DNA from: Mobula hypostoma
Lineage: Eukaryota
Direction: 5' to 3'
Length of the DNA stretch: 64,000 nucleotides
Assembly: GCF_963921235.1 (NCBI RefSeq)
Contig: NC_086097.1
Coordinates: 115,942,001 to 116,006,000 of the forward strand
Shown here: positions 1 through 64,000 of the stretch, one piece after another
Layout of the letters: every line of letters begins with the position of its first letter
Position numbering within the stretch: position 1 is the first letter of the stretch
Notes under the pieces: generated by a model
Told to the model about the DNA's origin: nothing
Databases searched by the model: none
The model's input: the letters and a program-made list of their open reading frames with translations, nothing else
Translations under genes and position numbers: made by a program

Positions 1-3000
1 CTTTTCATCTTAACCATGTCTTTCCTGTATCTGCGTGAATAAAGCTGTAGACTGTTGGAGCTGTAGACTCCAAGAGCCACTTCAGCAACAACTGGTACAA
101 CTGCAACATATTGTCCCAACTTCTATATTCAATGCACTGACTAATTAAACCTAGCATGCTAAACATCTTTTACACCACCTTGTCTACCTGTGATACTGCC
201 TTCAATGTACTTCCACTCCTCGGTCCCTCTCTTCCATTACACTACCTAGTCGAGTTCAAAGTTATATCCATTCAACTGTATACATATATACTGCCTGATG
301 AAGCAACATTCCTCCGGACCAAGATATGTAACATATAACTCACACTGAACAGGCAGGTAATATTACCACAAATAATACATTACATCTACGACACAAGTCA
401 AAATATAAGCAGTATTCGCTGCTGGTGCTGCATACGTGATGAGATCTGGGACGTAGCTGGGTTGTTCCGTAGTCTCACTGCTGGGGGAAGCAGTTGATTC
501 CCATCCTAACAGTCCTTGTCCTAATGCTATGGTACCTCCTCCCTTATGGTAGGGTGTGAAAGGGATTGTTAGATGTATGGGAGAGATCATTGATAATGCT
601 AAAGGCCCTGTGCATGCAGCACTCCTGACAAATATCTCTGATGGGTGGAAGAGAGACCCTGATAATCTTCTGAGCTGTCCGTGCAGTCATTTTTAGGGTC
701 CTATAGTCAGATGTCTTGCAATTCATGTGCCAGACAATGATGCGGCAGGTCAGGGCATTCTCAAGGGTACCCATTGCCCTACCATTCATAGTTTAGGTCT
801 TTCACTGGTTTGACTTTCCAAAATGCTTCAGCTCACAATTATCTGTAATGAGGTCCCAACACTGATCCTTGCAGCATGCCATTCAGTACCAGCCTCCATT
901 TTATGAGACAACCTAAAACCACAACACTCTGCTTTCTGTGTCTGAGTCCATTTTGAATCCACCAAAAGAGAACCATTTTCCCTGATTGATCTGATTCCAG
1001 CATTTTCAGGCTCTTGTGTTCAAATCATCATTCAGCCTCTTTCACTCTCTCCATCTTCCCCACTTCCATCTAGGTCTATCAGTCCATCATTTGTGTCTAA
1101 CCAAACTTACAAAGCTTTTCGAGGAGGTTACCAGAAAAATCAATGAAGGAATGATAGTGGGTGTTATCTACATGGATTATAGCAAGACCTTTGATAAGGT
1201 CCCAGATTGGAGGGTCACTTGAATCGCTTGGCATTCAGGATGAGGTAGAAAATTGTATTCAACACTGTCTTCACTGAAGAAGCCAGAGAGTTGGAGTAAA
1301 TGTTTGCGTCTCTGACTGGAGACTAGTGGTGAGCCAAAGGGATCGGTGCTGCATCCATTGCTGTTTGTCAATATTATATATCAATAATTCGGATGATAAT
1401 GTGTTAAGCTAGATCAGAAAATTGGCAGATGACTCCAATATTTGTAGCATAATGGACAATGAGGTAGACTATCAAAGATTGCATCAGGATACACACAAAC
1501 TGGAAAAATGGGCTGCAAAATGGCGGATGGAATTTAATGCAGATAGGTGTGAGTGGCTGCACTTTGGGAGGACAGCCCAGGGTAGGACTTACACCCTGAA
1601 CTGTAGCTCTCTAAGGAGTGCAATGCAACAAATGGATCTGGGCATACAGATCTACTGTATAGTTCCTTGAAGGTGGTCTCACAGGTAGATGGGTCATAAA
1701 AAGATTGTTTGGCACATTGGCCTTCCAAAATCAGAGTACTGAGTACAGGTGTTGGGATGTTATGTTGATGTTGTATAAAACATTAGTGAGGCTAAATTTG
1801 GAGTATTGATTGCAGTCTGGTCACCTACGTACAGGAGAGATATCTATAAGATTGAACAAGTTCAGAAAAAAGTTTAGAAGGATGTTGCCATAATTTGAGG
1901 ACCTGAGTTATTAGGGAAAGATTGAATAGATTAAGACTTTATTCCCTGGAGCATAGCAGAATGAGGGAAGTTTTGAGAGAGTTACACAGAATTGGGAGTA
2001 GCGCATACAAGTATAGAGTAAATACAAGCAGACTTTTTCCACCGAGGTTGGATGAGACTAGAACTGGCGGTCATAGATTAGGGGTGAAAGTTGAAATATT
2101 TAAGAGGAAGCTGAGGGGAATTTCTTCACTCAGATGTTGGTGCAAGTACGGAAAAAGTGGTGGATGTGGATTCAATTGCAACATTTAAGAGAAGTTTGGA
2201 TAAGTACTTGGATGGATAAGGGTATACAGGGCTATGGTCTAGATGCTGGTTGATAGGGCAGAATAACATTTTGGCATGGACTAGATGGGCTGAATGGCCT
2301 GTTTCTGTGCCGTTGTGCTCTATTAGACAATGCACTGTTTCTCTCCTTTACTGCTTCCACCTATTGCCTGCCAGACCTTGTCTTACTCCCTCCCTCTCAT
2401 CTCATTAGTTTGCCTATTTCTCTTCTGCAATCTTAGACCTGATGTAGGGTCTTATCCTAAAACACCAGTCATCACTCTGCCTCTACAGATGCAGCTTGAC
2501 TACCTGTGTTTCTTCATCATGTTTGCTTGTTGTTGGAACTGAGCTGCCTCTGTCATCAGGAAGGAATAGGAATTGTGGCTGTTTTCCCTGGAAAGTAGGA
2601 GTCTGAGGGCTGACAATGTACAGGTATGCAAAACATAAGGGACATAGATAGTATAGATGGTCATAGTCTTCACCCGAGGGTGGGAGAATCTAAAAATTGG
2701 AGGACAGAGAATTAAGGTGAGAGGGAACAATTTAAAGGGGACCTGATGGACAATCTTTTGCTCAGAGTGTAGTGAGTGTGGGGAACAAACTGTCAGAAAA
2801 AGTCATGGAGGTGGGTAAAATTAGAAATGTAAAGAATGTATTGACAGGAACATGAGGAGAGGGACATGATCAGAGGGAAACAGACCAAATGCTGGCAAAT
2901 GGGACAACTTCAGGTCAGGATTTGGTTGAAGTGGACGAGATCCAAAGGGTCTGTTTCCTTGATGTATCATTCTATGATTATGAATCTGAACTTAGTTCAA

Positions 3001-3380
3001 AGGCGTACAATATTTTGAAAATATCTGAAGGCCAATTGGATATTCTGCAGACTGACACTTTCCAGATTCATAGGCTAAGGCCCGGCTTGGAGATAAGCAA
3101 GATTCTTCCCTCCTTGATGACTCATGATTATGAGTTTAACACTTAAGTTTAGCTATGGGAAGTAAATGCATGCAGTAGGCTGGAGGGAGCACAAAAAAGA
3201 ATAGAAGGTTAAAACTGAAGGGAGAAGCTTTTTTAGCAAACCTTCACTGCAAAGTCAATGAATTAATAGTACCAGACTAAAGTAAAAGACATTGGCCTAA
3301 TAGCAGTTTGTGAAGGTGTGGGTGGAGTATGTGCAAAGAATGAAATATTCCAGAAAGAATGGATCTTGTGTCTGGAGAAG
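1..3380 (+). repeat. Local segmental/tandem duplication, copy 1 (runs off the window start)
   Basis: Colinear similarity with 7233-12404 across several unrelated repeat junctions and non-repeat DNA (cttttcatcttaaccatgtc at 1 and 7233; gaatggatcttgtgtctggagaag ending at 3380 and 12404). Confidence 0.9.
1090..2320 (+). mobile_element. Old CR1 LINE, degenerate RT and 3' end
   Basis: Fragments read IYMDYSKTFDKVP, ADDS..., WRMEFNADRC, LYSLE; CR1-type 3' UTR gggctgaatggcctgtttctgtgc. Confidence 0.85.
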
Positions 3381-3429
3381 TGCAGTTACCCAACTTCTTT
3401 CAAAGCAATGAAACATAACTGTAAATTAC

Positions 3430-3569
3430 CGAATGTTGTGATCTCAGACTCATTCTGAGTGACATCAGACTGATGTTGAGATACGGAGATCACTGCATCA
3501 AACCCATCCATCTCATTGAAAGGTGAAAAATCAATGAAGTAGTAAATAGTTGGACGACTAATATACACT
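3430..3569 (-). CDS. Candidate 140-nt internal coding exon of an unidentified host gene
   Basis: Minus strand ttttcatcaacaatttcag|AGTG...TTCG|gtaatt; only one frame open (VYISRPTIYYFIDFSPFNEMDGFDAVISVSQHQSDVTQNESEITTF); non-repeat DNA. No homolog recognised. Confidence 0.3.
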
Positions 3570-4325
3570 CTGAAATTGTTGATGAAAATAGCTTTTACTG
3601 AAATTAAATATAGGAATAATTTTATTTGAGCATTAAAGAGATTTGAATACTTTTTGCAATTATTTGTCACTGCAGTTCCTATTTTCTTTGACTGTGCATC
3701 GTAATTCAAAATTCTTTATGGTTTTTACGTAATGCCTGGAGTGGGTTAGGGAGCCTCTGGTGATGTGTTCTGGGTGAGAAAATGTTTGGGAACCACTGTT
3801 TTAGAATTCCTCAAGTAAATTTCGCATTATCAATATTTTAATCATTGTTTTAAGTTCAGTATTTTAAATCTTTGGTTAGAACACATTTAACTCATCTTCT
3901 ACCTGGGTAGACTACATCCCAATAGTATGAACAATAAATTTTCCAACTTCACTTAAACTTCATTTTCTGAGCTTCTTTCTCTCTCGTTGGTTTTCATATC
4001 CCTATTTCCACCTTCCCAGGCCCTGTTATCTAGTTTTATTCTCCTCCCCCACCTGGTTCTACCTGTCATTACCCACACACTGGAATTTTTGGTTCTCCTA
4101 TTACCTCCCTCAAATGGTCTCATCACTCCATTATTCATAGAGTGAGAATCACAGAGCAATACAACCTAGATATGTAATCAGTGACCACTCTATTAGATAC
4201 CTCTTATATCTAATAAAGTTGCCACTGTGTGTATGTTCATAGCCTTTTGCAGTAATAGCTCATTCACTTCAAGGTTTGATGTGTTGTGCTTTCAGAGATG
4301 CTCTTCTGTATGCTACTGTTGTAAC

Positions 4326-5084
4326 ATAGAAACATAGAAACATAGAAAATAGGTGCAGGAGTAGGCCATTCGGCCCTTCGAGCCTGCACCGCCATTTATT
4401 ATGATCATGGCTGATCATCCAACTCAGAACCCCGCCCCAGCCTTCCCTCCATACCCCCTGACCCCTGTAGCCACAAGGGCCATATCTAACTCCCTCTTAA
4501 ACATAGCCAATGAACTGGCCTCAACAGTTTCCTGTGGCAGAGAATTCCACAGATTCACCACTCTCTGTGTGAAGAAGTTTTTCCTAATCTCGGTCCTAAA
4601 AGGCTTCCCCTCTATCCTCAAACTGTGACCCCTCGTTCTGGACTTCCCCAACATTGGGAACAATCTTCCTGCATCTAGCCTGTCCAATCCCTTTAGGATC
4701 TTATACGTTTCAATCAGATCCCCCCTCAATCTTCTAAATTCCAACGAGTACAAGCCCAGTTCATCCAGTCTTTCTTCATATGAAAGTCCTGCCATCCCAG
4801 GAATCAATCTGGTGAACCTTCTTTGTACTCCCTCTATGGCAAAGATGTCTTTCCTCAGATTAGGGGACCAAAACTGCACACAATACTCCAGGTGTGGTCT
4901 CACCAAGGCCTTGTACAACTGCAGTAGTACCTCCCTGCTCCTGTACTCGAATCCTCTCGCTATAAATGCCAGCATACCATTCGCCTTTTTCACCGCCTGC
5001 TGTACCTGCATGCCCACTTTCAATGACTGGTGTATAATGACACCCAGGTCTCGTTGCACCTCCCCTTTTCCTAATCGGCCACCA
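4326..5084 (-). mobile_element. Young 5'-truncated CR1 LINE (uninterrupted 211-aa ORF2 C-terminus)
   Basis: ORF 4424-5059 contains LYKALVRPHLEYCVQFWSP, QRRFTRLIPG, LYSLEFRRLRGDLIE, FFTQRVVNLWNSLP; (CATAGAAA)n tail at ~4325-4349. Confidence 0.95.
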
Positions 5085-5302
5085 TATGGTTATTTGAGTT
5101 ACTGTTGCGTTCCTCTCAGTTTGAACCAGTCTGGCCGTTCTCCTTTGATCTCTCCTGTCAACAAGACGTTTTCCTCCAGAGAACTGCTGCTCACTGGATG
5201 TTTTTGATCTTTGCACCATTCCATGGAAACTTTAGAGATCATTGTAAGTGAAACTCCCAGGAAACCAGCAGTTTGGGAGATGCTCAAACCGCTCATTCTG
5301 AC

Positions 5303-5668
5303 TCCTTTTTCTCCCTCTGTCCCTCTAAATATACCTCTTGCCCATCCTCTGGGTCCCCCCCCCCCGCCGTCTTTCTTCCTGGACCTCCTGTCCCATGATC
5401 CTCTCGTATCCCCTTTTGCCTATCACCGGTCCAGCTCTTGGCTCCATCCCTCCCCCTCCTGTCTTCTCCTATCATTTTGGATCTCCCCCTCCCCCTCCAA
5501 CTTTCAAATCCCTTACTCACTCTTCCTTCAGTTAGTCCTGACGAAGGGTCTCGGCCTGAAACGTCGACTGCACCTCTTCCTACAGATGCTGCCTGGCCTG
5601 CTGTGTTCACCAGCAACTTTGATGTGTGTTGCTTGAATTTCCAGCATCTGCAGAATTCCTGTTGTTTG
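5303..5668 (+). mobile_element. Penelope-like element 3' terminal (pLTR) fragment
   Basis: Near-identical to the reverse complement of 32498-32825; flanked by direct repeat cattctgac (5294-5302, 5669-5677). Confidence 0.9.
5529..5570 (+). ncRNA. Minimal type I hammerhead ribozyme motif (PLE-associated)
   Basis: agtc-CTGACGA-agg(gtctcgg)cct-GAAA-CG-TC-gact: CUGANGA and GAAA boxes, stem I agtc/gact, stem II agg/cct, palindromic ACGT in place of stem III; predicted cleavage after C5565. Confidence 0.8.
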
Positions 5669-5811
5669 CATTCTGACACCAACTATTATTCCACTGTCAA
5701 AGTCACTGAGATCACATTTCTTCCCCATTCTGAAGTTGGTTCTGCAAAACTGAACCTCGTGACCATGTCTGTATACTTTTATGCGTAGAATTGATGTCAT
5801 AAGTTTGGCTC

Positions 5812-6710
5812 AGAGTACAAAGTTTGAAGTAAATTTTATCATCAAAATACAAATATGTCAAAAATATATAACCCTGAGATTCATCTTCTTGTGGGCATAC
5901 TCAATAATATTATAGACTGATATCCATAAGAGAATCAGTGATAGGCCATCAAATGAGGGGTTTTCGAGAGTGCAGATGTCATCAAACTGAAAATACAAAT
6001 TGAAAAAAATAATAATAGTAAATAAATAAGCAATAAGTATTAAGAACGTGAGATGAAGAATCCTTGAAAGTGAGTCTATTAGGTGTGAGAACATTTCAAT
6101 GGTAACAATTGAAGTTAAGTTGAGTAAAGTTATCCTCTTAGGTTCAAGAGCCTGATGGATGACAGTTAGTAACTTCCTGAAATTGGTGATGTGAGTCCTG
6201 ATGCTCTTGTATTTTCTTCCTGATGGAAGTAGTGTGGAGAGAGCATGAACTGGGTGGTGGAGGTCCCTGATGATGGATGCTGCTTTCCTGTGACAGCATT
6301 TCACTCAGGTGCTCAGTGGTTGAGAGGGGTTTACCTGTGATGGACTGGGCCGTATCCAGTACTTTTAGTCGGATTTCCCCTTCAAGGGCATTGGTGTTTC
6401 CACACCAGGCTGTGATACAGCCAGTCAGTATACTCTCCACTAAACATTTTAGAAGTTTGTCAAAGTTTTAGATGTCATGCAGAACCTCTGCAAAGTCCTG
6501 AAGAAGTAGAGGTGCTGGCGTGCTTCCATAATCATTGCAATTACATGCTGGGCCCAGGACAGGTCCTTCGAAATAATAACTCCTTGGAATTTAAAGCTGC
6601 TAGCCCTCTCCATCTCCAATCCTGTGATGAGGACTGGCTCATGGACCTCAGATTTCTTTCTAAAGTCGATAATCAGCTGTTTGGTCTTGATGACATTGAG
6701 TAAGCAGTTG
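5812..6710 (-). mobile_element. Rex1/Babar-like LINE 3' fragment
   Basis: ESILTGCITAWCGN, KAASIIRDLHHPVHAL..LLPSGRKY; tail aaaatttacttcaaactttg. Confidence 0.8.
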
Positions 6711-6789
6711 CCAATCGGAACTGATTAGACATTTGCATTAATGAGCAGGTATATGGTTGGACCTCATAAAGTGACCACTGATTGTCAGT

Positions 6790-7430
6790 CCTTTGGCCCA
6801 GACAGCTCATGCCAGCCACATTGTCTACACTGCCAACACAGCTTGTCCTAATTTCCTGCGTTTCATCCATATCTCTTAAAGTCCTGCTCTGTTCTTATAC
6901 TTATCCAAATGCTTTTTCAGTGATACTATTGTACCTGCCTCAACCAATTCCTCTGACAGCTTGTTCCAGATACTCACCATCCTTTGTATGGAAAAGTTGT
7001 CCCACAGGCTAATTTCAAAAGTTTCCCCTCTCACTCTAAGTATATGGGCCTAGTTTTAGAAAAAAGACTGTTCTCGTGCACCTTATCAATGTCTCTTGCA
7101 TTTTTAAACAGTTCTATAAGTTTGCCCCTTGTTCTCCAATTCTCTAAGGGGTAAAGACCTAGTATGGCCAACCTCTCCCTGTAACTCAGGCCCTTTAATC
7201 CTGGTGACATCCTCATAAATATTTTGTGCACGCTTTTCATCTTAACCATGTCTTTCCTGTATCTGTGAGAATAAAGCTGTAGACAGCACTCCAAATGGCA
7301 CTTCAGCAACAATTGGTACAACTACAACATAGTGTCCCAACTACTATATTCAATGCACTGACTAATTAAACCCAGCATGCTAAACATCTTTTACACCACC
7401 TTGTCTACCTTTACTGCCTTCAATGTACTT
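6790..7430 (-). mobile_element. Old CR1 3' fragment
   Basis: ORF 7031-7321 YQLLLKCHLECC...LSYRERLAILGLYPLE. Confidence 0.75.
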
Positions 7431-7534
7431 CCACTTCTTGGTCCCTCTCTTCCATTACACCCTCTAGTCAAGTTCAAGGTTATATGCGTTCAACTATATA
7501 CAGGTATACCACTAGATGAAACAACATTTAATTG

Positions 7535-8548
7535 AACATAGAGACATAGAAAATCTACCGCACAATACAGACCCTTCTGCCCACAAAGCTGTGCCGAACA
7601 TGTCCCTACCTTAGAAATTACCTAGGGTTACCCATAGCCCTCTTTTTTTCTGAGCTCCATGTACTTGTCCAGGAGTCTCTTAAAAGACCCTATCATATCT
7701 ACCTCCACCACCATCGCTGGCAGCCCATTCCACGCACTCACCACTCTCTGCGTAAAAAGATTTACCCCTGACATCTCCTCTGTGCCTACTTCTAAGCACC
7801 TTAAAACTGTGCCCTCTCGTGCTAGCCATTTCAGCCCTGGGAAAAAGCCTCTGACTACCCACATGATCCATGACTCTCATCATCTTATACCCCTCTATCA
7901 GGTCACCTCTCATCCTCTGTCACTCCAAGGAAAAAAGGCCAGGTTCACTCAACCTATTCTCATAAGGCATGCTCCCCAATCCGGGAAACATCCTTGTAAA
8001 TCTCCTCTGCATCCTTTCTATGGTTTCCACATCCTTCCTGTAGTGAGGCGACCAGAACGGAGCACAGTACTCCAAGTGGGGTCTGACCAGGCTCCTATAT
8101 AGCTGCAACATTACCTCTCGGTTCCTAAAATCACTCCCATGATTGATGAAGGCCAATGCACCATATTGCTTTCTTAACCACAGAGTCAACCTGCACAGCA
8201 ACTTTGAGTGTCCTATGGACTCGGACCCCAAGATCCCTCTGATCCTCCACACTGCCAAGAGTCTTACCATTAATACTATATTCTGTCATCATATTTGACC
8301 TACCAAAATGAACCACTTCACACTTATCTGGGTCGAACTCCATCTGCCACTTCTCAGCCCAGTTTTGCATCCTATCGATGTCCTGCTGCAACCTCTGACA
8401 GCCCTCCACACTATCCGCAACAGCTACAATCTTTGTGTTATCAGTAAATTTACTAACCCATCCCTCCACTTCTTCATCCAGGTCATTTATAAAATTCACG
8501 AAGAGCAGAAGTCCCAGAACAAATCCCTGAGGCAGACCAATGGTGACC
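7535..8548 (-). mobile_element. CR1 LINE, 5'-truncated RT and 3' end
   Basis: GLPQGFVLG..FINDLDEEVEGWVSKFTDNTK, LYRSLVRPHLEYC; catagagacatagaaaa tail. Confidence 0.92.
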
Positions 8549-9579
8549 AATAAGTTGTATTTATGACACAAGTCAAAAACAAAAAGTATATGCTACTGGT
8601 GTTTCATATGTGATGAGATCTGAGTGTGGCAAATTGTTCAGTAGTCTCTCTGGCAGAAAAGAAGTTGTTTATCACCCTAACAGTCCTTTTCCTAATGCCA
8701 CTGTTCCTCCTGTCTGATGGTAAGGGTTCAAAGAGGTTGCTGGATGGATGGCAGAGATTATTGATAATGCTAGGGCCCTGCATTTTCAGCTTTCCTGATA
8801 ACTATCTTGGATGAGTAGAACAGATTGCAATGATCTTCTCAGTTGCCCTCACAATCCTTTGTAGGGTCTTGCAGTCAGATGTCTTGTAATTTACATGCCA
8901 GATAATGATGCAACTGGTCAGGACATTCTCAGTCATCCCCATTGCCCTACCATTCATAGCTTAGGTCTTTCACTCGTTTGACTTTCCGAAATGCTTCTGC
9001 TCACAATTTTCTATACGGAGATCCATTTGCTGCTCCTTGACTCACTTCTCCAACTGATCTTGATCCCCGTATAATCTGCAGTAACCTTCCTCACTTTCAA
9101 CAATGCATCCTCATTTGGTGTCAGCTACAGACCTGCTGATCAAGTCTTGAGCAGTCTCATGCAAATCATTTCTATAAATTACAAATAATAAGGGTCCCAA
9201 AACTGGCCCTTGCAGCACGCCATTGGGCACCAACCTCTATTCTGAGAAACGAACTACAGCCACCTCCACCCACCACACACAGTCCTGTTGAAGGGTTTCA
9301 GCCTGAAGCATCGACTCTTTACTCTTTTCCATAGATGCTGCCCAGCCTGCTGAGTTCCTCCAGCATTTTGTGTGAGTTGTTTGGATTTCCAGCATCTGTA
9401 GATTTTCTCTTCTTTGTGCTACAGCCACCACCTACTGCTTTCTGCCTCTGAGACAGTTCTGAATCCACTCAGCTCGTACCATTTTCCTGATTTATCAAAT
9501 TCCAGCATCTCCAAATCTCTGTTCAGCCTCTTTCTCTCTCTCCGTTCTTCTCTCCTCCATCTGGGTCTATCTTCTCATC

Positions 9580-10378
9580 ATTACAGTAGGGCATGCCTAA
9601 TCAAATTTGTATAGTTTTTCGAGGTTACCAGAAATTTGGTGAAGGAATGGCAATGGATGTTGTCTACATAGACTATAGCAAGGCCTTTGATAAGGGCCCA
9701 GATGGGAGGGGCATCAAAAACCTTAGGTTGCTTGGCATTCAGAATGAGGTAGCAAATTGGAGTGAACATTGACTTTGTGGGAGAAGTCAGAGAGTTGTCA
9801 TAAATGATTGCCTCACTGTCTAGGGATCTGTGACAAATTGGTGTTGGTCCATTGTTGTTTGTTAATGAAGTAACAATAATCTGGATGATAATGTGTTAAA
9901 CTGGATCAGAAAATATGTGGATGACAGTTGAGGACCTGAATTATAGGGAAAGATTGAATAGGTTAAGACTTTGTTCCCTGGAGTATAGGAGAATGAGGGG
10001 AGATTTGACAGAAGGACACACAATTCTCAGTGGCATATACAGTTATACGGTATATGTAAGTTGGCTTTTTTTCCACTGAGGTTGGATGAGACTAGAACTG
10101 GAGGTCATAAGTTAAGGATGAAAGTTGAAATATTTAAGAGGAACCTGAGGGGAAACTTCTTCACTCAGATGCTGGTGCAAGTATGGAATGAGGTGCCAGA
10201 AAAAGTGGTGGATGGAGATTCAATTACAACATTTAAGAGAAACTTAAAAGAGGACATTTAAGAGAGGATAAGGGCATAGAGGACAATGGTCCAGACGTTG
10301 GTCGATGGGGCAGAATAATATTTTATCATGGACTAGATAGGCTGAATGGCCTGTTTCTGTGCTGTAGTGCTCTATGAG
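9580..10378 (+). mobile_element. Old CR1 fragment (paralog of 1090-2320, internally deleted)
   Basis: GNFFTQMLVQVWNEVP; same flanks as in copy 1. Confidence 0.8.
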
Positions 10379-10989
10379 GCAGTATACTGTTTCTCTCCAC
10401 AACTGTTTCCACTTATTTCCTGCATCACCTCTCCCTCTCACCGCTTTAGTTTGGCCATCCCCCTTCTGCACTCTCAGTCCTGATGTAGGGTATTAAGCTA
10501 AAATGTTGGTCATCCCTCTACCACCACAGATGCTGCTTGACCAGCTGAGTTTCACCAGCATGTTTTCTTGCTGTTGGGAATGAATTGCTGGGCCTCTGTC
10601 ATAAGCAGAGGATAGACAGGCTGGCCTGTTTTCTTTGGAAAGTAGGAGTCTGAGGGCTGACAATACAGAGGCATAGAAAAGCATAAGAGGCATAGATAAG
10701 AGTGAAGGTCACTGTCTAAAAATTGGAGGACAGAGTCTTTAGATAAGGGGGAAAGATTTAAAGGGAACCTGAGGACATCTTTCGCTCAGAGTGTAGTGAG
10801 TGTAGCGAACAAAATTCCAGAAGAAGTAATAGAGGTGGGTAAAGTTACTAGTGTAAAGAACATATTGATGGGAACATGGATAGAGGGGCATGATTAGAGA
10901 GATATGGACCAAGTGCTGGCAAAGGGGACAATTTCAGGTAGGCAACTTCTTTGGAAGGGTCTGTTCCTTTTTCTCTGTTCCTTTACCTC

Positions 10990-11995
10990 CACTGGATCTG
11001 TTCCCAGAACACAGCTTTCCATTCCAGGACTTCAGAAATAGCCTCCTTCTTCAAAGGGGGTTTCCCTACCCCCACTAAGATCTGCACTCTCACTATCTTC
11101 CTGCCACTTTAAAAGTGATAGAGTTCATCTTGTCCTTATCTACCCCCCATCAGTCTCTGCATCCAACACATTATCCTCCACAACCTCTGCCACCTACAAA
11201 GAGATCCTACCACGAAACACATCATTACCTCTCCTCTCCTCATCCCATGGGGAACTCTCCCTCCCAGATTCCCTTCTTCATTCATCCCTCCCCACTAATC
11301 TCCCTTCAGGCACTTATCCCTGCAAGTGGCCTAAGTGCAACACCTGCCCATTCACCACCTCCCTCACCTCCATTCTGGAACCAAAACAGTCCTTACATGT
11401 GAGGGAATGCTTCACCTGAGAAACTGCTGGGGTGATCTAGTGTGTCCAGTGCACCGCTTCGTCGAGCACCTCTGCTCCATCTACAACAAGCTGAACCTTC
11501 TGGTGGCTAAACATTTTAATTTCATTTACCATTCCCATGCTGACATGTCAATCTATGACCTCCTCTTGTGCCAAGATGAAGTCACCCTCATGGTGAATGA
11601 GCAACACCTTATATTCCATCTAGGTAGCCTCCAACCTAATGGCATGAATATTGATTTCTCCATCTGGTTAAAAAAATTCCACCCTTGCTCTATTCTCCAC
11701 ACTGACCTTTTACCTCTTCTTACCTGCCCTTTACTTTCTCCTATGGTCTACTCTCCTCTCCCAACAGATTCCTTCTTCTCCAGCCCTTGACCTTTCCCAC
11801 CCACCTGGCTTCACCTTTCACCTTCGAGCTAGCCTTCTCCCCACCCCACCACCTTTTTATTCTGGCATCTTTCTCCTTCATTCTCAGTCCTGAAGAAGGG
11901 TCTCAGTCCAAACCATCGACTGTTTATTAATTTCCATAGGTGCTGTCTGACCTGCTGACTTCCTCTAGTAGTTTGCGCGTGTTGCTTTGAAGTTT
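10990..11995 (+). mobile_element. Degenerate Penelope-like element 3' part (GIY-YIG, 3' UTR, decayed hammerhead)
   Basis: RFVEHLCS..VAKHFN..HSHADMS..EQHLIFHLGSLQPNGMNIDFS; gtcctgaagaagggtctcagtccaaaccatcgac at ~11888-11920. Confidence 0.88.
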
Positions 11996-13889
11996 CAAAG
12001 GGCCTGTTTCCATGCTGTATCTGAAGGCTATTTGGATATGCAAGTGGCTGAGGCCTTCCAGTTTCATAGGCCTGACTTGGTGATAAGAAAGACCCTTCCC
12101 TCTTTGATGACTTATGATTATAAGCTTAACACCTAAGTTTAGTCGTGGGAAAAGTAAAAGGAAGTGAATGCATGCAGTGGGCTGGAATGAGCACAATCCA
12201 GTCTGATAGGGGGATAAAAAATAATAATTAGTTAAAACTGAAGGCACAAATTTTTGCAGTAAACATTCACTGCAAAATAGATGAATTGATAGTACCAGAC
12301 TAAAATAAAAGATGTTGACCTAATAGCCATTTGTGAAGATGTGGGTGGAGAATGTGAAAGGAATGAAATATTCCAGAACAGAATGGATCTTGTGTCTGGA
12401 GAAGTTATTGAACTGCCCTCCCTGTTCTCCATGAAGAGAGAACTAGGCATATGGTTGGTAGGGCAATTGGTGCTGAGGAAAAGTTTCTATAAATTATTAA
12501 AACAGAAGATATATAGTGAACTTGGAGATAGAAACATGCCCAAGTTTGGGCTAAATTTATACTTGAATATCTTGCTGTATCTTGCTTTAGTTTACAGGTA
12601 AATTCAATTGAGGCCCAGGTGTTTTAAAATAGCTGTACTACACAAACACATTTTCATAACAAAGAAAACATTTTTAGTAATTATTGTCGGGATTCTACAT
12701 TTCGAAGGGTCTCGGCCCGAAACGTTGACCGTATTCTTTTCCATAGATGCTGCCTGGCCTGCTGAGTTCCTCCAGCATCTTGTGTATGTTGTTTGGAATG
12801 TCATGTCTTTTTTGGGTCTTCCATTTGCTAAAGCTCAGGGGCATTAGATTTGCATGCAAGGATATGGAATTTACGCCAGGACACCAATTCTGTGTTTTTC
12901 AGTCACAGAAACAGAAGGAAGTCTTTTAGTCCTTCAAGCCTTCAATATAATCAAGGGTGGTTATTTAAATGCTACACCCTCTTTCAGTGTTCTCCCCATA
13001 TCCCCTAGTCCCTCGGTTAATGGTAGGGACATAGCATAAAAAAAAGTTTGGGAACCTTGGTCTACAGCATCATGGATTCATGGAGTTATGGAGTCATAGA
13101 GCATCACAGCACAAAAACAGGCCCTTCGGCCTATCTAGTCCATTACAACCTTATTGTCTGCCTAGTCCCATCTACCTGCACCTGGACCATAGCCTTCCAA
13201 ACCCTCCTCATCCAAGTCCTTAAATGTTGTGGAATGTTGTGATTGAGCCCTCATCCATCACTTCTGCTGGAAACTTATTCTACGCTCTCATGCTGGAAGC
13301 TCATTCTACACTCTCATCACCCTCTGAGTGAAGAGTCTCCACAATTTCTCCTGAAATATTTCACCTTTCACCCTAAACCTATGATCTCCAGTTCTATCAC
13401 ACCCAATTTCAGACCCCAGAGAGCAATACTTTATTTCTTCTGGAATGTTTTATAGATTTGTCATCAATTATTTTCTGTTGTTGGAATTTTCTGTGGAAGA
13501 AATTTCTCCCATTTCTTATCTTCTCATTGTTAGACCCTTGGTCTTTACTCCTCATATAGAAGGAACATTTCTCCTGCATCTAAATTGTTTAGTCCTATTC
13601 AAATGTTGCAGGCTTATTAGGTTCTCTTATTCTTCTAAAGGCCATTAAAAAATCAACCTAATCGATCCAATGTCTCTTCATTCTCCAGTCCTGGCATCCC
13701 AGGAATTGTAAACATTCACTGAAATCCCTCCTTCAATAAGAGCACTCAAGCTGTAGTTTCAGCAATTTGCTGTCTTATTGCAGTGAGATGTCTCTGCTCC
13801 AACACTTGAGTACTTTTGTTCTGAAGATCAGCATACTATTTGCATTCTTAATCACTTGTTGTATCTGCATGCTCCCATTCAGTGACTGT

Positions 13890-14416
13890 AGGGTGAAGGG
13901 GATGGAGGCTAGCTGGAAGGTGATAGGTGAAGACAGGTGGCTGGGAAAGGTCAAGGGCAGGAGAAGAAGGAATCTGTTAGGAAAAGAGAGTGGACCATAG
14001 GAGAAAGGAAAGGAGAAGGGGAACCGGGGAAAGTAATAGGCAGGTGAGAAATGGTAAAAAGTTACTGTGGGGAATAGAGGAGATAGAGAGATTGAATTTT
14101 TTTTATCAAATGAAGAAATCGATATTCATGCCAGAAGGTTGGAGGCTACCCAGATAGAATATAAGTTGCTTCTCCACCCTGAGGGTGACTTTATCTTGTC
14201 AGAATGGGAATGGGAAGTGGAATTAAAATGTTTGGCCACCGGAAAGTTCTGCTTCTCTCAATCCGCCATCTTTCAGATAATAAACACAAGAGATTCTCCA
14301 GATGCTGAAAATCTAGAGCAACACACACAAATGCTGGAGGAACTCAGCAGGTCAGGCTGCATCTATAGAGAGGAATAAACAATGGACGTTTGGGGCCAAG
14401 ACCCTTCATCAAGACC
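13890..14416 (-). mobile_element. Penelope-like 3' fragments
   Basis: Matches the GIY-YIG end/3' UTR and the tail atagatgcagcctgacctgctgagttcctccagc; hammerhead remnant at 14380-14416. Confidence 0.75.
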
Positions 14417-14569
14417 CTTTTGGATAATCTGCTTCTCTGTTATTGCCATCGGATTGAATAAGCTCATTTTTTATCTACGTTATCCTATATCTGCCTATTC
14501 CCTCAACCTGCATAGATCAATCTGGACCTTGTCTGCATCCAAGCCTTAGCTCTTAATACTTGTATTTAT

Positions 14570-14907
14570 TTCTTTCTTTCTTTATTTATCTATCTATCTA
14601 CCAATCTATCTTTTTATTTGCTGATTTATTGAGATACAGTGCAGAATAAGCCCTTCTAGCTCCTTGAGCCCCGCCACCCAGGAATCTCCTGATTTAATCC
14701 CATCCTAGTCATGGGACAATTTACAATGACCAATCAACCTACAAACCATTATGTCTTTGGACTGTTGCGAGGAAACCAGAGCACCCAGAAGAAACCCGCA
14801 CTGTAATGGGGAGGACATACAAATTCCTTATACGCAGTGGCAGGAATTGAACCTGGGTTGCCTGTACTGCAAAGTGTTGTGCTAACCATTACGCTCCTGT
14901 GCCACCC
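14570..14907 (-). mobile_element. tRNA-derived V-SINE (HE1-like)
   Basis: Minus strand gggtggcacaggagcgtaatggttagc...ggttcaattcc (A/B-box-like) followed by V-domain-like gcgggtttcttctgggtgctctggtttcctc; A-rich tail. Confidence 0.8.
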
Positions 14908-16778
14908 AACATGCAGCATGCACGTGGAAGGCAAGGACTATTTAAGTAAGAGCAGGTCTTCATAACATCATATGTTTTGCTGTAAATAAAAAGATCCTGT
15001 CTGCTCCATGATGTAGGTGTAAACATCCCCAGTCTTGGTCCAAGCACAGGTACTTTGGACAAGAAAATATTGGTTACTACCTCATTAATAATAAAATAGT
15101 TACAAATTAACATTGAATTGCTCAAGTTTAATCTCTTGCAACAGTTCAAGTTTAGGTTCCTTAGCCATTTTCCTTTGCCCCCTCTCCTATTATAATCTAA
15201 ATCACAATTGCAACAAGTAATACTCCCATTTGACGTTGACCCATACAGCGTTACCGACCTCTTCATATTTTGCTCCTTGCAGCTATACCCTATTTGCACA
15301 GTTTAAAAAGTGCTGAAGAATTTCCAGTCTCCTAACGCCAACAGAAGTTAATCAAACATCATTCAATTTAAAGGCAAAGATATTATCATGATGGGTTTTG
15401 ATAGGTCCTGGATCCATTAATTAGTTCATATTTGTTTTATATAAAGTAAAAAAAAACATATTTCAAATGCATTCAGAAGATCTGTCACACAGTCCTGCTG
15501 CCTGAGCTACCACAAAGCATTGTTGATGAGAACATTATGTTATCGGCAATAAGTTAATGGCTGTAATCTATTCCCTTTCACTTTCAAGGAAGACATGATT
15601 TAAAAGGAATACACAGTTCAAAAATCTGTATTAAATCCAGAAATGCTTCCTTGGAGCACGGAAACAAAAGGACTTCTTTAGGCCTCTGACCCTGGCTAGG
15701 GACAGGATGAAGCTGATGGCAAGGGAGTGGAGCTTGTGATGGTGTCCATATTTTTAGTTGAGAAATCGGGTCAGTCATCATTGTTTCTACCAGTGCTCAA
15801 GTAGGGAAAAAAAATAAGTCTCTAAATTCAGCACAAATTCCAAGAGCCCATTTTAAAGAGATTGTTGATGTGATAACCTGCATATCACAGTAGAGTGCAG
15901 GTCATGTATACAGCTGGAGGAACACAGACTGGGTAGTTGACATAGAAACATAGAAAACCTACAGCAAAATACGGGCCCTTTGGCTCATAAAGCTGTGGCG
16001 AACATGTCCTTACCTTAGAACTACCTAGGCTTACACATAGCCTTCTGTTTTTCTAAGTTACATGTACCTATCCTGGAGTCTCTTAAAAGACCATATCGTT
16101 TCCGCCTCCATCACCACCATTGGCAGCCCATTCCATGCACTCACTACTCTCTGCGTAAAAAAACTTACCCCTGACATCTCCTCTGTACCTACCTCCAAGC
16201 ACCTTAAAACTATGCCCTCTCATGCTAGCCATTTCAGCCCTGGGAAAAAGCCTCTGACTATCCACACGATCAAAGCCCCTCATCATCTTATGTACCTCTA
16301 TTAGGTCACTTCTCATCCTTGGTTGCTCCAAGGAGAAAAGGCCAAGTTCACTCAATCTATTCTCATAAGGCATGCTCCCCAATCCAGGCAACAACCTTGT
16401 AAATCTGCTCTGCACCCGTTCTATAGTTTCCACGTCCTTCCTGTAGTGAAGCGACCAGAATAGAGCACAGTACTCCAAGAGGGGTCTGCCAAGTTCCTAT
16501 ATAGCTGCAACATTACCTCGTGGCTCCTAAATTCAATCCCATAGTTGATGAAGGCCAATGCACCGTATGCCTTCTTAACTACAGAGTAAACCTGTGCAGC
16601 AGCTTTGAGTATCCTATGGACTCGGACCCCAAGATCCCTCTTAATCTCCACACTGCCGAGAGTCTTTGTCATAGTCCGGTCCGTGAAGTCCATATTCCAG
16701 TTCACGGTCCGGTCCATCGACCCTTGCTCCAGCTTTTCCTGTCTACCCTGTTTCTGTCTTGTTGAGTTCTAATTGAGG

Positions 16779-16812
16779 CAGCTGATGCTCGTTGGGGCTG
16801 GCTGCATAAATA
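16779..16812 (+). promoter_or_regulatory. Putative LTR promoter (E-box CAGCTG + TATA-like CATAAATA)
   Basis: cagctg 16779-16784 and cataaata 16805-16812, ~140 bp inside the TG terminus. Confidence 0.4.
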
Positions 16813-17206
16813 CCTTCAGAGACCAGAGCATTGCTGCTGGATTGTTCTTGTCCTTACTCCTTGTTTCCCTTCCTCTGCCTTCTGTTTCCTCGCCTGAAGC
16901 CCTGCCATGTTTTGCCGGTAACTCTCGCCTCGTCTCGCCTGCAGTCTTGTCCTGGAGCCACCCTGTACCTAGCTCCCTTCCTGTCCCTTGCCTCCGCCCA
17001 GGTAAGCCAGGCCGTCTTGCCGTTACCTGTGGTTGGTTCTGTCTCTTCCTGTCCCTTGCCTCCGCCCAGGTAAGCCAGGCCGTCTTGCCATTACCTGGGG
17101 TTGGTTCTGACCCTTCCTGTCCCTTGACTCTGTTGGGTGGTGATCTGTGCCCTGCCCAGGAGTACCGTGCCCTGCCCAGGAGATCCGTGCCCTACCCAGG
17201 AGGAGC

Positions 17207-20200
17207 CTGCCAAGCCTTGCCTCAAGTCTCCAGCCTCCAGCCAAGCCTTGCCTCAAGTCTCCAGCCTCCAGCCAAGCCTTGCCTCAAGTCTCAAGCCTCA
17301 CCTCGCCTCAAGTCTCCAGCCTCACCTCGCCTCAAGTCTCCAGCCTCCAGCCTCGCCTCGCCTCATCTCCAGCCTCCAGCGTCCAGCCTCGCCTCGTCTC
17401 CAGCCTCCAATCTCACCTCGTCTCAATCCTCCAGCCTCCAGCCTCACCTCAAGTCTCCAGCCTCCAGCCTCACCTCAAGTCTCCAGCCTCTCCTCAAGTC
17501 TCCAACCTCCAGCCTCGCCTCAAGTCTCAAGTCTCCAGCCTCGCCTCACCTCAAGTCTCCAGCCTCGCCTCGCCTCAAGTCTTCAGCCTCGCTTTGCCTC
17601 AAGTCTCCAGCCTCCAGCCTCCAGCCTCGCCTCGTCTCCAGCCTCCAGCCTCGCCTCGTCTCCAGCCGCCAGCCTCGCCTCGTCTCCAGACTCCAACCTC
17701 GCCTCAAGTCTCAAGCCTCCAGCCTCCAGCCTCACCTCCTCTCCAGCCTCCAGCCTCGCCTCAAGTCTCCAGCCTCACCTCAAGTCTCCAGCCTCCAGCC
17801 TTGCCTCGCTTCGTCTCCAGCCTCCAGCCTCCAACCTCGCCTCGTCTCCAGCCTCCAGCCTCGCCTCAAGTCTCCAGCCTCCAGCCTCGACTCAAGTCTC
17901 CAGCCTCCAGCCTCGCCTTGCCTCAAGTCTCCAGCCTCCAGCCTCCAGCCTCGCCTCAACTCCAGCCTCCAACCTCGCCTCAAGTCTCCAGCCTCACCTC
18001 AAGTCTCCAGCCTCCAACGTTGCCTCGCTTCGTCTCCAGCCTCCAGCCTCGCCTCAAGTCTCCAGCCTCCAGCCTCGCCTTGCCTCAAGTCTCCAGCCTC
18101 CAGCCTCGCCTCGCCTCATCTCCAGCCTCCAGCCTTGCCTCGCTTCATCTCCAGCCTCCAGCCTCCAGCCTCGCCTCGTCTCCAGCCTCCAACCTCGCCT
18201 CAAGTCTCCAGCCTCCAGCCTCGCCTCAAGTCTCCATCCTCCAGCCTCACCTTACCTCAAGGCTCCAGCCTCCAGCCTCGCCTTGCCTCGTTTCCAGCCT
18301 CCAGCCTCGCCTCGTCTCCAGCCTCGAGCCTTGCCTCGCTTCGTCTCCAGCCTCCAGCCTCCAGCCTCGCCTCGTCTCCATCCTCCAACCTCGCCTCAAG
18401 TCTCCAGCCTCCAGCCTCGCCTCGCCTCGTCTCCAGCCTCCAGCCTTGCCTCGCTTTGTCTCCAGCCTCCAGCCTCGCCTCGTCTCCAGCCTCCAACCTC
18501 ACCTCAAGTCTCCAGCCTCCAGCCTTGCCTCGTGTCGTCTCCAGCCTCCAGCCTTGCCTCGCTTCGTCTCCAGCCTCCAGCCTCACCTCGTCTCCAGCCT
18601 CCAGCCTCGCCTCAAGTCTCCAGCCTCCAGCCTCGCCTTGCCTCAAGTCTCCAGCCTCCAGCCTCGCCTTGCCTCAAGTCTCCAGCCTCCAGCCTCGCCT
18701 CGCCTCGTCTCCAGCCTCCAGCCTTGCCTCGCTTTGTCTCCAGCCTCCAGCCTCCAGCCTCCAGCCTTGCCTCGTCTCCAGCCTCCAACCTCGCCTCAAG
18801 TCTCCAGCCTCCAGCCTCGCCTCAAGTCTCCAGCTTCCAGCCTTGTCTCAAGTCTCCAGTATCCAGTTTCACCTCAAGTCTCCAGCCTCCAGCCTCACCT
18901 CACCTCAAGTCTCCAGCCTCCAGCCTTGCCTCGCTTCGTCTCCAGCCTCCAGCCTCGCCTCAAGTCTCCAGCTTCCAGCCTTGTCTCAAGTCTCCAGCCT
19001 CCAGTCTCCCCTCAAGTCTCCAGCCTCCAGCCTCACCTCAAATCTCCAGCCTCCAGTCGTGCCTCAAGTCTCAAGTCTCCAGCCTCCAGCCTCACCTTGC
19101 CTCAAGTCTCAAGTCTCCAGCCTCGCCTCAAGTCTCCAGCCTCGCCTCATCTCCAGCCTCCAACCTCGCCTCAAGTCTCCAGCCTCCAGACTCCAGCCTC
19201 GCCTCAAGTCTGCAGCCTCCAGACTCCAGCCTCGCCTCAAGTCTCCAGTCTCCAGCCTCCAGCCTCAGCTTGCCTCAAGTCTCCAGCCTCCAGCCTCGCC
19301 TTGCCACAAGTCTCCAGCCTCCAGCCTTGCCTCGCTTCGTCTCCAGCCTCCAGCCTCCAGCCTCGCCTCGTCTCCAGCCTCGCCTCAAGTCTCCAGCCTC
19401 CAGCCTCGCCTTGCCACAAGTCTCCAGCCTCCAGCCTTGCCTCGCTTTGTCTCCAGCCTCCAGCCTCGCCTCGTCTCCAGCCTCCAACCTCACCTCAAGT
19501 CTCCAGCCTCCAGCCTTGCCTCGTGTCGTCTCCAGCCTCCAGCCTTGCCTCGCTTCGTCTCCAGCCTCCAGCCTCACCTCGTCTCCAGCCTCCAGCCTCG
19601 CCTCAAGTCTCCAGCCTCCAGCCTCGCCTTGCCTCAAGTCTCCAGCCTCCAGCCTCGCCTTGCCTCAAGTCTCCAGCCTCCAGCCTCGCCTCGCCTCGTC
19701 TCCAGCCTCCAGCCTTGCCTCGCTTTGTCTCCAGCCTCCAGCCTCCAGCCTCCAGCCTTGCCTCGTCTCCAGCCTCCAACCTCGCCTCAAGTCTCCAGCC
19801 TCCAGCCTCGCCTCAAGTCTCCAGCTTCCAGCCTTGTCTCAAGTCTCCAGTATCCAGTTTCACCTCAAGTCTCCAGCCTCCAGCCTCACCTCACCTCAAG
19901 TCTCCAGCCTCCAGCCTTGCCTCGCTTCGTCTCCAGCCTCCAGCCTCGCCTCAAGTCTCCAGCTTCCAGCCTTGTCTCAAGTCTCCAGCCTCCAGTCTCC
20001 CCTCAAGTCTCCAGCCTCCAGCCTCACCTCAAATCTCCAGCCTCCAGTCGTGCCTCAAGTCTCAAGTCTCCAGCCTCCAGCCTCACCTTGCCTCAAGTCT
20101 CAAGTCTCCAGCCTCGCCTCAAGTCTCCAGCCTCGCCTCATCTCCAGCCTCCAACCTCGCCTCAAGTCTCCAGCCTCCAGACTCCAGCCTCGCCTCAAGT

Positions 20201-21585
20201 CTGCAGCCTCCAGACTCCAGCCTCGCCTCAAGTCTCCAGTCTCCAGCCTCCAGCCTCAGCTTGCCTCAAGTCTCCAGCCTCCAGCCTCGCCTTGCCACAA
20301 GTCTCCAGCCTCCAGCCTTGCCTCGCTTCGTCTCCAGCCTCCAGCCTCCAGCCTCGCCTCGTCTCCAGCCTCGCCTCAAGTCTCCAGCCTCCAGCCTCGC
20401 CTCAAGTCTCCATCCTCCAGCCTCGCCTTTCCTCAAGTCTCCAGCCTCCAGCCTCGCCTCACCTCGTCTCCAGCCTCCAACCTCGCCTCAAGTCTCCAGC
20501 CTCCAGCCACGCCTCAAGTCTCCAGCCTCCAGCCACGCCTCAAGTCTCCAGCCTCCAGCCTCGCCTCAAGTCTCCAGCCTCCAGCCTCGCCTTGCCTCAA
20601 GTCTCCAGCCTCCAGCCTCACCTCGCCTCGTCTCCAGCCTCCAGCCTTGCCTCGCTTCATCTCCATCCTCCAGCCTCCAGCCTCGCCTCGTCTCCAGCCT
20701 CCAACCTCGCCTCAAGTCTCCAGCCTCCAGCCTCGCCTCGCCTCGTCTCCAGCCTCCAGCCTTGCCTCGCTTCGTCTCCAGCCTCCAGCCTCCAGCCTCG
20801 CCTCGTCTCCAGCCTCCAACCTCGCCTCAAGTCTCCAGCCTCCAGCCTCGCCTCAAGTCTCCAGCTTCCAGCCTTGTCTCAAGTCTCCAGCCTCCAGCCT
20901 CACCTCGCCTCAAGTCTCCAGCCTCCAGCCTTGCCTTGCTTCGTCTCCAGCCTCCAACCTCGCCTCGTCTCCAGCCTCCAGCCTCGCCTCAAGTCTCCAG
21001 CTTCCAGCCTTGTCTCAAGTCTCCAGCCTCCAGTCTCCCTTCAAGTCTCCAGCCTCCAGCCTCGCCTCAAATCTCCAGCCTCCAGCCTCCAGCCGCGCCT
21101 CAAGTCTCCAGCCTCACCTCAAGTCTCCAGCCTCGCCTCATCTCCAGCCTCCAACCTCGCCTCAAGTCTCCAGCCTCCAGACTCCAGCCTCGCCACAAGT
21201 CTGCAGCCTCCAGACTCCAGCCTCGCCTCAAGTCTGCAGCCTCCAGCCTCTTGCCTCGCCTCAAGTCTGCAACCTCCAGCCTCTTGCCTCGCCTCAAGTC
21301 TCCAGTCTCCAGCCTCGCCTTGCCACAAGTCTCCAGCCTCCAGCCTCGCCTTGCCTCAAGTCTCCAGCCTCCAGCCTCACCTCACCTCAAGTCTCCTGCC
21401 TCCAGCCTCCAGCCTCGCCTCGCCTCGTCTCAAGTCTCCAGCCTCCAGTCTTGCCTCGCCCCAAGCCTGAAGACTCCAGCCTCTAGCCTCTAGCCTCTTG
21501 CCAAGTCAAGCCAAGTCTCTAGCCTCTAGCTTCTAGCCTGAAGACTCCAGCCTCGTCCTGCCTGCCAGCCAAGCCTCGTCCTTGC
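17207..21585 (+). repeat. Complex C-rich minisatellite of CCAGCCT / CGCCT / CAAGTCT modules with a 991-bp higher-order duplication
   Basis: Directly visible; rare variants recur exactly 991 bp apart (cgtgtcg 18531/19522; ccttgtctcaagtctccagtatccagttt 18841/19832; aatctcc 19041/20032). Confidence 0.97.
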
Positions 21586-23671
21586 CTAGTTCTGGGGTCC
21601 GAGCCAGAGGCAAGACCCAGGTACTGGGTCCTTGTCCAGTTTCTGGCTCGGAGTCCAAGCCCGGGCTCCTAGCTCTTTTGTTCAGTCTGGTTCCAGGTTC
21701 CTGGTTTTCCTGTCAATGTCCTTTCCATCGCCCTGTTTCCTAGTCCTGTCCCTAGTACTTCAGTGCCTGTGTCTTGCACTTGGGTCCGTTCCCAGCCCCC
21801 CTCCTTATGACAGTCTTACCACTAATGCTATATTCTCCCATCATATTTGACCTACCAAAATGAACCACCTCACACTTACCTGGGTTGAACTCCATCTGCC
21901 AGTTCTCAGCACAGTTTTTCATCCTATCAATGTCCCGCTGTAACACCTGACAGCCCTCCACACTATCCACAACACCGCCAACCTTTGTGTCATCAGCAAA
22001 TTTACTAACCCATCCCTCCACTTCCTCATCCAGGTCATTTATAAACATCACAAAGAGTAGGTGTCCCAGAGCAGATCCCTGAGGCACACCACTGGTCACC
22101 GATCTCCATGCAGAATATGACCCACCTCCAACCACTCTTTGCCTTCTGTGGGCAAGCCAGTTCTGCATCCACAAAGCAATGACCCTTTGGATCCCATGCC
22201 TCCTTACTTTCTTAAAAAGCCTGGCATGGGCTACCTTATCAAATACCTTGCTGAAATCCATATACACTACATCTACTGCTCTACCTTCATCAATGTGTTT
22301 AGTCAATCCTCAAAAAATTCAGTCAGGCTCGTAAGGCACAATCTGCCTTTGACAAAGCCATGCTGACTATTCCTAATCATATTATGCCTCTCCAAATGTT
22401 CATAAATCCTGCCTCTCAGGATCTTCTCCATCAACTTACCGACTACTGAAGTAAGACTCACTGGTCTGTAATTTCCTGGGCTATCCCTAATCCCTTTCTT
22501 GAATAAGGGAACAACAACCGCAACCCTCCAATCCTCGGGAACATCTCCCGTCCTCATTGATGATACAAAGATCATCGCCAGAGGCTCAGCAATCTCCTCC
22601 CTCTCTTCCCACAGTAGCTTGGGGTACATCACGTCCGGTCCCGGTGGCTTATCCAACTTGATGCTTTCCTTAATATCTACATGCTCAAGCTTTTCAGTCC
22701 ACTGAAAGTCATCCCTACAATCACCAAGATCATTTTCTGTAGTGAATACTGAAGAAAAGTATTCATTAAGTACCTCTGCTCTCTCCTCCTGTTCCACGCT
22801 TTTCCATTGTCACACTTGATTGGTCCTCAAGTCCTATCCTCTTGCTCTTCACATACTTGTGGAATGCCTTGGCGTTTTTCTTAATCCTGTCCACCAAGGC
22901 CTTCTCATGGCCCCTTCTGGCTCTCCTAATTTCATTTTTAAACTCCTTCCTGCTAGCCTTATAATCTTCTAGATCTCTGTCATTACCTTGTTTCTTGAAC
23001 TTTCGTAAGCTCTTATATTCTTCTTGACTAGACTTACAACAGCTTTTGTACATCACGCTTCCTGTACCCTACCATCCTTTCCCTGTCTCATTGGAACGTA
23101 TCTATGCAGAACACCACACATGTATCCTCTGAATATTTGCCACATTTCTTCCGTACATTTCCCTGAGAACATCTGTTTCCAGTTTATGCTTCCAAGTTCC
23201 TTCCTGATAGCCTCATATTTCCCCTTACTCCAATAAAATGTTTCCGTAACTTGTCTATTCCCATATCTCTCCAATGTTATGGTAAAGGAGATAGAATCAC
23301 TATCTCCCAAATACTCTCCCACTGAGAGATCTGACACATGAGCAGGTTCACTTCGCAATACCAGATCAAGTACAATCTCTCCTCTTGTAGGCTTAACTAC
23401 ACATTGTGTCAAGAAACCTTCCTGAACACACCTAACAAACTCCACATCATCTAAACCCTTCACTCTAGGGAGATGCTAATCAATATTTGGGAAATTAAAA
23501 TCTCCCACCATAACAACCCTGTTATTACTATACCTTTTCAGTGTTACTATTGATGGTGTCTATTTTGTAGAGTTCGATTCCATGGTATTTCCATCAATGT
23601 AGGTAAGCCTCTCAGCCTTGCTCATTGTGTTAGTCACGTACTGGAAGATTGGCAACTCCTGTACCGATTTA

Positions 23672-24078
23672 CAAAATAAACACGGAAAAGTCTGCAGATG
23701 CTGGAAATCCAAAGCAACACGCACAAAAATGCTGGAGGAACTCAGCAGGTCAGGCAGCATCAATCAAAGTGTATAATCGACATTTTGGGCTAGGACCCTT
23801 CTTCAGGACCAGGAGGGAAAGGGGAAGATGCCAGAGTAAAAAGGTCAGGGGAACGGAAGGAGTCTGGCTAGAAGATGACAGATGAAACCTTTTGGGTGGG
23901 AAAAGCTAAGAGCTGAAGAAGTAGGAAACTGTCAGCAAAGGATAGTGAACCCCAGGAGTAAGGGAAGGAGGAGGGGAACCAGGGGACAGTAATAAGTAGG
24001 TGAGAAGATGTCAAGTTAGATGGGAGAATAGAAGGAGGGAGGGCATGGAATTTGTATGCTGGAAGGAGAAATCAATGA
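23672..24078 (-). mobile_element. Penelope-like 3' UTR/pLTR fragment with decayed hammerhead
   Basis: Minus strand ggtcctgaagaagggtcctagcccaaaatgtcgatt followed by gatgctgcctgacctgctgagttcctccagc. Confidence 0.8.
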
Positions 24079-25984
24079 ATCAAAATACTGATTTGCAAAA
24101 TACTAATTTATTGACTTAGCAAGCACAGAATTCTTCATTAGAGCCTCCAGATGAATATGAGCTTCAAGCCAAGGACTCTGGCAACAACTTTTAGAATAAC
24201 TCATGATTTGAGTAACAGAAGGCCTATCAGGCAATGCAGCCTGGTGGAGAAGGGAGGAAGTACTGTTCAGGGAATTTTGAAGTGACGTTCTATGGAGGCA
24301 GATCCTCTGAAGAACACTTCAGTATGCACTTAACTCAAGAGGACTCTTTCGCGTGAGTAAGCTTTGCTGAGGAAACAGTGTAAGATTCTGACATGTGACA
24401 AACACACAAAACCAGGCCAGACAAGACCAAAGTGCACAGGAATTTCTTCTTACAGAACCCTTTTCTATTGCTGCTCTGTTCCTGTACACAGTCTCCTAAT
24501 TGGCACTCCGCATTTCCATCCAACCTGGGTGGGTGGGTCAACCATTTAGTTCAGCTGCAGCTTCATAAAACTTGTTGTGAAGATTTTAAATTTCATTTTA
24601 CTTTCCATCTGCTCGGCACCATCTTTGTTCCTTTGTTCAAAGACCACGAAATTACATATTACCATCTGCTTTCCTTCCTACATTTATTTTATCTGGATGG
24701 AAGGGTAAAATTCAACTGGTCACCCTTGTGTCCTTCTCTTAGTGTCCTTGCCCGGGCTCCTGCAGAAGCTTTTGTAAGGTTTCTGAAATGGATTGGATGA
24801 AGCTGCAGATGTCCATGAGGATAACTATTGGTTATAATGCAGTCTCTTAAGCCTGAGCTGAACTACCAGCCAAACAGGAAAACACAATCTTGTGTTGGAA
24901 AGTTTGGGCTCTAGGTTTTAAACAACGGTGCTTTCCTCAGTGGCTTCCTTTCATCCAATACCACATCAGCTATAAATGTATTGTATTTACAATGTCTTTG
25001 GAAAACAAATTCATCGATTTTAATTTGCAATGCAAAAGCATCTTTGTATATATAAGCCACTGTTATTTTCCCATTCTCTATTCTGGTGAATTCTTGTGAA
25101 TGTTTCAGTTGCATATGTGGTTTTCAAGTACATTTGCAAATATGCAGCAGGGATTATTTCTTGCCCTGTGGAAAAATTCTTAAATAAAACAGTTTGACAG
25201 AGAAAACTGACAACAACACAAAACACAGCAGTAAAAACTAGACCTTAAAAGTAATTGGAAAAATGAACGTACATTGTGTTTTGTTAAGCTCTAAGGAGAT
25301 AGAATAGCATAATAGTCGTTAGCACATATACAGAAGAATAACCCAGCACAACAAAAGGCCCTTAAACCCATAAAGATTTACAGCATGAATTAAGCTAATA
25401 ACACACAATCCCTTTTGCCCACACATGTCAATATCTCTTCTGATTTTTCACATGTCTAAGAATCTCTTAAACTCCTTTGTCTTATCGTCTTCCAGACCAC
25501 CCCTGACAGCTCATTCCAGACACCCATTACTCTGTGTGTAACTATGTAAAACCTTCCTGATGTGTATTTAATATTTAAATAAGCTTGTTTAGATGTTGGT
25601 TGATTAAGCATTCTTGTTTCTTTGAATAATTATGGATTATAAGCAAAAATACATTATTTGCATACTGTCACCCAGTAGCATTCATATCTATTGTGATGAA
25701 GTGCTTTGAGAGATTGGTCATGACTGGAATCAACTCCTGCCTGAGCAACGACTTGGACCAACTGCAATAACAGATCTACATTAAGGACCATCATTAAGGA
25801 TCCTCACCATCTGGGATATGCCTTCTCCTCATTACTAGCATCAGGGAAGAGGTACAGGAACCTGAAGACCCATACTCAATATCCTAGCAACAGTTTCTTC
25901 CCCTTTGCTGTCAGATCTTGTGAATGGTCCATACACCCATGAACACTACCTTGCATTTTATCTTTTGCTCCATTTATCTATCTA

Positions 25985-26362
25985 TGAGCCCATAAGATCA
26001 TAAGATAGAGGAGCAGAATTAGGCCATTTGACTAATCAAGAATTTTATCAACCTCTGCCTTAAATATACCTAAAGACTTAGCCTCCACAGCTGCCTGTGT
26101 CAGCGAATTCCACATATTCACCACCCTCTGGCTAAAGAAGTTCCGTCTTATCTCCATTCTAAGTAGACATCCCTCTATTCTGAGTCTGTGTCCCCTGGTC
26201 TTAGACACCCCCAAAGGAAACCTCCTCTCCGCATCTACTCGACTGAGGCCTTTCAACATAATTTAGTTTTCTGTGAGTTCCCTTCTTATTCTTCTGAATA
26301 TCAGTGAGTACAGGCCCACTAAACGTTCCTCATCTGATGAGGCTTTCAAACCTGAAATCATT
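25985..26362 (-). mobile_element. CR1 3' fragment
   Basis: KTRGHRLRI..NFFSQRVVNMWNSL. Confidence 0.85.
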
Positions 26363-28301
26363 TCTATCTATTCATTTGTTTATATTTATTTGTTAATTTA
26401 TTTATTTACTATCTATAGTAATTTGCCTGCACTGTACTGCTGCCACAAAAAAAATCACTTACGCCAAGGACAGTCAACTTGGATTCTGATCCTGATCTGT
26501 ACAAGAACTTATCTGCACAGTTGCAATGAAGAACTTCCTTGCAGCAGCATCACAGAGACATAGTACCATAGAACCAGCATTTGCAAGAAAAACATAAACA
26601 TAGATTTTACACACTTTTTACAAGAACGTACGCAATTAGAACAAAATGAAACCAAGTCCATTTTAATACAAATTGATCAAAGTGGTCATGGTATTGTTAA
26701 ACTGATATGATTAGGGCCATGATAGTTGGATCAAGAACTGAATGTTAGGAGGCAAGTAGCTATTCTTGACCTTCCATGTGGCTTCCATACCTTCTGTCCA
26801 AGTGTCACTCTGAGAAGATGGCATGGCCCAGCTGGTGAGGTATCTTTGATGATGGATGCTGCCTTTTTGAGTTAGTTCCTCCTGAAGATACTACCAGAGG
26901 TGGGAAGGGATGTGCCCTTGGTGTACTTGGCAGAATTCACCACCCTCTGCAGCTTCTCAGTTTCTGCACTGTCCAAGACCTGATGTAACCAGTCAGTGTT
27001 TGACACGGTGGATTCTAGGAGAATGTTTCCTCTGCCTTTGGAGTTGGAACTGGGGTCACAGGTTTTACTAATGTACCATCAAGAAGAGACAAATTTCCTA
27101 CTGAAATATTTGCAGATTCATTGTCCAGGGTCCTAAGTTGAGCCACTGAACATGTTGTAACCAGATTAATATTTCTTTGATCATTGCAGTGATGGGAAAA
27201 TTGATGATAAATCATGGTCTTAAAGTGCAGAGACACAAGTTTGTTGAAACATAATTGCTTAGCTGCACTTAAAACCATAATATTTACAGAGAGGGTTCTT
27301 GTATAAACTAGCCAGGCACCGGTCCATGGTCATCAATAAACCCCAATCTCAGAAACTAAATAAAATGAGCAACCATTGTTATGAAGTCCTGCAGCAGCAA
27401 TCACTTTTCCACCCATGCACCTTCAACATTAAGATGTAAGCCTAATATTTATTGGTTCTGATCAAATCAATGAGATTTGAAATAATACAAATTTCAGTTA
27501 TGATAAATTACAGTTATCTCGTTAATTAGTATTTGTGTAAAATTTGCATAATATTCTTTTTTCAAAGAATGGCATCAAACTGAAATTTCTCCTAAAATAG
27601 TTGAGGCAAAAGCTGATATTACATAGAAAATACTCATTGGGTGAAGATGTGCCTTCATTGATGAGGCAGAAATTGAGATTGGTTCAGTTTTGCCACTATG
27701 AATGTGATGGGTTGAATCTCCTTCTGTACAATAAATTCTTCCAATTTTTGTACATTTTACAATGTTCTTGGAGCTACATAAATATAAGCTGCTGATCCTT
27801 TCTGTGTGGGGTGTCTGTTTCCTCGAAAACAGATACATCAAGTTAGCCCTCAATTCAAATGTGACATTACCAAAACTGACTCATGATTACAAAATCATCT
27901 ATCCAGAGAAAGGTGTTGAAGGATACTGAAAATAGAAATGGAGGCACACTGACTTCCTGAGGTTAGATGTTTCAGATGCTCTCTCTCAGTGTGCACTTGT
28001 CAAACTGCTACTTGGCGATACTGTTTGAGGAAGCAACAAATTCCATTGGTGTAACACATGATTATAAAATAATTCTTCGTTTTACTTTAATGCATGCTTG
28101 CTACAATGCCATTGTACTGGAGAGTTGATGTGTCAATTATTTTTCTAAAAGCCAACCAATTACAAAATAGTTCCTGAATTTTGTGACTGGGAAAAGCATC
28201 CTGTATTCAATTTCACATTCAATTAAAACTTCAACTTTAACAAATCAACTTTGCTCGAGCCCAGGACAAATAGTAGTTGATATGCAGCAGCTGAAGAGTG
28301 T

Positions 28302-28304
<3 letters not shown>

Positions 28305-28360
<56 letters not shown>

Positions 28361-28397
28361 GGAGAGAGAAAGTGAGTGAGAGAGGGAGAGAGAAAGA
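28305..28397 (+). repeat. (AG)n microsatellite
   Basis: About 24 pure AG units, then a degenerate purine-rich run. Confidence 0.97.
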
Positions 28398-28590
28398 GGG
28401 TGGATTGTCACAATATGGTTTTCAGATTCAGGAGTGGATAGTTGATCTCTGAACGGAGGAAAGAAGAGGACCTAACAGAGCAGCAATGAGAAAACCCTAA
28501 CAGGAGTCAGCTGCCAGCAATGAAAATTCAGTAAAAATAGAGCAATGCCAAAACAGTTCATGAAGTTATGAGATTTGTGAAGGTGATCTC

Positions 28591-30586
28591 TGAACCCTGC
28601 AGAATTTTCTCTATTTCTGCATAAATATGACCTAAAATGTGATCAGATCTTCATGCAAGTCCTAAAGCTAGATAAAGAGAACCCAATTAAATAAACAACA
28701 CAAAAACATAATACTTGTTAATTTACTTATTGAGAAAAATTACCTAATATTACAGGTATTTGTTGGAAAAAAGTATGTGAACCTTTGCTATTAGTAACTG
28801 ATGCGACCACCTTGTACAGCAATAACTTCAACCAATCATTTCCGGTGACTGTTGATCAGTCCTGCACGTTGGCTTGGAGGAATTTTAGGCCATTCCTCCT
28901 TACAAAACTGGGATGTTGGTGGGCTTCTTTGCATGAGCTGCTTGCTTCAGGTCCTTCTACAACATTTCTATGAGAATAAGGACAGGACTTTGACTTGGGC
29001 ATTCCAAAAAACATTTTTTTTTCTTTTTAAACCATTCTGTTTTTGATTTACTCTTGTCTTTTGGATCATTGTCTTGTTGCATTATGAAACTTCTATTAAG
29101 CTTCAGGTGATGGACAGCTACCTTGACGTTCTCCGGTAAAATGCAATGTCTTGATACAATTTTGAATTCATTGCTCCCTCAATGATTGCAAGCTGTCCAG
29201 GCCCTGGGCAGCAAAGCAACCCCAAACCATGATGCTACTTCCACCATTCTTCAGTGTTGGGATGAGGTTTCGATGTTGCTGTGCAGTGCCCTATTTCCTC
29301 CAGACGTAGCAATGTGGATTTCTGCTAAGAAGTTCAACTTCTGTTTCGTCTGACCACAGAACATTGTCCCAGCAATGTTATGGAACATCCAGATCTTTTG
29401 CAAACTTGAGAAATGCAGCAATGTTTTTTTTTGGAGAGTAGTGATTTCCTCCATGGTGCCTTCCATTCTTGTTTGGTGTTTTTCTTATAGTGGGCACAAG
29501 TCACTAAATAAGGTTGAAAGAGTGCAGAGAAGATTTACAAGGATGTTGCCAGGACTTGAGAAACTCAGTTACAGAGAAAGGTTAAATAGGTCAGGACTTT
29601 ATACCCTGGACCGTAGAAGAATGAGGGGAGAGTTGATAGAGGTATATAAAATTATGATGGGTATATATAGAGTGAATGCAAGTAGGCATTTTCCCATGAG
29701 GCTAGGGGAGAAAAAAACCAGAGGACATGGGTTAAGGGTGAAGGGGGAAAAGTTTAAAGGGAACATGGGGAGGGGGCTTCTTCACACAGAGAGTGGTGGG
29801 AGTGTGGAATGAGCTGCCAGATGAAGTGGTAAATGCGGGCTCACTTTTAACATATAAGAAAAAGTTGGACAGGTACATGGATGAGAGGTGTATGGAAGGA
29901 TATGGTCCAGGTGCAGGTCAGTGGAACTAGGCTGAAAAATGGTTCGGCACAGCCAAGAAGGGCCAAAAGGCCCATTTCTGTTCTGTAATGTTCTATGGTT
30001 TTATGGTTCTATGAACAGAGACTTTAGCAAGTTCCAGAGATTTCTGCAGGTCTTTTGCTGTTACCCTTGGCTTCTTTTTGACCTCCTTCAGCATTGCACA
30101 GTGTGTTCTTTGTGTTACCTTTGCAGGATACCCATTCCTAGAGAGAGTAGCAACTATATTGAATATCCTCCATTTGTAGACAATTTCTCTTACTGTGGAC
30201 ACTCAGGTCTTTAGAAATGCTTCTGTAACCTTTTCCAGCTTCCTACATCCCTACAATTATTCTTCCAAGGTCCGCAAAAAGTTGTTTTGATTGAGGCATT
30301 GTGAACGTAAGGCAAGTCTGCAACTCACTCCTCCAATCTCATCTCATTGAACGCAACACCGGTCTTCAAATCACTTTTGTAGAAGGTACCAGCCCAGAGG
30401 TTCACATACTTTTTGCAACAAATACATTGGGTAATTTTTCTCAATAAATAAATGAACAATATTTTGGTGCTATTTATTTAATTGGATTCTCATTATCTAG
30501 TTTTAGGACTTACGTGAAGATCTGATCACATTTTATGCAGAAATAGAGAAAATTCTACAGGGCTCACAGACTTTCTAGCACCACTG
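28591..30586 (-). mobile_element. Tc1-like transposon relic (long TIRs), left tip missing, CR1 inserted
   Basis: Right end ctttctagcaccactg|ta; ~200-bp inverted ends; minus-strand STVREIVYKWRIF..LSRNGYPAKVT..EVKKKPRVTAKDLQKSL. Confidence 0.9.
29499..30011 (+). mobile_element. CR1 3' fragment nested in Tc1
   Basis: ERVQRRFTRMLPGLEKLSYRERL; (ttctatgg)n tail. Confidence 0.92.
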
Positions 30587-30659
30587 TATATATTCTAGAC
30601 CATTCTCTAAGAATGTGAAGAGATGATGATGATAAAGTTCCTCAGTTCATTTTATCTAC

Positions 30660-31230
30660 TTGCTTAAGGGTGTATAGGGTGTCCAGCACCTCTAGTGAAG
30701 GGGTTTGAGTTCATCTCGGGCAGCTCACTCACCTTTGTTCCTCACCAGACACTCAGCTCTCACCTTTGGCTCCAAGTGGCTGTTTGCAGTGACAGTGGTT
30801 ACACTCCAGTGCACTGCTTTGACAGGTGGGCTAAACCAGTTGAGAATAGTCAGTGGTCTCTTACCCCATTGAGATAGGGACGTGCCTGTCCTGGCACGCA
30901 AAGTCAGCTCCAGCAGACTGGGCAGGTGAGCTACATTGACACCTAATAGCCAGGAATGTGGCTCTATGGAGAGTGAAGGGCTTGAAGAGTGATAGAAGAA
31001 CTCACAGTCATCCACTGCAACCTAGGAGGATCCTATTTGTGACACTTGTTCATACCACTGGACCCAGACTTCCAAGGTCAAGATGGTGGAACAGCCCTTG
31101 GTGCAAAGGCTTTTTTGCTTTCAAAACTGTCCAGCACAGGTTTCCTGTCATCATTGGACATGATGGACAACCAACACCACTTGTTTCGGAAAAGATAGCA
31201 ATGACTAGGAAATGGAAGCATCCCTAATGA
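30660..31230. mobile_element. Probable RTE-related non-autonomous repeat
   Basis: Resembles RTE 5'-UTR-type sequence (cagtcatccactgcaac, ccactggacccagacttcc); recognised by eye only. Confidence 0.3.
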
Positions 31231-32557
31231 GTATAATGACTGCACAGAGACAGAGACCACACTTCTGATGGACACCAAGCGCCAGACCAAACAAGAGCAA
31301 ACAAGAAGCACAACCTGCCTGATATTCTGAATGAAAATATTTCCTTTGGATCACTACAACCCTCAACAGGCAACATCCAATTTTCTATCTCCTATATCAC
31401 ATTACCGTAAAATGTAAACAATGTCACTTTTATCATTGTGAAGTATCACATGAGAACACGTCTTTCGTCATCATCCAGGAATGGAGTGCAGAGAGGGAGT
31501 CAAAGTCAAGTCAAAGTAAAATTATTACGAAGTTCGTATATGTCACCACATATTATCTTAAGATTCATTTTCTTGCAGGAAAATAAATGCAATAGAATGT
31601 TTGAAAATCTGTGCAAACAACCAAATACAAAAAAAGAATTGTGCAAATAGTAGTCAAAAATAAGAACACGAGCTCTATAGCTCTGTAAAGTAAGCCCATA
31701 GGTGATGGATTCAATTCAGATTTGATTTGAGTGAAGTGATCCACGCTGAATTTGCAGGATACTGTTACTCTCTACTGTGCATCTAGAGAAGCTTGCAAAA
31801 GTTTTAGATTTCATGCCAAATCACATCTGGAGATGGTAATGATGAACCGAGAGGTCCCTTTTACATCACAATCTACCTTGTCATGCTCTTCACCGGATTT
31901 GCCAGCTCTGTAAATGCAGCAGCTCTGTAGCTGCTACACTTTGTTCTGGATTCTGTTATCTCTTTGCCTTATACTACCTCAATTTGCTGATATGATGAAA
32001 TGTGTTTCTCCCTGTATCTCAATACATGTGTCAAAAATAAACCGATTTAAATTTATCACTTCAGTGGCTACACAATGGGTGAATTAGGTTGACAGGGTGC
32101 ATGTCAGAGGGCAAGCTGCAGTGTGGCACCAGGTGTAGAGTGCACCCCCAGGTGTGGGGTAGAGAAACAGAGGCTGGGTAGAGACAACACTTCTGTAACG
32201 TACCTGGGGGTTTGGATAGGGATTGTAATTTGGGCTCTGTCAACACATGACTGATGCGCATATAGTCCCAAGTTCATGTGTGGGGTTTCAGGCCTGCCTG
32301 ATTGAGGCAGAAGATAACAAGGAGCATTGAAATCCATCTTCTGCTTCTCCGAGCAGATTGTCAATACCAATTGTCAGAAGGTACAGGAGCCTTAGGTCTT
32401 ACAACACCAGTTACAGGGACTGTTATTACACTACAACCATCAGGTTCCTGAACCAACATGGATCACCTCAGTGCTAAACAGAATCAAAATTAATATCAAC
32501 ATACATCAAAGTTGCTGGTGAACGCAGCAGGCCAAGCAGCATCTATAGGAAGAGGCG

Positions 32558-32599
32558 CAGTCGACGTTTCAGGCCGAGACCCTTCGTCAGGACTAACTG
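32558..32599 (-). ncRNA. Minimal hammerhead ribozyme motif in the Penelope 3' pLTR
   Basis: Reverse complement is cagttagtcCTGACGAagggtctcggcctGAAAcgtcgactg, identical to 5529-5570. Confidence 0.8.
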
Positions 32600-32888
32600 A
32601 AGGAAGAGTGAGTAAGGGATTTGAAAGCTGGAGGGGGAGGGGGAGATGCAAAATGGTAGGAGAAGACAGGAGGGGGAGGGATAGAGCCGAGAGCTGGACA
32701 GGTGATAGGCAAAAGGGGATACGAGAGGATCATGGGACAGGAGGCCTAGGGAGAAAGACGGGGGGGGGGGTGACCCAGAGGATGGGCAAGAGGTATATTC
32801 AGAGGGACAGAGGGAGAAAAAGGAGAGTGAGAGAAAGAATGTGTGCATAAAAATGAGTAACAGCTGGGGTACGAGGGGGAGGTGGGGC

Positions 32889-35811
32889 CTAGCGGAAGTT
32901 AGAGAAGTCAATGTTCATGCCATCAGGTTGGAGGCTACCCAGACGGAATATAAGGTGTTGTTCCTCCAACCTGAGTGTGGCTTCATCTTTACAGTAGAGG
33001 AGGCCGTGGATAGACATGTCAGAATGGGAATGGGATGTGGAATTAAAATGTGTGGCCACTGGAAGATCCTGCTTTCTCTGGCGGACAGAGTGTAGATGTT
33101 CAGCAAAGCGGTCTCCCAGTCTGCGTCGGGTCTCACCAATATATAAAAGGCCACATCGGGAGCACCGGACGCAGTATATCACCCCAGTCGACTCACAGGT
33201 GAAGTGATGCCTCACCTGGAAGGACTGTTTGGGGCCCTGAATGGTGGTAAGGGAGGAAGTGTAAGGGCATGTGTAGCACTTGTTCCGCTTACACGGATAA
33301 GTGCCAGGAGGGAGATCAGTGGGGAGGGATGGGGGGGACGAATGGACAAGGGAGTTGTGTAGGGAGCGATCCCTGCGGAATGCAGAGAGAGGGGGGGAGG
33401 GAAAGATGTGCTTAGTGGTGGGATCCCGTTGGAGGTGGCGGAAGTTACGGAGAATAATATGTTGGACCCGGAGGCTGGTGGGGTGGTAGGTGAGGACCAG
33501 GGGAACCCTATTCCTAGTGGGGTGGTGGGAGGATGGAGTGAGAGCAGATGTACGTGAAATGGAGGAGATGCGTTTAAGAGCAGAGTTGATAGTGGAGGAA
33601 GGGAAGCCCCTTTCTTTAAAAAATGAAGACATCTCCCTCGTCCTAGAATGAAAAGCCTCATCCTGAGAGCGGATGCGGCGGAGACGGAGGAATTGCGAGA
33701 AGGGGATGGCGTTTTTGCAAGAGACAGGGTGAGAAGAGGAATAGTCCAGATAGCTGTGAGAGTCAGTAGGCTTATAGTAGATATCAGTGGATAAGCTGTC
33801 TCCAGAGACAGAGACAGAAAGATCTAGAAAGGGGAGGGAGGTGTCGGAAATAGACTAAGTAAACTTGAGGGCAGGGTGAAAGTTGGAGGCAAAGTTAATA
33901 AAGTCAACGAGTTCTGCATGCGTGCAGGAAGCAGCGCCAATGCAGTCGTCGATATAGCGAAGGAAAAGTGGGGGACAGATACCAGAATAGGCACGGAACA
34001 TAGATTGTTCCACAAACCCAACAATAAGGCAGGCATAGCTAGGACCCATACGGGTGCCCATAGCTACACCTTTAGTTTGGAGGAAATGGGAGGAGCAAAA
34101 GGAGAAATTATTAAGAGTAAGGACTAATTCCGCTAGACGGAGCAGAGTGGTGGTAGAGGGGAACTGATTAGGTCTGGAATCCAAAAAGAAGCGTAGAGCT
34201 TTGAGACCTTCCTGATGGGGGATGGAAGTATATAAGGACTGGACATCCATGGTGAAAATAAAGCGGTGGGGGCCAGGGAACTTAAAATCATCGAAAAGTT
34301 TAAGAGCGTGAGAAGTGTCATGAACATAGGTCGGAAGGGATTGAACAAGGGGTGATAAAACAGTGTCGAGGTATGCAGAAACGAGTTCGGTGGGGCAGGA
34401 GCAAGCTGAGACAATAGGTCGGCCAGGACAGGCAGGTTTGTGGATCTTGGGTAGGAGGTAGAAACGGGAAGTGCGGGGTGTCGGAACTATAAGGTTGGTA
34501 GCAGTGGATGGGAGATCCCCTGAGCGGATAAAGTCGTTGATAGTGTGGGAGACAATGGCCTGGTGCTCCTTAGTGGGGTCACGATCGAGGGGTAAATAAG
34601 AGGAGGTATCCGCGAGTTGTCGCTGTGCCTCGGCAAGGTAGAGGTCAGTACGCCAGACTACAACAGCACCCCCTTTATCAGCGGGTTTAATAATAAGGTT
34701 AGGATTAGTGCGGAGGGAGTGGGGAGCAGAGCGTTCCGAAGGAGTGAGGTTGGAATGGGGACAAGGTGCGGTAAAGTCGAGACGGTTGATGTCCCGTCGG
34801 CAGTTGGCAATAAAGAGATCCAGAGCAGGCAGAAGACCAGAGCGGGGTGTCCATGAAGAAGAGGAGGGTTGAAGACGGGAGAAGGGGTCATCGGTGGGGG
34901 TGGAAGAGTCCTTGCCAAAGAAGTAGGCTCGGAGACGGAGACGGCGGAAGAAAAGTTCCGCATCGTGGCGAACACGGAACTCGCTGAGTTGTGGGCGAAG
35001 GGGGACAAACGTGAGGCCCTTACTGAGAACAGAGCGCTCTGCCTCCGACAGTTGAAGGTCGGAGGGGATGATAAAGACCCGGCACGGATGAGAGCTGGGA
35101 TCAGAGGGGGGAGGGGGGAGGCTGGGGGTGTCAGTGGAGAGGGGAGGGTTGGGGTGAGAGGAAGATGGAGCCTCTGAGGGCCCAGGAGTTGACGGTGGGA
35201 TCTGAGGAAGACGGGGCTGCGGAGTGGTGGTTGGGGAAGGGGAGACGGGAGTCACAACAGCAGCACATAAAGACCCGGCCTGGAGTTCAAGGCTGGAGTC
35301 GCAGTTGGTGGTTGCGTAATCGCTGTGAATGTGTCCATGGTCGTTGCTGTAGTCCGGGTTTTGAATATGCCCTGAGGTGTTGGAGCCGGTGAGATCAATG
35401 GCAGTGGCCGCAATCTGAAGTTCATGCCTGCTAGCGTCGGGGCCGGCAGGCTCTGGAGTCCGTAGATGTAAGATCTTACGATCTTTGCCTAACATGACAA
35501 AGTCAAAAAAACGGCGATTGCAGGCGTGGATCCGACGGAGGATGAAATAGCGGGTAGGACCATTACAGACGGCGAAGAAAGTGTCCCGAAGGTGTGGAAG
35601 GGTCTGGGATAGGGACACCAAGTACCTCCTCATGGCGGAGAGCATCGCCTTCAGAGCTTGACGGGAGAAGAGGCGAGAGGCAGAGTCAATAAAATGTGAG
35701 TACCTGGGATCCTCAGAAGGTCCAAATTGAGAGGCTTGGAAACGAATCCTAAAGCCAACTGGAGTAAGTTGGCGACGGAGGCTCGTTCCAAGAAAGGATA
35801 CATGGCTGTGA
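32889..35811 (-). pseudogene. Penelope-like RT/GIY-YIG polyprotein, ~970 codons in one frame with one nonsense codon (TAG at 33855-33857) and no native start
   Basis: KPADKGG, FYLLPKIHK, GRPIVS, MDVQSLYT, GVAMGTRMGPSYA, RYIDD; FT*SISDTSLPFLD continues in frame into CKRNKCYTC and VIYCVRCSRCGLLYIGET..RFAEH..GMN. Confidence 0.93.
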
Positions 35812-35819
35812 TAATATCT

Positions 35820-36905
35820 TTGGCACATGTTACGAAATTTGTTAACTATATGGCAGCAGTACAATGAAATACATGATAAATAAACATAGAGAAAAAAGCT
35901 GAGTTTCATCAAGTATATCTATGTCTATTAAATAGTTAAGTTAAAGTAACAGAAATAAAAATGTAGTGAGGTAGTGTTCATGGATTCCATGTCTATTTAG
36001 AAATTGGATGGCAGAGGGGAAGAAGCTGTTTCTGAATTGCTGAGTTTGCTCCTTCAGGCTTCTGTACCACTTTTCCGACAGTAGCAGTATGAAGAGAGCA
36101 TGTCCTTCCTGAAAGATGTATGCCATCTTTCTAAGGTACAGCTCCTTGAAGATGTCCTGGATACTATGGAAGCTGCTATCCATGATAGAGCTGACTAATT
36201 TTACAAGTTTCTGCAACTTATTTTGATCTTGTGCAGTAGCTGCCCCATTCCAGATGGTGATGCACCCAGTCAGAATGCTCTTTACAGTACATTTGTTGAA
36301 ATTTTCGAGTGATTTAGTTGACAAACCATATCTCCTCAACCTTCTAATGAAATATAGCTGCTGTCTTGCCTTCTTTATGGCTGCATCAATATGTTGGGTC
36401 CAGGTAGGATCCCCAATGATCTTGACACCCAGGAACTTGAATTGCTCACTCTCTCCACTTCTGATCCCTCCATGAAGATTGGTTTGTGTTCCTTCATCTT
36501 ACTGTTCCTGAAGTTCACAATCAGCTCTTTGGTCTTGCTGATGTTGTTGTTGTACCACCACTCAAATTAACTGGTATATCTCTGTCCTGTACACCATCTC
36601 ATCTCCATCTGAGACTCTGCCAACAATGGTTGTATCATCAGCAAATTTATAGATGATATTTGAGCTATGCCTAGTCATACAGACATAGGTGTACAGACAG
36701 TAGAGCAGTGGGCTAAGCACATATCTCTTTGGCATGCCAGTGTTGATTGTCAGTGAGGTGGAGGTGTTATTTCCAATCTGCACAGATTGTGGTCTTCGAG
36801 TCAGGAAGTCAAGGATCCAGTCACAGAGGGAGGTACAGATGCCAACAAAGGCCTAGGTTCTGTAGCTTTTTGATCAGGACTGTAGGAATAATGGTGTTAA
36901 ATGCA
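35820..36905 (-). mobile_element. Rex1/Babar-like LINE fragment (RT C-terminus and tail)
   Basis: TGMPKRYVLSPLLYCLYT..KFADDTTIVG; SILTGCITIWNG..NSFFPSAI. Confidence 0.85.
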
Positions 36906-37290
36906 GAATTCAGAAGAATAAGGAGTGACCTCATTGAAACTTATCAAAAGGTGAACGGTCCTGATAGAGTGGATGTGGAGTATATGTTTCCCACGGTGGG
37001 AGAGTCTAATACCAGAGGACACAGCCTCAGAATAGTGGGCTGTCCTTTTAGAACATAGATGAAGAGGAATTTCTTTAGCCAAAGTGATGAGTTGGTGATT
37101 TTTTTTTGCCAGAGGCAGTGGTGGAGGCCAAGTCTTTATGTATATTTAAGGTAGAGGCTGCTAGATTCTCGATTGGTTAGGGTATGAAGGGACACAAAGG
37201 GAAGCAGGAGGTTGGGTCAGAAAGGAAAATTGGATCATCCATGATGAAATGATGGAACAGACTCGATGGGCCAAATGGCTTAGTTCTGCT
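36906..37290 (+). mobile_element. CR1 3' fragment
   Basis: EFRRIRSDLIETY..SNTRGHSLRI. Confidence 0.82.
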
Positions 37291-37299
37291 ACGATGTCG

Positions 37300-38108
37300 G
37301 AGTTTAAGAGGAGGCAATAGCGCCTAATGGCGACTCCTTTGCTTGCATCTTTGGAAACAGGTCTACTTCCATATTTAATATCTCTATCTTTTCCTTTCAT
37401 AGTTTTTTGAAGACCCTGACCTGGAGTTACTCATTGACTATGGTTCTTTGCGGGAGTGGGACCTACTCTCGGGGTTTCGTGACTGGCCGTTATTCAGCAC
37501 GCTAAGAGTGCAGCCTAAGAGCTCTGCTCGCCTTCAGAGGGCTGGGACCTCATGGCTCTGGAGAGGGGGGGATCGGAGGTCGGTATCCTGGCAAGATATC
37601 GGTGTGTCGTGGGAGATGGAAGATCTAAAACTGTGTGCCCAGAGATCCGAGATCTTCGGGCACAGAGCTCGGAAAAAGCAACACAACCGACTTTTGATAT
37701 TGTAAACCAGCGAGTTGTTTGTTATGTTTCCCCTCTGGCTGTGAAATGGAGATACTTCTTTCTCCCTTATTAGGGAGAGAGAGAGCCTGTGGTATGTGGA
37801 ATACCGGGTGAACAAGCTATCTTTGGAGTACTGCAAGCTTGTGTCTTTGCTGTTGCTCTGTTCAAGCTTGAGTGCTCGGTGATGGGTGCTGAAGCTTTTT
37901 TTTTACTGGTGGAGGGAAGGGGGATCATTGCTTGCTACCACTTATGTGCAGGAGAGAGGGGAGCTGGAGGGGGGACTTCAGGGTTCTAACTGTCATTCAA
38001 TCTTTGGGGGCACTCCTATGTTTTCAAGGGTGGTTACAAAAAAACGCATTTCAAGATGTATATTGTCAGAGAAAAGTATACATTTAATGTACCTTTGAAA
38101 CCTTTGAT
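37300..38108 (+). mobile_element. Non-coding interspersed repeat ending in a Rex1-like tail
   Basis: GC-rich non-coding body ending aatgtacctttgaaacctttga. Confidence 0.45.
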
Positions 38109-38192
38109 GATCTTTATATATTTTATGGTATTTCTTTATTTTGTTGTTAATTCTGCAAGAAAAATTATCTCAAGGTAGCATATGGTGACATA

Positions 38193-39777
38193 TAGTGGTG
38201 CTAGAAAGTTTATGAACCCTGTAGAATTTTCTTTATTTCTACATAAGTATGACCTAAAATGTGATTTATGTAAGTCCTAAAGCTAGATAAAGAGAACCCA
38301 ATTAAATAAAACAAAAAAAAAACATGGTACTTGTTCTTTTATTTATTGTGGAAAATTATCCAATATTACATATATTTGTTGGAAATAGTATGTGAACCTC
38401 TGGGGTAATGCCTTCTACAAAAACTATTTGAAGTGAGGTGTTCCAATCAATGTGATGAAATTGGAGGTGTGGGTTGTAGACGTTCCCTGCCCAATAAAAA
38501 AAGACACACAAAGTCAGGTCACTGACAGAGCCTGCTCTTCTCAAGAATGATCTGTTTATGTGCACTATACCTCAATCTAAACAACTTTCCGAGGAACTTG
38601 GAAGAAGAATTGCAGAGATGTATGAAGCTGGAAAATGCTACAGAAGCATTTCTAGAGACCTGAGTGTTCATCAGTCCATGGTAAGAGAAATTGTCTGCAA
38701 ATGGAGGATATTCAGTATAGTTGCTACTCTCTCTAGGAGTGGGCGTCCTGCGTAGGTCACACAAAGAACACAATGTGCAATGCTGAAGAAAGTGAAAAAG
38801 AAGCCAAGGGTAACAGCAAAAGGCCTGCAGAGATCTCTGGAACTTGCTAAAGTCTCTGTTCATGTGCCCACTATTAGAGAAATACTGAACAAGAATGATG
38901 TTCATGGAAGGACACCGTGGAGGAAACCACTGCTCTCCAAGACATCATTGCTGTACCTTTCAAGACCACTTGTATTTTCTACAATGTTTCTTGGACAATG
39001 TTCAGATAAGACAAAATTTGAACTTTTTGGGAGAAATGCACCTTGCTGTGTTTTGAGGAAAAAGAACACTGCAGATCAACACCAACATCTCATCCCAACC
39101 ATGAAGCATGGTGGAAGGAGCATCATTATTTGGGGCTGCTTTGCTGCCTCAAGGTTGAACAGCTTCCAATCGTTGTGGGAGCAATGAATTCAAAATTGTA
39201 TCAAGACATTTTCCAAGAGAATGTCAGGGTAGTGGTTCATCACCTGAAGCTGAATAGATGTTGGATAATGCAACAAGACAATGATCCAAAAAGACAAGAG
39301 TAAATCCACAACAGAGTAGTTTAAAAAGAAGAAAATTCATGTTTTGGAATGGCTAAGTTAAATTCCTGAATTTATTCCTATTGAAATGTTGTGGAAGGAC
39401 ATTAAGCAAGCAGCTCACACAAGGAAGCCCACCAACATCCTCAAGTTGAAGTAGTTTTGTAAGGAGGAATGATCTAATATTCCTCGAAGCCAACGTGCAG
39501 TTACTAGAAATATTCGGTTGAAGTTATTGTTGTACAAGGGGATCACACCAGTTACTGAAAGCAAAGTTTCATGTACTTTTTCGAACAGATACACGTAATA
39601 TTGGATTATTTTTCTCAATAAATAAATAAAGTATAATTTTTTTGGGGTGTTATTTCTTTAATAGGGTTCTCTTTATCTAGTTTTAGGAATCACATGAAGA
39701 TCTGATCATATTTTAGGTTATATTTATGCAGATATGAAGAAAATTCTACAGGGTTCATAAAGTTTCTAGCATCACTG
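38193..39777 (+). mobile_element. Full-length Tc1-like transposon with dead DD34E-type transposase
   Basis: TA|tagtggtgctagaaagtt ... aagtttctagcatcactg|TA; ~200-bp TIRs; SKQLSEEL..SGRPA, DKTKFELFG, KHGGRSIIIWGCF, QQDNDPK with stops and frameshifts. Confidence 0.93.
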
Positions 39778-40099
39778 TATCTGTACTTTGATAATAGATT
39801 TACTTGAATTTTCAGCACAGGCAGTAAGCGCAGAAGTAATGTGGTGGTCTCTGCCGTTCTTGCTGGCACTCAATTAGACAGGTTACCAATGGAGTGTTAT
39901 AATCAGGGTCACCACTGAGGTACCCATTGAATGACTACGTCAACAGCTGAAGTGCTTGAGAAATCAATAACTGCGGGATAACACATCCTATAAACTTGTG
40001 GAACTGTTTGAATAGCCTCCGGTGACTTCCAAAACTGCCCAATCGAGACTCTCAATGTTGGAAGAATGTCCCTGTAAATAACAGCAAAATTTACTCATC

Positions 40100-41640
40100 A
40101 AAATAAGTTCATCAATTTCAGCAGCTTCACCTCCAACTTCCACCTTGCCCTTAAATTCATTTCGTCCATTTCTGAAACTTCTCTCCCCTTTCTCGATCTT
40201 GCCTCCATCCCCGGAGAAAGGTTGTCTACCGATATCTATCACAAACCTACTGAATCCTGTGGCTACCTTGACTATACCTCTTCCCACCCTGACTCCTGTA
40301 AACATGCCATTTTCTTTTCTGAATTATTTCATCTCCACTGCATCTGTTCCCAAGATGAGGCTTTCCTTTCCAGGTCATCAGAGATGTCCTCCTCCTTCAA
40401 AGATTGCGGCTTCCTATCCACCGCCATTGATAATGGCGTCACCCACATTTTCTCTATTTCCTGAACATCCACTCTCATCACATTTTATTTTTAAGGTGAA
40501 TTACTTTATTCTTTCTTACTTCTCTTCTAATATCTGTATATCTGTGCACTTTTTTATGCTACTGTGACAATGTAATTTTCTTTGGGATCAATAAGGAATC
40601 TATATGTCTATTCAGTTAACCTCCTGCTGCCTTAACAGGGATAGAGTTCCTCTTGTCCTCACCTACAACCCTATGAACATTTACATCCCATTCTCCACAA
40701 CTTCTGCCACATTCAACGGTATCCTATCACCAAACACATCTTTACCGCCCGCCCCGCCGCCATTCACTGCTTTTGCAGGGATCACTCCTTCCATGATTCC
40801 CTTGTGCATTCACCTCTCCCCACTAATTGTCCTTCAGGGGGCATTTGTCCCTACAAGTGATAGAGATGCTAGACCGGCCCATTCACCTTCTCCTCACCTC
40901 CATTCAGAGCCCCAAACAGTCCTTCCAGATGAGACAACACTTCACCTGTGAATCTGTTGGGGTTGTCTATTAGATATGGTGCTCCCGATGCAGCCTCCTC
41001 TCCATTGGTGAGACCTGAAGTAGATTGGGGGATCCACTTTATCGAACACATTCACTTCTTCTGCTAAAGGCTAGAATTCCAGGTGGCAACCATTTTAATG
41101 CCGTTCCTCATTCCCATTCTGACATGTAGGTCCATGGCTTCCTCTGTTGCCATTGATGAAGCCACTCTCAGGTTGCAGAAGCAACACCTCATATTCCATA
41201 TGGGTAGCCTCCAATCTAATGTTATGAACATTGATTTGTCCAACTTCCTGTAATTTTACTCTTCCCCCATCCCTTTTGTTCAATTCCCCTCTCTGGCCTC
41301 CCCTCTTACCACTTCTTTTTTTCTCACCTGCCTATCACCTAGCCATGGTGTGCCTCCTCCATCCCTTTCTAACATTATCCACTCTCTTCTCCTGTCAGAT
41401 TCCTGCTTCTTCAGCCCTTTATCTTTTCCACCTTACACCTCCCAGCTTCTCACTTCATTTCCCCTCCCCACCCATCTAACCTCACCTATAATCTTTTTGC
41501 TTGTACTCCTTTGCCTGCTCCCACTTTCTTATTCTGGCTTCTTTCCCCTTCCTTTCTGGTCTTGATGAAGGTTCCTGGTCCAAAAAGTCAACTGTTTATT
41601 AAATTTACATAGATGCTCCCTGACCTGCTGTGTTCCTTCA
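40100..41640 (+). mobile_element. Degenerate Penelope-like 3' half
   Basis: STDIYHKPTESCGYLDYTSSHP, RVPLVLTY, GIY-YIG remnant, decayed hammerhead at 41558-41594. Confidence 0.88.
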
Positions 41641-42347
41641 GCGTTTAGTACCATCATCCCCTCAAAGCTAATCAATAATCTTCAAGACCTTGGCCCCAAT
41701 ACCTCTTTGTGCAATTGGATGTTATATTTCTTCACTTGCAGACCCCAGTCAGTTCGGATTAGCAACAACATTTCCTCCACAATCTCCATCAGCACAGGTG
41801 CACCACAAGGCTGTGTGCTTAGCCCCCTGCTCTACTCGTTTTACACTAATGACTGTGAAGCTAAACACAGCTCCAATGCCAATATTCAAGTCTTCTGACG
41901 ATACCACTGCTGTAGGCCAAATCAAAGGTGGTGATGAATGAGCACACAGGAGGGAGATTGAAAATCTGGCTGAGTGGTGCCACAACAGCAACCTCTTCCT
42001 CAGTCTCAGTAAGACCAAAGAGCAGAGTATTGACTTCAGGAGGAGGAAACCATAGCTCCATTATTGCCAGTCCTCAGTGGAGGATCAGAGGTGGAGGAGA
42101 TCAGTAATTTTAAACTCCTCAATGTTATTATTTCAGAGGACCTGCCCTGGGCCCAGCACATAATTGCAATTATAAAGAAAGCACGGCAGCATCCCTACAT
42201 CCTTTAGAGCTTGCAAAGTATTGGCATGACATCTGAAACGGCCAGTGAGTGAGTGGGCCAGTGAAGGAGTGGAGCTTTGAGGCTTTGACTCGAGAGGCTT
42301 CGACGAGAAGAGGCGGAGGACGAGCTTGTTCCCAGTTAGTTTTTACA

Positions 42348-43289
42348 ATGTCTTCTGAGACGGTGATGTGCCTCTCATGTGAGATGTGGCAGTCTTGGGG
42401 GAGCACCCCTCTCCCGCGGAGTCACATCTGCCAGAAGTGCGTACGGCTGGGCAATCTGGAAGACCGTGTAAGGAATCTGGAGCAGCAGCTGGATGACCTT
42501 CGACTCATAAGGGAGAATGAGGCAGTCATAGATGAGAGCTACCGGGAGGTAGTCACACCTAGGCTGTCGGAAGCAGGTCGTTGGGTGACAGTCAGAGGGG
42601 GGAAAGCGAAGGTGAGCAGACAGGTAGTGCAGAGCACCCCTGTAGCCATTCCCCTAAATAGTAAGTTTACTGTCCTGGAAACTGTTGGCGGGGATGACCG
42701 ACCAGGTGTGAGCCACGGTGGCAGGGCCTCTGGCACTGAATCTGACCCTGTGGTGCAGAAGGGTGGGATGGAGAAGAGGAGAGCTGTCGTCATTGGGGAC
42801 TCTATAGTCAGGGGAGCAAACAGGAGATTTTGTGGACGTGAGAAGGACACCCGCATGGTTTGTTGCCTCCCGGGTGCCAGGGTCCGGGATGTCTCTGACC
42901 GGGTGCACGACATCCTGGTACAAGAGGGAAAGCAACCAAAAGTTGTGATACATGTTGGGACCAACGACATAGGCAGGAAGAAGGATGAGGTCCTGAAGTG
43001 TGAGTTTAGGGAACTAGGCAGAAGGCTGAAGAACAGGACCTCAAGGGTGGCGTTCTCAGGATTGCTACCAGTGCTACGTGATAGTGATGCTAAGAATTGG
43101 AGGAGATCGCAGTTGAATGCATGGCTGAGGAGTTGGTGTAGGGAGCAGGGTTTTAGATTTTTAGATCATTGGGATCCCTTCTGAGGAAGGTGGGATCTGT
43201 ACAGATTGGATGGATTGCACCTGAACTCGAGGGGGAGCAATATCCTTGCAGGTAGGTTTGATAGCATGGTTCGGGAGGGTTTAAACTAA
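42348..43289 (+). pseudogene. CR1 ORF1p: Cys knuckle, coiled coil and SGNH esterase domain; one premature stop at 43182-43184
   Basis: CLSC..CQKC, LEDRVRNLEQQLDDL, GDSIV, HVGTND, and DGLHL after the stop in the same frame. Confidence 0.9.
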
Positions 43290-43324
43290 TTTGCAAGGGG
43301 GATGGGACCCAGAGTGATAGAGCA

Positions 43325-46208
43325 GTGAAAGAAGTGCATGGAGTAAAGCCAGATCTGACATATAGAGAGGCTTTGAGGAAAGAGAAGCAGAATAAACGGT
43401 GTAAAGACAGTAAGGTAGAAGGGCTGAAATGTGTGTACCTCAATGCAAGAAGCATCAGGAACAAAGGTGATGAACTGAGAGCTTGGATACATACATGGAA
43501 TTATGATGTAGTGGCCATTACAGAGACTTGGCTGGCACCAGGGCAGGAATGGATTCTCAATATTCCTGGATTTCAGTGCTTTAAAAGGGATAGGGAGGGC
43601 GAAAACAGGGGAGGAGGGGTGGCATTACTGGTCAGGGATACTATTACAGCTACAGAAAGGGTGGGTAATGTAGCAGGATCCTCTTTTGAGTCAATATGGG
43701 TGGAAGTCAGGAACAGGAAGGGAGCAGTTACTCTATTGGGGGTATCCTATAGGCCCCCTGGTAGCAGCAGAGATACAGAGGAGCAGATTGGGAGGCAGAT
43801 TTTGGAAAGGTGCAAAAATAACAGGGTTGTTATCATGGGTGACTTTAACTTCCCAAATATTGATTGGCACCTGATTAGTTCCAAGGGTTTAGATGGGGCA
43901 GAATTTGTTAAGTGTGCCCAGGACGGATTCCTGTCACAGTATGTGGACAGGCCGACCAGGGGGAATGCCATACTAGATCTAGTACTAGGTAATGAACTGG
44001 GTCAGGTCACAGATCTCTCAGTGGGTGAGCATCTGGGGGACAGTGACCACTGCTCCCTGGCCTTTAGCATTATCATGGAAAAGGATAGAATCAGAGAGCA
44101 CAGGAAAATTTTTAATTGGGGAAAGGCAAATTATGAGGCTATAAGGCTAAAATTTGCGGGTGTGAATTGGGATGATGTTTTTGCAGGGAAATGTACTATG
44201 GACATGTGGTCGATATTTAGAGATCTCTTGCGGGATGTTAGGGATAAATTTGTCCCGGTGAGGAAGATAAAGAATGGTAGGGTGAAGGAACCATGGGTGA
44301 CAAGTGAGGTGGAAAATCTACTCAGGTGGAAAAAGGCAGCATACATGAAGATTAGGAAGCAAGGATCAGATGGGTCTATTGAGGAATATAGGGAAGCAAG
44401 AAGGGAGCTAAAGAAGGGGCTGAGAAGAGCAAGAAGGGGGCATGAGAAGGCTTTGGCAAGTAGGGTGAAGGAAAACCCCAAAGCATTCTTCAATTATGTG
44501 AAGAAAAAAAGGATGACAGGAGTGAAGGTAGGACCGATTAGAGATTAAGGTGGGAAGATGTGCCTGGAGGCTGTGGAAGTGAGCGAGGTCCTCAATGAAT
44601 ACTTCTCTTTGGTATTCACCAATGAGAGGGAGCTTGTTGATGGTGAGGACAATATGAGTGAGGTTGATGTTCTGAAGCATATTGATATTAAGGGAGAGGA
44701 GGTGTTGGAGTTGTTAAAATACATTAGGACAGGTATGTCCCCGGGGCCTGATGGAATATTCCCCAGGCTGCTCCACAAGGTGAGAGAAGAGATCGCTGAG
44801 CCTCTGGCTAGGATCTTTATGTCCTCGTTGTCCACGGGAATGGTACCGGAGGATTGGAGGGAGGCGAATGTTGTCCCCTTGTTCAAAAAAGGTAGTAGGG
44901 ATAGTCCGGGTAATTATAGACCAGTGAGTCTTACATCTGTGGTGGGAAAGCTGTTGGAAAAGATTCATCGAGATAGGATCTATAGGCATTTAGAGAATCA
45001 TGGTCTGATCAGGGACAGTCAGCACGGTTTTGTGAAGGGCAGATCGTGTCTAACAAGCCTGATAGAGTTCTTTGAGGAGGTGACCAGGCATATAGATGAG
45101 GGTAGTGCAGTGGATGTGATCTATATGGATTTTAGTAAGACATTTGACAAGGGTCCACACGGTAGGCTTATTCAGAAAGTTACAAGACATGGGATCCAGG
45201 GAAGTTTGGCCAGGTGGATTCAGAATTGGCTTGCCTGCAGAAGGCAGAGGGTGGTCATGGAGGGAGTACATTCAGATTGGAGGATTTGAGGTGTCCCACA
45301 AGGATCTGTTCTGGGACTTCTACTATTCATGATTTTTATTAACGACCTGGATGTTGGGGTAGAAGGGTGGGTTGGCAAGTTTGCAGATGACACAAAGGTT
45401 GGTGGTGTTGTAGATAGTGTAGAGGATTGTCAAAGATTGCAGAGAGACATTGATAGGATGCAGAAGTGGGCTGAGAAGTGGCAGATGGAGTTCAACCCAG
45501 AGAAGTGTGAGGTGGTACACTTCGGAAGGACAAACTCCAAGGCAGAGTACAAAGTAAATGGTAGGATACTTGGTAGTGTGGAGGGGCAGAGGGATCTCGG
45601 GGTACATGTCCACAGATCCATGAAAGTTGCCTCACAGGTGGATAGGGTAGTTAAGAAAGCTTATGGGGTGTTAGCTTTCATAAGTTGAGGGATAGAGTTT
45701 AAGAGTCACGATGTAATGATGCAGCTCTATAAAACTCTGGTTAGGCCACACTTGGAGTACTGTGTCCAGTTCTGGTCACCTCACTATAGGAAGGATGTGG
45801 AAGCATTGGAAAGGGTACAGAGGAGATTTACCAGGACGTTACCTGGTTTAGAAAGTATGCATTATGATCAGAGATTAAGGGAGCTAGGGCTTTACTCTTT
45901 GGAGAGAAGGAGGATGACAGGAGACATGATAGAGGTGTACAAGATAATAAGAGGAATAGATAGAGTGGATAGCCAGCACCTCTTCCCCAGGGCACCACTG
46001 CTCAATACAAGAGGACATGGGTAAGGTAAGGGGTGGGAAGTTCAAGGGGAATATTAGAGGAAGGTTTTTTACTTAGAGAGTGGTTGGTGCGTAGGATGCA
46101 CTGCCTGAGTCAGTGGTGGAGGCAGATATACTAGTGAAGTTTAAGAGACTACTAGACAGGTATATCGAGGAATTTAAGGTGGGAGCTTATATGGGAGGCA
46201 GGGTTTGA
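43325..46208 (+). pseudogene. CR1 ORF2p (APE endonuclease + RT) with several nonsense codons and small deletions
   Basis: YLNARSIRNK, ITETW, GDFN, SDH; NYRPVSLTS, GVPQGSVLG, FADD; ORFs 43325, 44558, 45329 and 45716 share one frame. Confidence 0.93.
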
Positions 46209-46951
46209 GGGTCGGCTCAGCATTGTGGGCTGAAGGGCCTGTACTGTGCTGTACTATTCTATGTTCTATGTTCTCTGTTCTGTGTTCTATGAAACCTTCA
46301 TAAACTTGAATGGATGCATGGTGGAGAGTATTTGACTGATTGTATCACAGCCTGGCATGGAAACACTAATGTCCTGGAACAGAAAATCCTACAAAAAGTT
46401 GTAGATACGGCCCAGTCCATCACAGGTAAACCCCCCCCCCCCCCACCACTGAGCACATCCACACAAAGTGTTGTCGCAGGAAAACAGCATCCATCATCAG
46501 GGACCCCCGCTACCCAAGTCATGCTCTCTTCTCGCTGCTGCCAACTGGAAGAAGGTACAGGAACCTCAGGCCTCACACCACCAGTTTCAGGAATAGTTAC
46601 TACCCCTCAACCATCAGGGTCTTGAATTAGAGGGGTTGTTTAAGATGGCACTACCGAAGATGTGCAACAGCTTACTGACAAATTATAAGGAAATTGAAGC
46701 AAATTCTTTTTTGAAGGCGGACGTGAGGCTGGTTCAGGGAATGAGTCATGCTGGGGTATTTTGAGGCACAACATCTTTGAGCCGCAGATGGAGATGAAGT
46801 TTGTTTTGTTGCTAGAGATGGAATAAGTGATTTAGAGAGGAGTCAATGTGAAAGTGTTTTGATGATGAGTGGGTGCGAGTTTGGATGGCTCCAAGTGCTG
46901 AGCTGATCTGGTGAGAGCGAGAACAGCTTCAGGCAGTGTGGCTCAGGCATA

Positions 46952-48332
46952 CAGGTTTCCCCCGCCATCCTATGAAATGTTTTGTAAGCCGGAATGTCGT
47001 AAAGCGAAGAAGCAATTACCATTTATTTATATGGGAAAATTTTGTGAGTGTTCGCAGACCCAAAAATATCCTACCAAATCATGCCAAATAACACATGAAA
47101 CCTAAAATAACAGTAACATATAGTAAAAGTAGGAATGATATGATAAATACGCGACTTATATAAAGTAGAAATACTTTTCCACAATCATTGCCTGCACTGT
47201 CCACCGTAGTGAAAATCTCACGCAAGCGCTGTCAGCAAAAACATGGCGCAATCGCTCTCCAGTAACCTTTAAGCTATGAAGCTGCCAAATCATACCAAAT
47301 AACTTGTAAAAATACACAGCCTATATAAAGTAGAAATAATGTATGTACAGTGTAGTATCGCTTACGGGAATCGGGAAGACAGCGAGCACACTGATGATGG
47401 TGTGTTAGACTGAGTCATCGCAGGTTGGGATGGTGCAGTGGCCCCCACCCTCCAGGCAGCGACCCGATACCGATCCGCGAAGAATGCAGGGGTACAATGG
47501 TAGCCGGGAGGCACACAGCACATCTTTAAGAAAAAAGCCGAAATAAACAAGCTAATTAATTAGATGCCACCTGGCATGTAATTGCATCGCCTCTGATCTG
47601 GGCCGACACTTACATGCCGGGCGGCACCTAATTAATTAGCATGTTTATTTCGGCCTTTTTCTTAAAGATGTGCTGGATGCCTCCTGGCTACTGCTGCATT
47701 CTCCACGAAATAGTATCTGTCCGCAGCCCGGGGTTGGGCTGGTGGGACACTGGGGTGTCACCTCGTCGTCTGTTTCCATTAAGGCAGGCAGGTCATCTTC
47801 TTTTATGTCTGCCTGCCTCAATGTCACTTTCGGTCCTTTTGCTACTGTATTCAGTTTCGATTGTTATCCTTTCCTCTTCCAAATGCATTAACTCTTCATT
47901 TATCAGTTCTTGGTCGTGGGATGCCAAAACCTCTTCAACATCATCTTCGTCAACTTCCACAAGCCAAACTCACTTTGTCCTTACTTCATTCACCATGATC
48001 GAAACATTTAATTATGTCTAGTTTTACACTAATTGTAACACCCTTACGAGCTCTTTTAGGCTTTTCCGATATTGTAGAACTCATCTTGCAAATGGCTGCT
48101 CACAGGCACATGTTTAAGCAATGCCGGTGAGAATGCCGTTCCGAATCCGAGGGAGAGCGGCTGCTTGGGGCGCATGCTGCCTTTTTTTTATCGGGCGCTG
48201 CTTTTTTTCCGTGCGCTCCCTTTCTTCGTAACAGTGAAAACACCTTCTGTTAGCGAAAACAGGGAACTAATTTAGGTCTTTCGTAACAGTGAGATTTCGT
48301 AAAGCAAATGTTCGAAAAGCGGGGGACACCTG
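46952..48332 (-). mobile_element. Tigger/pogo-like non-autonomous DNA transposon
   Basis: TA|caggtttcccccgc ... gcgggggacacctg|TA; minus-strand acidic remnant EVDEDDVEEVLASHDQELINEELMHLEEER resembling the Tigger1 transposase C-terminus. Confidence 0.85.
47500..47691. repeat. Long inverted repeat (~82-bp arms, ~28-nt spacer) inside the Tigger element
   Basis: gtagccgggagg...ctggcatgtaa / ttacatgccgg...cctcctggctac; both strands translate as MFISAFFLKMC in the ORF track. Confidence 0.93.
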
Positions 48333-51300
48333 TATCAGGGCACCTGGATTCGGGTCCTGGAGCATGTCCATACCCGGTGCTCAGACAATTTAAACTTCAG
48401 CCCAAAAAGACTGGAAGCCCAAGGGTCCGGATGATTTTGCTCGCTCTCCCACAAATGTTTATTCCTTTCTCTGCAGTGCTGAAGCTGTGAACTGATCCAG
48501 ATGCTGTGTGTTTCTGCTCCGTTGGCTTGATGAATTGGGATGGAGGACAGGCTCGGGCCTGCTCTGGGAGTGGATCTGGGACTCAGAATGGTTTGAGATG
48601 CTGTGGCTTGCTTCCACTGTTCGCATGATGTATGTGTTTTGTTCTCTCTCTCGTTCTCTGTGCAGTGGATTTTAGTCATTTTTATTAGGTTATTCAGGCT
48701 TCTTTGTGGCTACCTGCAAGTCGATAAATTTCAAGATGTATAATTTATACATTCTTTGATAATAAATGTGCTTTGAATCTGTGAACTTCACTTACCTTCA
48801 GTTGCCCATCATGAAAGATGAAAGTGTCCCCACAACCAGCTTAGAGATTATTTGGATGTTTCACTGCTCTGCAGTCTCCAGGACGATTCTGAGAGGCAGA
48901 GGCAGCGTGTGCCACTTTCGATTCCGGTTTGCCGGTTAAAGTTTCCACTGCCCACTGTTTAAAGTGACGGGGGAGATTGAGACATTGAGGCCAATGAGAA
49001 TGTGAATGCCGGCTGCCTACCTTTTGATCGTGGTGGGATTGCTCTGCCCCTGTGCCCAGAGAATGTTGCCCAAGTTTTCTGTGTTTTGGATATGGACTTG
49101 GACTATGGACTTTTTTTCCAGTCATAATTTTTTTATATTCTGTGTTGCTCACCTGATCTTTCTCATTTTCTGCATGCAGGGGAGGGGTTTTGTGGGTCGA
49201 TGTGCTTTTCTGTTTTTTTTTGTGGAGGGGGGGAGTTGGGAGTGATGATCATGCTGTCGTTCTTTTCTTTCTTGGTTTCATGGAGAAGAAGAATTTCAGA
49301 GTTATATACTTTGATAAAAAATGAACCTTTGAACTTTTGGACTCACCTCCAAGGTCTTGTCATCTCATGCTCTTGATAGTTATTATTTATTTCTTTTTGT
49401 ATTTGAACATTTTGTTGTCTTTTGCATATAGGTTGAATGTTCAAGTTGGTGCAGTCTTTCATTGATTCTATTATGGTTATTATTCGATTATGGATTTATT
49501 GAGGATGCCCACAAGAAAATAAATCCCAAAGTTGTACATGGTGATTGTATATTTACTTTAATAATAAATGCATTTTGAACCTTGACCTCTTTCTGTGTTG
49601 CTAAACAAAGGTTACTGACAGATATATTGAGACTGTTCTCTGGCCATCATAAAGCAATGTTCAAGAGTACAAACTAAGCTGGAAATGTGACAGTGAGCAT
49701 TATGGGAAGTGTGTCATCTTTGGTGTGTGTCTGCTACAAGGGTAAAAAGCATCATGTACACTGATCAACTAGTGCTCAGAAGTCTTCTGTTCAACTCAGC
49801 AATGACTACAATGTTTTCACTACCTGATCACTAGTGTGGTAAAGTCTGTACCAAGTCACTTTGTTGTGCTTTTATAAATTGAAATAAAACCAAATACTCC
49901 AATTTCTGTTCTAGCATCTTTCCTTCTCACTGGCTGCCATTCTGGGGTCAGTAGAGAGCAAGATTCGAGATTTAAAAACCAAATTTATTTGTCATATGTA
50001 TCAAAACATACAGTGAAATGTGACATTTGCACTGACACCCAATCCAAGGATGTGCTGGAGGCAGCCGGCAAGTGTGGCCGCACATTCCTACACCCACATA
50101 GCATGCCCACGGTGCTTGGCGGAACCACACAAACCACAACGAAGTTGGACACGTCAAAACAATAGAGCAACAACAGCAATACAAGCCCCATTCTTCCCTC
50201 CCACCCACCCACATACACAGTTCTCTAACCCCAAGACTGTCTGTATTCCTCAGCCCCCACTACACCTGGATGTGGACACAAATTGGGATGTGGACACACA
50301 GACCGCGGACCCCAGTGGAACTGTAGGGATTCGCAGACTCATGACTCAGGCCAAGAGGCCTCAACAGCCAGACTGTCAGACTTCTGACTTGCTGCTGAGG
50401 AAGCCTTCCACGTTGAATGACTCCAGCATCTACAGCTGCTGAGTTGCTGATCTGCAGCAAACCCTTCCTGCAAGGCAGGGTTGTAGCAGGCAAGTTTCAT
50501 GGCCAGGCACAGCAGTCAGTTGGTGGGGAGGAGGTGGCTGAAATGAGGTCCACATGACTGGGTGTAGGTAGGGTCACTGAGAGTGGACAGCGACAGAGCA
50601 CTTGGTATGTATTAACCCACCTGAGTCACTTTCCCAGCCTGGGCACACTGAAGCAGGCTTCTCAGCTTCTGAGGGAACTATCTCTGCATCAGTACACTAT
50701 AAATGGCCCAAGCTGCAAACGCAGTTACAAAACTTAGAGCAGTGACGTATAAACATGTCACTGAACACCACTTCATATGTGAGGGTTGTCTACATTTTGG
50801 GCGAATCTTCAAATTGCATGCTTTTCGGTTTAAAATTTTACTTCATTTTTCAATGAAATTGGAATTTGTATTATAAAAATATGTTCCTCCAAAGTCCAGT
50901 TTCTTATTTTTTTGTTCTACAAACAAGCCATAGAATCACCTCTTTGACCTTTGAAGCACCTCACAACTACTTTACATCCTTCGCTTAGCCTGCCTGACCA
51001 GGTCACAATTTTATACCATGAATGTCTTCCGCAAGGATTGTCGAATACTCCCCTACCCTTCGTGCTTTGTTGCAGCAGCAGCCAAATGTGTTCTTATTTA
51101 AATTCCTAATAGTGCCATCATTCAAATCTTTACAGCCTATTATAGACTAGTCTTCTTCTCTTGTAATACCGGCCACTATATTGTTAAGAATTTGCAGCTG
51201 GTAAATTTCCAGCCTATTGGCTCAGCTTCAATCATTTATTTATTGAGTTTTATTTGCACTATTTGTCTTTAGTTTTTGTCAGTCTTTACTTACTTGCAGT

Positions 51301-52711
51301 TTTTCTTAAATTCTATTGAATTTCTTTATTTTCCTGGAAATAAAAACATGATTTTTTTCTCTCTCTCTGCACATTGGGTTCATTCTCTATGGGTTCGTTT
51401 GAGTTTCTTGTTTTGTGGCTGTGTGTAAGGAGACAAATCTCAAGTTTGTATAATACATATATGCTTGGATAATAAATGTACTTCGAAATGCTTGCAAGAA
51501 AATGAATCTCAAAGTAGTATATGGTGACATTTACGTACAGTGTGTGATAATCAGTTTTGACTTTGAATCAATCCTGTTAATGATGTGAATTTCTCCTAGC
51601 CCGCCATTTAGTTTAAATGATCACCAGTTGTTTACTCAATATTCCCACTGTCCTTGTTTTGTATTTATATTGCCCGTCTCTTGAGTGCTAGTCCTGTCTT
51701 GTTGGTTAACATCCCACTTATTTATTGCAGAGGCATAATTCACATTTAAATGTCAGTTCCGATTTTCTTCCTGAGGTCCTTACTGATAGCAAAATGGCTG
51801 GCAGAATCACAGACACAGACACAAGCCCCATTAATGACTGTGTGGGCAAGGAAGAGTGTTTCACTAAACCAATAAATTACATGGTCGTGCTATATTCCAC
51901 CTTCTTTGTGAGTATTGAAATAATGCTTTATGATGATCGGATAAACTAAATATTGTGCACAAAAATTTTAAGGAATTGATTTCTGTACAAAAAGTACAAT
52001 ATGAAAGAGATAACCTCTTTTTGGTCTTTCTGCTTCTGCTCCGAGCACATTCATTTATTCTAGATGTGTCTAAATGTACAAAAGCTGTACAGGAAGCATT
52101 TCTGCAAAATAGACATCCAGACAGTGAGTGCTCTGTTAGAAATGAGATAGTAAACTTCAGATTGGATAACTGTTCAGGAAGTGCAGCAAAACTTAAACTG
52201 GACATAAAAAAAACTGACTAGATTAATTAGATGAAGAGAAGACAGACATTGAATATCTGAGCACATCAATTCACCAAGGTGAAAAATTTGTATGAGGCAC
52301 CGGAGGTTTGGAGATATTATTATCAGTGTTATTATTCAACATACTTTCACTGGACTAGATATAGGATATACAATGTGCAGATCTTTGACAAAGTCAGGAT
52401 TCATCTTGTAGATATTAGATGAAGCTGCAGCTTAAGAACAAAAGAACATAAGAAAAAAGTCCTTAAACCCCTTGACCCTGTTCCATCTTTCTGTCTGATC
52501 AATGCTGATACTTTAATTCAGTACTGCATTATTGCACTAATTCTATTTTGTTATTATCCAAAATGAATACATTCTCTCAGTTTTAAACAGAGGAGGAATG
52601 AAGAACTCCACTCACCTCTCTTGCCTAGCTTAGTGTTTTCTGCCCTCGTTATCCATATTCAACCTTCAACTAAATTTTCCCTTTACAAAATATAAATTTA
52701 ATGCTAGTTAA

Positions 52712-55700
52712 AAGACCATAAAACAATGGAGCAGAATTAGGCCATCTGGCCCATTGATTCTGCTCCACCATTCAATCAAAGCCATTCACCAGCCTTCTCC
52801 CTGTAACCTTTGATGTCATGTCCAATCAAGAACGTATCAATCTCTGCCTTAAATACACCAATGACTGGCCTCCACAGCTGCCTGTGGTAATAAATTCCAC
52901 AAATTCACCACCCTCTGGCAAAAGAAGTTTCTCCACATCTCTGCTTTAAATGGACACCCCCCTAACCTGTGGCTGCACCCTCTTAGCCTAGACTTCCCCA
53001 CCATGGGAAACATCCTTTTCATGTCTACTCTGTCTAGGACTTTCAACATTCGAAAGGTTTCAATGAGAATGCCCTTCATCCTTCTGAATTCCAGTGAGTA
53101 CAGACCCAGAGCTATCAAACTTTCCTTGTATGATAACTCTTTCGTTCCCAGAATCATCCTTGTGAACTTCCTCTGGACACTCTCCAAAGCCAGCACATCT
53201 TTTCTCTGATAAGGAGCCCAAAACTGTTCACAATATTCAAGGTGAGACCTCACCAGTGCCTTATAAAGCCTCAGTATCACATCCCTGCTCTTGTAGACTA
53301 AATATCTTGAAAAAAATGCTAATATTGCATTTGCCTTCTCACCACTGACTCTATCTGCAAGTTAACCTTTACAATGTTCTACACAAGGACTTCCAAGTCC
53401 TGTTGCATCTTAGATTTTTGGATTTTCTCCATTTAGAAAATAGTCTGCACATTTATTTCTACGACCAAAGTGCATGACCATGCATTTTACAACATTATAT
53501 TTCATATGCCACTTTCTTACCCATTCTCCAAATCTGTCAAAGCCCTTCTGCATCTTACCTGTTTCCATAACACTACCTGCCCCTCCACCAACCCTCGCAT
53601 CATCTGCAAACAAAGCCATCAATTCCATTATCTAAATAATTTATATACAGTATAAAAAGAAGCAGTCTCAACCCCGACCCCTGTGAAAAACCTCTACTCA
53701 CTGGCAGCTAACCAGAAATCGATCCATTTATTCTGACTCACTGCTCCTGCCAATCAGCCAATGCTCTAACCATGCCAGTAACTTTTCTGTAATATCATGG
53801 GCTCTTAACTTAGTAAGCAGCCTCATATATGGCAACTTGTCAAAGGCCTTCTGAAAGTCCAAGTATACACCATCCATTATATCCCCATTATCTATTCCAC
53901 ATGTAATGTCCTCAAAGAATTTCAACAGGTTCATTAAGCAAGGTTTTCCTTTAAGGAAACCATGCTGACTTTGTTCTATTTTGTCCTGTGTCACAAGTAT
54001 TCCACAAACTCATCCTTAACAATTGACTCCAACATCTTCCCAAACACTGAGGTCAAGCTAACTGGTTGAGAATTTCCTTGCTTAAAGAGTGGAGTGACAT
54101 TTACAATTGTCCAGTCCTCTGGCACCATGCCAGAGTCCAATGATTTTTGAAAGATCATTTCTAATGCCTCCACAATCTCTACTGCTACCTCTTTTGGAGC
54201 CCTAGGGTGCAGTTCATCTGGTCGGTGTGACTTACGTACCCTTAGGTCTTTCAGCTTTTTGAGCACCTTCTCCCTTGTAATAGTAACTACACTCACTTCT
54301 CTTCCCTCACACCCTTCAACATCTGGCACACCGCTAGTGTCCTCCACAGTGAAGACAGATGCAAAATACTCATTTAGTTCATCTGCCATCTCCTGGTCCC
54401 GTGCTATTATTTCTCCAGCCTCATTTTCTAGAGGTCCTATATCCACTCTCATCTCTTTTATATTTTGCTTAATTGAAAAAGCTTCTTTAATCCACTTTGA
54501 TAGTATTTGCTAGCTTGCTTTTATATTTTATCTTTTCCTTCCTAATAATTCTTTTAGTTGCTCTCTGTATGGTTTTAAAAGCTTCCCAATCTTCTGTCTT
54601 CCCACAAATGTTTGCATTGTTGTATGGCCTCTATTTTGTTTTTACGTTAGCTTTGACTTCCCTTGTCAGTACAGTTGTATTATTTTGCTAATTGAGTATT
54701 TCTTTGTTTTTGAAATACATCCATCCTGCACCTTCCTCATTTTTTCCCAGAAGCTCACGCCATTCCTGCTCTGCGGTCATCCCTACCAGCATTGTCTTTC
54801 AATTTACTTTGGCCAACTCCTCTCTTATACGACTGCAATTTCCTTTACTCCACTGAAATACTGCTACATCAGATTGTACTTTCTCCCTATCAAATTTTGA
54901 GATGTACTCAATAATATCGTGATCATTATCTCCAAAAGGTTTTTACCTTAGGCTCGCTAATCACCTCGGGTTCATTACCTAACACCCAATCCAGTATACG
55001 ATGGGTGATTGATAAGTTTGTGGCCTAAGGTAGAAGGAGTCAATTTTAGAAAACCTAGCACATTTATTTTTCCTACATTTCCACATTTAATCCAGTGGTC
55101 ATGGAGCATACGGATCCCTTCTTTATAGAAGTCGGCATCTTGGACCTCCAGAAGTGGTCCACAGCAGGGGTGATGGATAAGTTCATAGTCTAAGGTAGAA
55201 GGAGATGAGTTATTAACTTCAAACTTTCTGCATTTTCACTCAAAGAGTAGAACTGCACGGGCATGTAGCAAGAACTGTATAACTCATCTCCTTCTACCTT
55301 AGGACACAAACTTATCAATCACCCCTGTTGTGGACCATTTCTACAAAGAAGGGATCTGTATGCTCCATGACTGCTGGACTAAGTGTGTACATGTAGGAAG
55401 GGACTATGTTGAAAAGTAAATGTTCTAGGTTTTCTAAAATTGACTCCTTCTACCTTAGGCCACAAACTTATCAATCACCTCTCGTAGCTTATCTCTTATT
55501 AGGCTCAATGACAAACTTCTCTAAAAAGCCATCTTGTAAGCATTCAACAAACTCACTCTTGAGATCCTCTTCCAGTTTGATTTTCCCCAATTGACCTGCA
55601 TGCTCAAATCTCCCATGACAATCATGACATTGCCCATTTGACATGCCTTTTCTATTTCCTGTTGTAATCTGTGCTCCACATCCCAGCCACTGTTTTGAGG

Positions 55701-55930
55701 CCTATATATAACTGCCATCAGGGTCCTTTTACCCTTGCAGTTACTGAACTCAACGCACAAGAATTCAACATCTCCTGATCCTATGACACACCTTTCTACT
55801 GATTTGATGCCATTCTTTACCAGCAGAGCCACGTTACCCCCTCTGCCTACCTTCATATCCCTCCAATACAATGTGTAACCTCAGACATTCAGTTCCCAAC
55901 TGCAACCATACTTCAGCCAAGATTCAGTGA
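52712..55930 (-). mobile_element. Decayed CR1 ORF2 (APE to 3' end)
   Basis: VIYRPQNS..GDLS, GMVPEDW, QHGFLKGKPC, FADD, LYKALVRSHLEYC. Confidence 0.92.
54999..55484. mobile_element. Mariner-type MITE, nearly fully palindromic, nested in CR1
   Basis: TA|cgatgggtgattgataagtttgtggcctaagg ... ccttaggccacaaacttatcaatcacctctcg|TA; second internal TIR-like pair at ~55167 and ~55325. Confidence 0.9.
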
Positions 55931-56334
55931 AAGAGACAATGACTCCAGAGAATCTGCACTAATGGCTTGGGGATATGTGTTCATAACTCCCTGAGTCAGA
56001 TGGAGAATTTAAATTAATTCGGTTTTATTAACCTGAATTTTTTCTTAAAGGCTGGCATCACTAATAGAGACAAAAAATTACATTATGAAAGTCCATCTTA
56101 GTTACCAGTAACCTCAAGAGAAGGGGATTTCTCATGCTGGGCATTATCCATTTTTGGACAGAGACCTGCAGCTGACCATTGGACAGCTTTCTGAAGCCAC
56201 CACCAACAACATCATCCCACTCCACAAACTCCACCACCACTATTCTGCTCAAGTCAATTGGGAATTATGCACTTCCCAGAGAAATCCACATCCAGCAAAG
56301 GAATAAATAAAAATCTTTTGATTTATTATTTTTT

Positions 56335-56830
56335 TAGATTATGAGGACACTCAGTCCTTGTTTATTGTCATTTAGAAATGCATGCATTAAAAAATGATAC
56401 AATGTTCCTTCAGAATGATATTACAAGAAAACACAAGACAAACCAAGACCAAAACTGACAAAACCACATAATTATAACATATAGTTACAACAGTGCAAAG
56501 CAATACCATAATTTGCTAAAGAGCAGACCATGGGCACGGTAAAAGAAAGTCTCGAAGTCCTGATAGACTCACCAGCTCACACAGGTGGCAGAAGGGAAAA
56601 ACTCTCCTTGCCATGAACCTCCAAGCGCCGCCAACTTGCCGATGCAGTACCATTGGAAGCACCCGACCGCAGCAGACTTTGAGTCCGTCTGAAAACTTCA
56701 AGTCTCCGACCAGCCCCTCCGACACAGCCTCTCCGAGCACCATCCTTTGCTGAGTGCTTTGACCCCGCCCTGGCCGCCGAGCAACAAGCAAGGCCTTCTC
56801 CTCTAGAGATTCTGGACCACACAGTAGCAG
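56335..56830 (-). mobile_element. Non-coding interspersed repeat (SINE-like or non-autonomous retroposon)
   Basis: GC-rich body; minus-strand end aataaacaaggactgagtgtcctcataatctaaaa. Confidence 0.45.
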
Positions 56831-58221
56831 TAGCAGCTCTCACATCCGTCTCCATGTTGAGCACACATACCATAATTCACTCATACCACCACAGCGTATT
56901 GCTATGATACTAAAAGGCCATGAGTCTATCCAAGGATCTACAGAGGAAGAAACTGTGGATACCCCCACTTTCCTTCTGGCCTTGTGCACGATATCATTTA
57001 TGAATAGGTTGGCAGTCCAAAACCATCAACTGCACGGGCATTCCACAGCAACACTTTTTTTTATCCATGGCCATTCTTCATTTTAGGTTAGTCCACTAAA
57101 AATTATCAAAATTCAAAAGTTCAAAGTTCAAAGTAAATTTATTATCAAGGTATGAATATGAAACCATGCACTGCCCTAAGGTTCATTTTCTTGCATGTAT
57201 TCACAGTAGAACAAAGTGCATTATAATCAATGAAAAGGTCAGCCTGCTAAAAGAATATCAGATCAGAAACAGGAAAAGATCTGAAGAAGCTTGGCTTTCA
57301 ACCGTTCACGTAACTTGCCAAGAGAATACACTACCTTCCATTTGCAATTTCAGAACAGGATCTCACTTTTTGTCATGTTACAAGGATATTTACCCCTTTG
57401 TAATAGTGTTCAGTTAGGCACAGAGAGAGTCTGTATTTACTGTCAAATAATGTCTCAAATAAAAAGTACATGGGTTCACAAACTAACTAATTGTGTATGC
57501 ACACCCATTAGGATTCCCTGACCCTCCATCAACAGGCAATGAAGAGAAAAGATATTACCCTGGGAAAGGGTCTACGCTGGTTAAGTTTCCTCATGTTCCT
57601 GATCTAATCTCTATGTGTTTGATGTTGGGGTCTTCCACATCTGCAATGGTTGGTCTCCAGAGCATTGTTGCTCTTTCTGCATGTGAATCCTCTTGCTTTT
57701 TAAATACTTCTTATCAATTCAAATGTCACATTTCCATCTCATTGGCTCAACGGCACCTGACCAACCTGAGTAACCTTCTTATTGGCTCTGGTCCAGCGCT
57801 ACAACCAATATTGTTCTATGACCTTTGCCCTCAGCCTCATGCCTTTTTCTCTTTTTAACTCTGACTGGTTCAAACCAGTCAAACAAGATGACCCAGACAC
57901 TGAGTCTAACAAGATTACAGATTGCTCTTCCTGCAAGCCTGCAACTTTTAATAATAAAAAGCTATTTGTCTGAGAATTGCCTTAGGTTTAGCAAGTCTTT
58001 AGCTGAAACTCCTTGTGTCCACATTTAATTGCTCTGATTAAGTTATCCCAGAACAAGAATCAAAGAGTTTACAAAATGATGGCTGCAAGGACAGTCTCAA
58101 GAAATGGTTATATTCAGTCCTGTTCACTGATTGTCGTTCTTTCTGGCGAACTGTGGCATTCTCTACCAGTAAATTATTTTTTGCTATAACTTTCCTGCTT
58201 CTCATTTCCACTGGTTTAGTG

Positions 58222-58722
58222 CATCTGGAGGAGGCTAACATGAACATCATCTCCACCACGATAAAGCAACACCAACTCTGATGGTTAGGTCATATCATTC
58301 AGACACCTAACTCACATCTCCCCAAACTGACCCTTTACTCCCAGTTGAAAGAAAGTCAGCAAGCCTCTGGTGGGCAAAAGAAATACTTCAAAAATAACAT
58401 GAGAATCAGTCAGAAGAAATTCAACCTTACATTTAAAAACTGAGAAAACTTTGCACTCAGTAGATACGCCTGGAGGAAATCTGCTCAAGAGGAAACTGTG
58501 CTACATGAGTATGACCTCCACTAAGAGAACAAGCAACAGCTGTGAAAGGAGAGACTGAAAAACCAGTTGACCCAAACACTAACCATAGCCACCACTTACT
58601 CTTGCCAACACTACACCAGAACATGTGGATCCTGGACTGGCCTCTACAGCTGCCTGAGGACCCACCAATTGACAATATCTTAGCAGAACATCATACTCGA
58701 CTCGAGTGATTGCAGTACTACT
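58222..58722 (+). mobile_element. RTE-clade LINE 3' remnant
   Basis: Translates LEEANM..QHQL*WLGHIIQTPNSHLPKLTLYSQLKE..SGGQKKYFK, matching the RTE LRWxGHxxR..LPK..GGQKKR pattern. Confidence 0.75.
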
Positions 58723-59234
58723 GATTTGTATTTCCATTTCCTGCATTTTCCAATGCTGTCAAAGTCAAAGTGAAATTTATTAACGAAGTATGTATATGTT
58801 ACCATATACTAGTCTGAGATTCATTTTCTTGCAGACATTTACATGAAAATAAATACAATAGAATTTATGAAAAGCTATACATAAAGTCTGACAAACAATC
58901 ATTATGCAAATTGAAGACAAATCATGCAGATAAAAGAATAACTAATACTGAGAACATGAGTTGTAGAGTCCTTGAAAGTGTGTCTATAGGTTGTGGAGTC
59001 AGTTCAGAGTTGAGGTGAATGCTGCGTCAGAAGCCTAATGATTATGTGGTGATAACTGTTCCTGAACTTAGTGGTACATTTTCTGAATTGTCACATTGCT
59101 CCATCCTCTTCAAACTCATCAAAACCCCACTGTTGCCTCTATTCTCACAGCCTCTTAAGTTGGTAACATCAGTCGGCTTTTCTTGTACTTTGTAATGAAT
59201 CACTAGATATTTTTAATGTACTGTACACTGATCT

Positions 59235-59625
59235 CACATACAAACTCATAAAAGACACCATACCTTACTATAAATATATGCATGATCCAGTTTTAGAGTC
59301 AGAGTCCTGCACATTATATTACACCCAATCCAATATTATAGATAGGACAATCCATAATAACGGTCTGGATACAATAATACAGGATAAACAAGCAAGAACA
59401 ATTTACTTAATAGAGATAGCTATTCCAAGGACACATAACTTACAGAAATCATCAAGTGAAAAACACCAGAAATATTCTGAATTAAAAGAGGAAATGGAAA
59501 GAGTTTGGAACATGAACAGGGTATACATTGTCCTGATAGTGATATCTACAGCTGGTATCATTCCAATATCACAACACAATGGCAATTAGACAATTAGAGC
59601 TCCATGGCAATATCTATGGAATTGT
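59235..59625 (+). mobile_element. R4/Dong-like non-LTR element fragment (restriction-like endonuclease domain)
   Basis: IIDRTIHNNGLDTIIQDK..YLIEIAIP..EKHQKYSELKEE..VYIVLIVISTAGIIP, a decayed RPD..D/E..K..KY RLE motif. Confidence 0.78.
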
Positions 59626-59659
59626 GAACTCCTTATCCAAATAAAAATAAAATTAAAAA

Positions 59660-60360
59660 AAAAAAGAAAATGAGTCCATAGGTTCTGGGACCATTTCAGT
59701 GTTGGGATGAGTGAAGTTATCCCTCCTGGTTCAGAGGCCTGATAGTTGAACCTGGTGGTGAGAGTCCTGAGGCTCCTGTACCTCCTTCATCATGTCAGCA
59801 GCGAGAAGAAAACATGACCTGGGTGGCAGGGGTCCCTGATGACAGCTGCTGCTTTCCTGCAACAATGCTCCATGTTGATGTGCTCAATGGTGGGGAAGGC
59901 TCTACCCATGACGAACTAGGCCTTATCCATTACTTTTTGTAGGATTTTCTATTCTAGTGCATTGGTGTTTCCATTCTAGGCTGTGTTGCAACCAGTTAAT
60001 ATACTCTACACCATACATCAATAGAGGTTTGTCAAAGCTTTAGATGCCGTGCCAAATCTTCATAAGATCTTTAGAAAGTAGAGGCACAGCTGTGCTTGCT
60101 TTGTTAGGGCCCAGGACAGGTCCTCTGAAATGACATCTCTGAGTAATTTAAGTTTGCAGACCCTCTCCACCTCTGATCTTCCAACGAGGACTGGCTCGTG
60201 GACCTCCAGCTTCCTCTTCCTGAAGTCAATAATGATCTCTTTTGTCTTATTGACATTAAGTGAGAGGTTGTTGTTATGGCACCATTCAACCTGATTTTCA
60301 GTCTTCTGCCTGATACAACACCACCTTTGTTTCATTCTACGGAAGGTGTCCTCAGCATAC
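59660..60360 (-). mobile_element. Rex1/Babar-like fragment
   Basis: EWCHNNNLSLNVNKTKEIIIDFRK. Confidence 0.85.
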
Positions 60361-60909
60361 TTAAATATGGTGTATATTTCACGATATTTTTTAAATAATT
60401 GAATTAGTAAAATCTGACTAGACTTTAAAAGTCGGGATTGATTTTCCCTGATTAGTTTATTTTTCTCTCAGAGTTTGCTGCAATTAGCTTCTCTTCCAAT
60501 TTTCCTACGATTTAGGTTATTTAGGTTCAACAAGGCTATCAGACCAGTTGTCTCCAACATTTTTATGCAGTTATAGTTTTCAGATTCTGGAGTTATCATT
60601 GCCAAGTGATTTAATAACATTTTACAAGAATTAATTTATTTCCTCCTTGTTCTTGGATAATTCTGAAAGGCTTTTATCATCCATTTTAAAGCACTTAGTA
60701 AATACCCATCTGGCATCTCAGCAGTTTTTTTTTCCTTTTTGCACAGATTTCTCTTTCTCTTTGACTCTTAATACTTTCAATTATCTGCAATCAGCTTGCT
60801 TTTGTTGTACCCGTATCAGCCGTTTATGATAATTCTTTCTTTCCCATCATTATATTTTTAATATGTCTATTTTTTCTGCAGTTTTGCCATTACTTTGGAT
60901 TTTCTTAGG

Positions 60910-61278
60910 TCATCATCTTCTTTATCTATTGTGTTTTATGACACAGGTGATCATGGTCTCCTGACCATGATTATTCTTGGTAAATGTTTCTACAGAAGTG
61001 GTTTACCATTGCCTTTTTCTGGGCAGTGTCAATACAAGATGGGTGACCCCAGCCATTACCAATACTCTTCAGAGATGTTCTGCCTGGCATCAGTGGTCAC
61101 AAACCCAGGACATGATATGCACCAGCTGCTCATATGGCTATCCACCATCTGGTTCGCATCACCCTGATCAGGGGTCTAAGCAGGTGCTGCACCTTGCCCA
61201 AGGGTGACCTGCAGGCTAGCAGAGGGAAGGAGGGCCTTACACCTACTTGGGTAGAGATGCATCTCCACCCCGCCACCC
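60910..61278 (-). mobile_element. Probable RTE-associated SINE
   Basis: Minus strand gaaaaaggcaatggtaaaccacttc (RTE/Bov-A-like motif) and gatgatga tail. Confidence 0.5.
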
Positions 61279-61876
61279 AATTAGTGATGCTAATTGTATT
61301 TCATGCTTCCTGCTTTGATACAATGTTTCCAAGGGAAAGGGAGTAGATAGTTGTTCTCTTTACATTGCCCCAGTCTCTTCAGGGCTTCCCCAGTTATGTG
61401 GGTTGGGGTCTGCAAAAGTCATGTTCTGAGCCCTGGAATGTGAGACAACATTCCCACATTGTTAACATACCGATTCCTCTTTCAGACCTTTGATAAGTAA
61501 TTTATAAACTCTCTTTTGGGTGCACAGAGAATCCTCAATCTGCAATATTCTAACAGCAGCCAGCAGACTCTGACTTTTGGATGAATATTACAATGCACTC
61601 TCATTAATCAAAGATGTGAGTTAACATTATGAATGGTTGAGAAGGGCCATTATATCTAGGAGAAGAATTAAGAAACCATTTTGTGCTATCAATTATTTAC
61701 TTTGAATGAACTGGCAATAAATCTAAGGTATGGAAATTGTTCCAAATGAATTTTGTTAATGGATTAATGATCCAAAGAATGATGCTTTTGAATGATAATT
61801 CTGATATTTCTAATTCCAATTTGATTCCTGAATTTAAATTTACTAAATTAAATAATCTGGAATAAAAACTGTCACT

Positions 61877-62230
61877 ATGATGAGAGGCATTGATCGTGTG
61901 GATAATAAGAGAAATTTTCCCAAGGCTGAAATGGCTAGCACAAGAGGACGAAGTTTTCAGGTGCTTTGAAGTAGGTACAGAGGGGATGTCAGGGGTAATT
62001 TTTTATGCAGAGAGTGGTGAGTGTGGGGAATGGGCTGCCGGTGACGGTGGTGGAGGTGGATACAATAGTGTCATTGAACAGACTCCTGGATAGGTACCTG
62101 GAACTTAGAAAAATAGAGGGCTATGTGTAACCCTAGGTAATTTCTAAAGTAAGTTCATGTTCGGCATAACATTGTGAGCCGAAGGGCCTGTATTGTGCTG
62201 TAGGTTTACTATGTTTCTATTTCTGGTTCT
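61877..62230 (+). mobile_element. CR1 3' end
   Basis: Same family 3' end as 7535-7900 and 15941-16280; atgtttctat tail. Confidence 0.88.
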
Positions 62231-62374
62231 ACCAGAGAGCCTTAAAAATACATCTGGCTACACTGATGCCTCTACATCAGCATCATTCTCAAATAAACTA
62301 GACTAGAGGATGGTTGTTAAGTTGAATTAACAAAGAACTTCCAATTAACTCACAACGGAATTTTCAGACGTGAT

Positions 62375-64000
62375 CGAGGCAGAGGAATGAAAGGTGGGGA
62401 GTAGCATTGCTTGTTAGGGAAAATATTACAGCAGTGCTCAGGCAGGACAGATTAGAGAGCTTGTCTACTGAGTCTTTATGGGTGGAGTTGAGAAACAGGA
62501 AAGGTATGGCCACATTAGTGGGATTGTATTACAGACCACCCAATAGTCAACGAGACTTGGAAGAGCAAATCTGCAGAGAGATAGTAGGCAACTGCAGGAA
62601 ACATAAAGTTGTGGTGGTAGGGGATTTTAATTTTCCATATATTGATTGGGACTCCAATACTGTTAGGGGTCTAGATGGTTTAGAGTTTGTAAAATGTGTT
62701 CAGGAAAGTTTTCGAAATCAATATATAGAGGGACCAACTAGAGGGGATGCAATATTGGATCTCCTGTTAGGAAACGAGTTAGGACAGGTGATGGACATCT
62801 GTGTAGGGGAGCACTTTGGTTCCAGAGATCATAACACCATTAGTTTCAACTTGACAATGGACAAGGATAGATCTGGTCCTAAGGTTGAGATTCTGAACTG
62901 GAAGAAGGCCAAATTTGAAGAAATGAGAAAGGATCTAAAAAACGTGGATTGGGACAGGTTGTTCTCTGGCAAAGGTGTGATCAGTAGGTGGGAAGCCTTC
63001 AAAGGAGAAATTTTGAGAGTGCAGAGTTTGTATGTTCCTGTCAGGATTAAAGGCAAAGTGAATAGGAAAAAGGAACCTTGGTTCTCAAGGGATATTGCAA
63101 CTCTGATAAAGAAGAGGAGGGAGTTGTATGAAATGTATAGGAAACAGGGAGTAAATAAGGTGCTTGAGGAGTATAAGAAGTGCAAGAAAATACATAAGAA
63201 AGAAATCAGGAGGGCTAAAAGAAGACATGAGGTTGCCTTGGCAGTCAAAGTGAAGGATAATCCAAAGAGCTTTTACAAGTATATTAAGAGCAAAAGGATT
63301 GTAAGGAATAAAATTGGTCCTCTTGAAGATCAGAGTGGTCAGCTATGTGGGGAACCAAAGGGAATGGGGGAGATCTTAAATAGGTTTTTTGCGTCTGTAT
63401 TTACTAAGGAAACTGGCATGAAGTCTATGGAATTAAGGGAAACAAGTAGTGAGATCATGGAAACTGTACAGATTGAAAAGGAGGAGGTGCTTGCTGTCTT
63501 GAGGAAAATTAAAGTGGATAAATCCCCGAGACCTGACAGGGTGTTCCCTCGGACCTTGAAGGAGACTAGTGTTGAAATTGCAGGGGCCCTGGCAGTAATA
63601 TTTAAAATGTCGCTGTCTACAGGTGAGGTGCCGTACGATTGGAGAGTGGCACATGTTGTTCCATTGTTTAAAAAAGGATCAAAAAGTAATCCGGGAAATT
63701 ATAAACTGGTAAGTTTAATGTCGGTAGTAGGTAAGTTATTGGAGAGAGTACTAAGAGACAAAATCTACAAGCATTTGGATAGACAGGGACTTATTAGGGA
63801 GAGTCAACATGGCTTTGTGCGTGGTAGGTCATGTTTGATCAATCTGTTGGAGTTTTTCGAGGAGATTACCAGGGAAGTGGATGAAGGGAAGGCAGTGGAT
63901 ATTGTCTACATGGACTTCAGTAAGGCCTTTGACAAGGTCCCGCATGGGAGGTTAGTTAGGAAAATTCAGTCGTTAGGTATACATGGAGAGGTGGTAAATT
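62375..64000 (+). mobile_element. CR1 ORF2 (APE to RT start), runs off the window end
   Basis: YYRPPNS, GDFNFP, LDLLL, QHGFVRGRSC, VYMDFSKAFDKVPH. Confidence 0.93.

Follow-up and report, generated by a model that had tools for sequence, protein, structure and literature searches.

A probable Ty3/gypsy solo LTR in a cartilaginous fish carries an unusually large minisatellite that likely grew in place

Introduction

That retroelements seed tandem arrays is well established, and the concept is not new. Minisatellites borne by LTRs are already known from mouse MaLR elements and from plant LTRs, and the present case is unusually large. The mouse loci Ms6-hm and Hm-2 are simple repeats of 4-5 nt whose instability in the germline has been measured, and expanded simple tandem repeats of the Ms6-hm type are built from a homogeneous unit of 4-6 nt. 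As for fish elements, the available part of PMC3601003 describes Sushi LTRs in which a clear AATAAA lies near the 3′ end. According to the accessible portion of bioRxiv 10.64898/2026.10.27.761883, the LTR elements of batoids are mainly Gypsy and DIRS1, while retroviral LTRs make up 0.15-0.63% of batoid genomes. The locus described here, from Mobula hypostoma, is probably best explained as a Sushi/rGmr1-type Ty3/gypsy solo LTR in a cartilaginous fish whose internal array grew in place.

Results

The insert occupies 16667-21812 (5,146 bp) of the window, which is the whole 64,000-nt stretch that was analyzed and contains no N, and it interrupts a CR1 LINE (Table 1). To the right of the insert, this CR1 matches copies at 8266-8551 (88%) and 45534-43971 (70%) and is recognized by Pfam RVT_1 with E values of 1.4e-18 and 1e-06. 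Its protein is nearest to that of shark (67-72%, vs 38-59% for birds, among the 120 matches listed of 983). The earlier note had described a clean CR1 insert with TGTCATA…TATGACA ends and a perfect GTCTT duplication, and all of this was recovered: the 3′ terminus TATGACA ends at base 21812, and the inverted match between the two ends is exactly 7 bp and breaks beyond. By themselves, TG..CA ends whose inverted repeat spans 7 bp, flanked by a duplication of 4-6 bp, are not significant, as 22 such pairs exist in the window and 6-15 pairs were found per shuffle in 20 shuffled sequences. When the element was removed in silico, however, the joined flanks aligned over the junction to CR1 at 8158-8366 (187/209, 89%) and to that at 45666-45464 (151/204, 74%). 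The insertion is thus proven by the presence of the empty site in two CR1 paralogues in the window. The layout also agrees with the earlier estimate of about 0.55 kb of 5′ sequence, 4.3 kb of array and 0.25 kb of 3′ sequence, the measured lengths being ~540 bp, ~4.35 kb and ~250 bp. Neither unique flank has a second copy within the 64-kb window.

Table 1. Features of the insert and of its CR1 host (positions in the window).
Feature	Position	Strand	Basis or remark
Host CR1 LINE, 3′ portion, left of insert	15940-16661	-	87% to CR1 at 7536-8265
Target-site duplication (TSD), left copy GTCTT	16662-16666	+	single copy at the paralogue's empty site
5′ short inverted repeat / att site TGTCATA; family 5′ boundary	16667-16673	+	contig starts; Sushi TGTYANR fit
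U3-like unique part (putative orientation and function), with CAGCTG at 16779 and TATA-like CATAAATA at 16805	16667-16973	+	
Small tandem repeats in the LTR, 68 bp x2.3, then 20 bp x3	16974-17205	+	
Compound minisatellite, ~4.35 kb, degenerate at both edges	about 17206-21560	+	C-rich on + strand
Exact higher-order tandem duplication, period 991 bp	18429-20402	+	18429-19411 = 19420-20402
Older block copy of 18740-19251	20778-21308	+	30 mismatches/488 aligned (6.1%), 10 gap blocks
3′ unique part, R/U5-like, with long stem-loop at ~21592-21660; ends TATGACA	21561-21812	+	
TSD, right copy GTCTT	21813-21817	+	
Host CR1 ORF2 continued, reverse-transcriptase fragments, broken frames	21818-23400	-	Pfam RVT_1

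What had been called a TATA box amounts only to the non-canonical CATAAATA. In run X11, which is only guessed to be RNA, depth is similar on both sides of this motif, although contigs cannot show a start, and no RNA sequencing run containing the element sequence is on record. The 3′ part has inverted arms at 21593-21608 and 21642-21657, and the predicted RNA fold of 21560-21812 gave z = -2.5, with 2 of 200 shuffles equally stable. No AATAAA, ATTAAA or AGTAAA occurs in 16667-21812; a poly(A) signal may have decayed in the present copy.

The array is composed of units of the form (CCAGCCT)n (CGCCT)m followed by CAAGTCT or CGTCT, of which 146 were parsed, falling into 65 types with a mean length of 28.8 bp. 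The segment 17230-21437 resolves without gaps into four related 5/7-nt modules (312 + 201 + 102 + 61). The array shows CpG decay, transitions having affected 97 of 524 CpG sites, vs 115 changes of any kind at 3,684 other sites. Longest exact partners have a median length of 50-84 bp in most central bins and of 20-43 bp in the outer ones (17406-17805 and 21206-21560); the gradient toward the edges is uneven because two central bins are low (32 bp) and the first bin reaches 52 bp. Most likely, the array is functionless cargo rather than a gene or a selected structure.

Within the array, 18429-19411 and 19420-20402 are identical over 983 bp (0 mismatches, upper 95% bound 0.3%), a feature absent from the earlier note. 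The duplication represents either a very recent unequal exchange or an assembly artefact. The latter would leave the element and an array of ~3.3 kb real and attribute only the 991-bp doubling to a false duplication by the assembler, thereby modifying rather than replacing the preferred explanation. We regard it as possible though doubtful: the 983-bp exact run stands alone, all others in the array being at most 91 bp, and the older block copies diverge by ~5-6%, whereas the breakpoints lie inside ordinary units, as expected from unequal exchange, in a window devoid of N. An artefact comprising the whole array is contradicted by the remaining sequence, which is too heterogeneous, and by the presence of its units in independent runs.

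The 5′ part of the insert belongs to a family that is dispersed in many copies and whose 5′ boundary is fixed. Three of the four sequencing runs examined for this boundary gave contigs, and the numbers starting exactly at 16667 were 189 in X1 and 208 in X2, which are DNA runs from two organisms, and 19 in X11, with unrelated letters upstream of this position (agreement 0.33-0.4), a line of evidence for the insertion that does not depend on the empty site. The fourth, the raw-read run X21 from organism F (~6% read), yielded 1 partial read on the element and 0 on the CR1 flank. The U3-like part was present in runs of organisms A-D, and its summed depth was 1e5-3e5 in most bins of X1 and X2. The runs compared come from other organisms or individuals, the best word share being 0.57. 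In the consensus upstream of 16667, where agreement is near-random (0.33), the last three letters are the same in X1 and X2, a weak hint that a minority of copies could be preceded by a PPT. The small repeats vary in copy number among family members, as contig joints connect 16998 to 17069 (skipping 70), 17109 to 16974, and 17162 to 17211, 17239 or 17254. Pattern scans of metagenome contigs, viral contigs and prokaryote genomes gave no matches, and there was no Rfam match; 75 viral matches of one 15-mer were attributed to chance, the best blastn alignments being only 25-27 bp. A literature search recovered no published description of the LTR family, which may nonetheless already have an entry in the Repbase or Dfam library.

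Array-type units, including variant ones, occur in the same runs as the family 5′ part; in X1, depth is 7-8e5 at 17230-17279 vs ~2.2e5 across the LTR body. The tandem repeat is therefore a family feature, and contigs join 17162 to the array start, indicating that the family disperses a repeat seed. To this extent, the proposal that an LTR family seeds and spreads a satellite holds. Its strong form, in which multi-kb arrays are themselves spread, has against it the exact duplication, which makes up ~1 kb of the 4.3 kb and could be an assembly artefact, and disagrees with the 227, 99 and 76 array letters per LTR body in the relatives, where a simulation from the present copy predicts ~1,500-2,300; these figures derive from summed contig depth, not copy number, and are rough lower bounds. 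Because depth counts may saturate for very abundant words, typical arrays could be longer. This rough depth estimate suggests that relatives carry ~7-30-fold less array, and the present copy has therefore probably expanded in place.

The same data bear on the reading that the insert belongs to a young subfamily with multi-kb LTRs, in which an array of ~3.3 kb was reverse-transcribed and the 991-bp doubling arose from the out-of-register LTR-LTR recombination that made the solo LTR. Such a history would explain a perfect kb-scale duplication (0/983) in one step and accords with the perfect TSD, with the two-fold difference or so in array load between X1 and X2, and with the runs compared, none of which is near-identical to the source, so that a species-specific subfamily would be compatible with them. 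We nevertheless judge it unlikely, given that organisms A and B fall ~7-30-fold below the array load predicted from the present copy and that this copy looks decayed, with CpG-type changes accounting for 9 of the 22 differences examined between it and the letters that prevail in the relatives (chosen from 40 listed, with 84 more outside these). Generalized, this reading would propose, improbably, an elasmobranch Gypsy lineage whose modular minisatellite survives reverse transcription at multi-kb length and is lengthened by out-of-register recombination at each solo-LTR formation. If that were true, hundreds to thousands of insertions would be independent, datable and length-variable minisatellite loci, constituting a natural replicated experiment on tandem-array growth and an unrecognized contributor to the genome size of sharks and rays.

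That the insert is a solo LTR is well supported, though not proven. Its 5′ end agrees with the Sushi (TGTYANR) and rGmr1 (TGTNANR) motifs of PMC3601003 Table 3 at 7/7 positions each, and its 3′ end with those of Sushi (CNTNACA) at 6/7 and rGmr1 (CGTNACA) at 5/7. Without the array, the element measures ~790 bp, vs averages of 572 and 695 bp for the training sets in the accessible part of that study. A 5-bp TSD and TGT..ACA ends are not exclusive to Sushi and would also suit an LTR from a different superfamily, whether BEL/Pao or class III ERV-like, or the terminal repeat of a non-autonomous element of the LARD/TRIM type; the class III motif is only TGT/ACA in the portion of Table 3 available. 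Such an identity seems quite unlikely because the motif of the 7-bp ends fits Sushi/rGmr1 but none of the rows for Mag, CsRN1, Gamma or HML, and because retroviral LTRs are a small share of batoid genomes. The TGT..ACA ends and the 5-bp TSD, the absence of a poly(A) signal and a lone unit for which no partner LTR was seen would likewise be explained by a DDE DNA transposon that is non-autonomous and Ginger-like, or by a MITE with a satellite inside it. MITEs of the latter kind are recorded in the accessible part of PMC9659126 Table 1. The terminal inverted repeat is, however, only 7 bp long, the ends are otherwise unrelated, and both the asymmetric organization and the end motif agree with LTR motifs published for fish, which renders such an origin very unlikely.

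Finally, a 4.7-kb open frame beginning at ATG 16785 (~1,560 codons) almost certainly does not encode a genuine repeat protein rich in Ser/Pro/Leu. Each of the three + frames stays open throughout the array, but the modules simply lack stop triplets on the + strand (0 stops vs 143 on the - strand), most unit lengths are not divisible by three, and no homologue was found among 1.84 billion representatives or, as weak evidence, among 8,000 scored candidates restricted to proteins of 351-2000 aa, so that the coding interpretation was rejected. The locus is an annotation trap in which three open frames of >1,400 codons arise purely through base composition.

Discussion

The history of the locus under the preferred solo-LTR explanation can be considered as follows. 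The element inserted into an older CR1 through a 5-bp staggered cut, presumably made by an integrase, and its internal region would then have been lost through LTR-LTR recombination. Contigs of the family indicate that its LTRs natively carry, downstream of the TATA-like motif, a tract of 7-nt/5-nt modules that probably spans a few hundred bp. Judging from the anatomy of the array, the tract of the present copy likely grew in the chromosome: slippage may have altered the module count inside units, out-of-register exchange or conversion may have doubled blocks of 0.5-1 kb, and CpG deamination may have created variant modules that were later recopied. The exact 991-bp doubling would be the latest growth event, unless it is an assembly error. 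The value of the locus is as an intact vertebrate example in which the two LTR ends, the TSD and the empty site all survive. Related genomes each hold at least ~200 sibling insertions, which would make array growth measurable across copies of known starting state.

Compared with the Sushi/rGmr1 Ty3/gypsy (Metaviridae) LTRs of fish, as characterized in the available portion of PMC3601003, the element has 7-bp inverted ends, a 3′ end one letter off CNTNACA, an array-free length of the same order and an AT-rich, TATA-like stretch in its 5′ part. It differs from them in lacking AATAAA near its 3′ end and in measuring 5.1 kb rather than ~0.6-0.7 kb, and its placement with these clades, made from the LTR, is tentative. 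Mobile elements with a family-wide internal tandem tract, such as Xenopus miDNA4 and Drosophila Tetris, appear in the accessible part of PMC9659126 Table 1, but these are MITEs or foldback elements with long terminal inverted repeats, which are absent here. The mouse loci Ms6-hm and Hm-2, listed in the same part of that table, resemble the present case in that an array expanded locally within one copy of a dispersed LTR. In contrast to them, this array consists of compound 5/7-nt modules with kb-scale higher-order copies, and not of a homogeneous 4-6 nt unit, and it resides in a probable Gypsy LTR. The 3′UTR repeats of Ogre elements (available part of PMC7004042), as well as Sobo, St3, CRM1TR and fish MALREP (accessible part of PMC9659126 Table 1), offer a parallel in which short arrays present in many copies act as seeds, of which a few expand. 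Unlike those retrotransposon-derived satellites, however, the array described here lies inside an LTR, still enclosed between the two LTR ends and the TSD.

Results

The solo-LTR-like element is 5,146 bp long (16667-21812), begins with TGTCATA, ends with TATGACA and was inserted into a CR1, with the target-site duplication GTCTT at 16662-16666 and 21813-21817. The inverted match of its two ends breaks after 7 bp, and such a signature is weak by itself because the 64-kb window contains 22 TG..CA pairs that combine 7 bp of inverted repeat with duplicated flanks of 4-6 bp, versus 6-15 in each of 20 shuffles. The real proof of insertion is the empty site in CR1 paralogues: with the insert removed, the flanks align through the junction to CR1 sequences at 8158-8366 (187/209 identical) and 45666-45464 (151/204 identical). 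Only this element and the candidate at 31541, among seven candidates tested, gave a junction-spanning alignment. The earlier note's description of an insert of about 5.1 kb in a CR1, with these ends and a perfect duplication, was accurate.

The array shows hierarchical duplication accompanied by CpG decay. Positions 17230-21437 parse gap-free into four related modules, namely CCAGCCT-type (312), CGCCT-type (201), CAAGTCT-type (102) and CGTCT-type (61), and the units average 28.8 bp, with 65 types among 146. Transitions affect 97 of 524 CpG positions, versus changes of any kind at 115 of 3,684 other positions, and the decayed modules TGCCT (39) and CACCT (30) recur so often that they were probably copied again within the array. 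Homogeneity tends to be higher in the middle than toward the edges: the median longest exact partner measures 50-84 bp in most bins of the centre, apart from two at 32 bp, and 20-43 bp in the outer ones, apart from 52 bp in the first bin of all. The array also contains an older copy of a 0.5-kb block, at 6% mismatch, and 18429-19411 is identical over 983 bp to 19420-20402 (0 differences), the longest other exact run being no more than 91 bp. Ahead of the main array, 16974-17205 holds tandem repeats of 68 bp (x2.3) and 20 bp (x3), whose copy number differs among family members in contigs mapped on 16580-17300; together with the main array they make the stretch downstream of the TATA-like motif repeat-prone throughout.

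The element belongs to a dispersed family. Its 5' 564 bp was found in part in 20 of 24 listed runs from 9 studies, and the share of its words was 0.49-0.57 in organisms A and B and 0.24-0.30 in C and D, other organisms whose runs contain family sequence, with none near 1. Four runs were mapped onto 16580-17300, giving 14,989 contigs for X1 and 11,400 for X2 (both DNA), 709 for X11 (guessed RNA) and 1 raw read for X21, counts that take in the CR1 flank as well. Contigs starting exactly at 16667 numbered 189, 208 and 19 in X1, X2 and X11, which bears out, for the 5' part, the expectation of multi-copy flanks. Because their letters upstream of 16667 are unrelated (agreement 0.33-0.4, median length 181-255) while their start is identical, they are many independent insertions with a common 5' boundary. 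The biggest contig class in these mappings is 90-95% alike to this copy. Nine of 22 differences examined against relatives' contigs, picked from 40 listed rows with 84 further rows outside the comparison, are of CpG-decay type in this copy, which suggests an aged, methylated insertion, species differences being confounded with decay.

The family also bears the repeat tract. Array-type units are present in organisms A and B, relatives' contigs loop back inside units, carry variant units and join 17162 straight to the array start, and X1 depth reaches 7-8e5 at 17230-17279 versus ~2.2e5 across the LTR body.

Other elements of the window are collected in the table. The Penelope-like frames are long but interrupted. 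The CR1-type LINE has an esterase-like ORF1 (E 1.1e-11), an endonuclease (E 1.4e-18) and an ORF2 broken by stops. The stretch bounded by inverted repeats is probably no single element but a short dispersed repeat present as two opposed copies; its joined flanks align in part to 39805-39565, with just ~27 bp left of the junction, and another copy of the repeat lies at 58797-58876. Among the 120 listed of 983 hits to the host CR1 protein, sharks are the best-identity named vertebrate relatives (Scyliorhinus 72%, Stegostoma 69%, Chiloscyllium and Hemiscyllium 67%), birds show 38-59%, one ray protein 59%, and a few matches at 60-70% bear either no name or that of a bacterium. By these identities the window most likely comes from a cartilaginous fish. 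Reverse transcriptases P0054, P0066 and P0069, of CR1 type, 65-69% identical to the host CR1 and filed as Klebsiella, Proteus and Carnobacterium, are probably vertebrate contamination of bacterial assemblies.

Other transposon-related features, with positions relative to the window
Feature	Position	Strand	Content
Host CR1	adjoining insert	-	RVT_1 fragments directly right of insert
Penelope-like element	32889-35918	-	RVT_1 (E 6.7e-05), then GIY-YIG (E 2.6e-04), both scores below Pfam cut-offs
Fragments related to Penelope-like element	~11080-11660, 40130-41248		
CR1-type LINE, near full-length	42249-46165	+	ORF1 GDSL/SGNH esterase-like, endonuclease, RT
Stretch bounded by inverted repeats	31541-38190		~38-bp imperfect inverted repeat ends and TATA duplication; 6.6 kb, includes Penelope element

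Discussion

We consider it fairly probable that a Gypsy element was inserted by integrase, that a solo LTR would then have formed, and that the array would afterwards have grown in place by slippage and out-of-register exchange. The exact 983-bp duplication either arose very recently or is an artefact of assembly; the latter, which we hold to be possible though doubtful, is compatible with such in-place growth, and the array minus this duplication is still ~3.3 kb. The main rival, which seems distinctly improbable, is that the copy represents a young subfamily whose LTRs carry multi-kb arrays and that the exact doubling would have come from recombination between LTRs out of register. On array size in the family, a simulation from this copy led us to expect 37-55% of array letters on the reference stretch, or ~1,500-2,300 per LTR, whereas 227, 99 and 76 were observed in X1, X2 and X11, which suggests that arrays typically measure a few hundred bp. 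The estimate is rough and a lower bound, as summed contig depth does not equal copy number and the depth of abundant words may be capped. The proposal in the earlier note that the family seeds and spreads the satellite is thus backed by the units in organisms A and B and tempered by these low letter counts. The array as a gene was rejected: stop triplets are missing from the modules on the plus strand (0 versus 143 on the minus strand), which leaves all three plus-strand frames open for 1,450-1,565 codons, and two protein searches returned no homologues of an array-encoded protein.

As for the type of LTR, the accessible part of PMC3601003 gives integrase motifs for two fish Ty3/gypsy groups, Sushi (TGTYANR..CNTNACA; mean training length 572 bp) and rGmr1 (TGTNANR..CGTNACA; 695 bp). 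The 5' end of the element agrees with both at 7/7 positions and its 3' end at 6/7 (Sushi) and 5/7 (rGmr1), its length without the array is ~790 bp, and its ends do not fit the Mag, CsRN1, Gamma and HML motif rows in that part of the source. A clear AATAAA, described there for Sushi, was looked for in the element and not found. The proposed TATA box is reduced to the sole TATA-like word in the element, CATAAATA at 16805, 26 bp downstream of CAGCTG. The missing AATAAA and the TATA-like word count against the assignment, and the element is labeled a probable Gypsy-type solo LTR and filed in no clade. Gypsy/DIRS1 elements are the prevailing kind of LTR element in batoids, according to the accessible part of bioRxiv 10.64898/2026.10.27.761883. 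The 3' unique part is predicted to fold into a long stem-loop (z -2.5; 2 of 200 shuffles as stable). A 35-nt inverted match (74%) between 21592-21626, at the start of this part, and 21761-21795, just before the LTR end, would be a longer-range alternative pairing to that local stem-loop.

The literature covered, which took in few subscription papers and neither supplements nor Repbase and Dfam, yielded neither an account of the element's family nor a description of a multi-kb compound array within an elasmobranch LTR. The element with its array is a real feature and offers a useful model of array growth, though no surprise for a transposon specialist, as LTR-derived tandem repeats in general are already documented. 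The mouse repeats Ms6-hm and Hm-2, which the earlier note correctly placed in MaLR LTRs, appear in the accessible part of PMC9659126 (Table 1) with potato Sobo and St3, maize CRM repeats and fish MALREP as tandem repeats in or from LTRs, and short tandem repeats in the 3'UTRs of Ogre elements expanded into satellites, as described in the part of PMC7004042 available.
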